Shown here piece after piece: positions 1-64,000 of a DNA stretch of 64,000 nt. A program made the position numbers and the translations under genes. The DNA lies in contig CAYQZX010000044.1 in NCBI GenBank assembly GCA_964422165.1, positions 8,105 to 72,104 on the forward strand. The letters run 5' to 3'. Every line of letters begins with the position of its first letter. Within the stretch, counting starts at the first letter, position 1. The notes beneath the pieces were generated by a model that was not told where the DNA came from, searched no databases, and was given only the letters and a program-made list of their open reading frames with translations. This DNA comes from an uncultured Eubacteriales bacterium (GTDB lineage Bacteria; Acidobacteriota; Aminicenantia; Aminicenantales; Saccharicenantaceae).

Positions 1-897
1 GGCTGGATGTACTTCAAAACTTTGTGGAATAATGGAGGACTGGTGAAGAAAGCCCAAAATTTTGGGGGTTTCTCTGATGATTTTTTCTTCTTCCTGTTCA
101 ATAAAGGGAATGAGATTTCCGCTTATGTCCAGGGCCGGCAGGCCTTTTCTTCCTGCTCCAGAGATTGACTGGAAAGTGGTTACCCTGACTCTTTTGAGGC
201 CAAACTCCATTAAGGGCTTCAGAGCCAGGGAAAGTCCGGCCACACAGCAGTTGCTGCCAGCGGCTATGAACCCCCCGTATTTTTTCTTCTGAATCAGCAA
301 AAGCGGCAGGTGACTGAAACTGACTTCCGGAATAAGAATGGGAACATCCCGGTCCATGCGATGGGCTGAAGCGTTGGTAAAAATAAAAAAACCTGCCTGC
401 CTCAGCTCGGTTTCGATGGTGCTGGCTTCTCCTGCTGGCAGAGCACAGAAAATTATCCGGGCTCCTGATTCCTTGATGGTGTTTAAACTGGTCTTTCTGA
501 TAGGCATATTTTTAATAGTTTGAGGCACCTCGATTGCAGTGAGACCGCTTATCTTATGAATTAAATCCAGGTCCCCGATTTTTTTCCCTTCATTTTCGGA
601 AGTGGCAGTAGCCAGGACCAGTTCAAAAAAGGGATGGTCGCTGAGTAGCTGAATAAAAACCTGCCCTACCAGACCAGAAGCCCCGAGCACAGCGACCGGA
701 ATTTTCTGGCCTTTCCGAAATTTTCTTGAAAATAACTGGCCGGGGAAAGAGAAGCCTTCTTCCAGGTCAGGCTTTTCTTTTAAAAAGTTTTTTGAGCTGG
801 CCGGGAATTCTGACCGATTTGCCTGGAGTTCGTTTACAAAACACTCCTGCAGAGAAAGTTTATTTCTGGCCGGCTTTTTCTGGCTTTTTCCTGACAT
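1..897 (-). CDS. asd: Aspartate-semialdehyde dehydrogenase; start codon at 897, 3' end runs off the left edge of the window
   Basis: Manual reverse-strand translation (not in the ORF track because the ORF is open at the edge) reads MSGKSQKK...VAVLGASGLVGQ...GSNCCVAGLSLALKPL...QSISGAGRKG...NLIPFIEQEEEKI. Strong SD (AAGGAGGTAA) 5 nt upstream of the ATG. Confidence 0.8.
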   Translation of the reverse strand, partial: MSGKSQKKPARNKLSLQECFVNELQANRSEFPASSKNFLKEKPDLEEGFSFPGQLFSRKFRKGQKIPVAVLGASGLVGQVFIQLLSDHPFFELVLATATSENEGKKIGDLDLIHKISGLTAIEVPQTIKNMPIRKTSLNTIKESGARIIFCALPAGEASTIETELRQAGFFIFTNASAHRMDRDVPILIPEVSFSHLPLLLIQKKKYGGFIAAGSNCCVAGLSLALKPLMEFGLKRVRVTTFQSISGAGRKGLPALDISGNLIPFIEQEEEKIIRETPKILGFLHQSSIIPQSFEVHPA

Positions 898-1355
898 GAA
901 TTACCTCCTTAAGGCATAGAAGTAATAGACCCGTTTTCCGGGTTAAGAGGCGGGATTCCCGAATACCTGCCTTCACTCAGGAAGGCAAGCATTCGGGCTT
1001 CACATTATCATGCAGGGGAGATGGAGGGGAGTATAAAGGAGGGCTGAAGAATCAATGCCTGGCAAATGCCCGTTCACTTCATTTCTCTCCACTTTTTTCA
1101 TCTTATTCAGAAAACTGCTAAAACTATTAGCAGAGAAAAAAAGCTCTGTCAAGAGGCTAACCTTCTGAGCAAATAGGGCAGGTCAGGTTAAAGCTTTTGA
1201 AGATAAAGTTTTAATGGCTAATTTTTTCTCCGCCGGTAATATTTAGCCAGAAAGGCTGATTTAGGAGTCAGGTCACAGAGAATAAGGCTGATATTCTCTG
1301 AAATAAAGGACCGTTTGCTAAACTGGGAACCAAGCCAAACCAGGTTGCGTTTTTT

Positions 1356-3452
1356 CTATTTTTTCTCCAGCGCAGACAGCAATTTACGAATTTCTGGCTG
1401 ATCCGGGTTCAAACGGAGGGAAGCCTCCAGTACCTGTCTGGCTCTTTCTTTCTGATTTGTTTTAAGATAGACCTGACCTAGGGCGTTAAGGGCTCTAATG
1501 TCGGAGTCGTAAATGGTAATAGTCTTGAGAAGTTCGTCAAGAGCCTGATTGTAATCTTCTTTTCCCAGGAAAGCCAGTCCCCGGAAAAGGTGATAATCAA
1601 AAGCCTGGCTGTCTTCAGCTTTTAATTGCTCGGCCATTTCCAGGGTTTTATCAAACTGCCCGGTCTTGATTAAAAACTGACAGTAATCCTTGAGCCCTTC
1701 GCGATAGTTTGGATTGTGTTTGAAGGCTTGCTCGTAGTAGAAGCTGGCCTTTTCGTTCTGATTGAGTTTGTCATACTGACTGGCCAGCATGTAGTAGTAG
1801 GCAAAAAGATTGCTGAGAGCGAAACTCTTAGCCTGAATAATGGGGTGACCAATTATCTTTTCGGGGGAGATAATAAAGGTTCCCTTTTTCTGGTCAAGCT
1901 GATTGCCCGCTCCATCCTGGAGAGTCAGATTAACTTCGTAGTAATCAGGCATCATATCCCTTAAGGATATTTCTCTTGAGTAGTTGGTTATCCTGGAGAA
2001 TTCTTTTTCTCTGAGGTTTACCTCCAGTTCTTTAACTGACTGGTTGTTGGGAGCCAGGCCTTTAATCTGAATAAGGGCTTTTCCATTCTGTCTTAGATTT
2101 TCACTGAGATTTACCACGTTAAAGCTTATTATCAGAGGCTCGTTAGCCCCCAGGGTGTTCCGGGGGTCAACCAGGAATTTGGTGTTGTTAATCTTAAAGG
2201 GCAGGTGCTGATTCTGGGGGAATTGTTCAATCCGGTAGCCTATCAGGGGACCGGCCAGGTGGGGTTTACCAGCCGGTTCGCTTATCAACACCTGTTTTTC
2301 CAGAGTGGTAAACTCTTTGGAAACGGGATTTCTGAGGAGAACAGTCAGCTGGTACTGGCCTTCGGCTGCCGGGAAAGTATCTTCCAGAGCCAGTCCATTA
2401 CCCCGGATTCTTTCCAGTTCGCTTTCTTGAAAATAAAAGGACATATTGCGGTTATACTGAAAAACGATCTGGTCCTGTTTTCTGAGGCTAACATCCATCA
2501 GCCAGGGAATGTAATACTGGTTTCTTGGTTCGTAATAATCCACCGAAAGCCTTTTGGGAGCTAATGAGAAGTGGATAAAATTCAGGCCGGTTATCGGGTC
2601 TGGAATTACCTCTACCAGACCTTCAGAGTCAACATAGTTAGTTAGATATTCGGTAGAGACCATACCCTTGTAGTTGAGAAAATGGGTGGCATATGATGGA
2701 TTGATATCCTTTTTGGGAGAGTTCAGGATTTCAGCCAGTAAAATGTTGTAACGGGGCGAAGGAGAATAATCGTGGTGAAATTCACCGGGAATCAGAGAAA
2801 TGGCCGTGTTGGCCAGAGTCGGCGCAATTTCCTGAATCTTTTCGTAGAGTTCTTCATAAGTCAGGCCGTCCAGCCCTCTTTTGTCCTGAAGGAGGCTGGC
2901 CGGTCCGTCAGCAGCCGGGTCGTAAAGTTTATATTCTGTGCTTCCGTGCCGCTGAAAAAACAGGAAAGTAAAAACAGGTGGCAAACCTTTGTTGGGGTCG
3001 CCATGATAGGTCCAGGCCTGGCAGGGAACTATACCCAGAACCCCTTCAAATCTTTCAATGCTCTCTGGCGGGCCCAGAATCATATAGATCCGCCCCATAT
3101 CTGTCTGCCAGCCTTCTCTGGTTGAACCCCGCCTGAAGTATTTATTAACGTAGTTAAACCGTTTGATTATTTCTTCTTTGTATTCATTTTCGGGAGTCCC
3201 GGGAGTTGGGTCTCTCATATTCCAGAAGGTTTCTATAAAAAGGTCTCTTTCCCGGTCGTTGTTCAACTTCAGGAAAACTTCTCGCTCCTGTGGCAATATT
3301 ATGTAATGAACCAGTTTAAGCCATTCCTGATATTTTTGGTTCAAATTCTTGATTATTTTGTCCTGGCTTTGGGCCGGAGCAGGTAGTTGCAGCAACAAAA
3401 TAATAATCAAAAAGACGATAAAACTGACCCTGATCATTCTTACTTTTTTCAT
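1356..3452 (-). CDS. Secreted GWxTD-domain protein with C-terminal TPR repeats
   Basis: 698 aa with an N-terminal signal peptide, a GWQTDMGRIYMILGPP (GWxTD) motif, and a C-terminal third rich in TPR-like repeats (YYEQAFKHNPNY, ALNALGQVYLK...). Confidence 0.8.
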   Translation of the reverse strand: MKKVRMIRVSFIVFLIIILLLQLPAPAQSQDKIIKNLNQKYQEWLKLVHYIILPQEREVFLKLNNDRERDLFIETFWNMRDPTPGTPENEYKEEIIKRFNYVNKYFRRGSTREGWQTDMGRIYMILGPPESIERFEGVLGIVPCQAWTYHGDPNKGLPPVFTFLFFQRHGSTEYKLYDPAADGPASLLQDKRGLDGLTYEELYEKIQEIAPTLANTAISLIPGEFHHDYSPSPRYNILLAEILNSPKKDINPSYATHFLNYKGMVSTEYLTNYVDSEGLVEVIPDPITGLNFIHFSLAPKRLSVDYYEPRNQYYIPWLMDVSLRKQDQIVFQYNRNMSFYFQESELERIRGNGLALEDTFPAAEGQYQLTVLLRNPVSKEFTTLEKQVLISEPAGKPHLAGPLIGYRIEQFPQNQHLPFKINNTKFLVDPRNTLGANEPLIISFNVVNLSENLRQNGKALIQIKGLAPNNQSVKELEVNLREKEFSRITNYSREISLRDMMPDYYEVNLTLQDGAGNQLDQKKGTFIISPEKIIGHPIIQAKSFALSNLFAYYYMLASQYDKLNQNEKASFYYEQAFKHNPNYREGLKDYCQFLIKTGQFDKTLEMAEQLKAEDSQAFDYHLFRGLAFLGKEDYNQALDELLKTITIYDSDIRALNALGQVYLKTNQKERARQVLEASLRLNPDQPEIRKLLSALEKK

Positions 3453-3734
3453 ATTTTCGCACCCATAAAAGCTTTATCCAATCTACTCAACAGGCAAATC
3501 AATCCTAACCCATGGCTCATAAGGTGTCAAGAAAACTTATGCCTTCAAGAATCTCTCTTCTCCTGTCAGTAACTAAAACTCAAAATTCTACAAACCAGTT
3601 GCCCTGTTTATTCAAAGAGCCATTCTGGCTTTCATAAATATATAATTAAGGCGGTGGAGAGCTTCTGTCAATCAGGAATGAGGTTTAAGCCTGAGGCTGA
3701 ATGAGCCTAAAGCTTAAAGAAAGGGTATCTGACG

Positions 3735-5471
3735 TCAGCTAATGCTTTTGCCTGTAATGGAATTGGGTATCTTAAAGAGCTTGAAGCTTTTAAGTGTTGG
3801 GGCATCGCGGGCTTGTTTAATCACCAGTCGGATTTTCTCGGAGGTAAACGGCTCAAAAGTTATAATCCTTTTATAGCCAACAGTAGTGCCCGCTGCTATT
3901 TCTACCCAGTCCTGGTCTCTATAGGCCTCAAGGGCAAACTCTTCGATTCTTTGCCCCTGGCGGATGTCTTCCTGAAGTTCAACGCAGTCAAAAGTGACTC
4001 CAGTCTTCAATAAAAATTCTATGGTTGCCCTGGTCCTGCCCGGCGCTGCTCTCCAGCCGGAATCCCGATTTCGGTCTAAAAGCAATCTGGCCGGATAATC
4101 AGGATGATGGTGATTTGAGGTTACCCCGGCTATTTGGAGGCGACCTTTCTTAAAGGTCTGGTCCAGTAATTTCTTAAAACCAAGCAGGGACCTGACATCA
4201 TTTTCGGCTATGAGTCCCCTACGGTCGGGTGGAACATTAAGCAGAAGTACAGAATTCCGTCCAACTGATTTGAGATAAATCTCAAAAAGCTCAAATGGGC
4301 TTTTGACCTGGTTGTCCTGGTTTGGGTGGTAGAACCAGCCCGGTCGGATGGAAACATCAACTTCAGCCGGATACCAGAAAAGGGCTCGGGCCCTGGTTAT
4401 TTTTTCCCGGCTGCCCAGGTCTGAAGCCATCAGGTCTTCGGGCTTAAAAACTCGCTCCAAGGTATATTGGCCGGAGCGGAGAAGGCGGAGTGAATCCTCA
4501 GGAAGATCCAGCGGCAGGACGCTCCATTCACTCTCTCTGGCCAGACCTCTTTCATTCCCCACCCAGCGAACATCCGGACCCATAATGGCAATGACGGCTT
4601 GTGGCTGCATTTTTCGTATTAGCTCGTAATATGAATTCCAGTCATAGACCATCTTTCTCCCGTCAGGACCTTCTCCGCAGTATCCGTCAAACCAGACTTC
4701 TGCTATCGGTCCATAATTGCTCAGAAGTTCTTTAAGCTGGGTAAGAAAATAGGTATTGTATTGAGGGGTACCGTAGCTTTTTTCATGACGGCCCCAGGGT
4801 GAAAGGTAGAGGCCAAAATCCAGGCCTTCTTCCCGGCAGGCCATGGCCACATCTCGCACTACATCTCCCCGGCCTTCTTTCCAGCGACTTTTTTTTTTAA
4901 CTGAGTAGTCGGTGGTTTTTGTTGGCCAGAGACAAAAACCATCGTGATGTCTGGCTGTCAGGACAACCATCTTAAAGCCAGCTTCTTTCAGGACCCTGGT
5001 CCACTGTCTCGGATTAAAATGCGTTGGGTTAAAGAGAGAGGGGTCTTCAGTTCCCTCGCCGTGTTCTTTATCGGTAAAAGTATTCAGACCAAAATGAATA
5101 AAGGCAGAGAGCTCTTTACTCTGCCAGTCCAGCTGGCGTTGGGTCGGAACGATCCGGGCTGCTTTCCAGGCAATAATTTCCGGTGAATCATCAGGGTCAA
5201 TAAACTGGAGGTGACCGAAGCCTTTATCATCTAATTTTTCTGGCAATTTAAGTGGGCTGGAGGCAGAAGAGTTTTTTTGAAGAAGAAAAAGAACCAGAAG
5301 CCCCAGAATAAGAGCAGAAGCCATAATACTGACTTTCAGCTGGGACGAGGCCGATTTTTTGGTTAGCGAATTGTCTGATTCGCTGGACCCAGGGCCTTCA
5401 AATGAAAATAGAAAAACCGATTGTTTTCTCTGGCTTTGGGCGACCTTGCCGATTTGAGTTCTGTTATCCAT
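3735..5471 (-). CDS. Alpha-L-fucosidase (GH29 family), secreted; an alternative start at 5324 would put the signal peptide MASALILG at the N-terminus
   Basis: HHDGFCLWPT, GLYLSPW and EVWFDGYCGEG blocks typical of GH29, with a C-terminal beta-sandwich-like region. The first 49 codons have no RBS; the internal ATG at 5324 precedes a hydrophobic signal sequence. Confidence 0.8.
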   Translation of the reverse strand: MDNRTQIGKVAQSQRKQSVFLFSFEGPGSSESDNSLTKKSASSQLKVSIMASALILGLLVLFLLQKNSSASSPLKLPEKLDDKGFGHLQFIDPDDSPEIIAWKAARIVPTQRQLDWQSKELSAFIHFGLNTFTDKEHGEGTEDPSLFNPTHFNPRQWTRVLKEAGFKMVVLTARHHDGFCLWPTKTTDYSVKKKSRWKEGRGDVVRDVAMACREEGLDFGLYLSPWGRHEKSYGTPQYNTYFLTQLKELLSNYGPIAEVWFDGYCGEGPDGRKMVYDWNSYYELIRKMQPQAVIAIMGPDVRWVGNERGLARESEWSVLPLDLPEDSLRLLRSGQYTLERVFKPEDLMASDLGSREKITRARALFWYPAEVDVSIRPGWFYHPNQDNQVKSPFELFEIYLKSVGRNSVLLLNVPPDRRGLIAENDVRSLLGFKKLLDQTFKKGRLQIAGVTSNHHHPDYPARLLLDRNRDSGWRAAPGRTRATIEFLLKTGVTFDCVELQEDIRQGQRIEEFALEAYRDQDWVEIAAGTTVGYKRIITFEPFTSEKIRLVIKQARDAPTLKSFKLFKIPNSITGKSIS

Positions 5472-5544
5472 TTCTGGCTGGAGATTTTATAATTATTGGC
5501 TTTGATTCTGCCCTTATAATTAAATCACTAATTATATTCTTTAC

Positions 5545-7089
5545 TCACCAAAAAATTATATAGAGGGTAATAGTCAACAGGATGATAGCGGCGCTGAGGT
5601 ACTTCAAGGCCGGGCTGGAACGCAGGTCGAAGTTTTCCTGCACAGGCAGCGTTTTCGGCTCTTTAAGCGGTTTGAGCAGAGTTATAATTGCCATAACCAG
5701 GATAAGGACCAGAAAATTTATGGCAATTCGGTTAAGGAAAGCAATGTGGCCAAACTGCCATTTCAGAAATCCATAAACCGGCACTGTTAGAATCAGAGCC
5801 GAAACACCCGCTGCTGGCGGTGTTTTTTTTATGAAAAGACCGAAGACAAAAGCGGCCAAAACTCCCGGTGAGACAAAGCCCTGGAATTCCTGAATATAGT
5901 TAAAAATACCCTTAAACCTCGGGTCTCCGAGTTTCGGAGCCAGCAGACAGACAGCCAGCACAAAGACAATGGTGGCTACTCGTCCTATCTTTATCAAGGA
6001 TTCCTGGCTGGCGTCTTTTTTTAGGTGACGTTTGTAAAGGTCCATAGTCAGAATGGTGGAAACTGAATTCAACAGCGAGCCCAGGGTACTGATCACAGCT
6101 CCAGCGATGGCAGCCAGAATAAAACCCCTCATCCCCGGTCCTACCAGGTTTCTGATGAGCAGCGGATAGGCTTGATCAGTGGTATGACCTGGAGCCAGAA
6201 GCTGGTCTTTGTAAAGCTGGTAGGAGATGATTCCTGGTATCACTATTATGAACGGGATAAGAAGTTTGAGAAAAGCGGCAAACATGATCCCCAGCTGACC
6301 CTGTTTTAAGCTCTTGGCGGCCAGGGTTCTCTGGGTTATGAACTGGTTAAGACCCCAGTAATAAAAATTGGGAATCCAGAGCCCAACGACCAGGGTAGTC
6401 CAGGGTATGACCGGATGGTCTGCCGGCATAATCATGTGGAGCTTATCCTGGTTGGCGGCAAAAAAGGCTCCTACGCCACCCACAGCTTTGAAACCGAGGA
6501 CCATAGTCACCAGACCGCCGATAATCAGAGCTGATCCCTGAAAGAGGTCCGCCCAGGCTACTGCTTTAAGACCGCCCCAGGTAGTGTAAACGGCTGCAAT
6601 TATTCCAATCAGCCAGACAGCTTTGACCAGGTCAAAATCGAAAATGGTGTGAAGAGCCAGTGCCCCGGTATAAACCACAGCTGCTATACTAACCAGCGTG
6701 TAGATGAGAATCATGTAGAAAGCCATAAGACCACGGGCGGCCGAATTATAGCGATATTCAAGAAACTCAGGTATGGTATAAATGCCGCTGCGCAGAAACT
6801 TTGGCAAAAAGAAAAGGGCTACGAAGACCAGTGTTATAGCGGCCATCCACTCGTAACTGGCTACAGCCAGACCGGCAATACCTGCGGCCTGTCCGGACAT
6901 ACCGACGAAGTGCTCGGTTGAAATGTTGGCGGCTATCAAGGAGAAACCAATTAAGGGCCAGACCAGACCTCTTCCAGCCAGGAAAAAATCGGTTCCGGTC
7001 CTTTCTTTACGGCTTTTGTACATGCTGACCGAGACCACCACCACAAAAAAGACTATGAAAACTGAAAGGTCCAGCCAGTGAAGCTGCAT
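5545..7089 (-). CDS. Sodium:solute symporter (SSS family) transporter
   Basis: 514 aa, about 13 TM helices, with N-terminal DFFLAGRGL and WGGLKAVAWADLFQG motifs typical of SSS/SglT-like sugar symporters. It is co-directional with the adjacent fucosidase gene. Confidence 0.85.
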   Translation of the reverse strand: MQLHWLDLSVFIVFFVVVVSVSMYKSRKERTGTDFFLAGRGLVWPLIGFSLIAANISTEHFVGMSGQAAGIAGLAVASYEWMAAITLVFVALFFLPKFLRSGIYTIPEFLEYRYNSAARGLMAFYMILIYTLVSIAAVVYTGALALHTIFDFDLVKAVWLIGIIAAVYTTWGGLKAVAWADLFQGSALIIGGLVTMVLGFKAVGGVGAFFAANQDKLHMIMPADHPVIPWTTLVVGLWIPNFYYWGLNQFITQRTLAAKSLKQGQLGIMFAAFLKLLIPFIIVIPGIISYQLYKDQLLAPGHTTDQAYPLLIRNLVGPGMRGFILAAIAGAVISTLGSLLNSVSTILTMDLYKRHLKKDASQESLIKIGRVATIVFVLAVCLLAPKLGDPRFKGIFNYIQEFQGFVSPGVLAAFVFGLFIKKTPPAAGVSALILTVPVYGFLKWQFGHIAFLNRIAINFLVLILVMAIITLLKPLKEPKTLPVQENFDLRSSPALKYLSAAIILLTITLYIIFW

Positions 7090-7309
7090 GACCGACTCCT
7101 TTTTATCAGATAATAATTAGCTTAAACATACAAGCCATATTATATGCAAATTAACTTTGAGGGAAAAAGAAAAAAAGTTAATAGGCTGGGCCTTCAAAAG
7201 TCCCGGTTGGAGTAAATAAAATATTGACTTTTAAGTCATTATTCTGGTAAAAAGCAAAAGCTGGGTAAAGAAGTTTTTACTAAGGAGTTTAACAAAAAGG
7301 GGATCATTT

Positions 7310-9445
7310 ATGAGGCTAAAATTTAAAAGCAACCTTTTTATCTTTTTTTGGGTGATTTTTTTCTTTAGTCTGAGCGGACTATCAGGTCTGGAACCACCAA
7401 CCAGAGAGCAGATCCAAAAGTACAAACAGGATGGTACTTATGCAGCTAGAGTAGCTGCGGCCAAAGCTATTGGCAACCATCTGATGGACCCTGAGGTGGT
7501 GGCTCACCTTAATTACAAAGTGAGAAGACTGGCTCTTGAAGCTCAGGGGTTGAGTGAAAGTGAAATCAACAAAATTTTGGCTCCACCCCCGAGCCGCCGG
7601 GGGATGCCGACCACGGGGGTGGTCAAAGTCCTGGCTATCTTGGTTGCCTTCAGTAATTATCCTCCAATAACCAGTGCCAGTTTTGTGGAGGAAAAACTTT
7701 TTGGCCCGGCCAATGTTTATGACCCGACCTATCCCTACGAAAGCCAGCGAGCCTACTACCTCCGGGCTTCCTACAATCAGCTTGATATTCAGGGCAATGT
7801 TCTCGGTTGGTACACAACCTCATACCCACGGTCTCAAGTTTCTGAGACCACTGCAGGCCGGGAAAACCTGATTAAAGAAGTCTTGAATTATTATGACCAG
7901 CAAGGACATGATTTTACTCAGTATGATAACGACAATGATGGGACAATAGATTACTTTTTGGTTTTCTGGACGGGCCCGCATGGAGAATGGGCCTCTTTCT
8001 GGTGGGGTTATCAGACCAGCTTCAGCGACTCTACTTACAGACTGGACGGAAAAAGACTGCGGAAATACTCCTGGCAGTGGGAGCTCTATAACTATCCTTC
8101 GGGACAGTTTTCTCCAAGAACTGCCATTCATGAAACTGGTCATGCCCTTGGTCTTCCCGATTATTATGATTATGATGATTCAATAGGACCAAAAGGTGGG
8201 GTGGGCGGTTTTGATATGATGGATAGCTCCAACTATGACCATAACTGCTTTTCTAAATTTGTGCTGGACTGGATAAATCCGGCTGTTTTCAGTGCCGGGA
8301 ATCAGGTCTATAACCTTAGAGCTTCTGGGGCTTACCCTGAAGCCGTGATTTTCTTTCCTGGAGCCAGCTCTGGAGATATTTTCAATGAGTATTTTATGGT
8401 GCAGAACAGGTATGCCACTATGAATGATGACCGTCTGGTTTCCATAAACAGCGGAAATGTGGGGCTGGCTGTCTGGCACGTCAATGCCCGATTAAATACC
8501 TCAGGGACCAATTTTATGTATGATAATTCATACACCAGTCTGAAATTGTTGAGGCTGGTTCAGGCCGATGGTCTGGATGAGATTGAGCTGGGTGTCCGGG
8601 GTTTTGATAGTGGAGATTTTTTCCGACCAGGCAAAGAACTTGGTCCCTCCACCTATCCCAACACCTCCCGCTATGACGGCACTCCGACTGGAATGGGGAT
8701 GACAAACATCCAGGGTTCAGGCTCTCAGATTAGCTTTCGTTTGTTCTCCGGAGCCAATCCTGACATTCGGTTATCCACTACTGCTTTGAATTTCGGGCAG
8801 GTCAATGTCTGCACTTATAAAGACCTTTCGCTTACAATTTATAACGATGGTGATGCTCCTTTAATCATCAGCAGCCTCAATAGGCAATCGGGAGCCAGTG
8901 ATTTTATTTATGCCGGACCAGCTGTGCCCTTTTCGGTGGCTGCTGGTAGCAGCCGGAACGTAACCTTCAAGTTTTCTGTTTATAACACCGGTCTGTTGAA
9001 TGCTGTCTTCATTTTAAGCTCAAACGACCCGGAAACCCCTCAGATTTCGATTAATTTAAGTGGCACTGGTTTTGTGCCGGAAATAGCCATCAACCTCCAG
9101 GTCCAGAGAAAAGTGGAAAGAGCCTGGATATTGAGGCGGGGTTTTGCCGTCATTTCGGTTCAGGTCAGCAAATCAGCTCCTTTTGAGGTAGAAAGCTACC
9201 GTTTGACCAGAAGAATCAGCGGTAGCAGCGGCAATCCTCAGATTGTTAAGATTTTCAGGGAATCTGATTTTCAATCTGGCCGGCTTGAATATGTTGATAA
9301 ATACTTAGAGATTGACAGAAGCTATGTGTATACCCTGGAGGCTTTAGATTGTTACGGGCGGGTTATTACCCTTACCACTCAAGAAAAATCAGGGACTGAA
9401 CCAGGGAGAGTGCCGACCATCAAACCGATTTACAAGAGAGGTTAG
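7310..9445 (+). CDS. Secreted M6-family (immune-inhibitor-A-like) metalloprotease with C-terminal beta-sandwich (ASH/choice-of-anchor-like) domains
   Basis: Signal peptide, HETGHALGLPDYYDYDD zinc-binding motif (HExxH plus downstream D-rich segment), and a C-terminal region LNFGQVNVCTYKDLSLTIYNDGDAPLII typical of cell-surface Ig-like domains. Confidence 0.8.
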   Translation: MRLKFKSNLFIFFWVIFFFSLSGLSGLEPPTREQIQKYKQDGTYAARVAAAKAIGNHLMDPEVVAHLNYKVRRLALEAQGLSESEINKILAPPPSRRGMPTTGVVKVLAILVAFSNYPPITSASFVEEKLFGPANVYDPTYPYESQRAYYLRASYNQLDIQGNVLGWYTTSYPRSQVSETTAGRENLIKEVLNYYDQQGHDFTQYDNDNDGTIDYFLVFWTGPHGEWASFWWGYQTSFSDSTYRLDGKRLRKYSWQWELYNYPSGQFSPRTAIHETGHALGLPDYYDYDDSIGPKGGVGGFDMMDSSNYDHNCFSKFVLDWINPAVFSAGNQVYNLRASGAYPEAVIFFPGASSGDIFNEYFMVQNRYATMNDDRLVSINSGNVGLAVWHVNARLNTSGTNFMYDNSYTSLKLLRLVQADGLDEIELGVRGFDSGDFFRPGKELGPSTYPNTSRYDGTPTGMGMTNIQGSGSQISFRLFSGANPDIRLSTTALNFGQVNVCTYKDLSLTIYNDGDAPLIISSLNRQSGASDFIYAGPAVPFSVAAGSSRNVTFKFSVYNTGLLNAVFILSSNDPETPQISINLSGTGFVPEIAINLQVQRKVERAWILRRGFAVISVQVSKSAPFEVESYRLTRRISGSSGNPQIVKIFRESDFQSGRLEYVDKYLEIDRSYVYTLEALDCYGRVITLTTQEKSGTEPGRVPTIKPIYKRG

Positions 9446-9446
9446 G

Positions 9447-10019
9447 ATGAAAAACAAAATTATAAACAGGGCAAAGATTTTTTTGATCCTTTTTTCGCTC
9501 TTTTTGGTTTTAACTTCAAATTTACGGGCTGATACTTTGATGCTCACCGTTAGCGGTGGTTATTTGTTTCCGGCTGATGCCGGCTATAGAGAAGTTTATG
9601 GCCGCAGGGTGATAGTTCCTGAGTTTAAAGTGGGACTCCGCGTGCTCAGCAACTTCTATTTCTACGGCAACTTCTTCTCTTTTTCTAAAAATGGTCTAAC
9701 CCCGGAACTGCAAGAGCCGGCCAGATCCAAGCAACAGTTTTTCGGAGGGGGGCTAGCTTATTCTCCCTATCTGAATAAATATTTTAAAGCTTATCTGGGG
9801 GCTGGAGTGGTGGCTGTGACTTACAGCGAAGAAGCCATGGGAATTACGGTCAGCGGTAATAAGGTAGGCTTTTCAGTAGAGGGCGGCTTATATCTGAAAG
9901 AAAAATTTTTGTTGATGGGAATTAACGCTGCTTATTGTGCAGCCAGCTCCAGTTATGAAGAGGTGAATTTTAAGATCGGGGGAGGCAGAGCCTCGGTCCT
10001 TCTGGGCTTTATTTTTTAA
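9447..10019 (+). CDS. Small outer-membrane beta-barrel protein
   Basis: 190 aa with a signal peptide, alternating hydrophobic beta-strand pattern and C-terminal aromatic residue (LLGFIF). It starts 2 nt after the protease gene stop, so is probably co-transcribed. Confidence 0.5.
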   Translation: MKNKIINRAKIFLILFSLFLVLTSNLRADTLMLTVSGGYLFPADAGYREVYGRRVIVPEFKVGLRVLSNFYFYGNFFSFSKNGLTPELQEPARSKQQFFGGGLAYSPYLNKYFKAYLGAGVVAVTYSEEAMGITVSGNKVGFSVEGGLYLKEKFLLMGINAAYCAASSSYEEVNFKIGGGRASVLLGFIF

Positions 10020-10129
10020 TAATCACTAGCCCCTGATAAAGTTGAAGAAAGGCGGAGAGATTGAAAGAGGCCCTGGCCCACAGCTTAAAGCAGCAAAATA
10101 GGCGTGAAAAAACCGATGGTTAGCTGCTG

Positions 10130-11167
10130 CTAACTGAGAACAAAAGCAACTTTGAGAGCTCCGTCAAGGCGGTTGGCGGCGGTGTTAAAAGCAGCCTGAG
10201 CCTCTTCAAGCTTGAAACGGTGAGTTAACAGCCAGCTGACTTCTATCTCTTTTTGACCGATCAACTGCAGCGCCTTTTCCAGACATTGATTCTGCCGGCG
10301 GACATTTATGATGGAGATTTCTTTACGCCGCAGCCGGCTAATCCGGTAAGATACTCTCTCAGGAAGGGGAATTCCAATCTGGATTATCTTGCCCCCGGGT
10401 TTTACCAATTCTACTGCCTGGTCTATTGCTTCCTGGTCTCCGCTGACTTCAAACACGGCTTCGAGGCCCAGGGGTTGACGTTGACTGATTTCACTGACCA
10501 CATCCTCCTGTTCTACCGAGGCGGACCAGTTAGCTCCAGCTTTTAAAGCCGCTTTCGCTCTTGCTTCGGAACGGTCAGTGGCAAAAATAGAAGTAAAGCC
10601 GTACTTTTTAAGTAGAAGAATCAAGGACAGACCGATTGGACCACTGCCCAGAACTCCAACCCGAGCTGTGTTTTCAAGGCCGGCCAGGTTGAAGGCGTGA
10701 AGGGCTATGGATAAAGGCTCGGCCAGCATTCCTTCTTCCAGGGTGAGTGATTCCGGAAGCTTTAATAAATTTCTGGCCGGCATTACAAAATATTCGGCAA
10801 AGCAGCCATCCAGTTCTCCGGGATGGCCGAGAAACCTGATTTTGCGACAGGTATTGAACCTTCCAGCCAGGCACTGATCACAGACGAGGCAGTAAATTGA
10901 GGGTTCAACCGCTACCAGATCACCACTTTTCAGATGTTGAGCTTCAGAGCCAACCTCAACAACTTCGGCGGCTACCTCATGGCCGACAATAACTGGATAC
11001 GGTACTTTTTCTCCGCCCACTGAATCAGAGATGAAGTAATGGAGGTCACTTCCGCAAATACCAGCTACTCTGGTTTTCAGAATAGCGGAACTCTTATCAG
11101 GAAGATGAGGTTCAGGTTTTTCCACAATCTGGACATCTCTGGGACCCTTTAAGACTGCTACTTTCAT
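10130..11167 (-). CDS. Zinc-dependent alcohol/polyol dehydrogenase (MDR family, sorbitol/threonine dehydrogenase-like)
   Basis: GICGSDLHYF and GHEVAAEVVEVG catalytic-zinc motifs, a structural-zinc Cys cluster (CLVCDQCLAGRFNTC) and a GVLGSGPIGL Rossmann motif. Confidence 0.85.
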   Translation of the reverse strand: MKVAVLKGPRDVQIVEKPEPHLPDKSSAILKTRVAGICGSDLHYFISDSVGGEKVPYPVIVGHEVAAEVVEVGSEAQHLKSGDLVAVEPSIYCLVCDQCLAGRFNTCRKIRFLGHPGELDGCFAEYFVMPARNLLKLPESLTLEEGMLAEPLSIALHAFNLAGLENTARVGVLGSGPIGLSLILLLKKYGFTSIFATDRSEARAKAALKAGANWSASVEQEDVVSEISQRQPLGLEAVFEVSGDQEAIDQAVELVKPGGKIIQIGIPLPERVSYRISRLRRKEISIINVRRQNQCLEKALQLIGQKEIEVSWLLTHRFKLEEAQAAFNTAANRLDGALKVAFVLS

Positions 11168-11478
11168 TTTTCTTTATTCTCCATTCTGCTCTCGTGGCCT
11201 AATTAATAATAGGAACGCCCGAAAGGGTAGTCAACATCAAAATTAAATTATACCTCAGGATTGGGAAAAAGGGAGGAAGGAAAGCAGAGAATTCCTAGTT
11301 CCCGAATGTCGATTCGCCTGTCATTTGACTAGGCGGGAAAATCTATTTTGAGCAAAACTCATCAGTTTCAGTACAGGTGAATGCCTATGCCGCCAGGCTT
11401 ATAAATTTTTTCTTTATTCTGGTTCAATTTTTGTATATTTTAAGAAAAGGATGAAAAGCCAGGAGGAACGGGCTTAAA

Positions 11479-12285
11479 ATGTTTTCTAAAAAAATTCAAA
11501 TAAATCCTTTTCTTTATATTCCTCTTGTGCTGGGTCTGACCTGGCTGCCCTGGGTAATGGCAGTTTCTACCGGTCAAGGAATGGAGAATCTCGCGGTTAA
11601 AGTTCTACTTCTTTCAGGGCTTCTGGTCCCGGCCCTTGTGGCTCTGGTTTTCATATTTCTGGGTGAGGAAGCAGAGTACCACTGGGATTACTGGAGGCGG
11701 GTGTTTGACCCCACCCTGATCTCCAGGAATGGTTATCGTTTCGTCTTGCTTTTTCCTTTGCTGATTACAATGCTGGCAGTTTTGCTCTCTCTGGCTTTCG
11801 GGCAGTCATTGAACCAGTTGAAAATAGTTCCACAGGTGAGATCTCATCTTCCTTCAATCTTAATATTTATTTTTTATACTTTTTTTATCGGTCCTTTTCC
11901 TGAAGAACTGGGCTGGCGTGGTTACTGGCTCGATAAACTGAAAAACCATCTTTCCGGGTTTAAAGCCAGCTGGCTTATCGCTCTGGTCTGGGCTCTCTGG
12001 CACTGGCCGCTTTTTATGGTTAAAGGATATCCGCTTCAGGCTAAGACTGCAGAACCTCTTCTAATAGTTTTTTATTTTATAGACATTTTTCCAAAGTCGT
12101 TTCTTTTTACCTATGTTTTTTTAAAGAATAATCGAAGCACCCTGGCGGCTATACTTTTTCACTTTATGATTAATTTCACCGGGCAGCTTTTTGAACTGCA
12201 GGTTTTGACCGAAGGTTTAATAACTGCTTTTTATATATTAGCTGCGGTAATAATAGTGGCAAAAAATAAAGAAATATTCAGATAA
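11479..12285 (+). CDS. CPBP (CAAX protease / Abi) family intramembrane metalloprotease
   Basis: Multi-TM protein with EELGWRGY (EExxxR), FxxxH (ALWHWPLF) and HFMINF (HxxxN) motifs. Confidence 0.7.
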   Translation: MFSKKIQINPFLYIPLVLGLTWLPWVMAVSTGQGMENLAVKVLLLSGLLVPALVALVFIFLGEEAEYHWDYWRRVFDPTLISRNGYRFVLLFPLLITMLAVLLSLAFGQSLNQLKIVPQVRSHLPSILIFIFYTFFIGPFPEELGWRGYWLDKLKNHLSGFKASWLIALVWALWHWPLFMVKGYPLQAKTAEPLLIVFYFIDIFPKSFLFTYVFLKNNRSTLAAILFHFMINFTGQLFELQVLTEGLITAFYILAAVIIVAKNKEIFR

Positions 12286-12345
12286 TCTTTTCCGGCAGCT
12301 CAGAAACCCTGATTAATTTTCCAGCCGGCCAGGTAGAGTGTTAGT

Positions 12346-12705
12346 CTACTGGCTGAGGTCGGTTGTTTGGGGATAGCTACTCATGAACATAGAACCGGCC
12401 TGGATGATTATGTAGACAACAAACGCCAGAATAAGAATGCCAAAAATCAAAAAGAGTATTGATTTTAAGCTGGAGACTTTTCTGGCTATTCCCTGGGGGA
12501 AAAAGACATCAAAACCCATTTTGCCGAGCATAATAATCATTATCATCAAACCAAAGGCCAGACGATAGACAATGATTTTGCCTTGAGTGTAATCGGATTG
12601 GTCGATTTTGATAAAAGGAAATAGCAGCCATAGACCTGCTAAAAATGCAATTATCCCCGGCAGGTGCATAAGAATTTTTTCTTTAATTTTGCTTAATTCC
12701 ATCAT
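12346..12705 (-). CDS. Small hypothetical membrane protein
   Basis: 119 aa with 3 predicted TM helices; no recognisable motif. Confidence 0.4.
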   Translation of the reverse strand: MMELSKIKEKILMHLPGIIAFLAGLWLLFPFIKIDQSDYTQGKIIVYRLAFGLMIMIIMLGKMGFDVFFPQGIARKVSSLKSILFLIFGILILAFVVYIIIQAGSMFMSSYPQTTDLSQ

Positions 12706-12885
12706 ATTTTATTTTACCTTTCTCTGGATTGCCCTGGCAAATGATTTAGCTTAATGCTAATATCAGCCTTAAAAACGGGTCTTCCAAACTATCACCGACC
12801 TGATTTCCCGCCTTTAGTTTAGACGAAAACTACCGCAAATCTTCCAGTCTCTGGGTGTCAGGATATTTAAAAAATGAACCCGAGC

Positions 12886-12913
12886 TGGACAATTGGAATA
12901 TAGTGGTATATAA
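12886..12913 (+). promoter_or_regulatory. Putative sigma70-like promoter (TGGACA-N16-TATAAT) for the GntR-type regulator gene
   Basis: Both hexamers are close to consensus with 16-bp spacing. The -10 element lies about 42 bp upstream of the ATG at 12956. Confidence 0.3.
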
Positions 12914-12955
12914 TGGTCCATAACGGTATATATATAAAATATAGAGAGGTTTAAT

Positions 12956-13945
12956 ATGGATTTGAAATTATCAATTGATAAGAACAGTCCAGTTCCTGCT
13001 TACCGTCAGCTGGTCAAGCAAATTACCTCACTGATTAGTGAAGGGAAGCTTAAGCCCGGGGATAAGCTCCCCACCGAAAGGGAACTGGCCACGCTTCTAA
13101 AAATTGCCAGGGGTACGGTTAAGAAGGCTTACGAATTATTATCAAAAGATAGAATTATTGAAACTACTCAGGGCCGGGGCACTTTTGTTTCCTCAGTTCA
13201 AGACATTATCCCGACCGGCCGAAAAGAAAAAGCCCAGAAGCTGGTAGACAACCTGCTTGAAGAATTGAGAAAGATGAATTTTTCCTTCCAGGAAATCAGA
13301 GCCTTTATAGAACTTTCTATTATTCAGAAAGAAGAAAAACTGGAAAATTTTAATGTGGCGGTTATAGACTGCAACCCGGAAAGCTTAGCCATTTTTGAAA
13401 GGCAGTTAACCTTTTTGAAACATGTCCGGGTAGCCAGGTTTCTTCTGGATGAAGTGGTGGCTGACCCTGAAGCCCAAAAGCGGCTCAAACCCTTTGACCT
13501 GATTTTAACCACCAGTACCCACTACAGTGAGTTACTGGGCAAACTTCCAAACCTGCGAGATAGACTTATCCAGGTAGCTGTCTCACCGAGTCAGGAAACC
13601 ATCATTGAAATGGCCAGTCTCAGTCCGGTTCAGAGAATTGGTGTAATCTGTGAAAGTGAGAATTTTTTGAATAGGGTAGTCTCCAGGTTAAAAAATCTGG
13701 GTCTGGTAAAAGGAAGTGTTCCTTGTCTTTTTATGAAAGATGAAGATGAATTACCCGAATTTCTGGAAAAGGTGGATGTAGTTTTAGTTCCTCCCGGGTA
13801 TCAGCTGCAGAGGAAAAAAGCCAACCTATCAGCAGTTCAGGCATTTACTGAAAGAGGCGGGAAAATTATTGCCTTTGATTATCAGATTGAAAGAGGCTCG
13901 TTGCTTTACGTTGAAGAAAGGATCAGCCAGCTCCTGAACCCCTGA
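12956..13945 (+). CDS. GntR-family transcriptional regulator with a large C-terminal effector domain
   Basis: N-terminal winged HTH (PAYRQLVKQITSLISEGKLKPGDKLPTERELATLLKIARGTVKKAYELL). RBS AGAGAGG lies 7 nt upstream of the start. It sits immediately upstream of, and co-directional with, the glutamate mutase operon. Confidence 0.7.
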   Translation: MDLKLSIDKNSPVPAYRQLVKQITSLISEGKLKPGDKLPTERELATLLKIARGTVKKAYELLSKDRIIETTQGRGTFVSSVQDIIPTGRKEKAQKLVDNLLEELRKMNFSFQEIRAFIELSIIQKEEKLENFNVAVIDCNPESLAIFERQLTFLKHVRVARFLLDEVVADPEAQKRLKPFDLILTTSTHYSELLGKLPNLRDRLIQVAVSPSQETIIEMASLSPVQRIGVICESENFLNRVVSRLKNLGLVKGSVPCLFMKDEDELPEFLEKVDVVLVPPGYQLQRKKANLSAVQAFTERGGKIIAFDYQIERGSLLYVEERISQLLNP

Positions 13946-13981
13946 GACCGGGTAGAGTTGCTTACGGTCTCTTCAGCCTCA
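13944..13981 (+). promoter_or_regulatory. 7-bp inverted repeat GAGACCG-N24-CGGTCTC between the GntR gene and glmS (candidate operator or attenuator hairpin)
   Basis: Perfect 7-bp arms overlapping the GntR stop codon. No following T-run, so it is not a classical terminator. Confidence 0.3.
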
Positions 13982-14034
13982 ACCCGAGAGATTCTTTAAG
14001 GATGTAAGAATTGGAACAAGCTGAGGTTATACCA

Positions 14035-14529
14035 ATGAAAGCCTGTGAAAGTAAAAATGAAAAACACACCATAATCCTGGGAGTAATTGGGTCTGATTGC
14101 CATTCGGTGGGGAATAAAATCCTGGAGCTTTTCTTCACCGCTGAAGGCTTCAAGGTGGTCAATCTCGGAGTAATGGTTTCCCAGCAGGAATTTGTAGATG
14201 CGGCGATTGAGACCAACGCCAAAGCTATCCTGGTCTCTTCACTATACGGGCATGGCGAGATTGACTGCCAGGGTTTTAGAGATTTGTGTCTGGAGAAAGG
14301 TCTTGACCCGATTGTTCTCTATGTTGGTGGCAATCTGGTTGTGGGAAAAACACCTTTTGCTGTGGTTGAAGAGAAGTTCAAGAAGATGGGCTTTGACCGG
14401 GTTTTTTCGCCTGATGTTGATCTTAAGAAGGTAGCTGAACTCTTGAGGCAGGATATTGAGGAAAAATTCGGGTCGGTCAGAAAGCCAGAGACGGCAGAAA
14501 AAAATCAGGAGAAAAAAAGTAACAAGTGA
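14035..14529 (+). CDS. glmS: Glutamate mutase sigma (B12-binding) subunit; methylaspartate mutase S chain
   Basis: TIILGVIGSDCHSVGNKIL...AILVSSLYGHGEIDCQGF...LYVGGNLVVGK...MGFDRVF is nearly collinear with clostridial MutS/GlmS, including the DxHxxG cobalamin-binding motif. The ORF track offers an ATG at 14011, but GAGG sits 8 nt before the ATG at 14035. Confidence 0.85.
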   Translation: MKACESKNEKHTIILGVIGSDCHSVGNKILELFFTAEGFKVVNLGVMVSQQEFVDAAIETNAKAILVSSLYGHGEIDCQGFRDLCLEKGLDPIVLYVGGNLVVGKTPFAVVEEKFKKMGFDRVFSPDVDLKKVAELLRQDIEEKFGSVRKPETAEKNQEKKSNK

Positions 14530-14548
14530 CCAGCTGAATATTTCAGCC

Positions 14549-15952
14549 ATGAAAACAATAATCAGCATTGATATCGGTTCCACCTGGACCAAAGGAGGTC
14601 TTTTTGTCCTCTCACCTTCAGGGCTGAAGCTTAAGAGCAAATATTCCACTCCTACAACTCAGAATAATCTGATTCAGGGTTTTAACGAAGTGCTTAAGGG
14701 CCTTACTGGCCAGGATATAAATGGTGCACTGGCCGGTCTCAATGATTCAACCGAAGTTTTCTTTTCTTCTTCGGCCAAGGGCGGTCTGAAAATTGCTGCC
14801 ATCGGGCTGGTTCCTGACCTGACTCTTCAATTAGCCAGACTGGCGGCCATGTCAGCCGGGGGCAAAGTAGTTGGGAGCTTTGCTTTTACTCTGACCAGGC
14901 AGGATGTAGAAGCCCTGGAGAGGCTTCAGCCGGATATCATTCTCTTCAGCGGGGGAACCGATGGTGGTAATACCCGCTATGTTCTGGATAATGCCCGGCG
15001 GCTGGCCAGTTCAGGTTTTAGCTGTCCGGTGGTCTATGCTGGCAACAGGGCAGTGGCCGATGAAGTAGTTGAAGTCCTGAAAAATAAAGAGGTCATCTTA
15101 ACCGAAAACCTGATGCCAGAGGTTGGTCAGGTAAACATTGAACCGGCCAGGGAGAAAATCAGAGAAATTTTCTTGAAAAGGATCGTTCAAGGCCGGGGAT
15201 TATCTGAACTGGTTGAAATTTTCGGCACTCAGCCCCGACCAACTCCTCTGGCTGTTTTCGAGTTGATACAGGCCATACCCAGGTTCAATCCAGACTGGTC
15301 TGACCTGGCGGCCATAGATATAGGGGGAGCTACCACGGATTTTTATTCCAACACCGAATCTTACCTGGAAACTGATTCGGTAATCTTAAAAGGGATTCGT
15401 GAACCAAGAGTAAAAAGGACAGTGGAAGGGGACTTAGGAATGCGAGTGTCAGCTTGTTCTTTGCTGGAAGCGGGAAAACCCTACCTTGAAGCTCGACTGA
15501 TAAGTCTGGGCCTGTCGCTGGAAGCGATGGAAAGATTTGTTGAAAAAATTTCTGTTGATAATGATTACCTACCAGAAACTGAAGAGGAAATCTGGCTGGA
15601 CCGGATTCTGGCAGAGACCTGCGTCTATTACTCTGCTCTGAGACATGCTGGCGGCTGGAGAGAAACATATACTCCCCAGGGCAAAGTTTACATTCAGACC
15701 GGAAAGGATTTAAGGGCAGTTAAGGCGGTGGTGGGAAGTGGCGGTTTTCTCTCGGCCGAAAATTCGGCTGAAGTATTGCGCTTGCCTCTGGAAAGACTTG
15801 CCTTTTATGGAGATGAGAGAAAGCTTTTGCCGGAAAAACCATCTTTCTTTCGGGATAAAGATTATCTTTTTCCTCTTCTGGGAAATCTGGTCGAAAAATA
15901 TCCTCAAGATGCGGCTATTCTGGCCGTGGCTTCACTTGAAAAATTAGGTTGA
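14549..15952 (+). CDS. glmL: Glutamate mutase-associated protein GlmL/MutL (ASKHA-fold chaperone/reactivase-like)
   Basis: N-terminal IISIDIGSTWTKG actin-like ATPase motif, a length of about 467 aa, and position between the S and E subunits as in clostridial glm operons. The track ORF extends upstream to 14456 and overlaps glmS; the ATG at 14549 just after the glmS stop is preferred. Confidence 0.7.
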   Translation: MKTIISIDIGSTWTKGGLFVLSPSGLKLKSKYSTPTTQNNLIQGFNEVLKGLTGQDINGALAGLNDSTEVFFSSSAKGGLKIAAIGLVPDLTLQLARLAAMSAGGKVVGSFAFTLTRQDVEALERLQPDIILFSGGTDGGNTRYVLDNARRLASSGFSCPVVYAGNRAVADEVVEVLKNKEVILTENLMPEVGQVNIEPAREKIREIFLKRIVQGRGLSELVEIFGTQPRPTPLAVFELIQAIPRFNPDWSDLAAIDIGGATTDFYSNTESYLETDSVILKGIREPRVKRTVEGDLGMRVSACSLLEAGKPYLEARLISLGLSLEAMERFVEKISVDNDYLPETEEEIWLDRILAETCVYYSALRHAGGWRETYTPQGKVYIQTGKDLRAVKAVVGSGGFLSAENSAEVLRLPLERLAFYGDERKLLPEKPSFFRDKDYLFPLLGNLVEKYPQDAAILAVASLEKLG

Positions 15953-15964
15953 GAGGTATAAAGC

Positions 15965-17413
15965 ATGATAAGAAACGAGAAATTGGACTTAAAGGAATTT
16001 TTTGAGATAAGGAAAGAAGTTCTCCAGAGCTGGCCTACGGGTCAAAAAGTATCTCTTGATGAGGGAATTAAATACCATCATACCCTGCCTGAAGAAAAAC
16101 GATTTGTCCTGGCAATGAAGAAGGCCCGGGAAGGGCGTAAAACTCTGCTCCAGCCCAGAGCTGGGGTAGCTTTGATTGAGGAACATATCAAGCTTCTCCG
16201 CTACCTAGAAACAGAGGGACAGGCTGACCTGCTGCCTACTACCATAGATGCCTATACCAGGCAGAATCGGTATGAAGAGGCGGAAAAAGGAATAGAAAAA
16301 TCAAAACAGGCAGGCACCTCGCTGTTGAATGGTTTTCCGGCAGTTAATTACGGGGTAGAAGGCTGCCGTCGGGTGGTAGAAAACCTCAGCCGTCCGCTGC
16401 AGGTACGCCACGGGACCCCTGACGCCCGGCTACTGGCAGAAGTAACCCTGGCGGCCGGGTTTACCAGTTTTGAAGGTGGCGGAATTTCCTACAACATACC
16501 TTATGCTAAAAGAGTCCCGGTGGAAAAATCTATCAGAGACTGGCAGTATGTGGACCGACTGGTGGGCCTTTATGAGGAAAATGGAGTGCAGATAAACCGT
16601 GAACCATTCGGACCCCTTACCGGAACTCTGGTGCCGCCCTGCATTTCTATTGCTGTGGGAATCATCGAAGGTCTTCTGGCCCTGAAACAGGGAGTAAAAT
16701 CTATTACCCTGGGTTACGGACAGGGAGGCAACATTATCCAGGATGTGGCGGCTATAAAGGCACTCCGGGAGCTGGCTGATGAATATTTCAGGCAGGAAGG
16801 GTTTGAAGATTTTGACCTGACCACAGTTTTTCATCAGTGGATGGGTGGATTTCCAGAAGATGAAGCCAAAGCCTTCGCGGTTATCGCCCTTGGAGCTATA
16901 GTGGCCAGATTTTCGGGGTCAGAAAAAGTTATTGTCAAATCTCCTCATGAAGCCATGGGCATTCCCACAAAAGAAGCTAATGCCCAGGGATTGAGAGCGA
17001 CCAGACAGGCTATCAGCCTGGTTGAAGACCAGGTTATATTTAAGCCCGAAGACCTCCAGGCAGAAGTTGATTTGATTAAAGAAGAAGTGCGCTGTTTGTT
17101 GAACGGAGTCTATCAGCTCGGGCAGGGAGATATAGCCGCAGGCACGGTGGCTGCTTTCCAGGCTGGTGTTCTGGACATACCTTTTGCTCCTTCCGTGTAT
17201 AACCACGGCAAAATAATCCCAATGCGGGATAATGAAGGTTTTATCAGGATTTTCAACAAAGGTAATCTGCCATTGACCGACGAGATTATTTCCTACCACC
17301 GCCAGAGGCTTCAGGAAAGAGCTAAAGCTGAGGGTCGGGTTATTTCCTTTGAAATGGTTACAGACGATATTTATGCCGTAAGCAAAGGCAAATTAGTAGG
17401 GAGGCCGAAGTGA
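15965..17413 (+). CDS. glmE: Glutamate mutase epsilon (catalytic) subunit; methylaspartate mutase E chain
   Basis: 482 aa whose N-terminus (DLKEFFEIRKEVLQSWPTGQKVSLDEGIKYH) resembles clostridial GlmE/MutE. TIM-barrel-like core with conserved glycine-rich blocks. Confidence 0.85.
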   Translation: MIRNEKLDLKEFFEIRKEVLQSWPTGQKVSLDEGIKYHHTLPEEKRFVLAMKKAREGRKTLLQPRAGVALIEEHIKLLRYLETEGQADLLPTTIDAYTRQNRYEEAEKGIEKSKQAGTSLLNGFPAVNYGVEGCRRVVENLSRPLQVRHGTPDARLLAEVTLAAGFTSFEGGGISYNIPYAKRVPVEKSIRDWQYVDRLVGLYEENGVQINREPFGPLTGTLVPPCISIAVGIIEGLLALKQGVKSITLGYGQGGNIIQDVAAIKALRELADEYFRQEGFEDFDLTTVFHQWMGGFPEDEAKAFAVIALGAIVARFSGSEKVIVKSPHEAMGIPTKEANAQGLRATRQAISLVEDQVIFKPEDLQAEVDLIKEEVRCLLNGVYQLGQGDIAAGTVAAFQAGVLDIPFAPSVYNHGKIIPMRDNEGFIRIFNKGNLPLTDEIISYHRQRLQERAKAEGRVISFEMVTDDIYAVSKGKLVGRPK

Positions 17414-18663
17414 AAATAAAAAGAGTGTTTTTCGTACCGGGTAAGTCAGCTTTCTTTTTTGACGACCAGAGAGCAATAAAGAAAGGAGCTAAGAGCGACG
17501 GTTTTGTTTATCAGGGCCGGCCTGTAACCAGGGGTTTTGAAAGTATCAGGATGGCTGGAGAGTGTATCTCTATCGTCCTGGAACTTGAAGACGGCCAGCA
17601 GGCAGTTGGGGATTGTGCAGCGGTTCAGTATTCCGGGGTGGGAGGCCGGGACCCGCTGTTTCTGGCAGCCCATTACTTGCCGTTTCTAAAACAGAATCTT
17701 CAACCACTGCTGGAAGGACTGGAAGTAGATTCCTTCAGGGGATTAGCAGAGAGATTTGAGCATCTGAAATTTGAAGGGAAAAGACTTCACACGGCCATCA
17801 GATACGGCCTGTCTCAGGCCTTGCTGGATGCCCGGGCCAGGGTCTCGAAAAAATTGAAATGTGAGGTCATTGCGGAAGAATATAATCTGACGCTGGTTCC
17901 TGAAAGAGTTAAGGTCTTTGGACAATCCGGAGATGACCGATATACTAATGCCGACAAAATGATTTTAAAACAGGTGGATGCTCTTCCCCATGCTCTGATC
18001 AACAATATTGAGGATAAACTGGGCTGGCAAGGGGAGAAGCTGAGAGAATACATTCGCTGGTTGGTTGATAGAATCATCAAACTAAGACCGCGCCCTGATT
18101 ACCGGCCCGACCTGCACATAGATGTTTATGGCACTATAGGGCTGATTTTTGAAGGAAACCTCACCCGGGTTGCTGATTACCTGGCCTCGCTGGAAAAAGA
18201 GGCCGGGGAGTTTAACCTCTACATAGAAGGGCCGGTGGATATGGAGGAGAAATACAGGCAGCTGGAAGCCCTGGCGGAAATTACCAGAAAACTTCAAACT
18301 CTGGGTTCCCGGGTTAAAATTGTGGCTGATGAGCACTGCAACACGATTGAAGACATCAAGGAGTTTGCCGAGGCTAAAGCCTCCCATATGATTCAGATTA
18401 AGACCCCTGATCTGGGTGGCATCCAGAACGTAGTAGAAAGCAACCTTTACTGTAAAGCTCATGGAATAGAAGCTTATCAGGGCGGCACCTGCAACGAAAC
18501 AGACATTTCGGCTATTGCCTGTGTTCATGTGGCTATGGCCACCCGCCCCGACAGAATGCTGGCTAAACCAGGCATGGGTTTTGACGAAGGTTTTATGATT
18601 GTGAATAATGAGATGGAAAGGATAATTGAGCTTTTAAAGATTAAACAAGGGGAGAAGATTTAG
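17410..18663 (+). CDS. mal: Methylaspartate ammonia-lyase (beta-methylaspartase)
   Basis: Near full-length collinearity with Clostridium tetanomorphum MAL: FFDDQRAIKKGA, GDCAAVQYSGVGGRDPLFLA, RLHTAIRYG, SGDDRYTNADKMI, IQIKTPDLGG, GGTCNETD, AKPGMGFDEG. The start overlaps the glmE stop (ATGA). Confidence 0.9.
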   Translation: MKIKRVFFVPGKSAFFFDDQRAIKKGAKSDGFVYQGRPVTRGFESIRMAGECISIVLELEDGQQAVGDCAAVQYSGVGGRDPLFLAAHYLPFLKQNLQPLLEGLEVDSFRGLAERFEHLKFEGKRLHTAIRYGLSQALLDARARVSKKLKCEVIAEEYNLTLVPERVKVFGQSGDDRYTNADKMILKQVDALPHALINNIEDKLGWQGEKLREYIRWLVDRIIKLRPRPDYRPDLHIDVYGTIGLIFEGNLTRVADYLASLEKEAGEFNLYIEGPVDMEEKYRQLEALAEITRKLQTLGSRVKIVADEHCNTIEDIKEFAEAKASHMIQIKTPDLGGIQNVVESNLYCKAHGIEAYQGGTCNETDISAIACVHVAMATRPDRMLAKPGMGFDEGFMIVNNEMERIIELLKIKQGEKI

Positions 18664-20043
18664 ATGAATAAATCGAAAGCCAGATCAAAGCTCGCTCCCT
18701 TTAAGATACTTTCAACCACGGCCATTCTGGGTTACGGTTTTCCAGAAAGCTCTTTTCAGAGAGGTTTGAGGAAAAAACCTGACCTGATTGCTGTTGATGG
18801 TGGTTCAACCGACCCAGGTCCCTACTATCTTGGGGCTGGCAAGTCATTTACCAGCAGAGCAGCAGTTAAAAGGGATTTAAGACTTATGATTAAAGCTGGA
18901 TTAGAGCATAATATCCCGGTTGTGGTGGGTACCGCCGGCGGCTCTGGAGCCAGACCTCATTTAGAATGGTGTTTGGAGATAGTGAGGGAGATTGCCCGGG
19001 AAGAAAATCTTCATTTCAAACTGGGGATTGCTTATGCCGATGTGGAAAAGGAAATGGTGCTGGAGGCGTTTAAACAGAAAAGAGTCAAACCGCTGGCTTT
19101 TGTTCCTGAACTTACCCCGGAAGTGGTGTTTGAGAGCGAGAATCTTGTAGCTCAGATGGGGATTGAACCTTTCATCAAATTACTTAATCAGGGATGCCAG
19201 GTGGTTATAGCCGGACGTTCCTATGACCCGGCAGTTTTTGCGGCTCTGCCCATCTCTCTGGGGTATGACCCTGGCCTGGCCCTGCACCTGGGCAAAATTC
19301 TGGAGTGTGCGGCCATTGCGGCCACTCCGGGTTCAGGCTCGGATTGTGCCCTCGGTATCCTGGAAGAGGATTCTTTTATCCTGGAAACTCTTTCGCCGGA
19401 ACGAAAATTCACACCGCAGTCAGCGGCTGCCCACACTCTTTATGAAAAATCAGACCCTTATGAACTGCCAGGGCCTGGTGGCCTGATCAACCTGAGAGGG
19501 TGCTCCTTTGAGGATATTGGCCAGGGGCGGGTTAGAGTTAGAGGAAGCCGATTTATACCGAGTGAAAATTACTGGGTTAAAATAGAAGGCGTTCGGATGA
19601 TTGGTTTCAGGTCCATAAGTATTGCTGGAGTGCGGGACCCGATCATGATAGAAAAGATAGATAAAATCCTGAAAGAGGTTGAACTGAAGGTCAGGGAAAT
19701 TATGGGTAAAGACGGGAAAAATGGCCAGATTTATTTTCATGTTTACGGAAAAAACGGAGTGATGGGCGAACTGGAGCCGGTAAAAAGAACCCTTTCTCAC
19801 GAGCTCGGGCTGGTTATTGAAACTATTGGAAAAACTCAGGAAGAGGCCGACAGCCTTCTGGCCCTGACTCGCTCAGCTCTTCTTCACTACGGTTATGAAG
19901 GCAGAATTGCCACTGCCGGCAACCTGGCCTTTCCTTTTTCGCCTTCTGATATTTCCATGGGAAAAGTCTATGAATTCTCTGTCTATCATCTGATGCAGGT
20001 TGACCGTCCGGACTTTTTCCTCAGCCGCGTAGAAGAATTGTGA
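18664..20043 (+). CDS. Uncharacterised protein, AtuA-like / DUF1446-like (assigned from memory of the family; needs an HMM check)
   Basis: 459 aa and soluble, with no catalytic motif I recognise. It starts 1 nt after the mal stop and overlaps the next small ORF by 4 nt. In many genomes AtuA/DUF1446 is paired with a small DUF4387 partner as seen here. Confidence 0.6.
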   Translation: MNKSKARSKLAPFKILSTTAILGYGFPESSFQRGLRKKPDLIAVDGGSTDPGPYYLGAGKSFTSRAAVKRDLRLMIKAGLEHNIPVVVGTAGGSGARPHLEWCLEIVREIAREENLHFKLGIAYADVEKEMVLEAFKQKRVKPLAFVPELTPEVVFESENLVAQMGIEPFIKLLNQGCQVVIAGRSYDPAVFAALPISLGYDPGLALHLGKILECAAIAATPGSGSDCALGILEEDSFILETLSPERKFTPQSAAAHTLYEKSDPYELPGPGGLINLRGCSFEDIGQGRVRVRGSRFIPSENYWVKIEGVRMIGFRSISIAGVRDPIMIEKIDKILKEVELKVREIMGKDGKNGQIYFHVYGKNGVMGELEPVKRTLSHELGLVIETIGKTQEEADSLLALTRSALLHYGYEGRIATAGNLAFPFSPSDISMGKVYEFSVYHLMQVDRPDFFLSRVEEL

Positions 20044-20054
20044 GGGGAAGAAAG

Positions 20055-20396
20055 ATGAGAGTAACAAAGCCAACAGCCGCAAAAAAGAAAAACAGCCTTT
20101 TGAAAGTGGCCCGGGTCATTCGTTCTAAAAATTCTGGACCTTTTGAGCTGACTCTTGATATTATGTTTAAGGAAAGGCGCTATTTCGAGCTATTCAAGAA
20201 GAAGAGGATAATAACTGCCAGAAAGATTGCCCGGCTCTATGGAATTCCCGAAAAAGAGGTTTTGAAGGTTGTCTACTTTGAACCAAGTCAGGCCATCAAG
20301 GTGACGTTGAAGAGAAGAATTCCCTCCGGTTCTCCTGGAGATACCGATGTATACGGAGCCCAGCAGCATGCGCCGCTACTTAGTTTGACTTTTTAG
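20055..20396 (+). CDS. Small basic protein, DUF4387-like partner of the preceding AtuA-like protein
   Basis: About 113 aa and Lys/Arg-rich. GAGGGG lies 7 nt before the ATG at 20055; the track start at 20040 is a GTG inside the stop of the upstream gene. Confidence 0.5.
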   Translation: MRVTKPTAAKKKNSLLKVARVIRSKNSGPFELTLDIMFKERRYFELFKKKRIITARKIARLYGIPEKEVLKVVYFEPSQAIKVTLKRRIPSGSPGDTDVYGAQQHAPLLSLTF

Positions 20397-20404
20397 GAGC
20401 TTAG

Positions 20405-21352
20405 ATGGACCCAAAACAGCTGTCCCGAGTGGATACTCTAATCTATGCCGTTTATTATGCACCACGGGGACGCTACCGGCTTTATATGGTAGCCAGCGAA
20501 ATTGCCAGGCGCTACCTCTCTCCTACCGATTATCTCATAGGAATAATAGGGGAAGAGGGTTCGGGTAAATCGACCTTGATTCGAGGTCTTTTCCCCGGGC
20601 TGGAACTTACCAATGAAGATGACGGGGTCAACCTCAGCCGGGCTCCGATTTATTCTTTTTCGCCAGAAGACTTTTTTTCCGGACACACTTTTCACCTTGA
20701 TGTCAGATATGAACTGGCCTTCAAGCAGAAATATAAAATTAAGGAGGCCATAAGAAAGGCAGTGGAACACAAACGTCGGGTGGTGGTGGAGCACTTTGAT
20801 TTGATTTATGACATCCTGGGAATGAATGCTCAGGTTCTGATAGGAATCGGGGAAGAGATAATTGTGGCCAGGCCGACGGTTTTTGGCCCCTTTCCCCAAA
20901 ACATAAAAGCCATAGTTGACCGGACGATTAAATACCGCTTGATGGCCCATTCAGCCGAAGACATCACCACTTACATTCTGGAAAGAGACTACAACTATAA
21001 ATCTCGTTCACCTCTGATTCATTCTGACATCCGCCACGGGTTTGTCATCAACTTTCCGGAAAGACCGGAGATTGACCTGGATGAACTTGAAGCCAAAGTC
21101 CAGGCCGTGATAGATGCCGATGTTCCCATCAGTCAGTGCGGAGAAGACACAATTTGCATAGGTGAGTTCAAGATATACTGCACCGGTCCACGGACTCATG
21201 TCAACCGCTCGGGAGAAATAGAAAATTTCCGTTTATTGAAAGAATTCAGGCTTAATCCCCTAACCAGCGAATTTATGCTCATAGGGATGGTCGGGCATAA
21301 AACCATTGCCGGCTTTGAAGATATCATTGAATATATGGACATTGAAGACTGA
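20405..21352 (+). CDS. P-loop NTPase/kinase-like protein of unknown function
   Basis: 315 aa with Walker A GIIGEEGSGKSTL and a putative Walker B RRVVVEHFD. It starts 9 nt after the previous gene and is embedded in the operon. Confidence 0.6.
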   Translation: MDPKQLSRVDTLIYAVYYAPRGRYRLYMVASEIARRYLSPTDYLIGIIGEEGSGKSTLIRGLFPGLELTNEDDGVNLSRAPIYSFSPEDFFSGHTFHLDVRYELAFKQKYKIKEAIRKAVEHKRRVVVEHFDLIYDILGMNAQVLIGIGEEIIVARPTVFGPFPQNIKAIVDRTIKYRLMAHSAEDITTYILERDYNYKSRSPLIHSDIRHGFVINFPERPEIDLDELEAKVQAVIDADVPISQCGEDTICIGEFKIYCTGPRTHVNRSGEIENFRLLKEFRLNPLTSEFMLIGMVGHKTIAGFEDIIEYMDIED

Positions 21353-21379
21353 GATCTTTCCGGAGTTGGAGGCTAGCCG

Positions 21380-22978
21380 ATGAAGTTTGTCTATTCTCCA
21401 GTTTTGCCTCTGGAAAAAGACCGGACGAAATTTGAAAGATTAACCTCAGAGCTGGTCAGAGAAGTAAAATGTCGGGGCAAAAAGTTTCTGGAAGTAAAAC
21501 CCGAGGCGCTCCGCTTATTGGCCCGGGAAGCTTTTGCCCGGGTTAATTTTTATTTCCGCTCATCTCATCTGGAAAACCTGGCTTCTATCCTGGACGACCC
21601 AGAGGCTTCAGAGAACGATAAATTTGTGGCTGCTATGCTTTTGAAGAACGCTGTCATCTCAGCCGAGGGCTTGCTGCCGTTGTGTCAGGACACAGGAACG
21701 GCTAACATCATTGGTTACCGGGGAGAGCGGGTTCTGACCGGAGTAGAAGATGCCAGGTATCTAAGCCGGGGTGTTTTTGAAGCCTACACCCGTCTGAATC
21801 TCAGAGCTTCTCAGAATGTGCCGCTAAACATTCTGGATGAAAAAAATACCGGAAATAATTTACCGGCTCAGATTGAGATATTCAGCACCAGAGGCAGTGA
21901 GTATCATTTTTATTTCATAGCCAAGGGTGGAGGCTCGTCTAATAAGACGGCACTCTATCAGGAGAACAAATCGCTTCTTAAGGATGAGCAAACCCTGCTG
22001 GATTTTATCAGAGAAAAGATTAAAGCCATAGGAGTGGCCGCCTGTCCCCCTTACCGATTGGCTGTAGTTATCGGCGGTCTTTCACCAGAGATGAACCTGA
22101 AAACCGTTAAATTAGCTTCGGCCGGTTTTCTGGATAATCTGGTAACCAGACCGACCGGACTGCCTCACGGCTATCGGGACCTGGAATGGGAAAAAAGAGT
22201 TCTCCAGGTAGCGAGGGCGACTGGGTTGGGAGCTCAATTTGGCGGAGTGGCCCTGGCCCTGGAAGCCAGAGTCATAAGGTTGCCGCGCCACGGCGGTTCT
22301 CTACCGGTGGGAATTGGTCTGAGCTGCAATGCTGACCGGAACCTAAAAGCCGTAATTAACCGCCACGGAATTTTTGTCGAAAAGCTGGATATTAATCCGG
22401 TTCGGTTTCTAAGGAAAATAGAATCGCTGAAGATTGAGAAAGTTCCAGCGATAAACCTTGACCAGCCAATTGAATCTCTTGTGGCTGAACTCTCAAGACA
22501 TCCGGTTGGCACCAGGCTGAGCCTTTCGGGCACCTTGATTGTGGCCCGAGACCTGGCCCACCTCAGGCTGAAAAAGCTGCTGGAAAGGGGCGAACCATTG
22601 CCTGATTATTTCATAAATCATCCGGTTTATTATGCCGGTCCAGCCCGAACACCTCAAGGCTGGCCCACAGGTAGCTTTGGTCCAACTTCAGCTCAGAGAA
22701 TGGATAGTTATGTGGAAGATTTTATGAAAGCCGGTGCTTCCCGGGTTATGCTGGGGAAAGGTAATCGCTCTGATAAAGTGGTAGAAGCCTGTCGGAAATA
22801 TCGAGGATTTTACCTTGGAACCATAGGTGGAGCTGCCGCTCTGGTGGCCAGAGAGCACATTGTTTCCTCTGAATTAGTTGATTTTGAAGACCTGGGTATG
22901 GAAGCTATCAGAAAGATTGTGGTGAAAGATTTACCGGCCTTTATCATAATTGATGATAAAGGAAACAGGCTATATTAA
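21380..22978 (+). CDS. Class I (Fe-S) fumarate hydratase, fused alpha/beta type; probable mesaconase of the methylaspartate pathway
   Basis: LCQDTGTA cluster-ligand motif, IAKGGGSSNK, and a C-terminal beta-domain with GPARTPQGWPTGSFGPTSAQRMD. 532 aa, as for FumA/FumB-type single-chain enzymes. Confidence 0.85.
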   Translation: MKFVYSPVLPLEKDRTKFERLTSELVREVKCRGKKFLEVKPEALRLLAREAFARVNFYFRSSHLENLASILDDPEASENDKFVAAMLLKNAVISAEGLLPLCQDTGTANIIGYRGERVLTGVEDARYLSRGVFEAYTRLNLRASQNVPLNILDEKNTGNNLPAQIEIFSTRGSEYHFYFIAKGGGSSNKTALYQENKSLLKDEQTLLDFIREKIKAIGVAACPPYRLAVVIGGLSPEMNLKTVKLASAGFLDNLVTRPTGLPHGYRDLEWEKRVLQVARATGLGAQFGGVALALEARVIRLPRHGGSLPVGIGLSCNADRNLKAVINRHGIFVEKLDINPVRFLRKIESLKIEKVPAINLDQPIESLVAELSRHPVGTRLSLSGTLIVARDLAHLRLKKLLERGEPLPDYFINHPVYYAGPARTPQGWPTGSFGPTSAQRMDSYVEDFMKAGASRVMLGKGNRSDKVVEACRKYRGFYLGTIGGAAALVAREHIVSSELVDFEDLGMEAIRKIVVKDLPAFIIIDDKGNRLY

Positions 22979-23446
22979 GCTTGCCTTCTTAGCGCTACCT
23001 TTCTTTTCAGAAGACATATTTCTGGTTTTGTAAAGGTTGATTTTCTGACTTCTTTCCTCATTGCCTGCAACCTCAGGAGATTTTTGGACAGACTGTCGGA
23101 ATAATAAGTAAGTCAGTTTCTTTTTCTGTTCTGAGCAGCTTGGGGTCGATTTGGCCCGGGTATTGGCGGTCTGGTAGAGCTTCAAGCTAATTAAGTTTAT
23201 TCTATTGTTAGCTTTATCTGTATAAAGGGTAAAATTTATGGGATAAAAATAAGATGATAAGGCAAAAAAGAAGTTAACAGACTGCAATTGGAGTTAGCAG
23301 TTGGGTGTAGTATGAAAAGTACACTATGTATCAAAAATAAGACAGAAAAAATTTTTATATCCGCCCCGGTCATTCTTAAAGGAAGGGTAAAAAACATTGA
23401 CCTGGCATGCTTTCTGCAGTATAAGTTTTGGTGAGGTTAATATGAT

Positions 23447-25471
23447 ATGAAAAGATATGTCTTGAGGCTTTTGTTCGTTTTCGGGTTAGGGATTTTTCTA
23501 ATCCAGGCGGTAGCGGCCCAGTCCAGACATTATAGCCTGGTTACCGGGGAGATAGATTTCTACTATGGGTTTATTAGTTACCTTCCTGAAGACAGGGGAG
23601 GAAAACTGCCCGAAATAATCCGCCCGGGGCTGGCCAGGCCGGAAATTGCCAGCTTGAATTTTCCGCTGGGACCAGGAGATACGATTGTTACCTACGACCA
23701 GCCCTGTGAGGTCCAATTTGATAGCGGAACGGTCTTTCGTCTTGGTCCGGAAAGCCGGCTTAGAATAGAAACCATTATGGCCCAAAGTCTGAGTTCAGAG
23801 GGACAGTTTTCAAACCTTTTCCTGGAGAAAGGTCAGCTCTTTCTTATGTACACCGCTTATAATCAATGGGAGATATTTCAGTTGCTGACAGCTACCAGTG
23901 CCATTAAGATGAAAAACAAAACGGTTCTTCTGATGTCAGTCAATCCTAATGGTGAAACAAAAGTGGCTGTCAAAGAAGGGAAGATTGACCTCCTTTACGG
24001 ACCGGCTACTGAAAAGTTGCAATCAGCTAAAGCCAAAAAAGGAGACAGCCTGTTAGTCACTGCTGACCATAAACTGAGCATAAAGCCCGATCTCTTTGAC
24101 CTGGCTGGTTTTGAAGCCTGGAGCGTAGAGTTGAATAAAAATTTTCTGGACTTACATAAAGGGGTAACGCCCCTGCCTAAACCAATTCAGAAATTGCCTC
24201 CTGCGGTATTTTATTTTGCTCAATTCTATGGCAACAGGTATGGAGAATGGGTCTGGGATGATTACTACGGCTACGTCTGGCGCCCCTTTTATAACGACTA
24301 TTATCCATGGGGCAGCTGGGCCCCTTATTATTACGGACGCTGGACTTACCTGAACGGCCAGCTTTTCTGGGTACCTGAGGAGCCCTGGGGATGGGTACCT
24401 TACCATCTTGGTATCTGGCAGTGGGATAAGAAGAAAGGCTGGATCTGGATACCGGGCTCGGCATTTGCTCCGGCCTGGGCTGTTTGGGATTTCTATTTTG
24501 GTTATTATTCCTGGCGGCCCTGGAGCCTATTTGATTGGCTGGGTTATGGCTATTACGGATATTATGAAATTCATGGACCAGGTAACTCCCTTCCAGGTCA
24601 GATCGGGCAACCTGCCGAAAGAAATATTCTGAGCAAAATAAACAAGGACCAGCTCAAAAAACCGACTGGCTCTTCTATACCCTTGCCAGAAAGCTATAAA
24701 AAAGTAGTGGCCAGTTTTGCCAGAGCTTTGAAAAATAAGGACCCGGAAGCCCTGAGCCGGGTAGGAGTGAAGCCACCAGAACCGATAGTAGTTAAAGCTG
24801 AGGACCTGGGAGTAATAAGGGTTCAAGAAAAAAGAATTCCCTGGAGTGAATTCAGCAGACTTATGAATAGCCACAAACAGACTGGCGGAGAACCAGAAGC
24901 AAAGAGGGGAAACATTCCATCCCGCAATCAGGCTGTTTTTCATTTTATGCGACATAAAAATCAGGCTGGTTTAGAGGCATTTGAGGAAAAAAGCTATACT
25001 CCCAACCTCAATCAGGAACCTGAAAGACAAGGGGGCACCCCGCCCGCCGGCTCTCAGTTAATAAAAAGGGGGCAATCGGAAGCAGTTCCAGAAAAAACAG
25101 GCCTGAGGCTCCAGGTTAACACTGAGGCTCGCTTCAGAGATTGGAATCCTGACCTAAAAGTAGCCAGGGAATTAAAAATCAGGATTTTCTATGACAGCCT
25201 CAGCAACCAGATTGTTGCTCCCCAGCTCGGGCTTACTTCCAGAGAAGCCAGGGGAATGGGACTGAGGATTACTCCCTATGGAGTGGTTCAGAGGGTTCGT
25301 TACCGGGAAGATGGTGGTGGCTACGTTCTGAATTCTTCATCTTCTGCTACCTCGGGCAGTAATGATTCCAGTGCCACTGCCACTGCCACCCCAACCAATA
25401 ACTCTGGCTCATCCGGGAATTCGGGCAAGTCTGGAGGTAATGCTTCAAATGCTGGCCGGACTAAGCATTGA
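23447..25471 (+). CDS. Secreted FecR-domain-like protein with an aromatic (W/Y/G)-rich repeat region and a Ser/Gly/Asn/Thr-rich tail
   Basis: Signal peptide, then FecR-like beta region (DSGTVFRLGPESRLRIE), then a dense W/Y repeat segment (YPWGSWAPYYYGRW, PWGWVPYHLGIWQW, GWIWIPG), then a low-complexity C-terminus. Confidence 0.65.
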   Translation: MKRYVLRLLFVFGLGIFLIQAVAAQSRHYSLVTGEIDFYYGFISYLPEDRGGKLPEIIRPGLARPEIASLNFPLGPGDTIVTYDQPCEVQFDSGTVFRLGPESRLRIETIMAQSLSSEGQFSNLFLEKGQLFLMYTAYNQWEIFQLLTATSAIKMKNKTVLLMSVNPNGETKVAVKEGKIDLLYGPATEKLQSAKAKKGDSLLVTADHKLSIKPDLFDLAGFEAWSVELNKNFLDLHKGVTPLPKPIQKLPPAVFYFAQFYGNRYGEWVWDDYYGYVWRPFYNDYYPWGSWAPYYYGRWTYLNGQLFWVPEEPWGWVPYHLGIWQWDKKKGWIWIPGSAFAPAWAVWDFYFGYYSWRPWSLFDWLGYGYYGYYEIHGPGNSLPGQIGQPAERNILSKINKDQLKKPTGSSIPLPESYKKVVASFARALKNKDPEALSRVGVKPPEPIVVKAEDLGVIRVQEKRIPWSEFSRLMNSHKQTGGEPEAKRGNIPSRNQAVFHFMRHKNQAGLEAFEEKSYTPNLNQEPERQGGTPPAGSQLIKRGQSEAVPEKTGLRLQVNTEARFRDWNPDLKVARELKIRIFYDSLSNQIVAPQLGLTSREARGMGLRITPYGVVQRVRYREDGGGYVLNSSSSATSGSNDSSATATATPTNNSGSSGNSGKSGGNASNAGRTKH

Positions 25472-25800
25472 GCTAAAGTCCGGTTAGAAAAGAAAGCTTT
25501 GATTTCAGGATTTAAGAAGCTGCTTGTTTGCTTAAGTCCGGGAACGAGCTTGAATTCTCAGTTCTTTAGTTTAAAGGAGGGGCTTATAATCAGAGAAAGC
25601 TTCTCTGTAATCTATTTCCTTAATCTTCTATTTCCTTTGATTGGACTAAAGAAAGGATATAGCTGACTCTGAAATTAGCTGGTGAATTTACCCTCAAAAG
25701 ATAACAGTTTTGCCTTAAATCTTTGTCTTTTGCCGAAGTTTGGATAAAATATGAGAGCATCTTTTCCCGGGAGCGGGAAATCAAAATTTCGGAGAGGAAA

Positions 25801-26682
25801 ATGAAATCGGGTTTTGTGGCAGTGGTGGGCAAACCGAATGCCGGTAAATCAACTCTTATCAATTCCTTAATCGGCCGAAAAGTAAGTATCGTTTCCGAAA
25901 AACCTCAGACCACACGCTTCAAGCTGCGGGGGATAATAACCAGACCGGAAGGTCAAATAGTGTTGGTTGACACGCCTGGTTTTCATCAGCCCAAGGATGC
26001 CCTCGGAGCTTTCCTTAATTCTCAGGTAACCGGGGCTTTAAAAGAAGTGGATCTGGTGCTTTTTCTGGTGGATTCTTCGAGCCAGCTTACGGATGAGGAC
26101 AGGCACCTGGCTGAAGAGATCAGAAAAACGGCTTTACCCTGTCTTTTGACCCTGACCAAAAAAGACTTGGTTGAGGAAAAGCAGCTGGAAACAGTCAAGC
26201 AAGCTGTCCTTAAGGTCTTACCTGTAGAAAATTGGGTTGCAGTTTCTGCCTTGAACGGTTATGGCCTTGAAGAACTTATAAATAAAATAATGGCTTATCT
26301 TCCGGAAGGACCGGCTCTTTATCCGGAAAATATGACTACTGATTACCCTCTGACCATTCAGGCGGCCGAAGTGGTGAGGGAAAAGGTCTTAAATAATACT
26401 TACCAGGAGGTCCCTCATTCGGTAGCTGTTGAGGTCTTGAAAATAGAAGAAAAGCCAGAAAAGAACCTTCTGGCAATTTATGCCGAGATTTACGTGGAAA
26501 AAGATTCTCAGAAAAAGATAATCATAGGGCGTGGAGGCTCTATGATTAAGAAGATAGGAAGTCAGGCCCGCGAGGAGCTGGAATTTCTGACCGGGAAGAA
26601 AGTCTTTCTCGACCTTAATGTAAAAGTAAAGGAAAAATGGCGGGATAAAGAGTCTTTTGTCAAGAAAATATACAGGTTATGA
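25801..26682 (+). CDS. era: GTPase Era
   Basis: GFVAVVGKPNAGKSTLINSL, QTTR, DTPG and TKKD G-motifs plus a C-terminal KH domain. GGAGAGG RBS before the ATG at 25801; the track start at 25723 has no RBS. Confidence 0.85.
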   Translation: MKSGFVAVVGKPNAGKSTLINSLIGRKVSIVSEKPQTTRFKLRGIITRPEGQIVLVDTPGFHQPKDALGAFLNSQVTGALKEVDLVLFLVDSSSQLTDEDRHLAEEIRKTALPCLLTLTKKDLVEEKQLETVKQAVLKVLPVENWVAVSALNGYGLEELINKIMAYLPEGPALYPENMTTDYPLTIQAAEVVREKVLNNTYQEVPHSVAVEVLKIEEKPEKNLLAIYAEIYVEKDSQKKIIIGRGGSMIKKIGSQAREELEFLTGKKVFLDLNVKVKEKWRDKESFVKKIYRL

Positions 26683-26713
26683 GCAAAACAAACCGGGTAT
26701 AGACCAGGTCAAA

Positions 26714-27121
26714 TCAGGCCCCAACCCTTATCAGTAAACAGGCTCCATGAATAACCTTGAGTCCCCTGGCCTGAAGGTACTGGATTACTGAAGATGATTC
26801 GGCGCCGGGCTGGAACCAGAGGTGGGTGTACCCGGTTTCAACCGCCTGTCTGGCTATTTCAATAGAGATTTCTGGAGGAACTACAACCACTGCGGCCCTG
26901 ACCGAGCGGGGCAGGGCTTGCAGATCTGGGTAGGACTGGTCCCCGTCAATGTAATGAGCCAGGGGGTTTACGGGGTAGACTTTATACCCCACCTCTTTTA
27001 GTCTTTTGTACACTATGTAACCGTACTTAGCAGGATTTCTGGAAGCCCCGACCACCGCGATTTCCTTATGGCTCAAGAATTCTTTAACCAGGCCTGAATG
27101 CTCCATATGCTCGTAGTCCAT
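26714..27121 (-). CDS. CoA-binding domain protein (YccU-like)
   Basis: IAVVGASRNPAKYGY...YPVNP Rossmann-like CoA-binding motif; 135 aa. Confidence 0.75.
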   Translation of the reverse strand: MDYEHMEHSGLVKEFLSHKEIAVVGASRNPAKYGYIVYKRLKEVGYKVYPVNPLAHYIDGDQSYPDLQALPRSVRAAVVVVPPEISIEIARQAVETGYTHLWFQPGAESSSVIQYLQARGLKVIHGACLLIRVGA

Positions 27122-27413
27122 ATCCAGTTATAAATTTTAAGAAATATCTTACATTACATTTTAGTAAGAAACGTACCGTTTTGGTAGTTATTTGGGTCCG
27201 TTGCCTTAACAGGCTATGGAAGGGTAATATGTAATAAAAACAAAAAATTTAAAATTTCAGCTTTGTGTCTTTTTTACCTTAATAAAGGGCCGATATTTTC
27301 ATAGCAATAAGAAGGTTCCCCCCTTCCTTCTGCCATTGCCTCCACCTGCAAAATATTATGGATGACGAAAATTGATTTTGCAGAAAAATCTGGCAAGAAT
27401 TTAGGAAAAAATC

Positions 27414-29834
27414 TTAAAAATTCAGCTTTTTATTGCGGACTGGATAGTTAACCAGAGCTTCTCCATCCCAGTATCTTATTATGTCTTTTAGACTTCTCAG
27501 TTCGGTCAAAGCATGTGGGGGCACAAGGCCTGAAATTACCAATTCTTTTGTCTTTTCGATAAGGGAATCGGCTGGTCTTGATAGCAAGGGGTTAAGGTTA
27601 AAGTCAAAGCTGTATTTCATTCCGCAGTCCATCTCGCTTGAATATTCTGAAGTTGTGACGTCTATAGTCCGGTCCTCCCGAGAGATTTCGACCAGGGTTA
27701 CATAATTTCGAATGCCCATGACCTTATTGATAGTAGTTCTGGGAAGCAGCAGGTAATACTCCTGCTTCCCAGGTGGCAAATCTTTGAACTGAAACTCGGG
27801 ATTACCACTTGACGGCGAACAACCGATTATGGCTCGCGGGTCAAGAACCAGAAGACAGGCTGATTGGAAATCGTTATTAGTCCCGGCCAGAATTATTTCT
27901 TTCCAGCCGTCCCCATCCAGGTCTTCTATGACCAGAGTATCCCGACCGAGGCGGCCGGCCTGCCAGTACTCTCCAAGAATTTCCCCGCGGCTGTTTAAGA
28001 GGGTTATCTGAGTAGGATACCAGGTAGTATGATTAGCTATTATCAGCACCTTTTTCTCAGGTGAATTCTGGTTGAAAGCGGCCACCTCAAACCTATTAAT
28101 AATGAAGTGATTGGAAAATTCATCGGTCAGGGTCTGGATTCTTTTTCCTGGTCTGAAGCTCCACTGAACCTCTCCTTTCTTGTTAAAGCAAAAGATTTCT
28201 GATCTCAATTTTTCATCACTTTTGTAGTTACCGCTAACCAGAATTTCTGGATTTCCATCTCCATCCAGGTCTTCAAATTTCTGTTGCAGACTTTCAGCTA
28301 CTATGGGTTTGGAGGGTCTGTATACCCAGAGAAGCTGCCTTTCCTGATTCCTGGCAAAAAGATTACCGTTATGTAATTCTAAAACTACTGGATGCCGTAT
28401 TTTCCAGAAATGATAAGAGGGGTTTCGGTTTATTAAAATAAAAGAGGAGATTACAAGTCCGGCTGCCAGCAAGCCCAGAAACCATTTTCTCATGGTGAAT
28501 TTCTTTTTTCTGAATAGGTAACGGGCATATGAATCTATTTTTTTTAAGGTGATTCGACTGTCATTAAGGACATCTTCCAGGGTTCTGGCGGGGATTAATT
28601 CCAGCTTTCTCCAGGGGTGTCTGGACAGCAGATTGAACAGAACGCCCCTGGCTTCTTTAAGATTGGATGCAGGAATTACCAGATACTTAATTCCTGAATA
28701 AAAGGCAGCCCTGATTTTCAGCCCCAGGCCCTCAGCTTCAATAGGTTTAATTTCTCCAGTAAGATCAATTTTCCCGGTGAAGGCTGCCTCTCTGGAAAAA
28801 CTGAGATGATAGCGGCTTTCGGCTGAAAGGAGCTTCTGGGCAATAGCTATAAGTGCCAGGGGGAGCCCCAGGCTTTCTCCGGAGTATCTGAAATTTTTTT
28901 CAGAAAAAGAAAAAATCAGGGTACAGGGAGGCAAAGTCAAACGGAAGTGTTTGTTTATAGAAAAGTCAGCGGCTTCCATGGCGTCAGTGGCACTGAGGTA
29001 AATTTCTTCCTTACTGAAAGCCGGAAGGTTGGAAAACCTGACCAGGTTCTGGCTCTCAACGGCAGTCGATTGACGGCAGCGACTTTCTAAAGAAATTATT
29101 CTGGCTCGTTCAGCGGATTTCAAAAGGCCAGAGCTTTCTACCAGGCTGCAGTAAATACTATCGTCACGCCAGCCCGAAAAGCTCTTCCATTTTTCCATAA
29201 CTAAATCAAGATCCTGGCCCAGTCCAGCAAACTTCTTGAGGTGGTCGAACAATACCTGGGCCATCAGTTCGTTACTCTGAGCATTCTGCCTTATTTCAGG
29301 GATCGCAGGTGTTAATTCTTTTTTAAGTTCTTTAAAATCCTCTTCACTGGAGAAGCTACTTGACTTATTATTTATTTTCTGTCTTGAAAGAAGAGCGGTC
29401 AGTCCTTCCTCCAGCTCTCCCAGGTATAGATGATTGAGGGCCAGATAGAAATAAAGATTATTCTGGGATTCCCTGAAAAGGTTTTCTTCCAGTTGTCCGA
29501 CAAACCTGGACTGCAGATATCGGGATGCGCTTAAATAAATCTTTAATTCTTCAGGTGGGCAGCAATCTGGCTGAAAATTGGCAGTTAGATACAGGAATAA
29601 TCCTGCCAGCTGAAGGTGGAATGAGTAAGTAAGATTTGCCGGCAGAGGCCTGGTTGATTCCAGAAATTCAGCTATTAACCAAACTTTCTCTCGATCATTA
29701 AGGGCTGAGGAAATGTTAGAGAGGGTCTGATTGAAAAGATTTTCCATATGCAGGGGAGAAATACTGCCTGGGCTGTGGTCTTGATTATTCATATAAATTG
29801 GCCTGAACCGGAATAACTTTTTCTGGCAGCTCAA
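27414..29834 (-). CDS. Membrane-anchored Lon-protease-domain (S16-like) protein with an extracytoplasmic FG-GAP/calcium-binding-repeat region
   Basis: The central region aligns to the Lon proteolytic domain, with the Ser-Lys dyad retained (SGESLGLPLALIAIA ... AFTGKIDLTGEIKPIEAEGLGLKIRAAFYSGIKYLVIP) and no Walker A/AAA+ module. One TM helix (WFLGLLAAGLVISSFILI) with positive-inside residues before it. The C-terminal part has DLDGDGNPEIL / DLDGDGWKEIIL FG-GAP-like motifs. The start is ambiguous: 29834, or the ATG at 29792 just downstream of the upstream gene stop. Confidence 0.7.
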   Translation of the reverse strand: MSCQKKLFRFRPIYMNNQDHSPGSISPLHMENLFNQTLSNISSALNDREKVWLIAEFLESTRPLPANLTYSFHLQLAGLFLYLTANFQPDCCPPEELKIYLSASRYLQSRFVGQLEENLFRESQNNLYFYLALNHLYLGELEEGLTALLSRQKINNKSSSFSSEEDFKELKKELTPAIPEIRQNAQSNELMAQVLFDHLKKFAGLGQDLDLVMEKWKSFSGWRDDSIYCSLVESSGLLKSAERARIISLESRCRQSTAVESQNLVRFSNLPAFSKEEIYLSATDAMEAADFSINKHFRLTLPPCTLIFSFSEKNFRYSGESLGLPLALIAIAQKLLSAESRYHLSFSREAAFTGKIDLTGEIKPIEAEGLGLKIRAAFYSGIKYLVIPASNLKEARGVLFNLLSRHPWRKLELIPARTLEDVLNDSRITLKKIDSYARYLFRKKKFTMRKWFLGLLAAGLVISSFILINRNPSYHFWKIRHPVVLELHNGNLFARNQERQLLWVYRPSKPIVAESLQQKFEDLDGDGNPEILVSGNYKSDEKLRSEIFCFNKKGEVQWSFRPGKRIQTLTDEFSNHFIINRFEVAAFNQNSPEKKVLIIANHTTWYPTQITLLNSRGEILGEYWQAGRLGRDTLVIEDLDGDGWKEIILAGTNNDFQSACLLVLDPRAIIGCSPSSGNPEFQFKDLPPGKQEYYLLLPRTTINKVMGIRNYVTLVEISREDRTIDVTTSEYSSEMDCGMKYSFDFNLNPLLSRPADSLIEKTKELVISGLVPPHALTELRSLKDIIRYWDGEALVNYPVRNKKLNF

Positions 29835-30480
29835 ACAGGGCCAGCTCCTTCGTTGGGACAGCTATTAGTTTCTCCTGATTACTGAGTATAAGAACTATTC
29901 TCTTCAGTTCAGACTCCACTTCGGGCTTTTCCACCTGGATTTTCAGGGTAAGAGGAGTTTGTTCTCGAAATAATTCCATCACAAGGCTTGAATTTTTCCA
30001 GTTTTCATTGGCGTAAGAAGGAAAAAGACGCCTGGCGCTGTTAAGAAAGGAAGGCATCTGAAATATAGCACAGGGTGGACAAACGGAAGCTTTAATAGGA
30101 TATAACTCCATGTCAATTCTATCCAGTCTGGCCTGCCCTTGACAATCGGTGAGAAATTCTTTCCAGGAGTGTTCGAAAGTTATAAAGGTGTATTGATACT
30201 TGTGAGACTCCTCGTGAAGCAGATAGGCCTGGTGTTCTCCCGACAGGGTGTTTTTAAGAATCCTCAGAAGGAATTTTCGGTCGGATGAGGCCAGAATAAT
30301 TTTTTCGGCGTAAAATTCAAATGGAGGTCTTCCTGTAAATCCGAGCAGGTAAGGAAAGGGAGAAGTCTGGGTGTGCCAGTAGAAGAGAGACACAGTCTCT
30401 TTAAATTCAGCCTTCTGACATAAAGAACAGCAAAAGTCCTTAGATTCGGATTTTTCTTTAGGCTTTCCCGCTTTGCTCAT
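29785..30480 (-). CDS. Hypothetical cytoplasmic protein with two CxxC pairs (possible zinc ribbon)
   Basis: 231 aa with CSLC near the N-terminus and CPPC later; no TM segment. It overlaps or abuts the downstream Lon-like gene, consistent with operon linkage. Confidence 0.55.
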   Translation of the reverse strand: MSKAGKPKEKSESKDFCCSLCQKAEFKETVSLFYWHTQTSPFPYLLGFTGRPPFEFYAEKIILASSDRKFLLRILKNTLSGEHQAYLLHEESHKYQYTFITFEHSWKEFLTDCQGQARLDRIDMELYPIKASVCPPCAIFQMPSFLNSARRLFPSYANENWKNSSLVMELFREQTPLTLKIQVEKPEVESELKRIVLILSNQEKLIAVPTKELALFELPEKVIPVQANLYE

Positions 30481-30491
30481 AATTCCCCTTT

Positions 30492-31604
30492 TTACGCCTC
30501 AGCCTGAAGTTTATTTTTGAAGAAATTTTTAGAGTTTTTTACCAGATATTCAAAGATTTTTCGCTTCTCTTTCCTGTAATCTTCAGATTGAAGATCTGGC
30601 TGATACTTTTTCAGGTAGTCCAGCAGGGGTTTTTCCTGTCCTCCGTCATACCAATCCAGAATCAGATCATTAAGGGCTTTCAAGTAGTTCTCTTTTTCCG
30701 AAACAGTCATTTTGTTTTTTCTGATGTATTTGTTAAGGAGCAAAGCATTTTTTTCCTGAAGTTCAGACTGCCATTTCTGAAAATTTTCGTAAAAGCTGAC
30801 TGACCAGTCAGTTTCCTGCTGTCCGACAAGGGGAAGAGACCGAAGTCCAGAAATTAGATAATTTTTCTGGGTTTCAACATAAAGATCAACCAGGATGGAA
30901 AGGGAGATTTCCAGAGCTATCTGCTTTTCTCGAAGAATTGCAGCCAGTCGTTTGAGAAACCGCGGAACCTGGAGACCACCCAGACAGCCGTTAAGGCAGA
31001 GGTATAAAAGATTACTGTATTCATTTTCGGCTGAACCCTCTGGCCTCTGGCTCAGGTCCCCATCAGGGCAAAAGCTGACCAGGGTTAAGTGGTTTTTTTT
31101 GTTGATTCTAAAGCCCGGATTTTTTTTCAAAGAGTAAAGGATTTCCTTTCGAATGCGGGCTCTTTCGGGCCGGATTTCACTACTCAGGTAATAAAAAGTC
31201 TGCTTCAGTCGTCGACTGAGGATTTTTTTTAGGTACCTCTGAAAATCCCTTTCCTCCGCAATCAGGAATTTTTCAGTTATTTTCCAGTTGAACAATTTTT
31301 CCAGCACCGGAAAACGCCCCTTGGAATCTCTGATAAATAGAGATGAGATGGTTATCAGGGCGATATCTCTTGGCTGATAGCTGGCCATCCTTAAGTAAGG
31401 TCCAACTTCTCTCTTGATGGTTGGCAAAAGCAACTCTACCAGAGCTATGATAAGTTCTTCAAGATCTTTTTCGCGGTAGTTGTTATTTATTAGGTAAAGA
31501 AATTTAATTAGAAGCTTCTTCTCGCCTGCCAAGCCTTCTTCCTCAATCTGGCCAGACTTTCCAGCGCTTCCATAATTAAACGCCAAATCCCACCCTTCTG
31601 TCAA
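30492..31604 (-). CDS. Hypothetical protein (first gene of a three-gene operon with the Lon-like protein)
   Basis: 370 aa, soluble and helical, with no recognisable motif. 11-nt gap to the next gene. Confidence 0.55.
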   Translation of the reverse strand: MTEGWDLAFNYGSAGKSGQIEEEGLAGEKKLLIKFLYLINNNYREKDLEELIIALVELLLPTIKREVGPYLRMASYQPRDIALITISSLFIRDSKGRFPVLEKLFNWKITEKFLIAEERDFQRYLKKILSRRLKQTFYYLSSEIRPERARIRKEILYSLKKNPGFRINKKNHLTLVSFCPDGDLSQRPEGSAENEYSNLLYLCLNGCLGGLQVPRFLKRLAAILREKQIALEISLSILVDLYVETQKNYLISGLRSLPLVGQQETDWSVSFYENFQKWQSELQEKNALLLNKYIRKNKMTVSEKENYLKALNDLILDWYDGGQEKPLLDYLKKYQPDLQSEDYRKEKRKIFEYLVKNSKNFFKNKLQAEA

Positions 31605-31734
31605 GAATGAGTTGCAAAACAGAGTTCAATATGGCTATAATAAGGCTGTCCCGGCAGAAAATGGTCTTGGTTGACTATTTTCTGGTTTTTGGCTAATATT
31701 TTAGTCTATTTTTTGAGAAGGTGAGAAGCTGACC

Positions 31735-32001
31735 ATGATTAAATTACGTCTGATGAGATTTGGAGCTAAGAAAAAACCCAGCTATCGAATCGTAGCTATC
31801 GATTCGAGAAGGGCCAGACAGAGCAAAACTCTGGATACCCTCGGTTATTATAATCCCAGAAACGAACCTGTAGAGTTCAGAATTGACCTGGAAAAGGTCA
31901 ATTATTGGCTTAATAAAGGGGCTAAACCATCGGAAACTGTTAATTCATTGATAAATAGAGCAGTTAAAGTACAAAAAACAACCCAAGATTCTAAGTCTTA
32001 A
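31735..32001 (+). CDS. rpsP: 30S ribosomal protein S16
   Basis: [41 protein letters not shown] is the canonical bS16 N-terminus. Confidence 0.9.
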
Positions 32002-32012
32002 AGGAGGTTACT

Positions 32013-32249
32013 GTGAAAGAACTGGTTGAAATGATTGCCAAGTCACTGGTGGACAATCCGGACAAAGTTCAGGTTTCCCAGCTTGAAGGGGAACAGACCA
32101 CCATCCTGGAACTCAAGGTTGCTCCCGAAGATCTGGGAAAGGTGATCGGAAAGCAGGGCCGGACTGCTCGAGCCATCCGGGTTATCCTGGGCGCGGCCGG
32201 GATGAAGATGAAACGGAGATTCAACCTGGAAATCATTGAAAAAGGTTGA
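32013..32249 (+). CDS. KH-domain RNA-binding protein (YlqC/UPF0109 family)
   Basis: [16 protein letters not shown] (KH GXXG motif), 78 aa, in the conserved position between rpsP and rimM. Confidence 0.8.
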
Positions 32250-32757
32250 TTTAATCTCCATCGGAAGGGTAATCCGGAGTGAAGGAAAGAATGGCACTCT
32301 GAAGATAAAGCTATATCTTAAAAATCTGAGAGAGCCATTCTTCAAAAAAATTTTCATTCTGAGGGAAGGAGAGGTCAGGGAATACGAGGTTGAAGATTGC
32401 TACCTCGCCCGAAACTCTCTTTTTTTGAAGTTAAAAGGTGTTAATAGCTTAGGTGAAGCTGAGGCCCTAAGAGGCAGAGAAATAAAAGCCAGAGTAGAGG
32501 ATTTCCCCTCCCTGGAAGAGGGTACCTATTATGATTTTGAGCTGCTCGGTTGTCAGGTAGAAACAACGCTGGGTAAGCCAGTAGGAGAGGTTGTAGAGCT
32601 TATTACTATAGGAGAATCCAGCCTTCTGGTGGTAGATACAGGTACCAGAAAGGTTGAAGTACCACTGGTTGAAGCGATTTGTAAGAAGATAGATCCTTCG
32701 GCAAAAAAAATTGTTATAGACCCGCCGGAGGGTCTGCTGGAGCTAAATGAGGTTTGA
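32236..32757 (+). CDS. rimM: Ribosome maturation factor RimM
   Basis: N-terminal [22 protein letters not shown] (PRC-barrel) and conserved synteny. A TTG start overlaps the KH gene stop. Confidence 0.75.
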
Positions 32758-33484
32758 TATAATCACCATTTTTCCCGGTATTTTTAACAGCCTGTTTTCG
32801 GCCGGGGTGGTGAAAAAGGCTGTGGAGAAAAAAATCCTGGAAATAAAAGTTCACGATTTGAGAGATTTTACAACCGATAAGCACCGGCAGGTTGATGACA
32901 GACCTTATGGAGGACTGGAAGGTATGGTTCTCAAACCGGAGCCCATTTTCAGGGCAGTAGAAGCTATTAGAAAGCCCCAGGGGTCTGTTACCTGCCTTTT
33001 AACTCCCCAGGGAGAAACTTTTAACTCAACTTTGGCGGAAGAACTAGCCGGGTTTGATCAGGTTATTCTCATCTGCGGCCGCTACGAGGGAGTTGATGAA
33101 AGGGTCATAGAGCATCTGGTGGACAGGGAAATATCCATTGGTGACTATGTTCTAACCGGCGGAGAGCTGGCTGCGGCTGTGGTGGTGGATGCAGTTTCCA
33201 GGTTTATCCCCGGAGTGGTGGGTAAAGAAGAATCTGTTCGCCATGATTCTTTCACTGCTGGATTGCTGGATTTTCCTCAGTATACCCGGCCACGGGAATT
33301 TCGTGGCTATCGTGTACCTTCGATTCTGTTTTCCGGTGACCACAAAAAAATCGCCAGGTGGCGGTTGAAAAAAGCCTTAGAAAAGACTCTGGCCCGTCGG
33401 CCAGATTTATTAGAATCAAGGAAGCTATCTCCGGAAGAGGAAGCTCTCCTTGAAGAAATTAAAAAAGAAAGGAAAGTGCCATGA
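32747..33484 (+). CDS. trmD: tRNA (guanine37-N1)-methyltransferase
   Basis: [13 protein letters not shown]...[18 protein letters not shown]...[13 protein letters not shown]...[21 protein letters not shown]-fold motifs. Confidence 0.9.
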
Positions 33485-33828
33485 AGAACTTGGTAAAAAT
33501 GGTTGAGGAAAAGTACATCCGCCAGGATATAGAGCCATTCAAAGTGGGTGACACAGTTAAGGTCCATGTCCTGATTAAAGAGGGTGATAAGGAAAGGATC
33601 CAGGTCTTCAAAGGCGATGTAATAGCTAAAAGAAGCTCAGGTCTGGGGGCCACCTTCACCGTCAGGAAAGTTTCTTACGGCATCGGGGTTGAGAGAATTT
33701 TTCCCCTTCATTCAAAAATGATCAAGAAAATTGAAGTGGTCCGGCACGGAAAGGTCCGCCGGGCTAAACTCTACTATCTCCGTAAGCTCAAGGGAAAAGC
33801 AGCCAAGCTTAAGGAAGAACAGCAGTAA
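33481..33828 (+). CDS. rplS: 50S ribosomal protein L19
   Basis: [16 protein letters not shown]...[13 protein letters not shown]...[23 protein letters not shown] is canonical bL19. Confidence 0.9.
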
Positions 33829-33834
33829 TCAATC

Positions 33835-33906
33835 TCCTCTGTTATTCAGCCACCTCAACTATAAAATACTATCTTTATCATATCGACGTAGAGGGGGTTT
33901 TTTTAT
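33835..33906 (+). terminator. Possible terminator region after rplS (GC-rich segment ending in GAGGGGG followed by TTTTTTTAT)
   Basis: A T7 run at 33898-33904 is immediately preceded by a G-rich arm (GTAGAGGGGG) that can pair with upstream CCTCT/CCACCTC. The stem is not clean, so this is low confidence. Confidence 0.25.
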
Positions 33907-33918
33907 AAAATTATTTCG

Positions 33919-34551
33919 ATGATTGGGTTTCAAACTGAGAAGAAACTACTAAGGCAGGGATATCGACACCTGGCCGGCCTGGATGAAGTTGGAAGGGGTT
34001 CTTTAGTGGGGCCGGTGGTGGCCGCAGCTGTGGTCTTTGGCAGAGAGTTTTTTTTTGGAAAGAAACCCATCTGGACTGAGGAAGTTAATGACTCCAAACT
34101 TCTCAACTCAACTAAAAGAATGGAGCTGGCCCGCTTAATCCTGAAAAATGCTTCGGACCTTGGGATAGGTTATGCTACCCATCTGGAAGTTGACCGGCTG
34201 AATATCTTTCGGGCCAGTCAGTTAGCTATGAAAAGAGCTCTGGAAGAGCTTAATTCCTCTCCTGATATTATTCTGGTTGACGGAAATCCCCTGAAAGGTA
34301 TAGATTATTGTCAGATGGCTGTGCCAAAGGGAGACAGGAAAGTTTTTTCTATTGCCGCAGCCTCAATAGTGGCCAAGGTTTTTAGGGATGGGCTAATAAA
34401 AATGCTGGATGAAATATACCCAGGTTATGACTTTTGCCAGAATAAGGGTTATGCTACCGAAGCTCATTATCAGGCACTGGAGAAAAAAGGCCCCTGTTTT
34501 TTGCACAGAAAAAGTTTTAAGCTTTTCAGAGATAAGGTCCTCATAAAATGA
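33919..34551 (+). CDS. rnhB: Ribonuclease HII
   Basis: LAGLDEVGRGSLVGPVVAAAVVF, ILVDGN and DSKLL motifs of RNase HII. Confidence 0.9.
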   Translation: MIGFQTEKKLLRQGYRHLAGLDEVGRGSLVGPVVAAAVVFGREFFFGKKPIWTEEVNDSKLLNSTKRMELARLILKNASDLGIGYATHLEVDRLNIFRASQLAMKRALEELNSSPDIILVDGNPLKGIDYCQMAVPKGDRKVFSIAAASIVAKVFRDGLIKMLDEIYPGYDFCQNKGYATEAHYQALEKKGPCFLHRKSFKLFRDKVLIK

Positions 34552-36704
34552 ACGGCAAATTAGACCGGGTTAAGATCATCGAGCAGGCGGAGCGGTACGT
34601 CCGGGCCGGCAAGATTAAAGAGGCCATCATAGAGTATGAAAAGCTGCTTGAAGATGACCCCGCAGATGTTAGCATAAACAATATAGTTGGTGACCTTTAT
34701 GTTCGGCTGGGCCAATCTGAGAGAGCCATCAAATCTTTTGAAAAAGTGGCCAGTGAGTACGAGAGAAAGAGCCAGTACTCTCAAGCTCTGGCCATATTAA
34801 AAAAGATCTGCCGCTTAAACCCCGAAAACCCCCAGTATTTTATCCGGATGGCAGACCTTTATTCCCGCCAGGGCTTTACTGCTGAAGCCAAACAGGAGTA
34901 CTTGAGAATTGCTGAAAAGTATCTCAGAGCTAAACAGGTCGAAAAAGCAATCGAGCTTTACGAAAAGGTGGTTAGACTCGATAAAGATGACCTTAATCTG
35001 AAAATGCAGCTGGCTGCCCTATATAAGCTGGATGGGCGTACAGACCGGGCCGTTAATGAACTGCTGGAAGCGGCCGAACTAAAGCTGGCTGCCGGCTTAA
35101 TTGATGAAGCTCATAAATTACTCCTGGAAGCCAGAAAACTTAATCCCGAAAGCCCCAGAGCCGGATTAAAACTGGCTCAGGTTCTGCGGCTCAAAGGGCA
35201 AGCTGAAGAAGCTATGGACCTGGCTAGAGCAGCTCTGGAAAAGAATCCCAATGACCTTGAAGCTCTAAATTTTCTGGGCAATGTTTATTTCGAAGAAGGA
35301 AAGTTTTCATTAGCCAAGGAAGTCTTCACCAAAATTTTGAATTATTATCCCTTGAACGTAAATGCTCGTTATAAGCTCGGTCGGATTAACCTGGGAGAAG
35401 GAGAAGTTGACCGAGCCTATGAGTATTTTGAGCCTTTGATTGATAGCTACCTTAAGAAAAGAAAGGAAGATAAAGCCATCGGTTTGCTGGGGTTGATTCT
35501 AACGGTTCGTAAGGACCATTTGCCCTCGATGGAAAAAATGGCGGCCATTTTCAGGGGGAATAAAGACCTGAGCCGTCTGGAGCAGGTTGATCGAGCTATC
35601 CTGGCTGAGCTTAAAAAAATTGGTGAAAAGACCAAAATGCTTCCGGTCTATGCCGAACTCTTAAAGCTAAAGCCTTCTGACGAAAAACTGGCTAAGGAAT
35701 ACCGGGAACTAAAAAAAGAGCTGATGATTACCGAGGAACAAGAAGCAGTTTACGATACCTGGGTCCCCTCCAAAGACCAGGAAGAAGAGATTCAAGCCGG
35801 TCTGGCTCAGGCTGACGTTTACCTCCAGGAAGGTCTCACTAGGCTGGCCCGGAGAGTTATTGAAGGTCTACTGCTGAAATATCCGAATGACTCTATGATC
35901 AAGCAGAAGCTAAATTACATAGACAGCCTGAAAACTCAGCTGAGTGAGGAAGAGCTGATTAAAAAGGTGGAAAAAGCCACGGCCATCGAAACCCAGGTTC
36001 TCAGGCCCGCCAAGGGCAAAAGGCAGGAAAAGGAGGAAAGGAAAACTTCCCTGCCTTTTAACGAACAGATACTGGGTGAAGATAAGGTAAACCCTTTAGA
36101 TATTTTCAGGGATACTGGAATTGTCCCCATCATAACCACCGATGGGCGGGAAAAGAAATACTATGATCTTCAGGAGAATATCCGGGCCGAACTGGCCATG
36201 ATCTCAGCTATTTATCAAAGGCAGAAAAAAGGTGTAACTACCCAGTTTGAGAAGGAACTTAGCAGCATTGTCAGTGAATTCCGGAAAGGTGTCAGGGATA
36301 AAATTCCTGAAGAAGATTTTCAGATTCATCTGCAGCTTGGTCTGGCTTTTATGGAACAGGGGTTGCTAGATGAAGCCATAGAAGAATTTAATATAGCCTC
36401 AAAAGACAAAAGCCTCATTCTGGAAACTTTGACCCTCATCAGCCACTGCTATCGGTTGAAAGGGAATATGGAAGAAGCCGAGCGCTGGCTTAATCGGGCC
36501 ATCAAACTGGTAGCGCCTGGCACGGACCAGTATTTCGCTCTGATGTTTGACCTGGGCTTAATTTATGAGCAGACCGGTGACCTCGAGAAAGCGCTGTCCA
36601 TCTATCGGGACATTCAATCCTGGAATCCGACCTATCGCAGTGTCAGCGAGCGGATTGAGAGGCTATCTAATTCCGCTGGGACTCCAGGAAATCCGCTTAA
36701 TTGA
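34548..36704 (+). CDS. TPR-repeat protein
   Basis: 718 aa with arrays of 34-residue TPR-like repeats throughout (LYVRLGQSERAIKSFEKV..., LYSRQGFTAEAKQEYLRIAEKY..., FLGNVYFEEGKFSLAKEVF...). Confidence 0.8.
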   Translation: MNGKLDRVKIIEQAERYVRAGKIKEAIIEYEKLLEDDPADVSINNIVGDLYVRLGQSERAIKSFEKVASEYERKSQYSQALAILKKICRLNPENPQYFIRMADLYSRQGFTAEAKQEYLRIAEKYLRAKQVEKAIELYEKVVRLDKDDLNLKMQLAALYKLDGRTDRAVNELLEAAELKLAAGLIDEAHKLLLEARKLNPESPRAGLKLAQVLRLKGQAEEAMDLARAALEKNPNDLEALNFLGNVYFEEGKFSLAKEVFTKILNYYPLNVNARYKLGRINLGEGEVDRAYEYFEPLIDSYLKKRKEDKAIGLLGLILTVRKDHLPSMEKMAAIFRGNKDLSRLEQVDRAILAELKKIGEKTKMLPVYAELLKLKPSDEKLAKEYRELKKELMITEEQEAVYDTWVPSKDQEEEIQAGLAQADVYLQEGLTRLARRVIEGLLLKYPNDSMIKQKLNYIDSLKTQLSEEELIKKVEKATAIETQVLRPAKGKRQEKEERKTSLPFNEQILGEDKVNPLDIFRDTGIVPIITTDGREKKYYDLQENIRAELAMISAIYQRQKKGVTTQFEKELSSIVSEFRKGVRDKIPEEDFQIHLQLGLAFMEQGLLDEAIEEFNIASKDKSLILETLTLISHCYRLKGNMEEAERWLNRAIKLVAPGTDQYFALMFDLGLIYEQTGDLEKALSIYRDIQSWNPTYRSVSERIERLSNSAGTPGNPLN

Positions 36705-36737
36705 GCAATTTCATAGTGATGAATTGAAACAAGTGGC

Positions 36738-37916
36738 TTAATAAGCAGTAATAAGTCCCAAACCCAGCCGGAAGTGCTTTGGCCGATCACTCTTAAAGAC
36801 GTAGGTGCCTTCCACAGCTAAACGCATGTTTCTTCTCAGCAGATAACCATAGTGCAGGCCAGCTGAAGTATATTTTAGATCCGGTTGGTCTGAATCTACC
36901 CAGTTAAAGATAGCGGCCGCATACCAGCGGGAATCATCGGCCTGGGGAAGATAAATCAGCTCGGCAAAGCCGCCTCGGGTGGCGATTTTCTCGGGACTCA
37001 GTATGTAGAAATAGGGGTTTTTGTCTTTTCGCTCCACGTACTGAACATTGAGCTCCAGCTTGGGACTGCCCCAGGTAAAATCAGCTCCCAGCATCCACAG
37101 AGTGTTGATGGCTTCTGCCTGCTTTTCTTTGCCGGTATAGCCAAACGCCCCGACTCTTAAGTTTTTAAGAACATCCTGAGAGATTCGAAGCATAAAATTC
37201 TTGTACTTATCGGTGTCAAAAGAGCCGACTTCATCGGCCGGCAGCAGACCCAGGCCGTTTACTACTTCAAGCGCCAGGTCGGTACCAGTGGGCAGGCCGT
37301 AAGTGAGCATGATTCCCCGGTCGTAGGTCAGGTTAGCTCGAGCCTGACCGACCCGAACTTTATAAATCCGGTAATCCTCATAGGTTAATCGCAATTCTCT
37401 CTTAAAAAGAGGGTCTGAAACCTGAAACTGGCCTATGTAAACATCAAGGTCGGTCTTAAACAAATCATTCAGCATAATGAAAGCATCTTCCAGGCCAGCC
37501 ACTTCGCCCCTTTCGCTGAAGAAGAAATAGAGGTAGTAGGCGATATTCTTGGTCAGCTCACCACCAGATAGAAGCTTGATCACAAACGGGCTGGAGAAAT
37601 CCAGTCCTTTGCTCCCAGCGTTGTTGAAGTTTAGAAAGCCGTCAAAACGTATGGCTATGGGTATTTCTCTTAAAAGCGAAAGAAGATCATCTCCGGTGTC
37701 AATGTTATAACGCGGCGTTTCCTTATCTTTAATCACAAAGCCATTTCCGGCGAATTCTTCCCCATAGGCTTTTAGCTTGGGGAAGGGAGTATGACAGACT
37801 TTGCAGCTCATACTGTACTTGCGAGCAAAAGAGGGAATGGCCAGAGCTTCAGTTGTCAGGAAAGCCAGCAGGAATAAAGATAAAGTAACAATTTGATACT
37901 TTCTTCCCATCGTCAC
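36738..37916 (-). CDS. Cyc2-like fused monoheme cytochrome c / outer-membrane beta-barrel (porin-cytochrome) protein
   Basis: Signal peptide followed at once by a single CKVCH heme-binding motif, then about 340 aa of amphipathic beta-strand pattern ending in an aromatic residue (LGLITAY). This is the architecture of Cyc2-type outer-membrane cytochromes. GGAGGTG RBS. Confidence 0.6.
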   Translation of the reverse strand: MTMGRKYQIVTLSLFLLAFLTTEALAIPSFARKYSMSCKVCHTPFPKLKAYGEEFAGNGFVIKDKETPRYNIDTGDDLLSLLREIPIAIRFDGFLNFNNAGSKGLDFSSPFVIKLLSGGELTKNIAYYLYFFFSERGEVAGLEDAFIMLNDLFKTDLDVYIGQFQVSDPLFKRELRLTYEDYRIYKVRVGQARANLTYDRGIMLTYGLPTGTDLALEVVNGLGLLPADEVGSFDTDKYKNFMLRISQDVLKNLRVGAFGYTGKEKQAEAINTLWMLGADFTWGSPKLELNVQYVERKDKNPYFYILSPEKIATRGGFAELIYLPQADDSRWYAAAIFNWVDSDQPDLKYTSAGLHYGYLLRRNMRLAVEGTYVFKSDRPKHFRLGLGLITAY

Positions 37917-37944
37917 CTCCGGTCAGCTTTATTTATGGAATAAT

Positions 37945-39318
37945 TCAGTCAACTATCTTGATAGTTGTTGAATGCCGGTTAACTTCTATGATTTCTGATT
38001 CGTCTGGTGGCACACCCAGGAAATCAGCCACCGGTTTGACCAGTTTCTGGTAATTCAGGACGGCAGTGACTGTCAGCGGTCCCGGCGGTATGGTATCAGG
38101 TAGCTGAAAAGTGCAGGTTTCAATTTTGGTTTCCCTTGGCCCTATTCGGTAATCTACGCCAAGTGACTTAGTGTTCCACTGCTGGATGGTCATCCGGCCC
38201 TGAGGGTCAAAATAAGGCATACGGAAGATGCGGTTACCAGCTGGCACGCCGTCGCGCTGTACACCCTTAAAATTGGGGTCACCAAGGGCGATGCCCATGT
38301 CCTGATAAGCCAGGGTATCAGCGGCAATGGTGTATTCTTCCCCGGGAAAGCCTTTTTTATCCACTGGCAGGTGATAAACCTTGCCTTTAGCATCCACGGC
38401 TTCTACGTGCATCCAGACGATGCGGTCTTCAACCGAACCGGTTGGGAATTTGTGTCCAGTTTTCTGGTTGAAAAGCACTATGGTAAACCTGACTTTATCG
38501 CCAGGAGCAGCTTCGTTGATATCCGGATGAACGCGAAGCTCAACGGTTCCTTTAACCTTGCCCGGGTCATGAGCTCCGTGGAAAAGATGCTGACGGACAT
38601 CCGGATAAGTCTTGCCCATAGAGGCGCTTTTTCCTGGTGCATAGGTCATATGGCAATCATGGCAACGAACCCCCTCTCTGGCGTAAGGCCCTTCCTTCCA
38701 TTCTAAGTGAGTTGATTTGACCCAGACGTCGTAGGGGCTCTTTTCGTTATGGCAGGTGCCACAGAATTCAGCGGTTTTCAGAAATTCTGATTTAACGGTG
38801 TTATGCTCTGGAGAAATTGTACCGCCTCTGGGACCGTATTTGACCTTTCCGGGCTCTGATATCCAGTTAAAGTTATAGGGAACATCACCGGCAAAGCCAG
38901 TTATGGTGTGACAGACCTCACAGGAAACAGACTCGTTGGCTCGGCTGCCTTTAGAGGGATGGGGTGGGGGGACATCGCCAGCCAGGAAGGCCAGAGGACT
39001 ATGACAGCCGTTGCATCCAGCTTTAACCCCGGCCACTACCGGGTCTTTTTCGGCATGAGGAACAGCCAGCTTGAAGTATTCAATCTCATCCCAGTGGTGG
39101 GTGTAGGCCTGGGACATCATGGACTGTTTCCATTGCTGGTAGATGTCATTGTGGCACTGGAGGCCGCAGAATTTTGGAGTCTGATAATCGCTGTATTTTC
39201 TGGTGCCAAGAGCTTCATCTCCGGCTTTTTGCAGGCTGGCGGATGTGACAAGCCCCAGAAAAAAAACGAGAATCAGAGGAAACACTATTCCCAGGCTGCT
39301 ACTGGAACCTTTCATCAT
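37945..39318 (-). CDS. Periplasmic multiheme cytochrome c (about 5 hemes) with a C-terminal beta-sandwich domain
   Basis: Heme motifs CGLQCH (CX3CH), CNGCH, CEVCH, CGTCH and CHDCH. Signal peptide after MMKGSSSS. AGGAGGG RBS supports a start at the MM codons (39318/39315) rather than the track start at 39345. Confidence 0.8.
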   Translation of the reverse strand: MMKGSSSSLGIVFPLILVFFLGLVTSASLQKAGDEALGTRKYSDYQTPKFCGLQCHNDIYQQWKQSMMSQAYTHHWDEIEYFKLAVPHAEKDPVVAGVKAGCNGCHSPLAFLAGDVPPPHPSKGSRANESVSCEVCHTITGFAGDVPYNFNWISEPGKVKYGPRGGTISPEHNTVKSEFLKTAEFCGTCHNEKSPYDVWVKSTHLEWKEGPYAREGVRCHDCHMTYAPGKSASMGKTYPDVRQHLFHGAHDPGKVKGTVELRVHPDINEAAPGDKVRFTIVLFNQKTGHKFPTGSVEDRIVWMHVEAVDAKGKVYHLPVDKKGFPGEEYTIAADTLAYQDMGIALGDPNFKGVQRDGVPAGNRIFRMPYFDPQGRMTIQQWNTKSLGVDYRIGPRETKIETCTFQLPDTIPPGPLTVTAVLNYQKLVKPVADFLGVPPDESEIIEVNRHSTTIKIVD

Positions 39319-39605
39319 ATCCCTCCTATAATCTAACATTACCACAAATAATAAAGACAGGCAACAGGATAAAAAAAATTTAAGAGGACGACTCGCACTG
39401 GATGAATTCTGAGTTGACGAATTGCCGTCTTTTCGCCTTATTTTCTGAGAGTAGTTGTCTTCTTTTAAGTTTCCCGCCTGAAGCGATGAGAAAAAAGCGG
39501 GAGACAGACCTTGAGAAAAATAGGCTTTGATTTCCAGACCCAGTTGGTTTAAAAAAAGAGAGTAGTTTTATTGTCTAAAAATATTAATATCAAAGAGGAA
39601 TAAAA

Positions 39606-40931
39606 ATGGACAAAAACCAAAAAAGAATTTCCAGAAGAGAGTTTTTAAAAGCAGCTTCAGTGGCGGCTGCAGTCGGCCTGGGTTTTCCTGCCATCGTGCC
39701 CGCTTCAGCCCTCGGACGGGACAAGCGTCCGGCACCTTCAAACCGCATTGTCATGGCCGGCATTGGCTTTGGTATGATGGGTATTCCCAACATGGAAGCC
39801 TTTCTGAGCAAGGATGAGGTACAGTGGGTAGCTGTCTGTGATGTGGACAAGAATCATTTAGCCCGGGCCAAGGATATTGTTGATAAAAGATACGGGAATA
39901 AATCCTGTAAAGCTTACACGGATTTTCGAGAACTTTTTCTGAGAAAAGATATTGACGCGGTGTCCATCGCTGTGCCTGACCACTGGCATGCGCTCCTATC
40001 AATAAGTGCTGCCCGCGCCGGCTATGACATTTACGGCGAAAAGCCGCTGACCCACGACCTGGCTGAGGGTCGGGCTCTGGTCAGGGCCGTTGAACGCTAC
40101 GGCCGGGTGTGGCAGACCGGAAGCTGGCAGCGCTCGGTGGAGAATTTTCACCGGGCGGCCGAGCTGGTGCGTAACGGCCGTATCGGGAAAGTCATCCGCA
40201 TTGAAGTTGGCTTGCCAGAAGGTCATCACGATTTCGCCGGCACCTTTGGCCAGGATAAAATCGAACCCCCGCCGCCCGAGCTTGATTATGAAATGTGGCT
40301 GGGACCGGCTCCTTACTGGCCGTACTGTAAATCCCGGGTGCACATGAACTGGCGCTGGAACATGGATTTTGGCGGAGGCCAGCTCCTGGACTGGGTCGGC
40401 CACCACGTGGACATCGCGCACTGGGGCATGGGCTGGGACCGCACTGGACCGGTAGAGATTGAAGCGCGCGGTGAATATCCAAAAGATGGGGTTTACAACA
40501 GCCCGCTACGCTACTGGGTTGAAGCTAAATACGCCGACGGCACGCCGATGATTGTGGCTGGCGGCTATCCTCAAATATGGAGTGGAACGAAATGGATTGG
40601 TGAGAAAGGCTGGATATGGGTGGACCGCGGGCAGTTTGAGACTGAACCAGATTCCCTCAAGAACGAAGTCATCGGCCCGGAAGAAATCAGGCTTTACAAA
40701 AGCCGCGACCACTACCAGAATTTTCTGGACTGCGTCAGGAGCAGAAAAGAAACCATTACCCCGGCTGAAGTGGCTCATCGCTCAGCCAGCGTCGGGCATC
40801 TGGCCATGATTTCTATGACCGTGGGCAGGAAGATAAGGTGGGACCCGGCCAGCGAGAAAATCATTGGTGACCCCGAAGCCGAAAGGCTGCTCAGCCGTTC
40901 CTACCGTAAACCCTGGGTTCTTCCGGAATGA
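39606..40931 (+). CDS. Gfo/Idh/MocA-family NAD(P)-dependent oxidoreductase with Tat signal (possibly GH109-like)
   Basis: Twin-arginine signal SRREFLKAASVAAAVGLGFPA, a Rossmann GxGxxG region (MAGIGFGMMG) and a C-terminal alpha/beta domain typical of the family. High-GC gene. Confidence 0.8.
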   Translation: MDKNQKRISRREFLKAASVAAAVGLGFPAIVPASALGRDKRPAPSNRIVMAGIGFGMMGIPNMEAFLSKDEVQWVAVCDVDKNHLARAKDIVDKRYGNKSCKAYTDFRELFLRKDIDAVSIAVPDHWHALLSISAARAGYDIYGEKPLTHDLAEGRALVRAVERYGRVWQTGSWQRSVENFHRAAELVRNGRIGKVIRIEVGLPEGHHDFAGTFGQDKIEPPPPELDYEMWLGPAPYWPYCKSRVHMNWRWNMDFGGGQLLDWVGHHVDIAHWGMGWDRTGPVEIEARGEYPKDGVYNSPLRYWVEAKYADGTPMIVAGGYPQIWSGTKWIGEKGWIWVDRGQFETEPDSLKNEVIGPEEIRLYKSRDHYQNFLDCVRSRKETITPAEVAHRSASVGHLAMISMTVGRKIRWDPASEKIIGDPEAERLLSRSYRKPWVLPE

Positions 40932-40947
40932 AGAGAGGAAGGGAGAG

Positions 40948-43164
40948 ATGACCATGAAAAACAGAAACAAAAATGAAAATATAGAAGACAAGGGACAAGC
41001 TTTAAGAAACTCGGCTGTGCCGGACGCAAGGTGGGCTGAAAGAATGGAGTTTGAGAGCCAAACTTTTATATTCCCGGCTGATGGCAATTGTTCAGGAAAA
41101 GGCAGTTCACGTTGGTCCTTTTTTCAAACTTCTTTAATAAAGGTTCAAAAGGTCTCTATTATCCTGTTTGTTTTCCTGATTTCATTTCTGATGACACTGC
41201 CGCTTCCAGCCATGGCTGATTCAGCGCGTGAGATTTCTACATCCTCAATAGAGCAACAGGCAGCAAGTTCGCAGAACAGCCTGGAACAGTTAGACCGGGT
41301 CTTAAAATCTCTGGAAAAATTTGACCACAGCCAGGGAGAAGGCCCGGCTCTGGCACTGGAAAGACTCATTTTCAGCCTGAAAGACGATCAGGCGCTGAGG
41401 CTGGCGGCCGAGAAAAAGCTTCTGGAGTTTTTTGCCGCTCCGGTCACCAGGGAGGCCCGCATCGCAGTCAGCAAGCCTTTGAGCTGGATCGCTGGCTCTG
41501 AATCGGTTGAAGCTTTATCTTCATTTATTACTGACCCTGAAAAATCCGACCCAGCCCGCTTTGTCCTGGAAAGAATCCCTGGAGATGAAGCAAATGCTGT
41601 GCTGATTGCCGCTATGGAAAAGGCTCCAGCCGAGGTAATACCCGGAATCATCAGCAGCCTAGGCCATAGGAGAGCGACGGCTGCGGTGCCGCAGCTGGAA
41701 AAACTCCTCAAGAAAAATCCGTTGCCAGCAGTTGTGGTTGCTGCGCTTGAAGCTCTGGGCAACATCGGCGGCAGCGCAGCCAGAAATATTCTTCTTAATT
41801 ACCTTCAATCCGGCGATGAAAAGATTCGCCTTCTGGCGGCCGATTCACTTTTGAGGACGGCCAACAGGGAAATTGACAATCGGCAATACGATGCGGCCTC
41901 GGCCATAGCCAGTTCACTGCTTAAAGCCGCGCTGACTCCAGCCGAAAAACTGGCGGCCTGGAAAGTAAAAATTCTGGCCGCCGGGAATAATTACGAAGGC
42001 GAAATTCAAGCCGCCTTAAAGAGCCGGGATGACCTGGCCAGGCAGGCGGCCGTCGGTCTTATCCCGCGCCTCGTTTCCCAGGATAAAATTGATTCTTACC
42101 TGGGGCTTTTTTCCGGGCTTCCGGACCTCCTCCAGGTCCAGGTAGCTGCGGTTCTGGCTAATTATCCTGTTCAAACAGCCCGGGAATACCTCTTAAACCT
42201 GGCCGGGAAATCGCCTGCACCCGAGGTCAGAACAGAAGCCATCATCAGCTTAGGAAAGATTGGCGATAGCTCCACGGTGGAGTTTCTGGCCGGCAAAGCA
42301 GCCACTGCTCGCGGGAATGAAAAGGCAGCAGCCAGAGAAAGTCTGGTAGCATTGCGGGGAAAGGAGGTTGATAAAAAGATTCTGGAAATGCTTTCTTCTA
42401 CGTCCGAGCAAGCGCTGCGTAACGAATTACTCCTGGCTGCCTGCGAACGAAACATCGGAGAAAGCCGGGAATTTTTCCTTAAAGAGGCAGCCAATCCTTC
42501 GGCTGACCTGGCTCTGGTTTCCCGCGGCCTGAGAGCCTTTGGCGATATCAGCCTGGCAGAAGAGCTGCTAAACATAGCCTATAAGATTGAAGATGAGGCT
42601 TTCCAGGAAGAGATGGCTGGCATCATGGCTGCCTGGGCCAAACAGAGTGCCCGGCCCGATGCCCGCTCGGGCTATTTTCGGAACCTATTGGGTTCGGAAA
42701 AGCAGCCCGAAAGGCAGGCCTTGCTTATTTCCATAATCGGGAAAATCGGCGAAAGAAATTCTCTGCCACTCCTGCGGAATTATCTGAAGAGTCAGGACCC
42801 AAAAATCAGAGAAGCTTGCCTCAGGGCTTTGTCTGACTGGCCCGAGGTTGAAGCCCGCGATGACCTCTGGCTCATAGCCCGCAGTTCATCTGACCTGAAG
42901 GAGAAGGTTCTGGCCATTAGGGGACTGGTCCGGCTGACTGCTTCTGAGAGATACCGGCGGCCGGAAGCTGTGGTTGAGTCCCTGAAGGAAATTTTTTCTC
43001 TTTCCCCACGAGCTGAGGAAAAAAAGCTGGTGCTGGCGGATTTTCCGAATTTTCCCTGCGAAACCGGGCTTTCTTTCTGCCAATCACTGGCTAATGACCC
43101 TGAAGTTGGCTCCGAAGCCCGCACCGCGGCCGAAAAAATCTCCCAGCGCCTGAGAAGAAATTAA
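40948..43164 (+). CDS. HEAT/PBS-lyase-repeat protein with N-terminal signal/anchor
   Basis: Hydrophobic N-terminal segment (VSIILFVFLISFLMTLPLPAMA), then repeated HEAT-like units (VVAALEALGNIGGSAARNILLNYLQSGDEKIRLLAADSL; VRTEAIISLGKIGDSSTVEFL; IREACLRALSDW). RBS GGAAGGGAGAG lies before the ATG at 40948. The track ORF start at 40864 overlaps the previous gene. Confidence 0.7.
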   Translation: MTMKNRNKNENIEDKGQALRNSAVPDARWAERMEFESQTFIFPADGNCSGKGSSRWSFFQTSLIKVQKVSIILFVFLISFLMTLPLPAMADSAREISTSSIEQQAASSQNSLEQLDRVLKSLEKFDHSQGEGPALALERLIFSLKDDQALRLAAEKKLLEFFAAPVTREARIAVSKPLSWIAGSESVEALSSFITDPEKSDPARFVLERIPGDEANAVLIAAMEKAPAEVIPGIISSLGHRRATAAVPQLEKLLKKNPLPAVVVAALEALGNIGGSAARNILLNYLQSGDEKIRLLAADSLLRTANREIDNRQYDAASAIASSLLKAALTPAEKLAAWKVKILAAGNNYEGEIQAALKSRDDLARQAAVGLIPRLVSQDKIDSYLGLFSGLPDLLQVQVAAVLANYPVQTAREYLLNLAGKSPAPEVRTEAIISLGKIGDSSTVEFLAGKAATARGNEKAAARESLVALRGKEVDKKILEMLSSTSEQALRNELLLAACERNIGESREFFLKEAANPSADLALVSRGLRAFGDISLAEELLNIAYKIEDEAFQEEMAGIMAAWAKQSARPDARSGYFRNLLGSEKQPERQALLISIIGKIGERNSLPLLRNYLKSQDPKIREACLRALSDWPEVEARDDLWLIARSSSDLKEKVLAIRGLVRLTASERYRRPEAVVESLKEIFSLSPRAEEKKLVLADFPNFPCETGLSFCQSLANDPEVGSEARTAAEKISQRLRRN

Positions 43165-43615
43165 TACAATTGAAAATGACGGTGATGAATAATACATTGA
43201 ATCTATTTTTGAGAAAAAACGCCAGCGGCGCCGACAGTTGGCCAGGCTGCCCTTTGAGAAAAAAATAGAAATTATCGTCAAAATGCAGCGAGCTGCTGCC
43301 GAAATAAAGAAAGATTCAAAACATAGGCCCTGGCCTCTGTAAGGAACAGTTCTGGTCTTGTGTTGACTTTCATTCGGCCTTTTATTTTTTATCTGAGTCC
43401 ATCGTATTTATCTTTGCCGGCTGGATTAATTGGGTTGGTGTAGACGATAGTCGGCGATATTAAGCGACTGGTTTTCTCTCACGATAGTAGAAAATAAATC
43501 GTATATCCTTTTTAATTTTAAACCCACGGTTATAAATTTCAGTCAGGCTGGTTTTATGGCAATGGCCAGCATTTAAAAATTATGATCAGTTTTTGCTAAT
43601 TGAAACTCTATTTGA

Positions 43616-43633
43616 CAAATAGACGTCTATTTG
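43616..43633. promoter_or_regulatory. Perfect 18-bp palindrome CAAATAGACGTCTATTTG (putative operator) 15 bp upstream of the AAA+/DUF4143 gene start
   Basis: Read directly in the sequence. It is a self-complementary site centred on GACGTC, and a closely related site occurs at 50544-50563. Confidence 0.4.
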
Positions 43634-43647
43634 GTAAATATAGTTAC

Positions 43648-44775
43648 ATGATAGTAAGACCATATTGGCTAAAAAAAATTTATGAGGCCTGGGGGAAGCG
43701 TCCTATAGTCTGGCTGGCTGGTGTCCGGCGGGTGGGGAAGACCACACTGGCCAGGATGATTCCTGATGCCGTGTACCTGAATTGTGATTTACCTTCTGAC
43801 GCCCGCAAACTTGATGACCCAGAACTTTTTTTCCGCTCCAAGAAAAGAAAGGTTATCATCATACTTGACGAAATTCATCGTTTAGCTGATCCGACACGCG
43901 TTTTGAAAGTGGCGGCTGATTCTTTTCCTCATCTCCGGATCTTGGCTACAGGATCATCAACGCTGTCGGCCACCAAGAAATTTAGGGATGCTTTAACCGG
44001 AAGGAAAATAACCATTCATTTACTTCCAGTCCTCTGGAGTGAATGCCAAAAAGAATTTGGGCTTCCAGAGCTGGATCGTCGTTTATTGCACGGAGGGCTA
44101 CCTGAATTTTTGCTCAGCAATGAAAAAGATAACTCTCTTTTTTCTGAGTGGATGGATAGTTTTTATGCCAGAGATATTCAAGAATTGTTTGCTGTCAGGG
44201 AACGTACGGGTTTTCTTGACCTGTTCCGACTTTTGCTGCGGACAAGTGGAGGGCTGGTAGATTATTCTCAATTGTCTCGGGAATGTGACCTCAGCCGGCC
44301 GACCGTAAAGAGCTATCTTGAAGCTTTAACCATATCTCTTGTCATCTATCCGGTAAGACCATTTCATGGTGGGGGAAGAAGAGAACTGCTTAAAAGGCCC
44401 AAGATCTATGGCTTTGATATAGGCTTTGTGACCTATGTGAGAGGGTGGAATGAGATTAGGGAAGAAGACCGTGGATGGCTATGGGAACATTTGGTCCTTG
44501 ACTGTTTACGAGCCCGCACTGGCGGGGATGGAATCTTTTTCTGGCGAGACAAATCAGGCCGTGAGATTGACTTTGTGATTCCTCGCGGAGAGGAAGTTGA
44601 TGCTTATGAATGTAAGATAAACCCAGAGCGCTTTGATTCAGAATCATTGCGGGCCTTCAGGCAGCTATATCCTCGCGGTCGAAACTATGTTGTTTGCCCT
44701 GGAATTACTGAAGCATATGAATGGCGGAGCAAAGGCCTTATCATCAAGGTGACCGGATGCGAAGAGCTACTTTAA
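43648..44775 (+). CDS. AAA+ ATPase with C-terminal DUF4143 domain (COG1373-like)
   Basis: PYWLKKIYEAWGKRPIVWLAGVRRVGKTTL Walker A region matches the family N-terminus. Walker B IIILDEIH. C-terminal DUF4143-like region with conserved Glu/Asp-Phe-Val. The track start at 43600 is a TTG lying inside a palindromic operator. Confidence 0.75.
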   Translation: MIVRPYWLKKIYEAWGKRPIVWLAGVRRVGKTTLARMIPDAVYLNCDLPSDARKLDDPELFFRSKKRKVIIILDEIHRLADPTRVLKVAADSFPHLRILATGSSTLSATKKFRDALTGRKITIHLLPVLWSECQKEFGLPELDRRLLHGGLPEFLLSNEKDNSLFSEWMDSFYARDIQELFAVRERTGFLDLFRLLLRTSGGLVDYSQLSRECDLSRPTVKSYLEALTISLVIYPVRPFHGGGRRELLKRPKIYGFDIGFVTYVRGWNEIREEDRGWLWEHLVLDCLRARTGGDGIFFWRDKSGREIDFVIPRGEEVDAYECKINPERFDSESLRAFRQLYPRGRNYVVCPGITEAYEWRSKGLIIKVTGCEELL

Positions 44776-44978
44776 ATGTCAGAAGGTCAGATTTGTTGAT
44801 TTAGAGCGAGTCGCCTTCTCTTTTCCCGAGGTGATTTTAAGGAATAATAATGCTGAAGGAAGAAGAGAAAATAACCTGTTCTTGGTGGCAGAAAAATATT
44901 TGCTCCTAAGATTTTCTCGCCTTTTGATTAATGTGGAACGTAGGGGAATGATAAAAAAGGTCTGAACTTTTTTTAATA

Positions 44979-45443
44979 TTAATTACTTTCGTTTAAAAGG
45001 ACGATGAAATAGATATCACCTTTGCAACCTTTTAGGCTTTTCGGCTCAGCCTTCTTTTTTTCAGGGCCAAAAATGAACCCCAAATAGATCTGCTCCTTAA
45101 TGTTCCAGAGACATTCTGTCTTTTCTATAATTTTTGCGTCAGGTCCTGATTTTATTTTTAGTTTTAAATTAAAAATGAATTGCTCTGGCCCAACTGTCTT
45201 TTTCCATTCTATCCAGAGCAATAAGTTGTTTTGTCCATCCTGGTCAACCTGTTTGAATATTGTTTTATTCTTATTTAAATCGAACCGAATACCTTTTTCT
45301 TCAAGTAGGCAATTGACCTTTACCTCTTGGTCCAAAAGATTTTCAGGAAGTTTAGTTCGCAAAAAATCGACAATTTGCTTAGTTTCTTTTCTTATCAGCC
45401 GGGTGCTGAAAAGCATTCCTTCATCAGGAAATCGAGCGCTCAA
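44979..45443 (-). CDS. Hypothetical protein (low-GC region)
   Basis: 154-aa ORF with no motif. Its codon usage is AT-rich like its neighbours. Confidence 0.4.
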   Translation of the reverse strand: MSARFPDEGMLFSTRLIRKETKQIVDFLRTKLPENLLDQEVKVNCLLEEKGIRFDLNKNKTIFKQVDQDGQNNLLLWIEWKKTVGPEQFIFNLKLKIKSGPDAKIIEKTECLWNIKEQIYLGFIFGPEKKKAEPKSLKGCKGDIYFIVLLNESN

Positions 45444-45718
45444 ATCTGCTCCTTTTATATGGACAAAGGGCTTTCCATCTTTTTCTGTTTCTTCTCTTAT
45501 GTACTGAAGACCAGGAACCTTAAGTATCCAGAGGTGTCAATTTGCAGTAATTTCTGTAGAAGCAAACGAAGGTGAAAACAATCTTAATAAGAAGATAATT
45601 AACAAAAATATGCTTTTATTTATTTGAGGTGAGATGGGTTTCATTAAATTTCGCATTGGTTTTTGCCCACTTAAATTAAAATAGAGCTTTTGATAAAAGG
45701 GTTTTTGCTTTATTAAAA

Positions 45719-45946
45719 TCAACTATAAATGCAATGTCGGTATTGGCATTCACCGCCACTTCCCCAACATTCCCAACCGGTAAGATGCCAGACAGTCGAA
45801 CCCTGTGTATATTCTGGACAGCAACCGCAACCTGGCTCAAGAACACAAGGGCAATTTTTTCCTGGTACATTGCCTTTGGCAGGAAAAAATTGCAGCAAAA
45901 AAACGCTTATCAAGACAAGCGATAGAATCACTTTAATTTTAGTCAT
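45719..45946 (-). CDS. Small secreted cysteine-rich peptide (9 Cys in about 50 mature residues)
   Basis: Strong RBS AAGGAGGAAACC before the ATG, signal peptide MTKIKVILSLVLISVFLLQFF, then NCPCVLEPGCGCCPEY...WECWGSGGECQYRHC. Confidence 0.55.
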   Translation of the reverse strand: MTKIKVILSLVLISVFLLQFFPAKGNVPGKNCPCVLEPGCGCCPEYTQGSTVWHLTGWECWGSGGECQYRHCIYS

Positions 45947-46353
45947 GGTTTCCTCCTTTTTGTAACCCAGATTTTTTCCAGGTCACTAACTAAATAAAAT
46001 TGACCATTCCCACAATATAAAGCCTTTACTTTTTCCCCATCAGGTAAACGTAGCAGCCCCGCATGACATTTTTGCGCAGAATCAAAAATCCATATTTTTT
46101 GGCCAACGTTGTCTTTATCCGACCTGAGTTTGGCCACATAAAGGTTGTCTTTTTCATCTAGGCAAAAATTTGTGTAGAGAAGAAAGCCGATGATATCGGT
46201 TTGGATATTGCTGAGCCTGACTTCTTTTTCAAAATTCGCTCTTAGTTCTCTGGCTACTTTTTGAAGAGAGGCATCTTGTATGCGAAATTTGCCACCCAGG
46301 ACTCCGTCGGGATAAATTTCAACGAATTCGCCATCTAAGCGGTTAAAATGCAC
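45943..46353 (-). CDS. C-terminal portion of a 6-bladed beta-propeller (DUF5128/BF3164-like) protein; probably the frameshifted continuation of 46353-46988
   Basis: Resembles in layout the C-terminus of the paralog at 62801-63889 (aromatic/Lys-rich, conserved Cys). Its start overlaps the stop of the upstream fragment by 1 nt (TAATG) in a different frame. Confidence 0.45.
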   Translation of the reverse strand: MHFNRLDGEFVEIYPDGVLGGKFRIQDASLQKVARELRANFEKEVRLSNIQTDIIGFLLYTNFCLDEKDNLYVAKLRSDKDNVGQKIWIFDSAQKCHAGLLRLPDGEKVKALYCGNGQFYLVSDLEKIWVTKRRKP

Positions 46354-46988
46354 TATAGATTTTTTTGATTATAGAACCCAATTGCTGATTCATTGCCAAT
46401 GTTTTTTCTGTAGATTATTATTGGCTCTTCTCTTTTTAGCAGGGTGGATTTATAGTTTCCCTGAGCATCATAGACATCTATTAAGTGATCGCTTAGGTCG
46501 TAAGCTATAATGAAGGTTGTGTCAGGACCTGGAAGAATGGCCGATGGATAAGAATAAGAAATTTCTTCTGGAATCTTCAAGTTTACCCGCTCCAGGAACT
46601 CACCATTTAGTGTAAATATATCCAATTTTCTGGGAAAGCGCTCCAGAACGACAATCTTATCCGAGCAAACAGCAAAATCTACCGGGTCTTCCAGTTCTCC
46701 CGGACCCTGGCCTGGTGAGCCTATGGAATAAAGATAAGAAAAAGATTCAGAGAAGACAAAAATTTTTTTCTGTTTCTGATCAAAGACAAAAACTTTATCT
46801 TGAGAAAAATCAATTTTAGTTACTCGCGAAATGACAAATTGTTCGGATTCGGTTTCTAAAAGAGAAAAGTCTTGGAAAACATTTATTTCATTGCTGCTTT
46901 TGATTAGTGCTTTTTTAAGAATGAGCAAATTGCTCGTAGCTATAATAGCTAACATAATTATAAATATTGTCTTCCCTCTTCTGCTCAT
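46353..46988 (-). CDS. N-terminal portion of a 6-bladed beta-propeller (DUF5128-like) protein
   Basis: Signal/anchor MSRRGKTIFIIMLAIIATS and a GSPGQGPGEL motif shared with the paralog (GKMGPGPDEF). The longer track ORF (to 47138) would overlap the sugar-isomerase gene, so the internal ATG at 46988 is preferred. Confidence 0.55.
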   Translation of the reverse strand: MSRRGKTIFIIMLAIIATSNLLILKKALIKSSNEINVFQDFSLLETESEQFVISRVTKIDFSQDKVFVFDQKQKKIFVFSESFSYLYSIGSPGQGPGELEDPVDFAVCSDKIVVLERFPRKLDIFTLNGEFLERVNLKIPEEISYSYPSAILPGPDTTFIIAYDLSDHLIDVYDAQGNYKSTLLKREEPIIIYRKNIGNESAIGFYNQKNL

Positions 46989-47013
46989 CTTGCCCTCATT
47001 GATTAAAACAATA

Positions 47014-47874
47014 TCAAAAAAAAAAAGACATTTTGTCAAGCGCGGTTTGCCTGTAAAAATTTGCCAGGGCCGCCTGCAGGCGCCGCCAGGCAGCCACGGA
47101 ACGCGCCAGATGCTCACGCGCATCACCACCAATACCATAACACTGGAGACCGATTGGCCCTTTGTAACCCAGGTCCCGGAGTGTCCTCAAAAAGGCCAGA
47201 ATGTCAAAAGAACCCTGGTCCAGCGGTTGAATGTATCGGCTCCAGCCTGGCTGGTCGTCATATTCGTCGGCACCATTGATGGATACTGCCATTAAACGGT
47301 GCAGCGCTTGCTGAAGCTTCGTCCTGTAATCGCGGTCTTTTGAGACACGCAGCCAGTGGCAGAGGTTGAACATCACCCCAACGTTTGGCCGGTCTACTTT
47401 GTCTGCTACCCGCACGGCGTCTTCAACCCGCTCTATCCAGTTTCCGGTGTGCGGATAAAGAAGCAAGAAGGCCTCTGCTTCTTGAGCCAGGACTGACATC
47501 TCATGGATGATGGGAATCGCTCTTTCATCAGCAGAAGTATCGGATGGCTTGGCTCCTTCAAAAATCAGCAGAAACTGAACCCCACGGCCTTTAACCGCTT
47601 GCAGCACCTGGCGGAATCGTTTCTGGTCGTATGGAGCCTGGCCCGGGGCAATGTTGACCATCATGGTGATTTGAAAAAGCTTCAGCTCCACAGATTCAAG
47701 CGAAGCCAGGCGCTCTTCCACTCCATCTAACCAGATGTGGCCTACGCCATCGTAGCCGAGCTCCTTTAACATGACTGCTTGCTCGGTGAAATTTCTCTTT
47801 TTGGCATCATGCCAGTCTATGCAGAAAGGAAAAAACGGTTGGGCACTCTGGGCGGTGACCGAAACAACTTGCAC
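47014..47874 (-). CDS. Sugar phosphate isomerase/epimerase (xylose-isomerase-like TIM barrel)
   Basis: LGYDGVGHIWLDG...GVQFLLIFEG...NVGVMFNLCHW motifs of the AP-endonuclease-2/xylose-isomerase-like TIM-barrel family. High GC. Confidence 0.8.
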   Translation of the reverse strand: MQVVSVTAQSAQPFFPFCIDWHDAKKRNFTEQAVMLKELGYDGVGHIWLDGVEERLASLESVELKLFQITMMVNIAPGQAPYDQKRFRQVLQAVKGRGVQFLLIFEGAKPSDTSADERAIPIIHEMSVLAQEAEAFLLLYPHTGNWIERVEDAVRVADKVDRPNVGVMFNLCHWLRVSKDRDYRTKLQQALHRLMAVSINGADEYDDQPGWSRYIQPLDQGSFDILAFLRTLRDLGYKGPIGLQCYGIGGDAREHLARSVAAWRRLQAALANFYRQTALDKMSFFF

Positions 47875-47983
47875 AGCAGCCAGAACCAGTGCAGGGTACG
47901 CCGGGTTAAAGCCGTATGGTTCCTTGGTTTTCTGATGTTAATCCAATTCTAAAAAGGTTAGAGTCGATTTTTAGAGGCAGAGG

Positions 47984-49987
47984 TTATCTGCTTATTTTCA
48001 GGTAAATTGTAGATTTTGAGCCAGATAGGGCCAGTCCCCTGACTGAAAGCTGGTATTCTCCAGGTGGAATTCCCGCCAGAGAACAGATGTAAACCAGGGA
48101 CTTGCAGCCTGTGCGCTGGTTAATGTTCTTTTCTATTAAACTAACTGGAAGATTAAACTGCCCCTTTTGACCGTCAAGAAAGAAATCAGGCTTTTCCTCC
48201 CGTAGCCCACGGTCGTAAACTTGCAGGAAAATAGCCAGCAAACGATCGCCAAGGATTTCTTCGGAACAGTATGGCAGAAAGACCGCTGAACTCAGGTTCA
48301 ACAGTCCTGAGCTGCCAAAGGTGAACGGTTTCCCTTTTGCGGCTTGCGGCAACAATCGCCCGGCCAGAAAATTGATGAGAGTAGGCTCTTTTTTCTGGTC
48401 CAGGTCCGGGAGTTCCAGCCAAATTTTTTTTGCTCCTATTTTATTTGTATCTGTTCGCAAGATGGCTACTGTTTCGTAACGGCCTGGTTTAATTTTTATT
48501 TTTGAAGTGATAAAGTAATAATCGAAATAAGAGTTTCCAGCTTTAAGGTCTTGACTCAGGTCCAGCAATTCTTCACCAAGATGAACTCTTTCTCCGGCTA
48601 TTTCTTGCAGGCCAAGAAAAAAATTGATTTTTCCCTGAGTCCAATTGGTCTCTTTTAGTGGTCGTAGTGACAATCTAATTTTACCCCACAACAGATAGCT
48701 GTTCTTTTTCTCTGGCCAGGCAATTAGTTGGAAATTGAAATCAACGTCCTTGTAAAATTCAGGGGAAAAGAACGAAGCGGCCAGTTCCCGGATTTTCTTT
48801 TCTTGCTCTGGATATTCAATATAACCGGCTCTGCTTCTAACCGATAATCCCTCTCTTTTTACCTTGACCTCTACTTGGTGAAACTTGCCGTCTTCTTCCC
48901 TGGTGGCTGGCTTATAGGCGATTTCGTAATAGCACTCGCTTTCCCTTTTTAAGATCTCAACCAGATTTTCTGGTGTATAGATTTCCGAAAGCTGTAAACC
49001 GCCGGTTTTCCTGGTAAGATGAGAAAGCGCGAAATTGTTCTGGTCTATGACCGTTTCCGCGGGGTTAAAACAATAGAATGATATTTTATAAACATTGGCA
49101 TAGTTTATAATCTCTTCAAGAATAGCAGTGTATTCATTGCTTTTGATAATTTTGAAAGGGTCGAAGAATTTCAGGTTTCTCAAGCCCTGATGGTTAAAAT
49201 AGATGTTGCTTTGCTGCTCTGGTAAGCCAGAGCTTATCAAAAGAACTTGCTTCCTTCCGGCAGGTTCCTGGTTCATCTGGATGAAAGTTAAAAGGCAGCT
49301 TAGAGTTTTCTGCAGAAGGTTTCTCCACTGCAGGCGTTCCAGTTCTTCAGAGGTTGTTTCTGGGAGAGTTTCGCCTAAAATTTCGAGACTTCTTTTCCAG
49401 GCCTCAGATTTGGACCGCTTAAGGAAGGTAGCCTGAAGGCTGCCTGCAATTGTCTGGAGAGTTTTTCTTATAGTTGATTCATCCTGGGTAAAGTCACTCA
49501 AGACTTTTAGGCCTTCCTGGTAGTCAAATTTTAAAATGGTTATTTCATAACCCTCGGCGGCCAGCCGGCAAAGGACATCTGTAACTCTGGCCAAAGCTCT
49601 TCTCATAAGTACTTCTTCAGTATTCAGGCCATCAAAAATTACCCAGAGACGTTTTCTAAACTTAATTTCTTCAGGAAATTTTATTTCAGGAATAATTTTC
49701 GATAGTTCTTCTCTGTTTTTGAGGGTTATAAGTTCTACTGAGTGAATGGGCCGTGGCCAACCATCTTCATAAACTTCAAAATCTCCAGAATTTAGGCCCG
49801 GGATAAAGTTTCCATTCTTATCTGTAACGATGACATCAACCAGCTTGAGTCTTACGGTTACTTTATGATGTTCAACCGGCACCTGCTGCTGGTTCAGGGC
49901 CATTAAAATGAGGCTAGATGTAAAAAGGAGACCTGAGAAGAAGAAAGCTCCTTTCTTAAAGGTTTTATTCCCCGCCTTCTGTCTCAT
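47984..49987 (-). CDS. Secreted VWFA-related protein (acidobacterial-type VWFA-related domain, TIGR03436-like)
   Basis: Signal peptide and an N-terminal VRLKLVDVIVTDKNGNFIPGLNSGDFEVYEDGWPRPIHSVEL block typical of that family, followed by a degenerate VWA-like region. Confidence 0.7.
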   Translation of the reverse strand: MRQKAGNKTFKKGAFFFSGLLFTSSLILMALNQQQVPVEHHKVTVRLKLVDVIVTDKNGNFIPGLNSGDFEVYEDGWPRPIHSVELITLKNREELSKIIPEIKFPEEIKFRKRLWVIFDGLNTEEVLMRRALARVTDVLCRLAAEGYEITILKFDYQEGLKVLSDFTQDESTIRKTLQTIAGSLQATFLKRSKSEAWKRSLEILGETLPETTSEELERLQWRNLLQKTLSCLLTFIQMNQEPAGRKQVLLISSGLPEQQSNIYFNHQGLRNLKFFDPFKIIKSNEYTAILEEIINYANVYKISFYCFNPAETVIDQNNFALSHLTRKTGGLQLSEIYTPENLVEILKRESECYYEIAYKPATREEDGKFHQVEVKVKREGLSVRSRAGYIEYPEQEKKIRELAASFFSPEFYKDVDFNFQLIAWPEKKNSYLLWGKIRLSLRPLKETNWTQGKINFFLGLQEIAGERVHLGEELLDLSQDLKAGNSYFDYYFITSKIKIKPGRYETVAILRTDTNKIGAKKIWLELPDLDQKKEPTLINFLAGRLLPQAAKGKPFTFGSSGLLNLSSAVFLPYCSEEILGDRLLAIFLQVYDRGLREEKPDFFLDGQKGQFNLPVSLIEKNINQRTGCKSLVYICSLAGIPPGEYQLSVRGLALSGSKSTIYLKISR

Positions 49988-50040
49988 GAATAAAATTTAT
50001 TTCATTATGTTAAATCAAGGTGTTATTTCAGCCGTAATAA

Positions 50041-50415
50041 TCAATTACATGGCCAGGTTTCACAGAGTTGATAAAAATTCCAGTATTCTTCTGATTGACC
50101 GGTAACAGGGTTAAAAAGCCTTATCCAGATGTCATAGTAGTTGCGGCAGATACCGTCGAGGCAGGTGCCATAAGGACATACAGGAATAACATCTATCTCT
50201 ATTACCCACGGCTCGGGATAGGATTGACGGTATAAACTTAAATATTCTTTTATAAAAATGCTCTCGCAATTCTGGTCATTGAAACAAAGGTGCTCCTGGT
50301 CTGGATCAGGGCACCCACAGTTCATAATCTGCTTACTGTCACCTGGGGAAACCTTAACTATCATTAAGTTTAGAAAAATCATAAAAATAATTATTGAACT
50401 AAATACTTTTTTCAT
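50041..50415 (-). CDS. Small secreted cysteine-rich protein
   Basis: 124 aa with a signal peptide and 10 Cys (NCGCPDPDQEHLCFNDQNCES...CPYGTCLDGICRNYY). RBS GGGAGAAG. Confidence 0.5.
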   Translation of the reverse strand: MKKVFSSIIIFMIFLNLMIVKVSPGDSKQIMNCGCPDPDQEHLCFNDQNCESIFIKEYLSLYRQSYPEPWVIEIDVIPVCPYGTCLDGICRNYYDIWIRLFNPVTGQSEEYWNFYQLCETWPCN

Positions 50416-50543
50416 CTTCTCCCCTATTTATTAAATATATAAAAGTTTTTAAATCAGTCAATCAAACGGGGAAGACTCATTTTTTGACCAGGGCCAAGGT
50501 TTTTTAAGGCCTAAAAATTACAGATAAGATGAAATCGTAGTTT

Positions 50544-50563
50544 ACAAATGGACGTCTGTTTGT
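50544..50563. promoter_or_regulatory. Imperfect palindrome ACAAATGGACGTCTGTTTGT related to the site at 43616-43633, in the divergent region upstream of the Gfo/Idh/MocA gene (50793) and the Cys-rich gene (50415)
   Basis: Shares the core CAAAT-GACGTCT-TTTG and the flanking context (TTTaCAAAT...TTTGtcAAATA against TTTGACAAAT...TTTGGTAAATA). Confidence 0.35.
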
Positions 50564-50792
50564 CAAATACGGAAATAATAAGTTTTTCAAATACCAACCT
50601 GATAAATACCATTACTTCTGCCGGGGTGGTTTGAATTATCTAAATGGTGCCGCGATGCTTCCATCAACTCATTATAAAATAAATCCGTATCCTGACCTCA
50701 AAGAAATTTCTGTTTGAAAAGTGAGGAGGGTTTAAATAACATAGGATTGGTAAATTTTTCTTTAATCTTAAATTTATAAAAGGGAGAAAGCC

Positions 50793-51965
50793 ATGATTGA
50801 AGGTCAGGAAACCTTAGGTAAAGTCACTCAGTTAAAATACGCCATGGTCGGCGGTGGCGTCGGAGCTTTTATCGGTGATGTTCACCGCAAAGCCATTGCC
50901 ATGGACGGCAAAGCCAGGCTGGTGGCCGGCTGCTTTTCTCAGAGCTATGAAAATACCCTGAAAACCGGCGAGCTGCTGGGCCTGGACAAAAGCCGCCTTT
51001 ACCGCAACTTTGAGGAGATGCTCAAGGCAGAGGCTGCTCATCCTGACCGGCCGGATTTTATCGTCATCGTCACACCCAACGACACCCATTATCCGATTGC
51101 CCGCCTGGCCCTGAACCTGGGATTTGCCGTGGTCTGCGACAAACCCTTAGCCACCAGCAGTAAGCTCGCTCAAGAGCTGGCTGATTTAGCCCGCCAGAAG
51201 GGCCTTCTTTTCTGCGTTACCTACACCTATTCCGGCTTTCCCATCATCAAGCATTTGCGGCATCTTATTGCCAGCGGGGAATTAGGCACCATTCGCTTTG
51301 TGGCCGGCGAATATCCGCAGGAATGGCTGGCTACCTTGCTGGAGAAAACCGGGCAGAAACAGGCCGCCTGGCGCACGGACCCAGCCAGGGCTGGCATTTC
51401 TAACTGTGTCGGTGATATCGGCTCGCACATTGAGCACATGGTTTCTTACCTTACGGGCCTGGAGATTGAATCGCTCTGTGCCCGCCTTGACCACTTCGGT
51501 GAGGGTCGGCCACTTGATGACAACGCTTCCATCATGGTGAATTTTAAGGGTGGAGCACGTGGTCTTTACTGGTGCTCGCAGATTGCCATTGGCCATGACA
51601 ATGGTTTCAGAGTTCGTATTTACGGCACCAAAGGCGCGGTGGAATGGTACCAGGAAGACCCCAACCACGCCAAAATCGCTTATCTGGACCGGCCGGTGGC
51701 TTTCATTTCGCGTGGCCGCGACCCGATGTGTCCCCGGGCTCAGGCTTTATCCCGCATTCCATCGGGCCACAACGAAGGCTATTTCGAAGCTTTTGCCAAC
51801 ATCTATTCCACCTTCATTACGGCTCTGGACAAAAAACTCCGCGGAGAGCCGCTCACTGCTGAAGACCTGGATTTCCCGAATGCCGAGGAAGGAGTGCGCG
51901 GTGTGCGCTTTATAGAAAAGTGCGTGGAAAGCTCGGAAAAAGGCGCAGTCTGGGTTAGTTTTTAA
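50793..51965 (+). CDS. Gfo/Idh/MocA-family oxidoreductase (cytoplasmic)
   Basis: KYAMVGGGVGAFIGDVHRKA Rossmann motif and the family C-terminal domain. No signal peptide. RBS AAGGGAGAAAG. Confidence 0.85.
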   Translation: MIEGQETLGKVTQLKYAMVGGGVGAFIGDVHRKAIAMDGKARLVAGCFSQSYENTLKTGELLGLDKSRLYRNFEEMLKAEAAHPDRPDFIVIVTPNDTHYPIARLALNLGFAVVCDKPLATSSKLAQELADLARQKGLLFCVTYTYSGFPIIKHLRHLIASGELGTIRFVAGEYPQEWLATLLEKTGQKQAAWRTDPARAGISNCVGDIGSHIEHMVSYLTGLEIESLCARLDHFGEGRPLDDNASIMVNFKGGARGLYWCSQIAIGHDNGFRVRIYGTKGAVEWYQEDPNHAKIAYLDRPVAFISRGRDPMCPRAQALSRIPSGHNEGYFEAFANIYSTFITALDKKLRGEPLTAEDLDFPNAEEGVRGVRFIEKCVESSEKGAVWVSF

Positions 51966-51985
51966 GTTTGGTTAAGGAGGAAAAA

Positions 51986-52975
51986 ATGAAAAGACCTGTT
52001 ACTTTGTTCACCGGTCAATGGGCTGACCTGCCCTTTGAAATTCTCTGCGAAAAGGTCAGTGCCTGGGGATACGACGGCCTGGAAATTGCCTGCTGGGGCG
52101 ACCACCTGGAAGTAAAAAAAGCAGCAGAGGACCCGGCTTATGTTCAGAAAAAATTAGAAACGCTGTCCAAACACAACCTGAAATGCTGGGCCCTCGGAGC
52201 TCACCTGGCCGGCCAGTGTGTGGGCGACCTCTACGACCCGCGGCTGGACACCTTTGCCCCAGATAAAGTCAAAGGCAAACCGGAAGAGCTCCGGGCTTGG
52301 GCCATAGAAGAGATGAAGCTCACGGCCAGGGCGGCAAAAAACCTCGGCTGCTACGTGGTCAACGGTTTTATGGGGTCACCCATCTGGAAGTTCTGGTATT
52401 CATTTCCACCAACCAGCGAGGAGATGGTAGAACAGGGCTTTCAGAAAATAAAAGAGCTCTGGACGCCCATTCTGGATGAGTTTGACCGCTGCGGCGTTAA
52501 ATTTGCTCTCGAAGTTCATCCGACTGAGATAGCCTTTGATTTTTACACGGCCAAGAGGCTGCTGGAAGTTTTTGACTACCGCCCGACCCTGGGCTTCAAT
52601 TTTGACCCCAGCCACCTGTTGTGGCAGGGGATGGTGCCGCACCTTTTTATCCGGGAATTTTCCGACCGGATTTTCCATGTGCACATGAAGGATGTGGCCA
52701 TAACGCTTGATGGCAAAGCTTCTCTCATCGGTTCTCATCTGCCTTTTGGTGACCTGCGCCGCGGCTGGAATTTCCGCTCTCTGGGACATGGTGATGTAGA
52801 CTTTGAATCCATCATCCGTGAACTTAATGCTATTGGTTATAACGGCCCGCTTTCGGTAGAATGGGAAGACAACGGCATGGACCGGGAATTTGGCGCCAGA
52901 GAAGCCCTGGAGTTTGTCCGCAGCCACGATTTTCCGCCTTCAGGTGTGGCCTTTGACAGCCATATGAAAAAATAG
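51986..52975 (+). CDS. Sugar phosphate isomerase/epimerase (xylose-isomerase-like TIM barrel)
   Basis: WGYDGLEIACWGDH...ALEVHPTE...FNFDPSHL...HVHMKD metal-binding motifs. AAGGAGG sits 5 nt before the ATG at 51986; the track start at 51968 is a TTG upstream of the RBS. Confidence 0.85.
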   Translation: MKRPVTLFTGQWADLPFEILCEKVSAWGYDGLEIACWGDHLEVKKAAEDPAYVQKKLETLSKHNLKCWALGAHLAGQCVGDLYDPRLDTFAPDKVKGKPEELRAWAIEEMKLTARAAKNLGCYVVNGFMGSPIWKFWYSFPPTSEEMVEQGFQKIKELWTPILDEFDRCGVKFALEVHPTEIAFDFYTAKRLLEVFDYRPTLGFNFDPSHLLWQGMVPHLFIREFSDRIFHVHMKDVAITLDGKASLIGSHLPFGDLRRGWNFRSLGHGDVDFESIIRELNAIGYNGPLSVEWEDNGMDREFGAREALEFVRSHDFPPSGVAFDSHMKK

Positions 52976-52992
52976 GGAAAAAACACCGCGTT

Positions 52993-53020
52993 TGCCGCAG
53001 GGCTCGTGCGGCTGGCCCCA
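52993..53020 (+). terminator. Possible weak intrinsic terminator after the TIM-barrel isomerase gene
   Basis: GCCGCA-GGGCTCG-TGCGGC hairpin 18 nt after the stop, followed by a weak T-containing tract (CCCCATTTAGACTTT). Confidence 0.25.
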
Positions 53021-53496
53021 TTTAGACTTTAAAAGCAAGATTCTCCAGGATGATGATAGACCAATTATATATGAACAATTATTCATATATCACTGTGTGT
53101 CTGACCGGTTGGACATCAAGTTTAACTGGCGGAAATCTTAATCGCAGTCCGGCACAGCTTAGAATCTGTTGATGCTAACCTCGAACTGGAGCCGGGCCAG
53201 TTACCGGGTGGCATTAGCGCCAGCGGGTCAGTTTTTTGTAAAATCCCTGTCCGGTTAGCGAAGCCAGCAGAGAATCAATACTCAGGGAGCTATTCCAATA
53301 AAAAAGTATCGGGGGAAATTTAAGATGTCCTGCCTCTACCTCTGATATAAGGCCAATGGGCTGGGCCAATTGATTTGAGGTTGCGTCGGGCTTCAATTTA
53401 TTGTAGAAATTTATGAGCCCTAAAAAGGTGTTTAATCCGAAAGCGTTTTGTAGGAAAATATAATACCTAATTAAAAAAGAAAGAAGAGAGACGACC

Positions 53497-54927
53497 ATGG
53501 CTGAAAAGAAAGAAAAAATGGAAAAGGTCGGCCCGCCGGTTCAACTTCCGGCAAAAACAACCTCAGAGAAGTCTGGCCCGGAGCTTTCCCGCCGTGATTT
53601 CCTGAAAACCACCGCAGCCGCCGGTCTGACCGTAGCCACGGGCCAACTTTTCGGAATGCCCCTTCTCATCAGCAGCCGGGGTCAGGGCAAAGCGGTAATG
53701 CCCTCTGAAGAGCTGAGAATAGCGCTGATCGGAGCCGGCGAACAGGGCCGGATTCTCCTCGATTGCTGCCTCAGAATTCCCGGGATTAAAATTGCGGCCA
53801 TTTGCGATATCTGGGAATACAGCCGGACCTATGCTTCCGGTTATGTCCGAAAATATGGTCAGACCCCGAATGTTTATGAAGATTACCGCCAGATGCTCAA
53901 CAGCGAAAAAGACCTTGATGCGGTCATCGTGGCCACGCCCGACTGGGTTCACGCCGAGCAGACCAATGCCTGCCTTAACCACGGGCTTCACGTTTACTGC
54001 GAGAAGGAAATGTCCAACAGTCTGGAGAAAGCGCGTTCCATGGTCGAGACTGCCCGGCGCACCGGAAAACTCCTGCAGATTGGTCATCAGCGGCGCTCCA
54101 ACCCGCGCTACATCCACGCCATTGAGAAGCTCATCCATGACCGGAAGCTTCTCGGCCGGGTGATGATTGCCTATGCTCAATGGAACCGGGCTAAAGCTGA
54201 TATGCTCAGCTGGCCCAAGAAATACACTATTGACCCGCAGACGCTCCATAAATACGGCTACAACTCTATGGAAGAGTTTCGCAACTGGCGCTGGTTCAAA
54301 AAATACGGAGGTGGACCCATCGTTGACCTTGGTTCTCACCAGATTGACCTTTTTAGCTGGGTATTTAAAACCAATCCAAAAACAGTCGTAGCTTCTGGAG
54401 GTGTGGATTATTATCAGAACCGAGAGTGGTACGATAACGTCATGGTCATCTATGAGTATGAAACCACCGAAGGAACAGCCAGAGCCTTCTACCAGGTTCA
54501 AACCACTACTTCCCACGGTGGATTCTATGAAACTTTTATGGGTGAGGACGGCTCTCTGGTAATTTCTGAAGTTCCGCAGAAAGGAAATTGGGCTTACCGC
54601 GAAGCCCACGCTCCAGACTGGGAGTCCCTGGTCAGGGAAGGTTTGCTTATGTCCGAAGCGCCGCCCATCCAGAAGCTGGAAACCAGAAATGTTTTTGTTG
54701 ATATTCGGGTTACTGCTGAGGCCGGGCGCTGGCCTCTGCCCGTAGAGTTAGCCAAGCCAGCTCATCAACCACATTTAGAAAACTTTTTTGAAGCTATTCG
54801 CAAAGGGATTCCGCTTAGCTGTCCGGCCGACCTGGCTTACGAGACGGCTGTAGCCGTACTCAGGGTAAACGAGGCAGTTAGGACCAGGTCCCTGCTCCGC
54901 TTCCGCCCAGAAGATTTCAAAGCTTAA
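53497..54927 (+). CDS. Gfo/Idh/MocA-family oxidoreductase with Tat signal (GH109-like)
   Basis: Twin-arginine motif SRRDFLKTTAAAGLTVATGQ, a GAGEQGR Rossmann region and the family C-terminal domain. Paralog of 39606-40931. Confidence 0.85.
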   Translation: MAEKKEKMEKVGPPVQLPAKTTSEKSGPELSRRDFLKTTAAAGLTVATGQLFGMPLLISSRGQGKAVMPSEELRIALIGAGEQGRILLDCCLRIPGIKIAAICDIWEYSRTYASGYVRKYGQTPNVYEDYRQMLNSEKDLDAVIVATPDWVHAEQTNACLNHGLHVYCEKEMSNSLEKARSMVETARRTGKLLQIGHQRRSNPRYIHAIEKLIHDRKLLGRVMIAYAQWNRAKADMLSWPKKYTIDPQTLHKYGYNSMEEFRNWRWFKKYGGGPIVDLGSHQIDLFSWVFKTNPKTVVASGGVDYYQNREWYDNVMVIYEYETTEGTARAFYQVQTTTSHGGFYETFMGEDGSLVISEVPQKGNWAYREAHAPDWESLVREGLLMSEAPPIQKLETRNVFVDIRVTAEAGRWPLPVELAKPAHQPHLENFFEAIRKGIPLSCPADLAYETAVAVLRVNEAVRTRSLLRFRPEDFKA

Positions 54928-55238
54928 ATGAAAGTGGGTGCTTGAGGAAATGATAGTTAATAGCTCGGGGAGAGGACAGAGAATGGGAGCCCATAAGGCC
55001 GGAAAAGATAGGATAGTTCTGGAAAAGACCGGAAACGGCGAAATAGAGAGCTCAAAACTGTGACATTCAAAAGGAAACAAAAGCAGGAATTGAAGGAGAG
55101 AGTAGAGGATGATCGGGAAATTTTAGATTATGATAAGAGAAGCAGGAAGATAGAGTTAATGAATTTTAATTAAACCATATATGAAAAATAGGTAAAATGG
55201 CTTAAAGAAAAAAAGGACAGATTACCAGAGGAAGTGAG

Positions 55239-57671
55239 ATGAGCACCCTGTACAAGAGGAAAAAAGATAAACAGAAAATTTCCTGGAAATCTTTATGGTC
55301 AGCCCTGGCTTTAATTCTTGGTGTTACTATATTTATTTTTGTAACACTGACCGTTTCCTGGCTGCTTGAAGCCAGAAGCTCTCAAAAATCCGGTCAGGAA
55401 ATAACACTTAAAGCTGAAGAAAAGACAAGCTGGTCAGGAAGTCAGATTTCTCCTCTCCACCGAATCCCGCTGATGGATGAATTCAATCAAAAAATAGTCC
55501 CGGCTGCTCCTGATTCACTTCCTTTCTCAGCCCGCTATACCTGTGGACCTTGCCACAATTACCAGAGAATCAGCGGTGGTTCGCATTTCAGCCTTCACCT
55601 TCGGCCGGAAACTGACCGAGCCACCGAGCCCTGGGTTCTGGTTGAGGAAAAAGCTGGGGTTCAGTTACCTGTTTCTTTTCAAAAATATCCAGGACTGTGG
55701 TCTCCAGAGAGATTAGGGCTGAACTCCTGGCAGTTTGTTAATCTATTTGGCCGGAATCTGGTTGGTGGTGGCCTGGGAGAACCAGCTGAAAAAGATGAAA
55801 CTCCTGATTCTCGCTGGAATGTTTCAGGCAAGCTTGAAATAAATTGTCTTGGTTGTCATAACAAATCGCCTCTTCAGGACCACTCAGAGTGGGTCAAACA
55901 GGTCATGCGCCAGAATTTCCGCTGGGCCGCTACAGCGGCTTCGGGGTTAGGTGAAGTGGGGGGAATGGCTTCGCGGCTGCCATCAACCTGGAGTATAGTT
56001 GATGGCCCCAATCCGGATGACCGGGAATGGGCGGTTGTCCCCCAGGTTAAGTATAATCAGAGTTTTTTTGACAGCCGAAATAATGTTGTCCTGGATTTAG
56101 CCCATCAACCTGAAGACAGCCGCTGCCTGGCCTGTCATTCAGTTACATCCCGAAAATCTCCAACCAAGGCTGCACTTGAGCGTGATGTTCACTCTGTGGC
56201 TGGCCTTAAGTGTGTGGATTGCCACCGAAACGATTTAAGCCACGAAATGGTCCGTGGCTTTGAGGGCCAGAAGCTGCGCAATTCTGGGCTCAAGACGCAG
56301 GATTTCACCTGCGCAGGCTGCCATCTCGGACAGAAGCCGGAAAAGGGTGGGTTTGGTTTTGCCGGAAAGCTCGGAGCCCCGCGCCCTTCTCACAAGGGCA
56401 TCCCCAAAGTTCACTTTGAGCGGCTGTCCTGCACGGTCTGCCATTCAGGGCCTCTTCCCGATAGAAAAGTTCAGGAAGTCTATACTTCCCGGGCTAACCG
56501 CCTGGGTGTTTTTGGTAAGGCACACTGGACATCTGAATATCCTGTCATTCTGGAACCAGTTTTTGTTAGGGAAAAGGACAAAAAAATTTATCCAGAAAGA
56601 GTGATTTGGCCAGCTTTCTGGGCGGAGAAAAAAGGAAAAGAGCTGGTACCAGTGAACAGCCAGGAGATTTTGCAGACTGCCCCGGAAGTATTTCTGTTCA
56701 AAGAAAATATAGCCGACTGGCTTAATAGCCTGCTGCCTCTGGCTGAAGATGGTTTTTATCCGGCAGTGGTTATCTCAGGGTATTTATTTGAACCGAATGT
56801 TGATGGTAGCCTGGATGTCAGGCCACTGGAAAAAGCACCTCTTTCGGGAAAACCCCGTCAGGGAAAGTTCATCTTAGTCCAGGTAAAAAAGGGAGAGGTT
56901 AAACCTTTGCTTACCGCTTTTAACCCAGAGGAAGCTTCCCCTGAGCTGGAAGATAAAATATTAAGGTCACTACTGGCCTTGAAGTCGAAGTCCAGAGAAA
57001 GAGAACCTGTTCTGGAAGCAGGAAATTTTATTTATAAAATCACTGAAGGTTATCTGGATAAAGCAGAAAAAGCCGGGCAACCGAGACCCGAACCAGAGAT
57101 CGGCTGGCTGGAGGGGGAAAATATCCAGCCTCTGTTTTCAGATTTTCAGGTCAGGATTCTGGCAAAGCTCAAGGACGGCAAGGAAATACTAACTGAAGAA
57201 CAGGTAGCACTAGTTTTAGAGAAGCTTACCCAATCTTCTCCAGAAAAAGAATTTGCTTACGTAACTGCCGGCCGGGTATTCAGCTTAGATAAGGGCGGAA
57301 AATTAAAAGTTGCCGAGCACCAGGCGGCCAGGCCTTTTTCCTGGCCGTTAGCCCATGTTGTCCGACCGGCCCAGCAGGCCCTCGGTAAAAACGGTTGCAC
57401 TGATTGTCACAGTCCAGGTGCCGGGTTTTTCTTCGGGAAAGTAGAAGCCAGTTCGCCACTTAAAACCTCCTCCAAAGAAACAAAACTTCAGGCTGATTGG
57501 ATGAAAACCGGAACTCTTTTCCAGTTTCTTTTCGGGATTACTTTTCTGGTCCGGCCGGCTTTCAAGCTGCTGCTGGCAGGCTGTCTGCTCGTAACAGGCT
57601 TGATTTTACTGGTTGTGGCAATAAGGATTACAGGAAAAATCACCGGTCTAAAAGACGACGAGCCAAAATAG
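55239..57671 (+). CDS. Membrane-anchored multiheme cytochrome c (7 CxxCH motifs)
   Basis: Heme motifs CGPCH, CLGCH, CLACH, CVDCH, CAGCH, CTVCH and CTDCH. N-terminal signal-anchor and a C-terminal TM helix (LLLAGCLLVTGLILLVVAI). Confidence 0.8.
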   Translation: MSTLYKRKKDKQKISWKSLWSALALILGVTIFIFVTLTVSWLLEARSSQKSGQEITLKAEEKTSWSGSQISPLHRIPLMDEFNQKIVPAAPDSLPFSARYTCGPCHNYQRISGGSHFSLHLRPETDRATEPWVLVEEKAGVQLPVSFQKYPGLWSPERLGLNSWQFVNLFGRNLVGGGLGEPAEKDETPDSRWNVSGKLEINCLGCHNKSPLQDHSEWVKQVMRQNFRWAATAASGLGEVGGMASRLPSTWSIVDGPNPDDREWAVVPQVKYNQSFFDSRNNVVLDLAHQPEDSRCLACHSVTSRKSPTKAALERDVHSVAGLKCVDCHRNDLSHEMVRGFEGQKLRNSGLKTQDFTCAGCHLGQKPEKGGFGFAGKLGAPRPSHKGIPKVHFERLSCTVCHSGPLPDRKVQEVYTSRANRLGVFGKAHWTSEYPVILEPVFVREKDKKIYPERVIWPAFWAEKKGKELVPVNSQEILQTAPEVFLFKENIADWLNSLLPLAEDGFYPAVVISGYLFEPNVDGSLDVRPLEKAPLSGKPRQGKFILVQVKKGEVKPLLTAFNPEEASPELEDKILRSLLALKSKSREREPVLEAGNFIYKITEGYLDKAEKAGQPRPEPEIGWLEGENIQPLFSDFQVRILAKLKDGKEILTEEQVALVLEKLTQSSPEKEFAYVTAGRVFSLDKGGKLKVAEHQAARPFSWPLAHVVRPAQQALGKNGCTDCHSPGAGFFFGKVEASSPLKTSSKETKLQADWMKTGTLFQFLFGITFLVRPAFKLLLAGCLLVTGLILLVVAIRITGKITGLKDDEPK

Positions 57672-57689
57672 GAGAGCAGGAGTTAGAAG

Positions 57690-58373
57690 ATGATTTTCGG
57701 AATAACCAGTTTCCTGTTGATTGTAGCTTTGAACCTGCGGCTGACATTTGGCCGCTACCTCAAAACTCTTCCAGAAGGAAAAAGGAAAATTAATTCTGAG
57801 AATTTAAAAGGTTATATCAGCTGGATTGTGAGCTGGAAAAAGTCTTTTCTGAAGTTAGAGCGCTGGGATAGGTGTCTGGATTACCTGATTGCCTGGGGCC
57901 AGAAAAAATTTCAGGGCTGGACGGCCTGGGTGTTTTATGGTCTGGCGTTAAGCTATATCTACCTGGCCCTGAGCGGTTTTATCTTTGCCTGGTTTGTGCC
58001 GCGGGGACTTTTTGGATTTCCACTTCTCCTGCATGTGGCTGCGGGAGCTCTTTTTGCTATCTGTTTGACCATCATTCTTTTTATAAAAGCCCGGGTCTAT
58101 TTGCCGGAAAAGATAGCTGAAGCAGCTTCTAAAGAGAGCGATGGTTTCTTCTGCTTGCTTTTAGGCAAAAGCTTACCTCGGGTTTACTTTCAAGCCGTAG
58201 CCTTCTGGGTTTTTGTACTGGCTGGTTTTTTATTAGTTTCTTCTACTCTTGGTTCTATGCTTCCTTATTTTAATTATCCGGCTCAAATATTTTTCTTCCA
58301 TCTTCACCGCTGGAGCTCCTTAGCTTCAGTGCTGGCCGCCTGCCTGGCCATTGACGTTATGATCGTTGAGTAG
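57690..58373 (+). CDS. Integral membrane protein (4-5 TM helices; possible b-type cytochrome or quinol-interacting partner of the upstream cytochrome)
   Basis: 227 aa with hydrophobic helices carrying conserved His residues (LLLHVAAG, FFHLHRW). Starts 19 nt after the cytochrome gene. Confidence 0.55.
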   Translation: MIFGITSFLLIVALNLRLTFGRYLKTLPEGKRKINSENLKGYISWIVSWKKSFLKLERWDRCLDYLIAWGQKKFQGWTAWVFYGLALSYIYLALSGFIFAWFVPRGLFGFPLLLHVAAGALFAICLTIILFIKARVYLPEKIAEAASKESDGFFCLLLGKSLPRVYFQAVAFWVFVLAGFLLVSSTLGSMLPYFNYPAQIFFFHLHRWSSLASVLAACLAIDVMIVE

Positions 58374-58388
58374 TTTATTAAAAAATAA

Positions 58389-59543
58389 ATGCCGGCCAAG
58401 AAAATCTTTAATTTCAAGCACGAGGCTATGTCCACTTTCTTTGAAGTTTTTATTTCCGGTTATGATGAAGCTTACAGCCGAAGTGCTGGCCATGAGTTTT
58501 TCAGAGAAATTGATAGACTGGAACGGCTGCTGAGTCGCTTTGACCCAAGCAGTGAAATTTCTATGATTAATCGTTTAGCTCCTGGAGAAAGCTTGCCTGT
58601 AGGGGTAGAAACGTTTGAGTGTTTGAAAGCCGGTTTTGAGTTGATGATCGCTACCGAAGGTGCCTTCAACCCGAATTACAGAGCTCTGGAGAAGGCAGCG
58701 GGGAAGCAAGACTTCCTGAAGATGGAAAAAAATACCGAGCACAAAAAAGAAGAAAATAAGTTTCGGGTGGAAGGGAAGGGAATTAATAAATTTGAAGCCA
58801 ACCAAAAAGAAAACAAGAGTAATCACAATAAGATCAAAAGAGAAGCAGTAGAAAAATGGAAAAAGAAAGGGAAGTCAGAAGAGCAAACTAAAAATACTTC
58901 CTCTGAATCTAAATCTATTGTCGGAACCCTGGGAGAGATTGAGAGCAACTTAGAAGAAGGGGCGCTCAAATTAGCTCTTGATGATTTATCCCAGTCAGAG
59001 GTTGAACGCTGGCAGAAAGTCTTTCCGCTGGAGCTTCTGGAGGTTCAGGGCGGTTATCTGACGGTCAGGCTGAGTGTGCCTGGTGTGGAGCTGGACCTGG
59101 ACCTTGGAGCCATTGGAAAAGGCTATGCTCTGGAGAAGGCGGCACAGATTTTCTCAGAGTGGGAAATAAGTGATTTTCTGGTCAATGCCGGGAGAAGCAC
59201 CGTGTATGCCTGCGGGAAAAAACCCTGGCCAGTGGCTGTGGGCAGCGGCTTTGATTTTTTCAAGAGCGGGAAAATTAGCTTACTCAACAGGGCTTTAAGC
59301 GGCTCAGGTCATGAGGTTAAAGGCGAGCACATTTTTGATCCGCGTCATGGAGAAAAGAAATCCAAATATCTTCAAGTCTGGGTATCGCATCATTCTCCAA
59401 CTCTGGCTGATGGTCTGTCCACGGCCTTTATGATTATGAGCCTGGATGAAATCGCAGCTTATTGTGAAAAGCATCCGGAAGTCTGGGCTCTGGTGCTCAG
59501 TCGTGAGCAAGAATCTTTTATGTTTGGCGAAGCAAAAATTTAA
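58389..59543 (+). CDS. ApbE-like FAD:protein FMN transferase with a K/E-rich low-complexity insertion
   Basis: ApbE N-terminal block (SEISMINRLAPGESLPVGVETFECLKAGFELMIATEGAFNP) and the conserved DLGAIGKGYALEKA block. They are separated by a roughly 75-aa Lys/Glu-rich segment. No signal peptide. Confidence 0.7.
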   Translation: MPAKKIFNFKHEAMSTFFEVFISGYDEAYSRSAGHEFFREIDRLERLLSRFDPSSEISMINRLAPGESLPVGVETFECLKAGFELMIATEGAFNPNYRALEKAAGKQDFLKMEKNTEHKKEENKFRVEGKGINKFEANQKENKSNHNKIKREAVEKWKKKGKSEEQTKNTSSESKSIVGTLGEIESNLEEGALKLALDDLSQSEVERWQKVFPLELLEVQGGYLTVRLSVPGVELDLDLGAIGKGYALEKAAQIFSEWEISDFLVNAGRSTVYACGKKPWPVAVGSGFDFFKSGKISLLNRALSGSGHEVKGEHIFDPRHGEKKSKYLQVWVSHHSPTLADGLSTAFMIMSLDEIAAYCEKHPEVWALVLSREQESFMFGEAKI

Positions 59544-59917
59544 GAGCCCGAGCTCTGAACTGACCAGCTAATTTTGAATTTCTTACAGAAAGAAAGCCTT
59601 TATTAAAGGCGCCTAAAAGTTAAATGGAAGATTGAAAATGGGTTCAGCATGTAATTTAGTTTAGAAATCGTTTCTCGAGCTGGTAGAAAAAAATAACTTT
59701 TATGTAAAATGGTTTCTTATCTGAAACGCTGTGAACTGCAGCTTGATTAAGACTGATACGGGAAAAAAAGTGAGCAAGGAAGAATTGTTTGGTAGATTGA
59801 ATAACGATATTCAAAAAATTAGGCTAAAGGATAATCAAAAAATTCTGGAAAAATGTATAATATTAAGGTGATTTTGATAAATCTTGATAAATTTGAAAAT
59901 AGATGAAGGAGCTGAAC

Positions 59918-60613
59918 ATGAGACCAAGAACAAAAATTCTGGCCCAGGTGCTGCTACTCGGCAGCTTTTTGCTTTTTCTGCTGGCTTCAACCGTTTCTCT
60001 TCTGGCTCAGGATCAGGAGAAGGTGGAGCTTAAAATTCAGCTGCCCAAGCCGATGTTTATCGGCACACCGAGAAACATCAAGACCCCAAATCTTGAACCG
60101 GTGACCGGCAAACCACGCGGCCCCTTCTATGTGCCCAAAGGAACTGAGCTGGTTTCTCTCAAAAAGCCGGTGACTTCGAGTGACCCACAGCCTGTTATAG
60201 GTGAGCTGAGCTATGTCACCGACGGAGAAAAATCCGGCGAAGACGGCTATTTTGTGGAACTCGGACCTGGACCGCAGTGGGTTCAGATTGACCTGAAAGC
60301 GCCCTATTTAATTCAGGCTATTGTTGTCTGGCATTACCACAGCCAGGCCCGGGTTTACCGCGATGTCATTGTCCAGGTGTCTGAGGACAAAGATTTTGTT
60401 AACGGCGTGGTCACCTTGTTTAACAACGATCATGACAATTCCTCAGGCCTTGGAGCTGGTAGGGATAAAGAATACATAGAGACTAATGAAGGTAAACTCA
60501 TAGACGGCAAGGGGACCAGGGCTCGCTATGTCCGGCTCTGGAGCAATGGTAACACGGCCAACGATATGAACCATTATGTTGAGGTGGAAGTTTACGCTCT
60601 GCCGGTTAAATGA
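59918..60613 (+). CDS. Secreted discoidin (F5/8 type C / CBM32-like) domain protein
   Basis: Signal peptide, then a jelly-roll region with QWVQIDLKAPYLIQAIVVWHYH and RYVRLWSNGNTANDMNHYVEVEVYA. GAAGGAG RBS supports the ATG at 59918 rather than the track start at 59903. Confidence 0.65.
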   Translation: MRPRTKILAQVLLLGSFLLFLLASTVSLLAQDQEKVELKIQLPKPMFIGTPRNIKTPNLEPVTGKPRGPFYVPKGTELVSLKKPVTSSDPQPVIGELSYVTDGEKSGEDGYFVELGPGPQWVQIDLKAPYLIQAIVVWHYHSQARVYRDVIVQVSEDKDFVNGVVTLFNNDHDNSSGLGAGRDKEYIETNEGKLIDGKGTRARYVRLWSNGNTANDMNHYVEVEVYALPVK

Positions 60614-62214
60614 GAAAAAAAACGTTTGCCTATCTTTTTGTTTTGCTGCTGGGGGTGGCGCTCTTTGTCCGTCTTTACCGGCTTGACCTGCGGCCGATGC
60701 ACCATGATGAAGCCAACCAGGCTTACAAATTCGGTCAGCTTCTGGAAAAAGGAGAATACCGCTACGACCCGGCTGACCATCACGGGCCAACGCTTTATTA
60801 TTTTAGTCTCCCTTTTGCCTGGCTGAGCGGCCAGAAAACTTTCGCTGGGCTTGCCGAAGGCACGCTGCGGGGCGTAACAGTCTTTTTTGGGTTGTTGATT
60901 TTGCTGGTTCTTCTGGCGGCTGGCAGGTATCTCTCATCTTCCGAAAAATTCTGGGCCGCAGTTTTCCTGGCGTTTTCCCCGCCACTTATCTACTTCAGCC
61001 GGTTTTACATTCAGGAATCTCTGTTTGTGGCTTTTGGCTTGGCTTTTGTTATCTTTCTCTGGAGGTTTTTCCAGAAGCCTGATTATAAAGAAGCTACCTG
61101 GCTGGGAATATCGGCCGGTTTGCTCTATGCTACCAAAGAAACTTCCCTGATTGTTCTGGCCACCTCTGTTTCAGCTCTCGTGGTTATCTGGTTTCTGTCG
61201 TGGGGAAGGAGCAATGGCAGAAAACGTAGCAGCCATAAGAGCGAGTCTAAAGGTAGCCAGAAAGAAGTTCTGGCTGAAATTAAAAAAGTTGCTCTGCCTT
61301 TAGCTTTAGCCATTTTCCTTTTTCTGGCCATTTCTTTTCTTTTTTATTCCTCATTCTTTCGGCATCCGCAAGGCTTTCTGGATTCTTTCCGGGCATTTTC
61401 TGGCTATAGCCAAAAAGCTTTTGAGCCTGGCTGGCACCGGCACGGCTTCTGGTATTATTTCAGCCTGCTTTTTTATCATAAGGGCAGTGGACACTCGCCA
61501 GTTTTTAGTGAAATTCCTTTTCTGCTGCTGGCGCTTGTTGGTGTGGTTTTAAGTTTTGCCCGGATGAGACGGAAAAGTGCTGAAAATTTCAGAGGTTATT
61601 TAGCCCTGTTTTCTCTTTTTACTGTCCTGGTTTATTCTGCTATTCCCTATAAAACCCCCTGGAACATGCTTATTTTTTGGGCGGGCTTTCTGATTCTGGC
61701 TGGTGCTGGATTTGTCTACGTGCTGGAGCTTATAAAAATAAGGCAGGTAAAAGTTATTCTGGCGGGGGCTCTTCTTTTCTGGGCAGGCTGGCAGTCTTAC
61801 CTGGTAAATTTCTATTTTCATTCCTACCCTGGTAACCCTTATGTCTATGCCCAGACCTCTCCCGATTTTTTGAGGCTGGTGGGCAGAGTAGAGGAATTGA
61901 GTCAGGTGGCTGAAGAGGGCAAGAATATGTTTATCAGAGTCATTGCCCCGCCCGAGGAGACCTGGCCGCTTCCCTGGTATTTACGAAAATACCCTCAGGT
62001 TGGCTACTGGACTTCCAGTGAGCAGGTGGAAAGCATTGAGCCAGCGGCTGTAGTAATAATGTCAGCTGTAGAAGCCTCCAGGCGGTCAGAAAAAGAGCTT
62101 GAATCTTACGTCACACAATATTATAGCTTGCGGTCTGAGGTGTTGCTGTTACTACTTATCCGCCAGGACCTCTGGGAAAATTACAAATTGAGAAAGATTA
62201 GCTCCAGTCGTTAA
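60610..62214 (+). CDS. GT39/ArnT-like (PMT_2) integral-membrane glycosyltransferase (TIGR03663-like)
   Basis: Multi-TM protein with the N-terminal loop motif LDLRPMHHDEANQAYKFGQ...RYDPADHHGPTLYY typical of dolichyl/undecaprenyl-phosphate-sugar glycosyltransferases. Its start overlaps the upstream stop (ATGA). Confidence 0.75.
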   Translation: MRKKTFAYLFVLLLGVALFVRLYRLDLRPMHHDEANQAYKFGQLLEKGEYRYDPADHHGPTLYYFSLPFAWLSGQKTFAGLAEGTLRGVTVFFGLLILLVLLAAGRYLSSSEKFWAAVFLAFSPPLIYFSRFYIQESLFVAFGLAFVIFLWRFFQKPDYKEATWLGISAGLLYATKETSLIVLATSVSALVVIWFLSWGRSNGRKRSSHKSESKGSQKEVLAEIKKVALPLALAIFLFLAISFLFYSSFFRHPQGFLDSFRAFSGYSQKAFEPGWHRHGFWYYFSLLFYHKGSGHSPVFSEIPFLLLALVGVVLSFARMRRKSAENFRGYLALFSLFTVLVYSAIPYKTPWNMLIFWAGFLILAGAGFVYVLELIKIRQVKVILAGALLFWAGWQSYLVNFYFHSYPGNPYVYAQTSPDFLRLVGRVEELSQVAEEGKNMFIRVIAPPEETWPLPWYLRKYPQVGYWTSSEQVESIEPAAVVIMSAVEASRRSEKELESYVTQYYSLRSEVLLLLLIRQDLWENYKLRKISSSR

Positions 62215-62511
62215 GCTTCTTCTAATTTAAATTAGTTGTTTTCTGAACTTTTCTAAATCCTCTAAAAGCCTTACTTATTTCTGGACAAATCGTAGCCTGT
62301 TATTTTTTGACCGGAGGCATTATTTTTTGGCCTTAGGTGAACATAAATGTTCTTGAGTTATCGTTATGTATCCAGGCTATCATGGCGCCTTTTCTGAGAT
62401 TAAAAATTTCGTAGGGCATCTTAGCGCTATGAATACTTGACAAAGATGTTTTTTTTAGCACAAAAAGGGGAGGAGATAAAATTATTTTTTGCAAGCAAAA
62501 GGAGGTATGCG

Positions 62512-62793
62512 ATGCTAAAAAGTTTGTCTAAACTTTTTATGGTGATTCTCATTTTTCTGGGGATCATCATTAGTATATTAAACTTTAGTACGGAAACTTA
62601 TGCCAGTCCCGAAAGATATATATGGGGTACGAGAACGGCTGGTGATGGGACTTTGGCTGAGTCTATCTGGTATCTGGCAGGAAGATATATCGGGAATTTT
62701 GGAGTAACCAACTATTATTGCTGCGGGACCCGATCCGATTGCGTCATAGTTTTTGCCAATTATTCCTTAAAAATTATCTCCTCCCCAAAATGA
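62512..62793 (+). CDS. Small secreted/membrane-anchored protein
   Basis: AAGGAGG RBS lies before the ATG at 62512. Hydrophobic N-terminus, then a roughly 60-aa region with YYCCGTRSDC. It lies immediately upstream of a beta-propeller paralog. Confidence 0.45.
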   Translation: MLKSLSKLFMVILIFLGIIISILNFSTETYASPERYIWGTRTAGDGTLAESIWYLAGRYIGNFGVTNYYCCGTRSDCVIVFANYSLKIISSPK

Positions 62794-62800
62794 GGTCAAA

Positions 62801-63889
62801 ATGAAAAGTCTGGTTTTAATCAGCCTTATATTAGTCCTTTCAAATTTGGCTTTCTCCTGGGAAATAAAATTTATAAAAAAGATTCCTGTTGAAGATGGCG
62901 CTGTGCTTGCTTCGTTCTCGTTTGTAGTCCTGGAGGATGGGAATTTTATTTTTGCCGACTTCAAAGATAAAGATAATCAAATCAAGGTCATTAATCAGGA
63001 AGGTAAGCTGATAAAAACCTGGGGCAAGATGGGGCCTGGCCCGGATGAATTTAATGGAGCGAGTTTTTTAGATTATCAAAAACCTTATCTGGCAGTGGCA
63101 GATGCAGGAAAGTACAGAATATACGTATATGAAAATATCATGGGTTATGAGTTTAAGAAGATAGGTGGTATTCTGGCCTGGGAGCGCGAGGGGCCGATAA
63201 AAATCTATCGGAATAATGTGCTGATACCTGGCTATGTTGTGTCGTCAGCTGGAAAAAAATTCATGCTTTTTATGAAAGATTTTAACGACCGGAAAACCGA
63301 ATACATTTTACCCCTTGAAAATGTATACGGAGCCAGATCAATCCAGGAGTACAAAAAGATCGTGGAGGAGGCGGGTTTTGTTTTATCTATTCCATTTATA
63401 GATCTTTATGAAGATACCATATTTTATGTGAGGGATAAAAGGTTAAAAGTGGATAAAATCGACCTTAAATTAGAAAAAATAGAAATAATAGGAGAAGAAC
63501 CGAAAAACTTTAGAGCTTTGAGTGTAGACAAGAAAACAAAAAACAGGCTGATGGACGCCAAAAACCAAAAGAGCAAAGAGGAACTTGACGAAATAATATC
63601 CAGGCACTCTTTTGTCAGCGGTCTTTTTGCTGATAAGAATTTTGTGGCTGTTATTTATGTGAACAAGGAGAGAAGAATCAGAGAAGAATTTTACTGGGTT
63701 CCTTACGTCCAGATTTATGACTATTCAGGCAAAGTCCTGCATGAACAATCACTTGAGCCATGTTTTTCTTCAGACAGGGTTATTCCCCTGTATTATGAAA
63801 AGGATAAGCGCCAGCTCTACCTGTGCTCGATCATCAGCAACGAGGCCGCCTATCAATATGAGATATACAAATTTTTAGTAGAACAATGA
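62801..63889 (+). CDS. 6-bladed beta-propeller protein (DUF5128/BF3164-like family)
   Basis: Signal peptide, GKMGPGPDEFNGASF motif and repeated beta-strand blades; paralog of 45943-46988. Confidence 0.7.
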   Translation: MKSLVLISLILVLSNLAFSWEIKFIKKIPVEDGAVLASFSFVVLEDGNFIFADFKDKDNQIKVINQEGKLIKTWGKMGPGPDEFNGASFLDYQKPYLAVADAGKYRIYVYENIMGYEFKKIGGILAWEREGPIKIYRNNVLIPGYVVSSAGKKFMLFMKDFNDRKTEYILPLENVYGARSIQEYKKIVEEAGFVLSIPFIDLYEDTIFYVRDKRLKVDKIDLKLEKIEIIGEEPKNFRALSVDKKTKNRLMDAKNQKSKEELDEIISRHSFVSGLFADKNFVAVIYVNKERRIREEFYWVPYVQIYDYSGKVLHEQSLEPCFSSDRVIPLYYEKDKRQLYLCSIISNEAAYQYEIYKFLVEQ

Positions 63890-64000
63890 AAAAACTTTTG
63901 CTTATTTTGGCTGGAGTTATAGCTCTCGTCTTGAGTAGCTTGTTATATCGGGAAAAGGCAAAGCCAATAACGTCAAGTTTTCCCATCTACCAACTGGAGC
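63886..64000 (+). CDS. Hypothetical secreted protein, 5' part only (runs off the right edge)
   Basis: ATG overlapping the previous stop (ATGA), then signal peptide MKKLLLILAGVIALVLSS; open at the window end. Confidence 0.4.
   Translation, partial: MKKLLLILAGVIALVLSSLLYREKAKPITSSFPIYQLE

Follow-up and report, generated by a model that had tools for sequence, protein, structure and literature searches.

Described gene clusters of the methylaspartate pathway

In clostridia (C. tetanomorphum, C. tetani), glmS-glmL-glmE-mal are found with mesAB and citDEF/citCXG, which encode a two-subunit mesaconase, MesAB, and a CitDEF-type citramalate lyase that depends on an acyl carrier protein, together with its activation genes (PMC4682846). 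A second arrangement, glm-mal-DUF1446-fumD, was described in 2015 by Kronen & Berg in E. coli O157:H7, with no known fate for citramalate at that time; the cluster was described in Enterobacteriaceae, Dictyoglomus also has DUF1446 downstream of mal, and no conditions were found under which E. coli expressed or used the cluster (PMC4682846). FumD of E. coli O157:H7 is a mesaconase/fumarase with a kcat/Km of 2e6 for mesaconate, and FumA, FumB and FumD are promiscuous (PMC4682846). The glm-mal-cmlAB-fumarase cluster occurs in ~21% of complete E. coli genomes; in E. coli 042 its order is glmS-glmL-glmE-mal-cmlA-cmlB-symporter-class I fumarase-cobO. The haloarchaeal methylaspartate cycle proceeds through activation of mesaconate to mesaconyl-CoA; the enzymes involved are a CoA-transferase, a hydratase and a lyase for beta-methylmalyl-CoA (PMC4682846). 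Finally, structures of Raoultella planticola CmlAB, released in October 2025, are available under entries titled citramalate lyase (PDB 9ERQ, with AMPPNP and citramalate; 9EVF, with ADP and pyruvate), and a preprint uses CmlAB as a functional citramalate lyase, with which an acetyl-CoA-auxotrophic E. coli showed mesaconate-dependent growth (bioRxiv 10.64898/2026.01.16.699985).

A putative methylaspartate pathway operon in an Aminicenantes genome

We analyzed a 64-kb stretch of DNA of an uncultured Aminicenantes bacterium (the window), in which positions 14011/14035-22978 of the + strand are filled by eight co-directional ORFs preceded by a regulator gene:

12956..13945, + strand: gntR, GntR-family transcriptional regulator (PF00392, E 1.4e-17)
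14035..14529, + strand: glmS (mutS), B12-binding sigma subunit of glutamate mutase (NF002612, TIGR01501)
14549..15952, + strand: glmL (mutL), glutamate mutase accessory/reactivating protein (PF13941, NF040745)
15965..17413, + strand: glmE (mutE), catalytic epsilon subunit of glutamate mutase (TIGR01503)
17410..18663, + strand: mal, 3-methylaspartate ammonia-lyase (TIGR01502)
18664..20043, + strand: cmlA (gene 5), predicted large subunit of a non-canonical citramalate lyase, AtuA/DUF1446 (PF07287; solved CmlA)
20055..20396, + strand: cmlB (gene 6), predicted citramalate lyase small subunit, DUF4387 (PF14330; PDB 9ERQ chain B)
20405..21352, + strand: gene 7, highly conserved protein; TsaE-like P-loop ATPase domain joined to an AlaX/ThrRS-editing-like domain
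21380..22978, + strand: gene 8, single-chain class I [4Fe-4S] fumarate hydratase, putative mesaconase (PF05681 + PF05683)

An earlier reading made from the sequence only had described eight co-directional, tightly packed genes, and this description stood; the ATGA overlaps that it listed are not present, and the largest gap is 27 nt rather than the 26 nt claimed. Specifically, glmE and mal overlap by GTGA, mal and cmlA abut directly (TAG-ATG), and cmlA and cmlB are joined by a GTGA overlap or separated by an 11-nt gap, depending on whether cmlB starts at GTG 20040 or at ATG 20055; the remaining intergenic gaps in the operon are 8-27 nt. ATG 20055 is the more likely start of cmlB: it is preceded by a GAGGGG Shine-Dalgarno sequence, and the same start is given by the gene-caller annotation of identical contigs. 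The glmS ORF is open from TTG 14011, but ATG 14035 is the likelier start. The glmL ORF is open from 14456, and 19 nt separate the glmS stop codon from the glmL ATG at 14549.

The GntR protein is the probable regulator of the operon. Its gene is the first of the conserved cassette, with a homologue lying directly 5' of glmS in most related loci; the best sigma-70-like site (12886-12914) lies upstream of gntR, and a hairpin with 7-bp arms follows the gntR stop codon (13944-13971). The suggestion that the genome is of Aminicenantes type was confirmed, in that synteny with Candidatus Aminicenantes/Saccharicenans MAGs, at ~71-73% nucleotide identity, extends past the cluster into the flanks.

[quoted passage not shown]

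The four identities proposed from sequence for glmS, glmL, glmE and mal all held, with each protein passing NCBIfam equivalog cut-offs. GlmS scored 215 bits against NF002612 (cut-off 110) and 199.5 bits against TIGR01501 (cut-off 135.8), and it carries DCHSVG, matching the base-off/His-on B12 motif DxHxxG. GlmL matched PF13941 MutL (E 8e-136) and TIGR01319 (464 bits, cut-off 204), and passed NF040745 narrowly, by ~4 bits (478.8 bits, cut-off 475). GlmE and Mal also matched their respective families well above the cut-offs (TIGR01503, 769 bits against 390, and TIGR01502, 550 bits against 286). GlmE aligns end to end and ungapped to chain B of the C. cochlearium glutamate mutase (1CB7/1CCW, E 2e-199), and R66, R100, R149, E171 and Y181 are all kept in the alignment to 1CB7 chain B; these are the substrate-binding residues (Arg66/Arg100/Arg149, Glu171 and Tyr181 in C. 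cochlearium numbering). For Mal, the alignments to the enzymes of Citrobacter and C. tetanomorphum (1KKO/1KCZ, E 2e-176) are likewise free of gaps, and Q73, Q172, H194, D238, E273, D307, Q329, K331, T360, C361 and L384 are all identical to 1KKO. Of these, K331 and H194 are the catalytic bases and D238/E273/D307 the Mg ligands.

A predicted CmlAB-type citramalate lyase

The sequence-only reading saw no citramalate lyase and counted three unknown genes between mal and the hydratase gene. Two of these, genes 5 and 6, encode homologues of CmlA and CmlB and match both chains of the solved citramalate lyase, so that this part of the reading has to be revised; its proposal that non-canonical genes take the place of CitDEF was correct. 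Gene 5 matches solved CmlA from end to end (601 bits, ~56-61% identity). Gene 6 matches PF14330 (DUF4387; E 1e-38) and PDB 9ERQ chain B, 'Citramalate lyase, subunit B (cmlB)' (E 1.5e-28), and is 50% identical to its E. coli 042 orthologue. Based on this homology, the titles of the PDB entries, and the one preprint in which the enzyme is used, genes 5 and 6 are predicted to encode a new-type citramalate lyase, CmlAB. Of note, R. planticola belongs to a distant phylum, and the identity of gene 5 to solved CmlA falls short of near-identity. Because the solved structures show CmlA in complex with AMPPNP and citramalate and with ADP and pyruvate, a nucleotide participates in or controls the cleavage of citramalate; transient acyl-phosphate activation of the C4 carboxylate of citramalate is one possibility, which we put forward with low confidence.

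The absence of canonical citDEF from the 64 kb was upheld by Pfam and tblastn searches of the window: CitE/HpcH_HpaI, CitF and CitD had no Pfam match among ORFs of at least 230 aa, and a CitE-like lyase and CoA ligase from a Pirellulales MAG locus (L063, see below) had no six-frame tblastn match.

A single-chain class I fumarase as candidate mesaconase

Gene 8 matches both Fumerase (PF05681, 226 bits) and Fumerase_C (PF05683, 237 bits) in one chain and, over 533 residues, shares 50% identity with the class I fumarase that the E. coli cluster has at the fumD position. Cys102, Cys222 and Cys316, in the CQDTG, ACPPY and SCNADR contexts common to the fumarase of the E. coli cluster, supply the three cysteine cluster ligands of a class I fumarase. 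The earlier assignment of the hydratase to class I Fe-S fumarases was thus right, whereas its assignment to the clostridial type of mesaconase was not: the protein is of the single-chain FumA/FumD type and not of the two-subunit MesAB type. Its scores against the NCBIfam equivalogs of FumA/FumB type are below the cut-offs (623-639 bits against 1060-1105), and it is therefore a class I fumarase that cannot be equated with any named E. coli isoenzyme. From its context and the promiscuity of FumA, FumB and FumD, we infer that gene 8 acts as a mesaconase converting mesaconate to (S)-citramalate; this role is contextual because the protein falls below the FumA-type cut-offs and promiscuity is general among class I fumarases.

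Conservation of the cassette and comparison with described clusters

The nine-gene cassette keeps its order in nearly all of the 80 genome loci examined, which come from many phyla. Within a set of 83 related loci, gene 7 directly follows cmlAB in 70 of 75; it has glmS/glmE/mal upstream in 54 of 57 and a fumarase gene downstream in 65 of 73. The order mal-cmlA-cmlB-(gene 7)-fumarase is shared by the window, E. coli 042 and 70/75 related loci. The complete cassette occurs widely among uncultured anaerobes, including members of Aminicenantes, Spirochaetota, Riflebacteria/Ozemobacteraceae, Planctomycetota and Verrucomicrobiota/Kiritimatiellae. It is inherited within Aminicenantes, the flanks being syntenic, and many other anaerobic phyla have it as well, probably by horizontal transfer. 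In L063, genes for a succinyl/citryl-CoA-synthetase-like ligase pair and an HpcH/HpaI (CitE-like) lyase stand in the cmlAB slot. This is a non-orthologous displacement of cmlAB, and the module that replaces it is predicted to split citramalate through its CoA ester.

The enterobacterial cluster agrees with the operon in its core genes and their order and has no CitDEF inside; identities between the E. coli 042 and window proteins are 62% (GlmS), 44% (GlmL), 63% (GlmE), 62% (Mal), 61% (CmlA), 50% (CmlB) and 50% (fumarase). Only the E. coli cluster has a dicarboxylate/amino-acid symporter gene between cmlB and fumD, a cobO adenosyltransferase gene after fumD, and a divergent LysR gene, whereas in the operon of the window gene 7 separates cmlB from the fumarase gene, a co-directional GntR gene lies upstream, and there is neither transporter nor cobO. 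With clostridia it shares the chemistry and the same glutamate mutase, GlmL and Mal proteins, but it has a fused single-chain fumarase and CmlAB in place of MesAB and CitDEF. In contrast to the haloarchaeal cycle, it encodes a putative mesaconase and citramalate lyase instead of CoA enzymes; Pfam searches of the window ORFs found no domains of mesaconate CoA-transferase, mesaconyl-CoA hydratase or beta-methylmalyl-CoA lyase.

Proposed pathway and alternative explanations

We consider it very likely that these genes form a self-contained operon under GntR control for catabolizing glutamate by the methylaspartate (mesaconate) pathway, with CmlAB as its last step. In this pathway, the AdoCbl-dependent mutase GlmS/GlmE, kept active by GlmL, would convert (S)-glutamate to (2S,3S)-3-methylaspartate, from which Mal would remove ammonia to give mesaconate. 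The class I Fe-S fumarase would then hydrate mesaconate to (S)-citramalate, and CmlA/CmlB would split citramalate into pyruvate and acetate, replacing the acyl-carrier-protein-dependent CitDEF-type lyase; overall, glutamate would yield pyruvate, acetate and ammonia. The catabolic route from glutamate through methylaspartate and mesaconate to citramalate in an Aminicenantes genome, as originally proposed, was the right reading. The sequence analysis establishes family membership and catalytic residues for the first three steps, the close homology of genes 5 and 6 to solved CmlAB and the conservation of the cassette, and we infer the activities of these particular proteins as well as the work of the fumarase as mesaconase in vivo. 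The 64-kb window does not encode B12 supply, pyruvate oxidation or acetate kinase.

We also considered that the pathway halts at citramalate or continues by a different, uncharacterized route, with genes 5-7 being unrelated or novel and no lyase encoded. This would agree with the lack of a CitDEF, CitE-like or citramalyl-CoA lyase gene in the 64 kb, with the public annotation of gene 5 homologues (those with a source name among the 120 best matches) as 'AtuA family', 'DUF1446' or 'hypothetical', and with the explicit statement in 2015 that it was not known what becomes of citramalate in the homologous cluster of E. coli (PMC4682846). We nevertheless regard it as very unlikely: genes 5 and 6 match both chains of a citramalate lyase solved with substrate and product bound, CmlAB is in functional use according to the preprint cited above, and in L063 the same slot is taken by a CoA-dependent lyase module. 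Even less probable is that genes 5 and 6 encode genuine AtuA-type proteins of acyclic terpene/branched-acid catabolism that merely neighbor glm-mal. The Pfam match of gene 5 is indeed PF07287 AtuA and the NCBI name of its homologues is 'acyclic terpene utilization AtuA family protein', but the AtuA model covers only residues 70-218 at 59 bits, compared with the end-to-end match to CmlA, the genes are strictly syntenic with glm-mal-fumarase across phyla, and neither geranyl-CoA carboxylase nor acyl-CoA dehydrogenase nor any other atu-type gene lies in the window.

A cluster for use of C5-dicarboxylates (mesaconate, citramalate, methylsuccinate), or one working in reverse or anaplerotically as in the haloarchaeal cycle, rather than in glutamate fermentation, appears improbable, if slightly less so than a pathway ending at citramalate. 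Mesaconate utilization in Burkholderia also employs a class I fumarase/mesaconase and citramalate cleavage (PMC4682846), and haloarchaeal acetate assimilation employs glutamate mutase and Mal (PMC5592240). Against this, domains of the three CoA enzymes of the cycle are missing from the window ORFs, the operon has no dicarboxylate transporter, and the cassette always couples glmSLE-mal to a hydratase and a lyase, which fits a linear glutamate-to-pyruvate route.

Gene 7, a predicted accessory protein

Gene 7 was assigned to no family in the profile search. Its N-terminal half scored 19 bits against TsaE (PF02367, threshold 26.6) and its C-terminal half 15.2 bits against tRNA_SAD (PF07973, threshold 24), so that, in contrast to TsaE/YjeE ATPases and AlaX/ThrRS-N2 trans-editing domains, it stays under both Pfam thresholds; its first zinc motif is HxxxD in place of HxxxH. 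For the TsaE and AlaX/ThrRS-N2 families we found no description of this fusion architecture or of a metabolic-operon context. The gene 7 marker is carried by 228 GTDB species or more. It keeps strict synteny with the cassette and is missing from the E. coli 042 cluster. Gene 7 is predicted to encode a pathway-linked accessory protein. More speculatively, and with a rather small chance of being right, it could be an undescribed methylaspartate-pathway accessory factor in which the editing-like domain hydrolyses an aminoacyl ester, e.g. 3-methylaspartyl-tRNA, and the TsaE-like domain drives or gates the reaction. 3-Methylaspartate, an aspartate/glutamate analogue, should accumulate during glutamate fermentation, and tRNA mis-acylated with it may be the substrate. 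If true, gene 7 would encode a proofreading factor for translation, placed in the same operon as the enzymes that produce the amino acid at fault. In a less specific version, it may be a new factor that maintains glutamate mutase/B12 in an ATP-dependent manner, and as such may hold the place that cobO has in the enterobacterial cluster.

Implications

The naming of CmlA homologues constitutes a systematic annotation gap: because they are called AtuA family, DUF1446 or hypothetical, automated reconstruction will call the route incomplete. No paper pairing Aminicenantes with methylaspartate was found in the literature searched. With the operon described here, B12-dependent glutamate fermentation joins the predicted metabolism of Aminicenantes, and the "orphan" pathway end noted for E. 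coli O157:H7 in 2015 would be closed by CmlAB in this lineage too.

Operon layout and enzyme assignments

The ORF listing bore out the eight co-directional genes of the sequence-only reading, with eight + strand ORFs running from 14011/14035 to 22978. In scans against Pfam and NCBIfam, operon genes 1-4 exceeded the curated equivalog cut-offs, so that glmE and mal fall in the families in which they had been expected, and the last gene proved to be the class I fumarase that had been proposed. The features, all on the + strand, are as follows.

12956-13945, GntR-family gene, on the same strand as the eight operon ORFs
Gene 1, glmS: NF002612, 215 bits (cut-off 110)
Gene 2, glmL: NF040745, 478.8 bits (cut-off 475)
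Gene 3, glmE: TIGR01503, 769 bits (cut-off 390)
Gene 4, mal, methylaspartate ammonia-lyase: TIGR01502, 550 bits (cut-off 286)
Gene 5, cmlA, 18664-20043: partial match only, to PF07287 (AtuA/DUF1446)
Gene 6, cmlB: DUF4387 (Pfam)
Gene 7, 20405-21352: no family above threshold
Gene 8: both class I fumarase domains (Pfam)

The genes are tightly packed, as had been described, with a GTGA overlap at the glmE/mal junction, direct abutment of mal and cmlA and gaps of 8-27 nt elsewhere; the two ATGA overlaps also claimed are, however, absent at the junctions. The cmlB start is most likely the ATG at 20055, which has a GAGGGG Shine-Dalgarno sequence in front, and gene callers on identical metagenome contigs place it at the same position. 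The GC content of the window gives no sign of a recent island, and no cobalamin riboswitch, other Rfam family or tRNA was found in the window. A perfect hairpin with 7-bp arms (GAGACCG...CGGTCTC; 13944-13971) overlaps the gntR stop codon and reaches into the 89-nt gap before glmS, and ahead of the best promoter-like site (12886-12914) there is an imperfect 12-nt inverted repeat (12780-12826); each of the two could serve as an operator or attenuator.

GlmE aligned without gaps to the glutamate mutase of C. cochlearium (1CB7/1CCW; E 2e-199), and Mal likewise to the methylaspartases of Citrobacter and Clostridium (1KKO/1KCZ; E 2e-176). For residues described in the structural literature, we found the DxHxxG cobalamin motif conserved in GlmS; the arginine claw (R66, R100 and R149), E171 and Y181 in GlmE; K331, H194, Q329, D238, E273, D307, Q73, Q172, T360, C361 and L384 in Mal; and the three Cys of the [4Fe-4S] site in the fumarase.

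The predicted citramalate lyase

The Pfam scan found no match to CitE/HpcH_HpaI, CitF or CitD in any window ORF of at least 230 aa, and neither a CitE-like lyase nor a CoA ligase from a related locus matched the window when used as a query in six-frame tblastn. The canonical lyase is therefore absent from the 64 kb, as the sequence-only reading had stated, but its further claim of three unknown genes and no lyase does not stand, because genes 5 and 6 match chain A (E 9.9e-180, residues 12-448) and chain B (E 1.5e-28), respectively, of PDB 9ERQ/9EVF. The depositors named these chains "Citramalate lyase, subunit A (cmlA)" and "subunit B (cmlB)", and the entries, titled "Citramalate lyase - AMPPNP - citramalate complex" and "Citramalate lyase - ADP - pyruvate complex", were released on 2025-10-22 and 2025-10-08, respectively. 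A preprint of January 2026 used "Cml" (from Raoultella planticola, expressed as cmlAB and given by the Berg laboratory), which allowed an E. coli acetyl-CoA auxotroph to grow in a mesaconate-dependent manner (bioRxiv 10.64898/2026.01.16.699985). Public databases hold at least 7764 cmlA homologues at E <= 1e-20; the source-named entries among the best 120 are all called 'AtuA family', 'DUF1446' or 'hypothetical', and none of these 120 is named "citramalate lyase" despite the structures released in October 2025.

A literature search on the function of DUF1446/DUF4387 returned only a 2015 remark by Kronen and Berg (PMC4682846), who pointed out that a DUF1446 gene follows mal, in Dictyoglomus likewise. 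In that work, 26.5% of E. coli strains, and 90.6% of O157:H7, had glm-mal clustered with an extra class I fumarase, FumD, which was shown to be a mesaconase/fumarase. By distant blastn the window region matches 1123 of 5426 complete E. coli genomes. In strain 042 the annotated order is glmS-glmL-glmE-mal-AtuA family-DUF4387-symporter-class I fumarase-cobO, with protein identities to the window of 62 (glmS), 44 (glmL), 63 (glmE), 62 (mal), 61 (cmlA), 50 (cmlB) and 50% (fumarase). The 042 cluster has cobO and lacks gene 7, whereas the window operon has gene 7. A hypothetical protein of 314 aa encoded ahead of glmS in 042 was considered as a gene 7 counterpart and rejected (BLASTP E 0.9).

Distribution and variation of the cassette

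The nine window proteins of the cassette (gntR and the eight operon genes) were used as tblastn queries against 83 loci, whose MAG labels comprise Aminicenantes, Spirochaetes, Riflebacteria/Ozemobacteraceae, Planctomycetes/Pirellulales, Verrucomicrobia, Kiritimatiellae, Raymondbacteria and "Eubacteriales". In 70 of 75 loci, gene 7 comes directly after cmlA and cmlB; glmS, glmE and mal lie upstream of it in 54 of 57, and in 65 of 73 a class I fumarase follows it directly. The closest gene 7 relatives (85-91%) are in Candidatus Aminicenantes and Candidatus Saccharicenans MAGs, with which the flanks are also syntenic at ~71-73% nucleotide identity (ADH, CAAX protease, FecR/DUF6600 gene and rimM-trmD block).

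One Pirellulales MAG (JAFGPV010000166.1; L063:6250-9917) carries three genes in the cmlAB slot instead: a ligase beta chain (ATP-grasp_2 and Citrate_bind) and a CoA-ligase alpha chain (CoA_binding and Ligase_CoA), together resembling a succinyl/citryl-CoA synthetase, and an HpcH/HpaI CitE-like lyase. The predicted activity of these three genes is to form the CoA ester of citramalate and then cleave it, so that the last step would depend on CoA and consume ATP. This non-orthologous displacement lends independent support to citramalate cleavage as the function of the slot. In L031 (Spirochaetaceae), L040 (Kiritimatiellae) and L046 (Spirochaetota), gene 7 directly follows mal without cmlAB, and four spirochaete loci (L055, L062, L070 and L072) have no fumarase after gene 7, so these genomes must carry the last pathway steps at another site or in another form. 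In L031, which lacks both cmlAB and fumarase, a search for an alternative lyase downstream of gene 7 gave 0 Pfam matches among ORFs that may be mis-called on this high-GC contig. In an Aminicenantes MAG (CAWDTC010000014.1; L067:1-6338), a gene 7 homologue of 65% identity neighbours more divergent glmE (45%), mal (47%), cmlA (39%) and glmL (30%); this may be a paralogous cluster for another substrate or a low-quality assembly.

Gene 7

The 315-aa product of gene 7 has sub-threshold Pfam matches to TsaE (19 bits, residues 42-138) and tRNA_SAD (15.2 bits, residues 252-280). Invariant residues form a Walker A motif, G49-x-EG-x-GKST57, followed by H94-TFH-x-D-x-R-x-E103 and E129-HFDL on the N-terminal side, and R178-x-M-x-H182-xx-E-D186, H206-SD and C259-TG-x-R-x-H265-V on the C-terminal side. 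The metal motifs of AlaX/ThrRS are HxxxH and CxxxH; the pattern in gene 7 suggests a modified metal site, HxxxD and CxxxxxH. Among 2507 homologues, the best 120 are 62-91% identical, even across phyla, and at least 228 species among the GTDB species representatives carry the gene. The family is compact, with 268 representatives, mostly fragments, at 50% clustering and no remote relatives. Divergent relatives (35-49% identity) occur as tandem pairs on short ENA/Logan contigs (L089:2-1600 and L091:3-1144); the L089 pair adjoins an HTH-cupin regulator, and no glm-mal context is visible on these very short contigs.

Because gene 7 is kept next to mal in the three loci without cmlAB, and also in L063, its role is tied to the whole pathway or to its mutase/lyase half rather than to CmlAB. 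Candidate roles for this one conserved accessory gene are a mutase/B12 maintenance ATPase and an ATP-gated hydrolase of an aminoacyl ester, for example 3-methylaspartyl-tRNA.

Other features of the window

GFO/IDH/MocA oxidoreductases occur several times (39606-40931, 47014-47874 and 50793-54927), in one case with a TAT signal, and are interleaved with xylose-isomerase-like TIM-barrel proteins, an arrangement typical of sugar or inositol-type catabolic loci. A region of low GC (43600-46400; 0.40 vs ~0.46) with an AAA_14/DUF4143 ATPase and small matchless ORFs may represent a small insertion of a mobile or defence-related kind. Large ORFs at 27414-31604 (-), 36738-37916 (-), 47984-49987 (-) and 62801-63889 (+), of 806, 231, 370, 392, 667 and 362 aa, had no Pfam match. 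Multihaem cytochrome-like proteins are also encoded, one of the NapC/NirT and cytochrome c554 families (37945-39345, -) and one of 810 aa with cytochrome c7-like motifs (55239-57671, +), the latter followed, with 57690-59543, by a membrane protein (non-significant cytochrome b561-like match, E 0.17) and an ApbE flavin transferase. These genes hint that a capacity for respiration or extracellular electron transfer may exist alongside the fermentative operon.

Proposed pathway

In the proposed pathway, GlmSE with AdoCbl would convert glutamate to 3-methylaspartate, with GlmL as reactivase; Mal would release NH4+ to give mesaconate; the class I fumarase would hydrate mesaconate to (S)-citramalate; and CmlAB would cleave citramalate to pyruvate and acetate. 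Support for the predicted steps to (S)-citramalate comes from family membership at equivalog level and from the conservation of the active sites, and support for the putative CmlAB step from synteny and close homology to a solved, named enzyme. Both CmlA structures contain nucleotide ligands, which places ATP/ADP in or close to the active site, where we infer that it might activate the C4 carboxylate, in the way predicted for the L063 module with CoA, or be regulatory.

Both the pathway and the taxon had thus been correctly recognized from the sequence. Our literature search found no paper naming both Aminicenantes and methylaspartate. Because a homologous E. coli cluster with a DUF1446 gene has been known since the work of Kronen and Berg, the sequence-only reading had rediscovered its puzzle in another phylum. 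We conclude that the operon belongs to an already known cluster type, in a phylum for which that type had gone undiscussed, and that the citramalate puzzle of the glm-mal cluster has since been closed by CmlAB.

Follow-up and report, generated by a model that had tools for sequence, protein, structure and literature searches.

A probable CmlAB-type citramalate lyase and a putative accessory P-loop protein in a methylaspartate operon of an uncultured Eubacteriales bacterium

Judging from sequence, the last step of a glutamate-fermenting methylaspartate operon in an uncultured Eubacteriales bacterium is already explained by CmlAB, a citramalate lyase of two subunits whose structure was recently solved. 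The operon lies in a window of 64,000 nucleotides (the whole stretch of DNA that was analysed), where three genes are embedded between the methylaspartate ammonia-lyase gene and a class I fumarase gene. The first two of these, at 18664-20043 and 20055-20396, very probably encode CmlA and CmlB, and a likely full explanation of the three genes is a CmlAB lyase pair plus an accessory P-loop protein of 315 aa. An earlier note on this DNA had suggested that the three genes together supply the missing citramalate-processing step. For the AtuA-like/DUF4387 pair, the CmlA/CmlB orthologues, this was borne out; the part assigned to the P-loop protein was not.

The cluster is a single tightly packed operon in the order gntR-glmS-glmL-glmE-mal, the three genes, and the class I fumarase gene, with the following features:

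12886-12914, plus strand: candidate promoter, the best sigma-70-like match (TGGACA-17-TATAAT, 11/12 matches), upstream of gntR; a consensus match only
12956-13945, plus strand: GntR-family regulator, first gene of the cluster (Pfam GntR, E 1.4e-17)
14011-14529, plus strand: glmS, glutamate (methylaspartate) mutase B12-binding subunit S (NCBIfam NF002612, 215 bits, cut-off 110; TIGR01501)
14456-15952, plus strand: glmL (MutL), glutamate mutase accessory protein (Pfam MutL from residue 35, E 8e-136)
15965-17413, plus strand: glmE, glutamate mutase subunit E (TIGR01503, 769 bits)
17410-18663, plus strand: mal, methylaspartate ammonia-lyase (TIGR01502, 550 bits; Pfam MAAL_N and MAAL_C)
18664-20043, plus strand: cmlA, predicted large subunit of CmlAB citramalate lyase, AtuA/DUF1446 family, 459 aa
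20055-20396, plus strand: cmlB, predicted small subunit of citramalate lyase, DUF4387, 113 aa (Pfam DUF4387; phmmer against 9erq_B)
20405-21352, plus strand: 315-aa P-loop protein of an orphan family (Walker A; TsaE/YjeE-like and AlaX/ThrRS/AlaRS-editing-like halves)
21380-22978, plus strand: fused class I (Fe-S) fumarase, presumed mesaconase (Pfam Fumerase and Fumerase_C)

The three ORFs were confirmed at the positions and on the strand first given for them, and the flanking genes had been correctly named as mal and the mesaconase. The GntR regulator has the same position in many related loci. The glmL product scores 478.8 bits with NCBIfam accessory_GlmL (cut-off 475), and its gene likely starts at ATG 14549, 19 nt past the glmS stop, rather than at the listed TTG 14456. 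mal begins with GTG and shares 4 nt with the end of glmE. The mal stop codon TAG ends at 18663 and cmlA begins with the ATG at 18664, leaving a gap of 0 nt where 1 nt had been counted. The 4-nt overlap described between cmlA and the next gene is present if cmlB starts at the alternative GTG at 20040; the better start is an in-frame ATG at 20055, which has GAGGGG ahead of it and lies 11 nt from cmlA, and independent gene callers choose it (113 aa). The gap between cmlB and the P-loop gene is 8 nt instead of 9, and the 27 nt between the P-loop gene and the fumarase gene were correct. Within the operon, no promoter-like or terminator-like signals were found above the level of shuffled sequence (terminators, 15 found versus 13.8 expected). 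The three genes do share one operon with the methylaspartate pathway, as the note had proposed. The neighbourhood also recurs, with the same gene order in about 120 loci of other genomes and metagenomes, and the arrangement is therefore far beyond chance.

The Pfam families proposed for the pair were recovered as well. The product of 18664-20043 matches AtuA (PF07287) with 59.2 bits against a cut-off of 22.8, a partial match with its best stretch at residues 70-218, and that of 20040/20055-20396 matches DUF4387 (PF14330) with 132 bits. CmlA aligns over its full length with citramalate lyase subunit A of PDB 9ERQ/9EVF (61% identity, with long identical blocks), and CmlB matches 9erq_B by phmmer (E 1.2e-28, 49% identity over 102 residues). 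In these entries, released 2025-10-22, CmlA/CmlB are named citramalate lyase and carry bound AMPPNP and citramalate. According to the description in a preprint, CmlAB cleaves citramalate directly to pyruvate and acetate, and CmlAB of Raoultella planticola was used in E. coli (bioRxiv 10.64898/2026.01.16.699985). The reaction and the role of ATP are taken from the PDB entry titles and the preprint description. Given the released structure, and an association of DUF1446 with mal that was noted in 2015 (PMC4682846), it no longer holds that the pair lacks a function in any organism. The proposal that the pair matures or repairs B12 or Fe-S enzymes is rejected in favor of the CmlAB assignment.

Consistent with this assignment, the genes are organized as in Raoultella-type CmlAB, which pairs a large AtuA-family subunit (about 456 aa) with a small DUF4387 subunit (about 105 aa), their genes lying side by side directly after mal in a glmS-glmL-glmE-mal operon. 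The design and position are the same here, the DUF4387 subunit being a separate gene immediately downstream of cmlA, and the context of glutamate mutase, methylaspartate ammonia-lyase and mesaconase follows the same order in Enterobacteriaceae. In E. coli O157:H7 and other Enterobacteriaceae the cluster comprises glmS-glmL-glmE-mal-DUF1446(-DUF4387) and a class I fumarase/mesaconase (Kronen and Berg 2015, PMC4682846). The DUF1446 gene downstream of mal was noted at that time in Dictyoglomus too, and what becomes of citramalate in enterobacteria with this cluster was unexplained as of 2015 (PMC4682846). Unlike the source group of the crystallised enzyme, the host here is not an enterobacterium but resembles Candidatus Aminicenantes/Saccharicenans, and cmlB is followed by the P-loop gene and fumarase instead of gltP-glsA-fumD-cobA. 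The enterobacterial cluster has gltP, glsA and cobA as extra genes and is without the P-loop gene and the GntR regulator of the operon described here.

We consider it highly improbable that the pair is a paralogue with another hydroxy-acid activity or with the role of AtuA in terpene catabolism. PF07287 takes its name from AtuA, a protein of acyclic terpene catabolism; AtuA of the Pseudomonas atu (acyclic terpene utilisation) cluster is a member, and pairing with DUF4387 is a trait of the family; to our knowledge, the function of terpene AtuA is not known. In addition, some loci have a cmlAB-like pair but none of glm, mal and fum (L030, L038, L043, L059, L073, L074 and L079), and the subfamily may therefore serve more than one pathway; the neighbours of these stand-alone pairs are unrelated genes that give no hint of a substrate. 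Against a paralogue, however, stand the full-length identity of 61% and 49% to the crystallised citramalate lyase, the two-gene architecture and operon position shared with Enterobacteriaceae, and a pathway that needs exactly the citramalate step in a neighbourhood where no other lyase was found. No atu genes are present in the context, and because the AtuA match is partial, at 59 bits, the subfamily appears remote from terpene AtuA.

The same step can be carried out by CitDEF, a lyase of three subunits that include an acyl carrier protein with a CoA-like prosthetic group needing acetylation. CitDEF has no homology to CmlAB, which has two subunits and a bound adenine nucleotide as opposed to this acyl-carrier-protein machinery. 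In Clostridium tetanomorphum-type clusters CitDEF (with CitC/X/G) serves this step in the same kind of operon (PMC4682846). Genes for a CitE/CitF/CitD-type lyase and its activation were not found in the operon studied here, and a scan of 30 window ORFs, each 200 aa or longer, found no CitE/CitF-type lyase either.

Taken together, the pathway would begin with conversion of glutamate to 3-methylaspartate by GlmS/GlmE with GlmL, followed by formation of mesaconate by Mal. The fumarase, which scores 639 bits with the NCBIfam class I fumarate hydratase model, under its equivalog cut-off, presumably hydrates mesaconate to (S)-citramalate, like FumD of E. coli O157:H7 (PMC4682846). CmlA and CmlB would then split (S)-citramalate into pyruvate and acetate and need none of the acyl-carrier-protein/CoA machinery that a CitDEF-type lyase uses. 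The link to ATP lies in CmlA itself, not in the P-loop protein, as seen in the AMPPNP-bound 9ERQ. We infer that ATP may act in CmlAB as a bound cofactor or activator with no net consumption, a transient acyl-phosphate being one possibility for its role. Residues 120-233 of CmlA are weakly similar to the ATP-grasp enzyme D-Ala-D-Ala ligase (E 2.6e-4).

The third gene product had been described as having no obvious family. This is true insofar as the 315-aa protein reaches no Pfam or NCBIfam cut-off, but its predicted fold has relatives in TsaE and in AlaX/ThrRS editing domains. The N-terminal half resembles a TsaE/YjeE-like P-loop ATPase, with a Walker A motif (GEEGSGKST, G49-T57), HTFH at 94-97 and EHFDL at 129-133, and the C-terminal half resembles the editing domains of AlaX, ThrRS and AlaRS, with MAHSAED at 180-186, HSD at 206-208 and CTGPRTHV at 259-266. 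All of these motifs are invariant across 26 homologues of about 65% identity, the Walker A, HFD and His/Cys residues among them. In the predicted structure (pLDDT 77.9), both a TsaE fold with Walker A and an editing-domain fold were recovered: all 12 Foldseek hits at E <= 1e-3 are AlaX/AlaRS or TsaE/YjeE, and two fold-comparison programs agree on TsaE and AlaX/ThrRS editing domains. Sequence profiles give matches below cut-off to Pfam TsaE (PF02367; 19 bits versus 26.6) and tRNA_SAD (PF07973; 15.2 bits versus 24), and such weak matches are seen in 23 (best E 1.4e-3) and 24 (best E 6.4e-4) of the 26 family members, respectively. By hhalign, E. coli TsaE aligned in the Walker A region and nowhere else, and E. 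coli ThrRS N2 gave no significant sequence match. A PDB profile search returned ABC-type Walker A matches only; the LSGGQ signature of ABC transporters is absent.

The protein also differs from both sets of fold relatives. Compared with TsaE/YjeE, the t6A tRNA modification ATPase, it has large insertions, an extra conserved N-terminal YYAPRGR motif and a second, fused domain; there is no tsaB or tsaD in the operon, and the context of the P-loop gene is always a cml/glm cluster. Canonical editing domains carry HxxxH and CxxxH motifs. Here H182-x-x-E185-D186 and C259-x5-H265 are invariant and the spacing is changed (HSAED; CTGxRTH), an ATPase is fused, and no tRNA-synthetase context is seen. The His/Asp/Cys/His motif is possibly a metal site. 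The family is very small and compact, with 314 hits in 1.84 billion representative proteins, and we found no convincing natural fusions, including none to CmlA or CmlB; one candidate fusion, P0332 (577 aa), looks chimeric.

In 108 of 118 loci (92%), the P-loop gene is the one immediately after cmlB. It is found in one locus that consists of cmlA-cmlB-Ploop only, with no glm or mal within 10 kb (L102), and in the sampled loci it never occurs beside glm/mal without cmlAB. Tentatively, and with some doubt, we read the 315-aa protein as a conserved accessory protein that is specific to CmlAB-type operons and may act on CmlAB. It could use ATP to reset, activate or clean the nucleotide or acyl state of the lyase, in a manner likened to TsaE resetting TsaBD. 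As a counterpoint, no P-loop protein accompanied the Raoultella lyase in its crystallisation or in its use in E. coli. Further points against this reading are L133, which has a Ploop-fumarase pair only, the position of the gene beside glmS or a fumarase subunit gene in L058, L078 and L063, and the lack of fusions to CmlA or CmlB. The gene is missing from all 15 Enterobacteriaceae loci, from four spirochaete loci and from L011, and since whole lineages do without it, the protein appears helpful rather than essential. That it would be needed for the citramalate step is contradicted by the enterobacterial cmlAB clusters, which lack it. With low confidence, our best guess is an accessory factor that uses ATP and that the CmlAB-type pathway can dispense with. 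A mirror-tree analysis of 14 dereplicated loci singled out no partner (all correlations 0.92-0.97, partial correlations noisy).

In the spirochaete loci without the P-loop gene, a ThrRS-N2-like and uridine-kinase-like protein is encoded nearby. The spirochaete ORFs after cmlB are not diverged P-loop homologues (no relation by hhalign), nor is a spirochaete 552-aa protein, in which Walker A alone aligned.

Apart from the lyase, the protein could service another operon enzyme, by inserting or repairing the [4Fe-4S] cluster of the mesaconase or by acting with GlmL on the B12-dependent glutamate mutase. Restricted in this way to the P-loop protein alone, the earlier idea of B12 or Fe-S enzyme maturation or repair seems unlikely to us. 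In its favor, 74 of 112 loci have a fumarase gene directly downstream of the P-loop gene, and L133 consists of a Ploop-fumarase pair only; elsewhere the P-loop gene follows the fumarase alpha subunit gene (L063) or precedes glmS (L058 and L078), it is missing from cmlAB pairs without glm, mal and fum, and the conserved His and Cys residues could bind metal. However, no fumarase is within reach in 35 loci with the P-loop gene, and the gene is present where glmL is missing (L050, L069, L077 and L092). Enterobacterial clusters have FumD and glutamate mutase without it, its tie to cmlB (92%) is tighter than that to any other gene, and the protein has no likeness to metallochaperone GTPases such as MeaB or HypB (HypB, Foldseek E 0.13). 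The presence of cobA in enterobacterial clusters had raised the idea of a substitute for CobA, the B12 adenosyltransferase; this was rejected because Oscillospiraceae loci carry the P-loop gene and cobA side by side.

It is less likely still that the protein works on small molecules, as a kinase or as an enzyme that handles nucleotides; its substrate might for example be a side product or the adenine nucleotide used by CmlA. CmlA does bind an adenine nucleotide, the P-loop domain is TsaE-like, and identity across phyla of about 59-65%, as high as that of the catalytic subunits, is typical of an enzyme; the spirochaete loci without the gene have the uridine-kinase-like P-loop protein with a ThrRS-like domain. 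Yet no kinase-family cut-off is reached, the context points to no candidate substrate, and the gene is dispensable in several lineages.

Similarly, we find little reason to expect a trans-editing factor that hydrolyses tRNA mischarged with 3-methylaspartate, its ATPase serving regulation or tRNA handling, and rate this as very unlikely. 3-Methylaspartate is an analogue of aspartate, threonine and valine, and the premise would be that it builds up in cells with this pathway. The weak tRNA_SAD matches in 24 of 26 members and the invariant H...(E/D) and C...H residues, like those of HxxxH/CxxxH, are in line with such a role, as are the occurrence of the gene in 48 of 53 non-enterobacterial loci with glm/mal versus none of the six stand-alone cmlAB pairs that could be scored, and the ThrRS-N2-like protein of the spirochaete loci. 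Enterobacteria, however, form the same intermediate without a P-loop gene, the family was seen in cmlAB-type clusters only among the sampled loci, and L102 has the gene and cmlAB without glm/mal. The HxxED and CxxxxxH spacing is unlike that of true editing domains, there is no significant match to E. coli ThrRS N2, and we know of no trans-editing factor that needs an ATPase.

There is a small chance that the 315-aa protein is the first of a new functional class, combining a TsaE-type ATPase with an editing-type hydrolase as a reset or repair subunit of CmlAB or as a 3-methylaspartate proofreader. If so, a fermentation operon found in at least ten phyla would have taken over tRNA-type machinery, and a proofreader would shield translation from the 3-methylaspartate that accumulates in glutamate fermentation. 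The preferred role in servicing CmlAB is directly testable with the existing recombinant lyase, and may bear on the mechanism of an ATP-binding lyase and on the use of this enzyme in engineered pathways. In most non-enterobacterial operons CmlAB is accompanied by this conserved, family-restricted ATPase/editing-like protein.

About 70 of 80 genome loci, drawn from many phyla, keep the order glmS-glmL-glmE-mal-cmlA-cmlB. Beyond enterobacteria, the CmlAB-type methylaspartate pathway is widespread, extending to uncultured anaerobes such as Aminicenantes, Riflebacteria, spirochaetes, Planctomycetota, Lentisphaerota and Bacillota; our literature search found no report of it in Aminicenantes or Riflebacteria. 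On this basis the name citramalate lyase CmlAB can replace DUF1446/DUF4387 for the pair in this operon and in hundreds of genomes. These include E. coli: the operon is present in 1126 of 5426 complete genomes, and there RefSeq still labels the pair 'AtuA family' and 'DUF4387'.

In the window, a single row of co-directional, closely packed genes runs from gntR through a fused class I fumarase gene, and the identities of the flanking genes were all upheld by Pfam and NCBIfam.

12956-13945, + strand: GntR regulator (Pfam/NCBIfam)
14011-14529, + strand: glmS (Pfam/NCBIfam)
14456-15952 (ORF; likely start 14549), + strand: glmL (Pfam/NCBIfam)
15965-17413, + strand: glmE (Pfam/NCBIfam)
17410-18663, + strand: mal (Pfam/NCBIfam)
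18664-20043, + strand: cmlA, 459 aa (partial AtuA match, 59 bits; Pfam)
20040/20055-20396, + strand: cmlB (DUF4387 match, 132 bits; Pfam)
20405-21352, + strand: 315-aa P-loop gene (Walker A motif)
21380-22978, + strand: fused class I fumarase (Pfam/NCBIfam)

The earlier note described the three ORFs between mal and the fumarase gene as translationally coupled to the flanking pathway genes, and their place in one operon stands, as does the 27-nt gap between the P-loop gene and the fumarase gene. The other junctions needed small revisions: read from the sequence, mal and cmlA are 0 nt apart, cmlB and the P-loop gene are separated by 8 nt, and cmlA and cmlB either overlap by 4 nt (GTG start at 20040) or lie 11 nt apart (ATG start at 20055). 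The ATG is more likely the start of cmlB, judging from a GAGGGG ribosome-binding site and the choice of independent gene callers. Promoter and terminator signals in the operon interior did not rise above shuffled-sequence level, and the top promoter-like site sits upstream of gntR. The gene that follows the operon (23447-25471, + strand) codes for 674 aa, with FecR and DUF6600 domains and a low-complexity tail rich in Ser, Gly and Asn; it also adjoins the operon in near-identical metagenome contigs. Pfam gave no family at E <= 1e-5 for five large window ORFs (370-806 aa): 27414-29834 (-), 36738-37916 (-), 47984-49987 (-), 60610-62214 (+) and 30492-31604 (-).

A sequence search of solved structures matched the 459-aa protein to chain A of PDB entries 9ERQ and 9EVF (E 1e-179) and the DUF4387 protein to chain B (E 1.2e-28), chains that the depositors name 'Citramalate lyase, subunit A (cmlA)' and 'subunit B (cmlB)'. 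Both subunits are homologous over their full length, and the fold, the gene architecture and the operon context likewise agree with CmlAB; the two genes most likely encode CmlA and CmlB, a citramalate lyase predicted from sequence. The AtuA/DUF1446 and DUF4387 assignments of the earlier note are borne out by the Pfam matches, and its first hypothesis, that these genes supply the missing citramalate-processing step, was correct in substance. Its main claim to novelty, that the pair had no assigned function, falls because the structure and name of CmlAB are already public; the window proteins are new orthologues of that enzyme from an Aminicenantes-like host. The core of the finding is explained by the CmlAB lyase, with the observation confirmed and the interpretation supported in part. 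A DUF1446 gene 3' of mal was recorded in E. coli O157:H7 and Dictyoglomus in 2015, when the fate of citramalate in those bacteria was still unexplained (PMC4682846). In RefSeq (September 2026) the two genes still appear as 'acyclic terpene utilization AtuA family protein' (cmlA) and 'DUF4387 domain-containing protein' (cmlB).

Established pathway knowledge and PMC4682846 suggest that the operon most likely encodes the full methylaspartate route. GlmSE, with accessory GlmL, would convert glutamate to 3-methylaspartate and Mal would convert this to mesaconate, from which the class I fumarase, by analogy with FumD, would form (S)-citramalate for cleavage by CmlAB to pyruvate and acetate. None of the 30 scanned window ORFs of at least 200 aa is a CitE/F-type gene, and the place of the classical CitDEF-type lyase in the pathway would be taken here by CmlAB. 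According to a PDB title, CmlA binds an ATP analogue and substrate together, and its residues 120-233 show a weak likeness to the ATP-grasp enzyme D-Ala-D-Ala ligase (E 2.6e-4). ATP would be a bound cofactor or activator of CmlAB rather than consumed, since free acetate is the reported product and one ATP per turnover is hardly affordable for a low-yield fermentation; a transient acyl-phosphate may enable C-C cleavage.

The earlier note asked whether the DUF1446/DUF4387 pair recurs beside glm and mal in other genomes, and it does. When window proteins were mapped onto the 80 loci from a CmlA-alignment scan (one genome per species), approximately 70 carried glmS-glmL-glmE-mal-cmlA-cmlB, in hosts including Aminicenantes, Riflebacteria, spirochaetes, Planctomycetota, Lentisphaerota, Bacillota, several proteobacterial groups and Enterobacteriaceae. 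Of the complete E. coli genomes, 1126 of 5426 contain the cluster (for example NZ_CP096837.1 3216697-3220649; also L055:9989-11673), and in Klebsiella the series goes on with gltP-glsA-fumD-cobA. Variants L050, L069, L077 and L092 lack glmL and retain glmS, glmE, mal, cmlAB and the P-loop gene. Seven loci (L030, L038, L043, L059, L073, L074 and L079) carry cmlAB alone amid unrelated genes; glm, mal, fumarase and P-loop genes are all absent from the DNA within reach. Their cmlA (approximately 10001-11350 in full-length loci) is 58-64% identical to window CmlA, and their hosts are Desulfobacterales, Syntrophobacter, Syntrophales, Pseudomonadales and other proteobacteria.

The remaining interest lies in the 315-aa protein, a conserved TsaE-like/editing-like companion of CmlAB outside enterobacteria. 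The earlier note saw no obvious family for it, and indeed no Pfam or NCBIfam cut-off was reached despite the Walker A motif; it does have relatives at the level of fold. Its AlphaFold model has two halves (pLDDT 77.9), and all 12 Foldseek matches at E <= 1e-3 were AlaX/AlaRS or TsaE/YjeE. Sub-cut-off Pfam matches to tRNA_SAD (24 of 26 members) and TsaE (23 of 26) were weak, and profiles compared directly with E. coli TsaE or ThrRS N2 aligned at Walker A alone or not at all; the modelled likeness is therefore one of fold, not of family membership, and the protein did not qualify as a TsaE, tRNA_SAD or ABC ATPase. Homologues are approximately 62-89% identical across phyla, under inconsistent names ('alanine-tRNA synthetase second additional domain-containing protein', 'TsaE', 'GTPase SAR1 family'), and 26 members share invariant N-terminal YYAPRG, Walker A GxEGxGKST, HTFH, RRVxxEHFD, MAHSAED, HSD and CTGxRTHV. 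Searching 1.84 billion representative proteins by profile gave just 314 matches, mostly fragments, with approximately six full-length 50%-identity clusters, indicating a very small family with no detectable paralogues; the literature searched held no description of it. With its P-loop, the protein could alternatively be a small-molecule kinase or nucleotide enzyme, and with its editing-like half a trans-editing enzyme against 3-methylaspartate mischarging. That it forms a new functional class, a TsaE-type ATPase joined to an editing-type hydrolase for lyase reset/repair or proofreading, seems rather unlikely.

The P-loop gene lies directly 3' of cmlB in 108 of 118 loci with enough upstream DNA, and fumarase lies directly 3' of it in 74 of 112. 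Counted over species loci anchored on cmlA, it occurs in 48 of 53 non-enterobacterial loci having mal, in none of 15 from Enterobacteriaceae and in none of six scorable cmlAB-only loci; none of the loci examined has it beside glm/mal without cmlAB. A mirror-tree analysis shows it evolving in step with the operon as a whole (r 0.92-0.97), and no single partner stands out. A maturation or repair factor for mesaconase or glutamate mutase is a further rival. The tightest link, to cmlB, and the confinement of the family to CmlAB-type clusters favour an ATP-dependent accessory factor of CmlAB, which we propose tentatively, as possible rather than probable. TsaE resets its partner complex TsaBD. By analogy, the 315-aa protein would act on the lyase, and its editing-like domain may recognise adenosine-linked or acyl species. 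This accessory role is weakened, however, by the crystallisation of Raoultella CmlAB and its use in E. coli with no such protein present, and by the absence of the P-loop gene from the stand-alone cmlAB pairs.

Gene order varies. At L102:8278-10906 a minimal cmlA-cmlB-P-loop unit may be mobile, given the adjoining YhgA-like transposase, and at L133:9890-12655 the P-loop and fumarase genes stand alone, with genes for a divergent histidine kinase and a sigma-54 response regulator upstream of them. The P-loop gene precedes glmS in L058 and L078 and follows the fumarase alpha subunit in L063. In Enterobacteriaceae, which lack it, cobA ends the cluster. In Oscillospiraceae (L067:12744-13262, L072:9801-10304 and L076:12789-13298) a cobA-type corrinoid adenosyltransferase gene, whose product is 33% identical to Klebsiella CobA, directly follows the P-loop gene; the presence of both rules out a simple CobA substitute. 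One spirochaete locus (L034:10569-12560) has a FadX-like CoA-transferase (663 aa) between cmlB and the P-loop gene. Spirochaete loci L070, L032, L044 and L052 lack the 315-aa gene and have three others after cmlB (L070:11685-15317). Two are conserved ORFs of 295 and 277 aa without Pfam/NCBIfam match; the third encodes a protein of 552 aa in which a region resembling ThrRS-N2 (TIGR00418 positions 3-130, E 1.8e-9) precedes a uridine-kinase-like P-loop domain, giving it both ingredients of the 315-aa protein in reversed order. In P0332 (577 aa), from the profile search, an unrelated stretch of approximately 460 aa precedes the C-terminal editing-like part of the P-loop family; this is probably an artefact of chimeric or frameshifted gene calling, not a genuine fusion.
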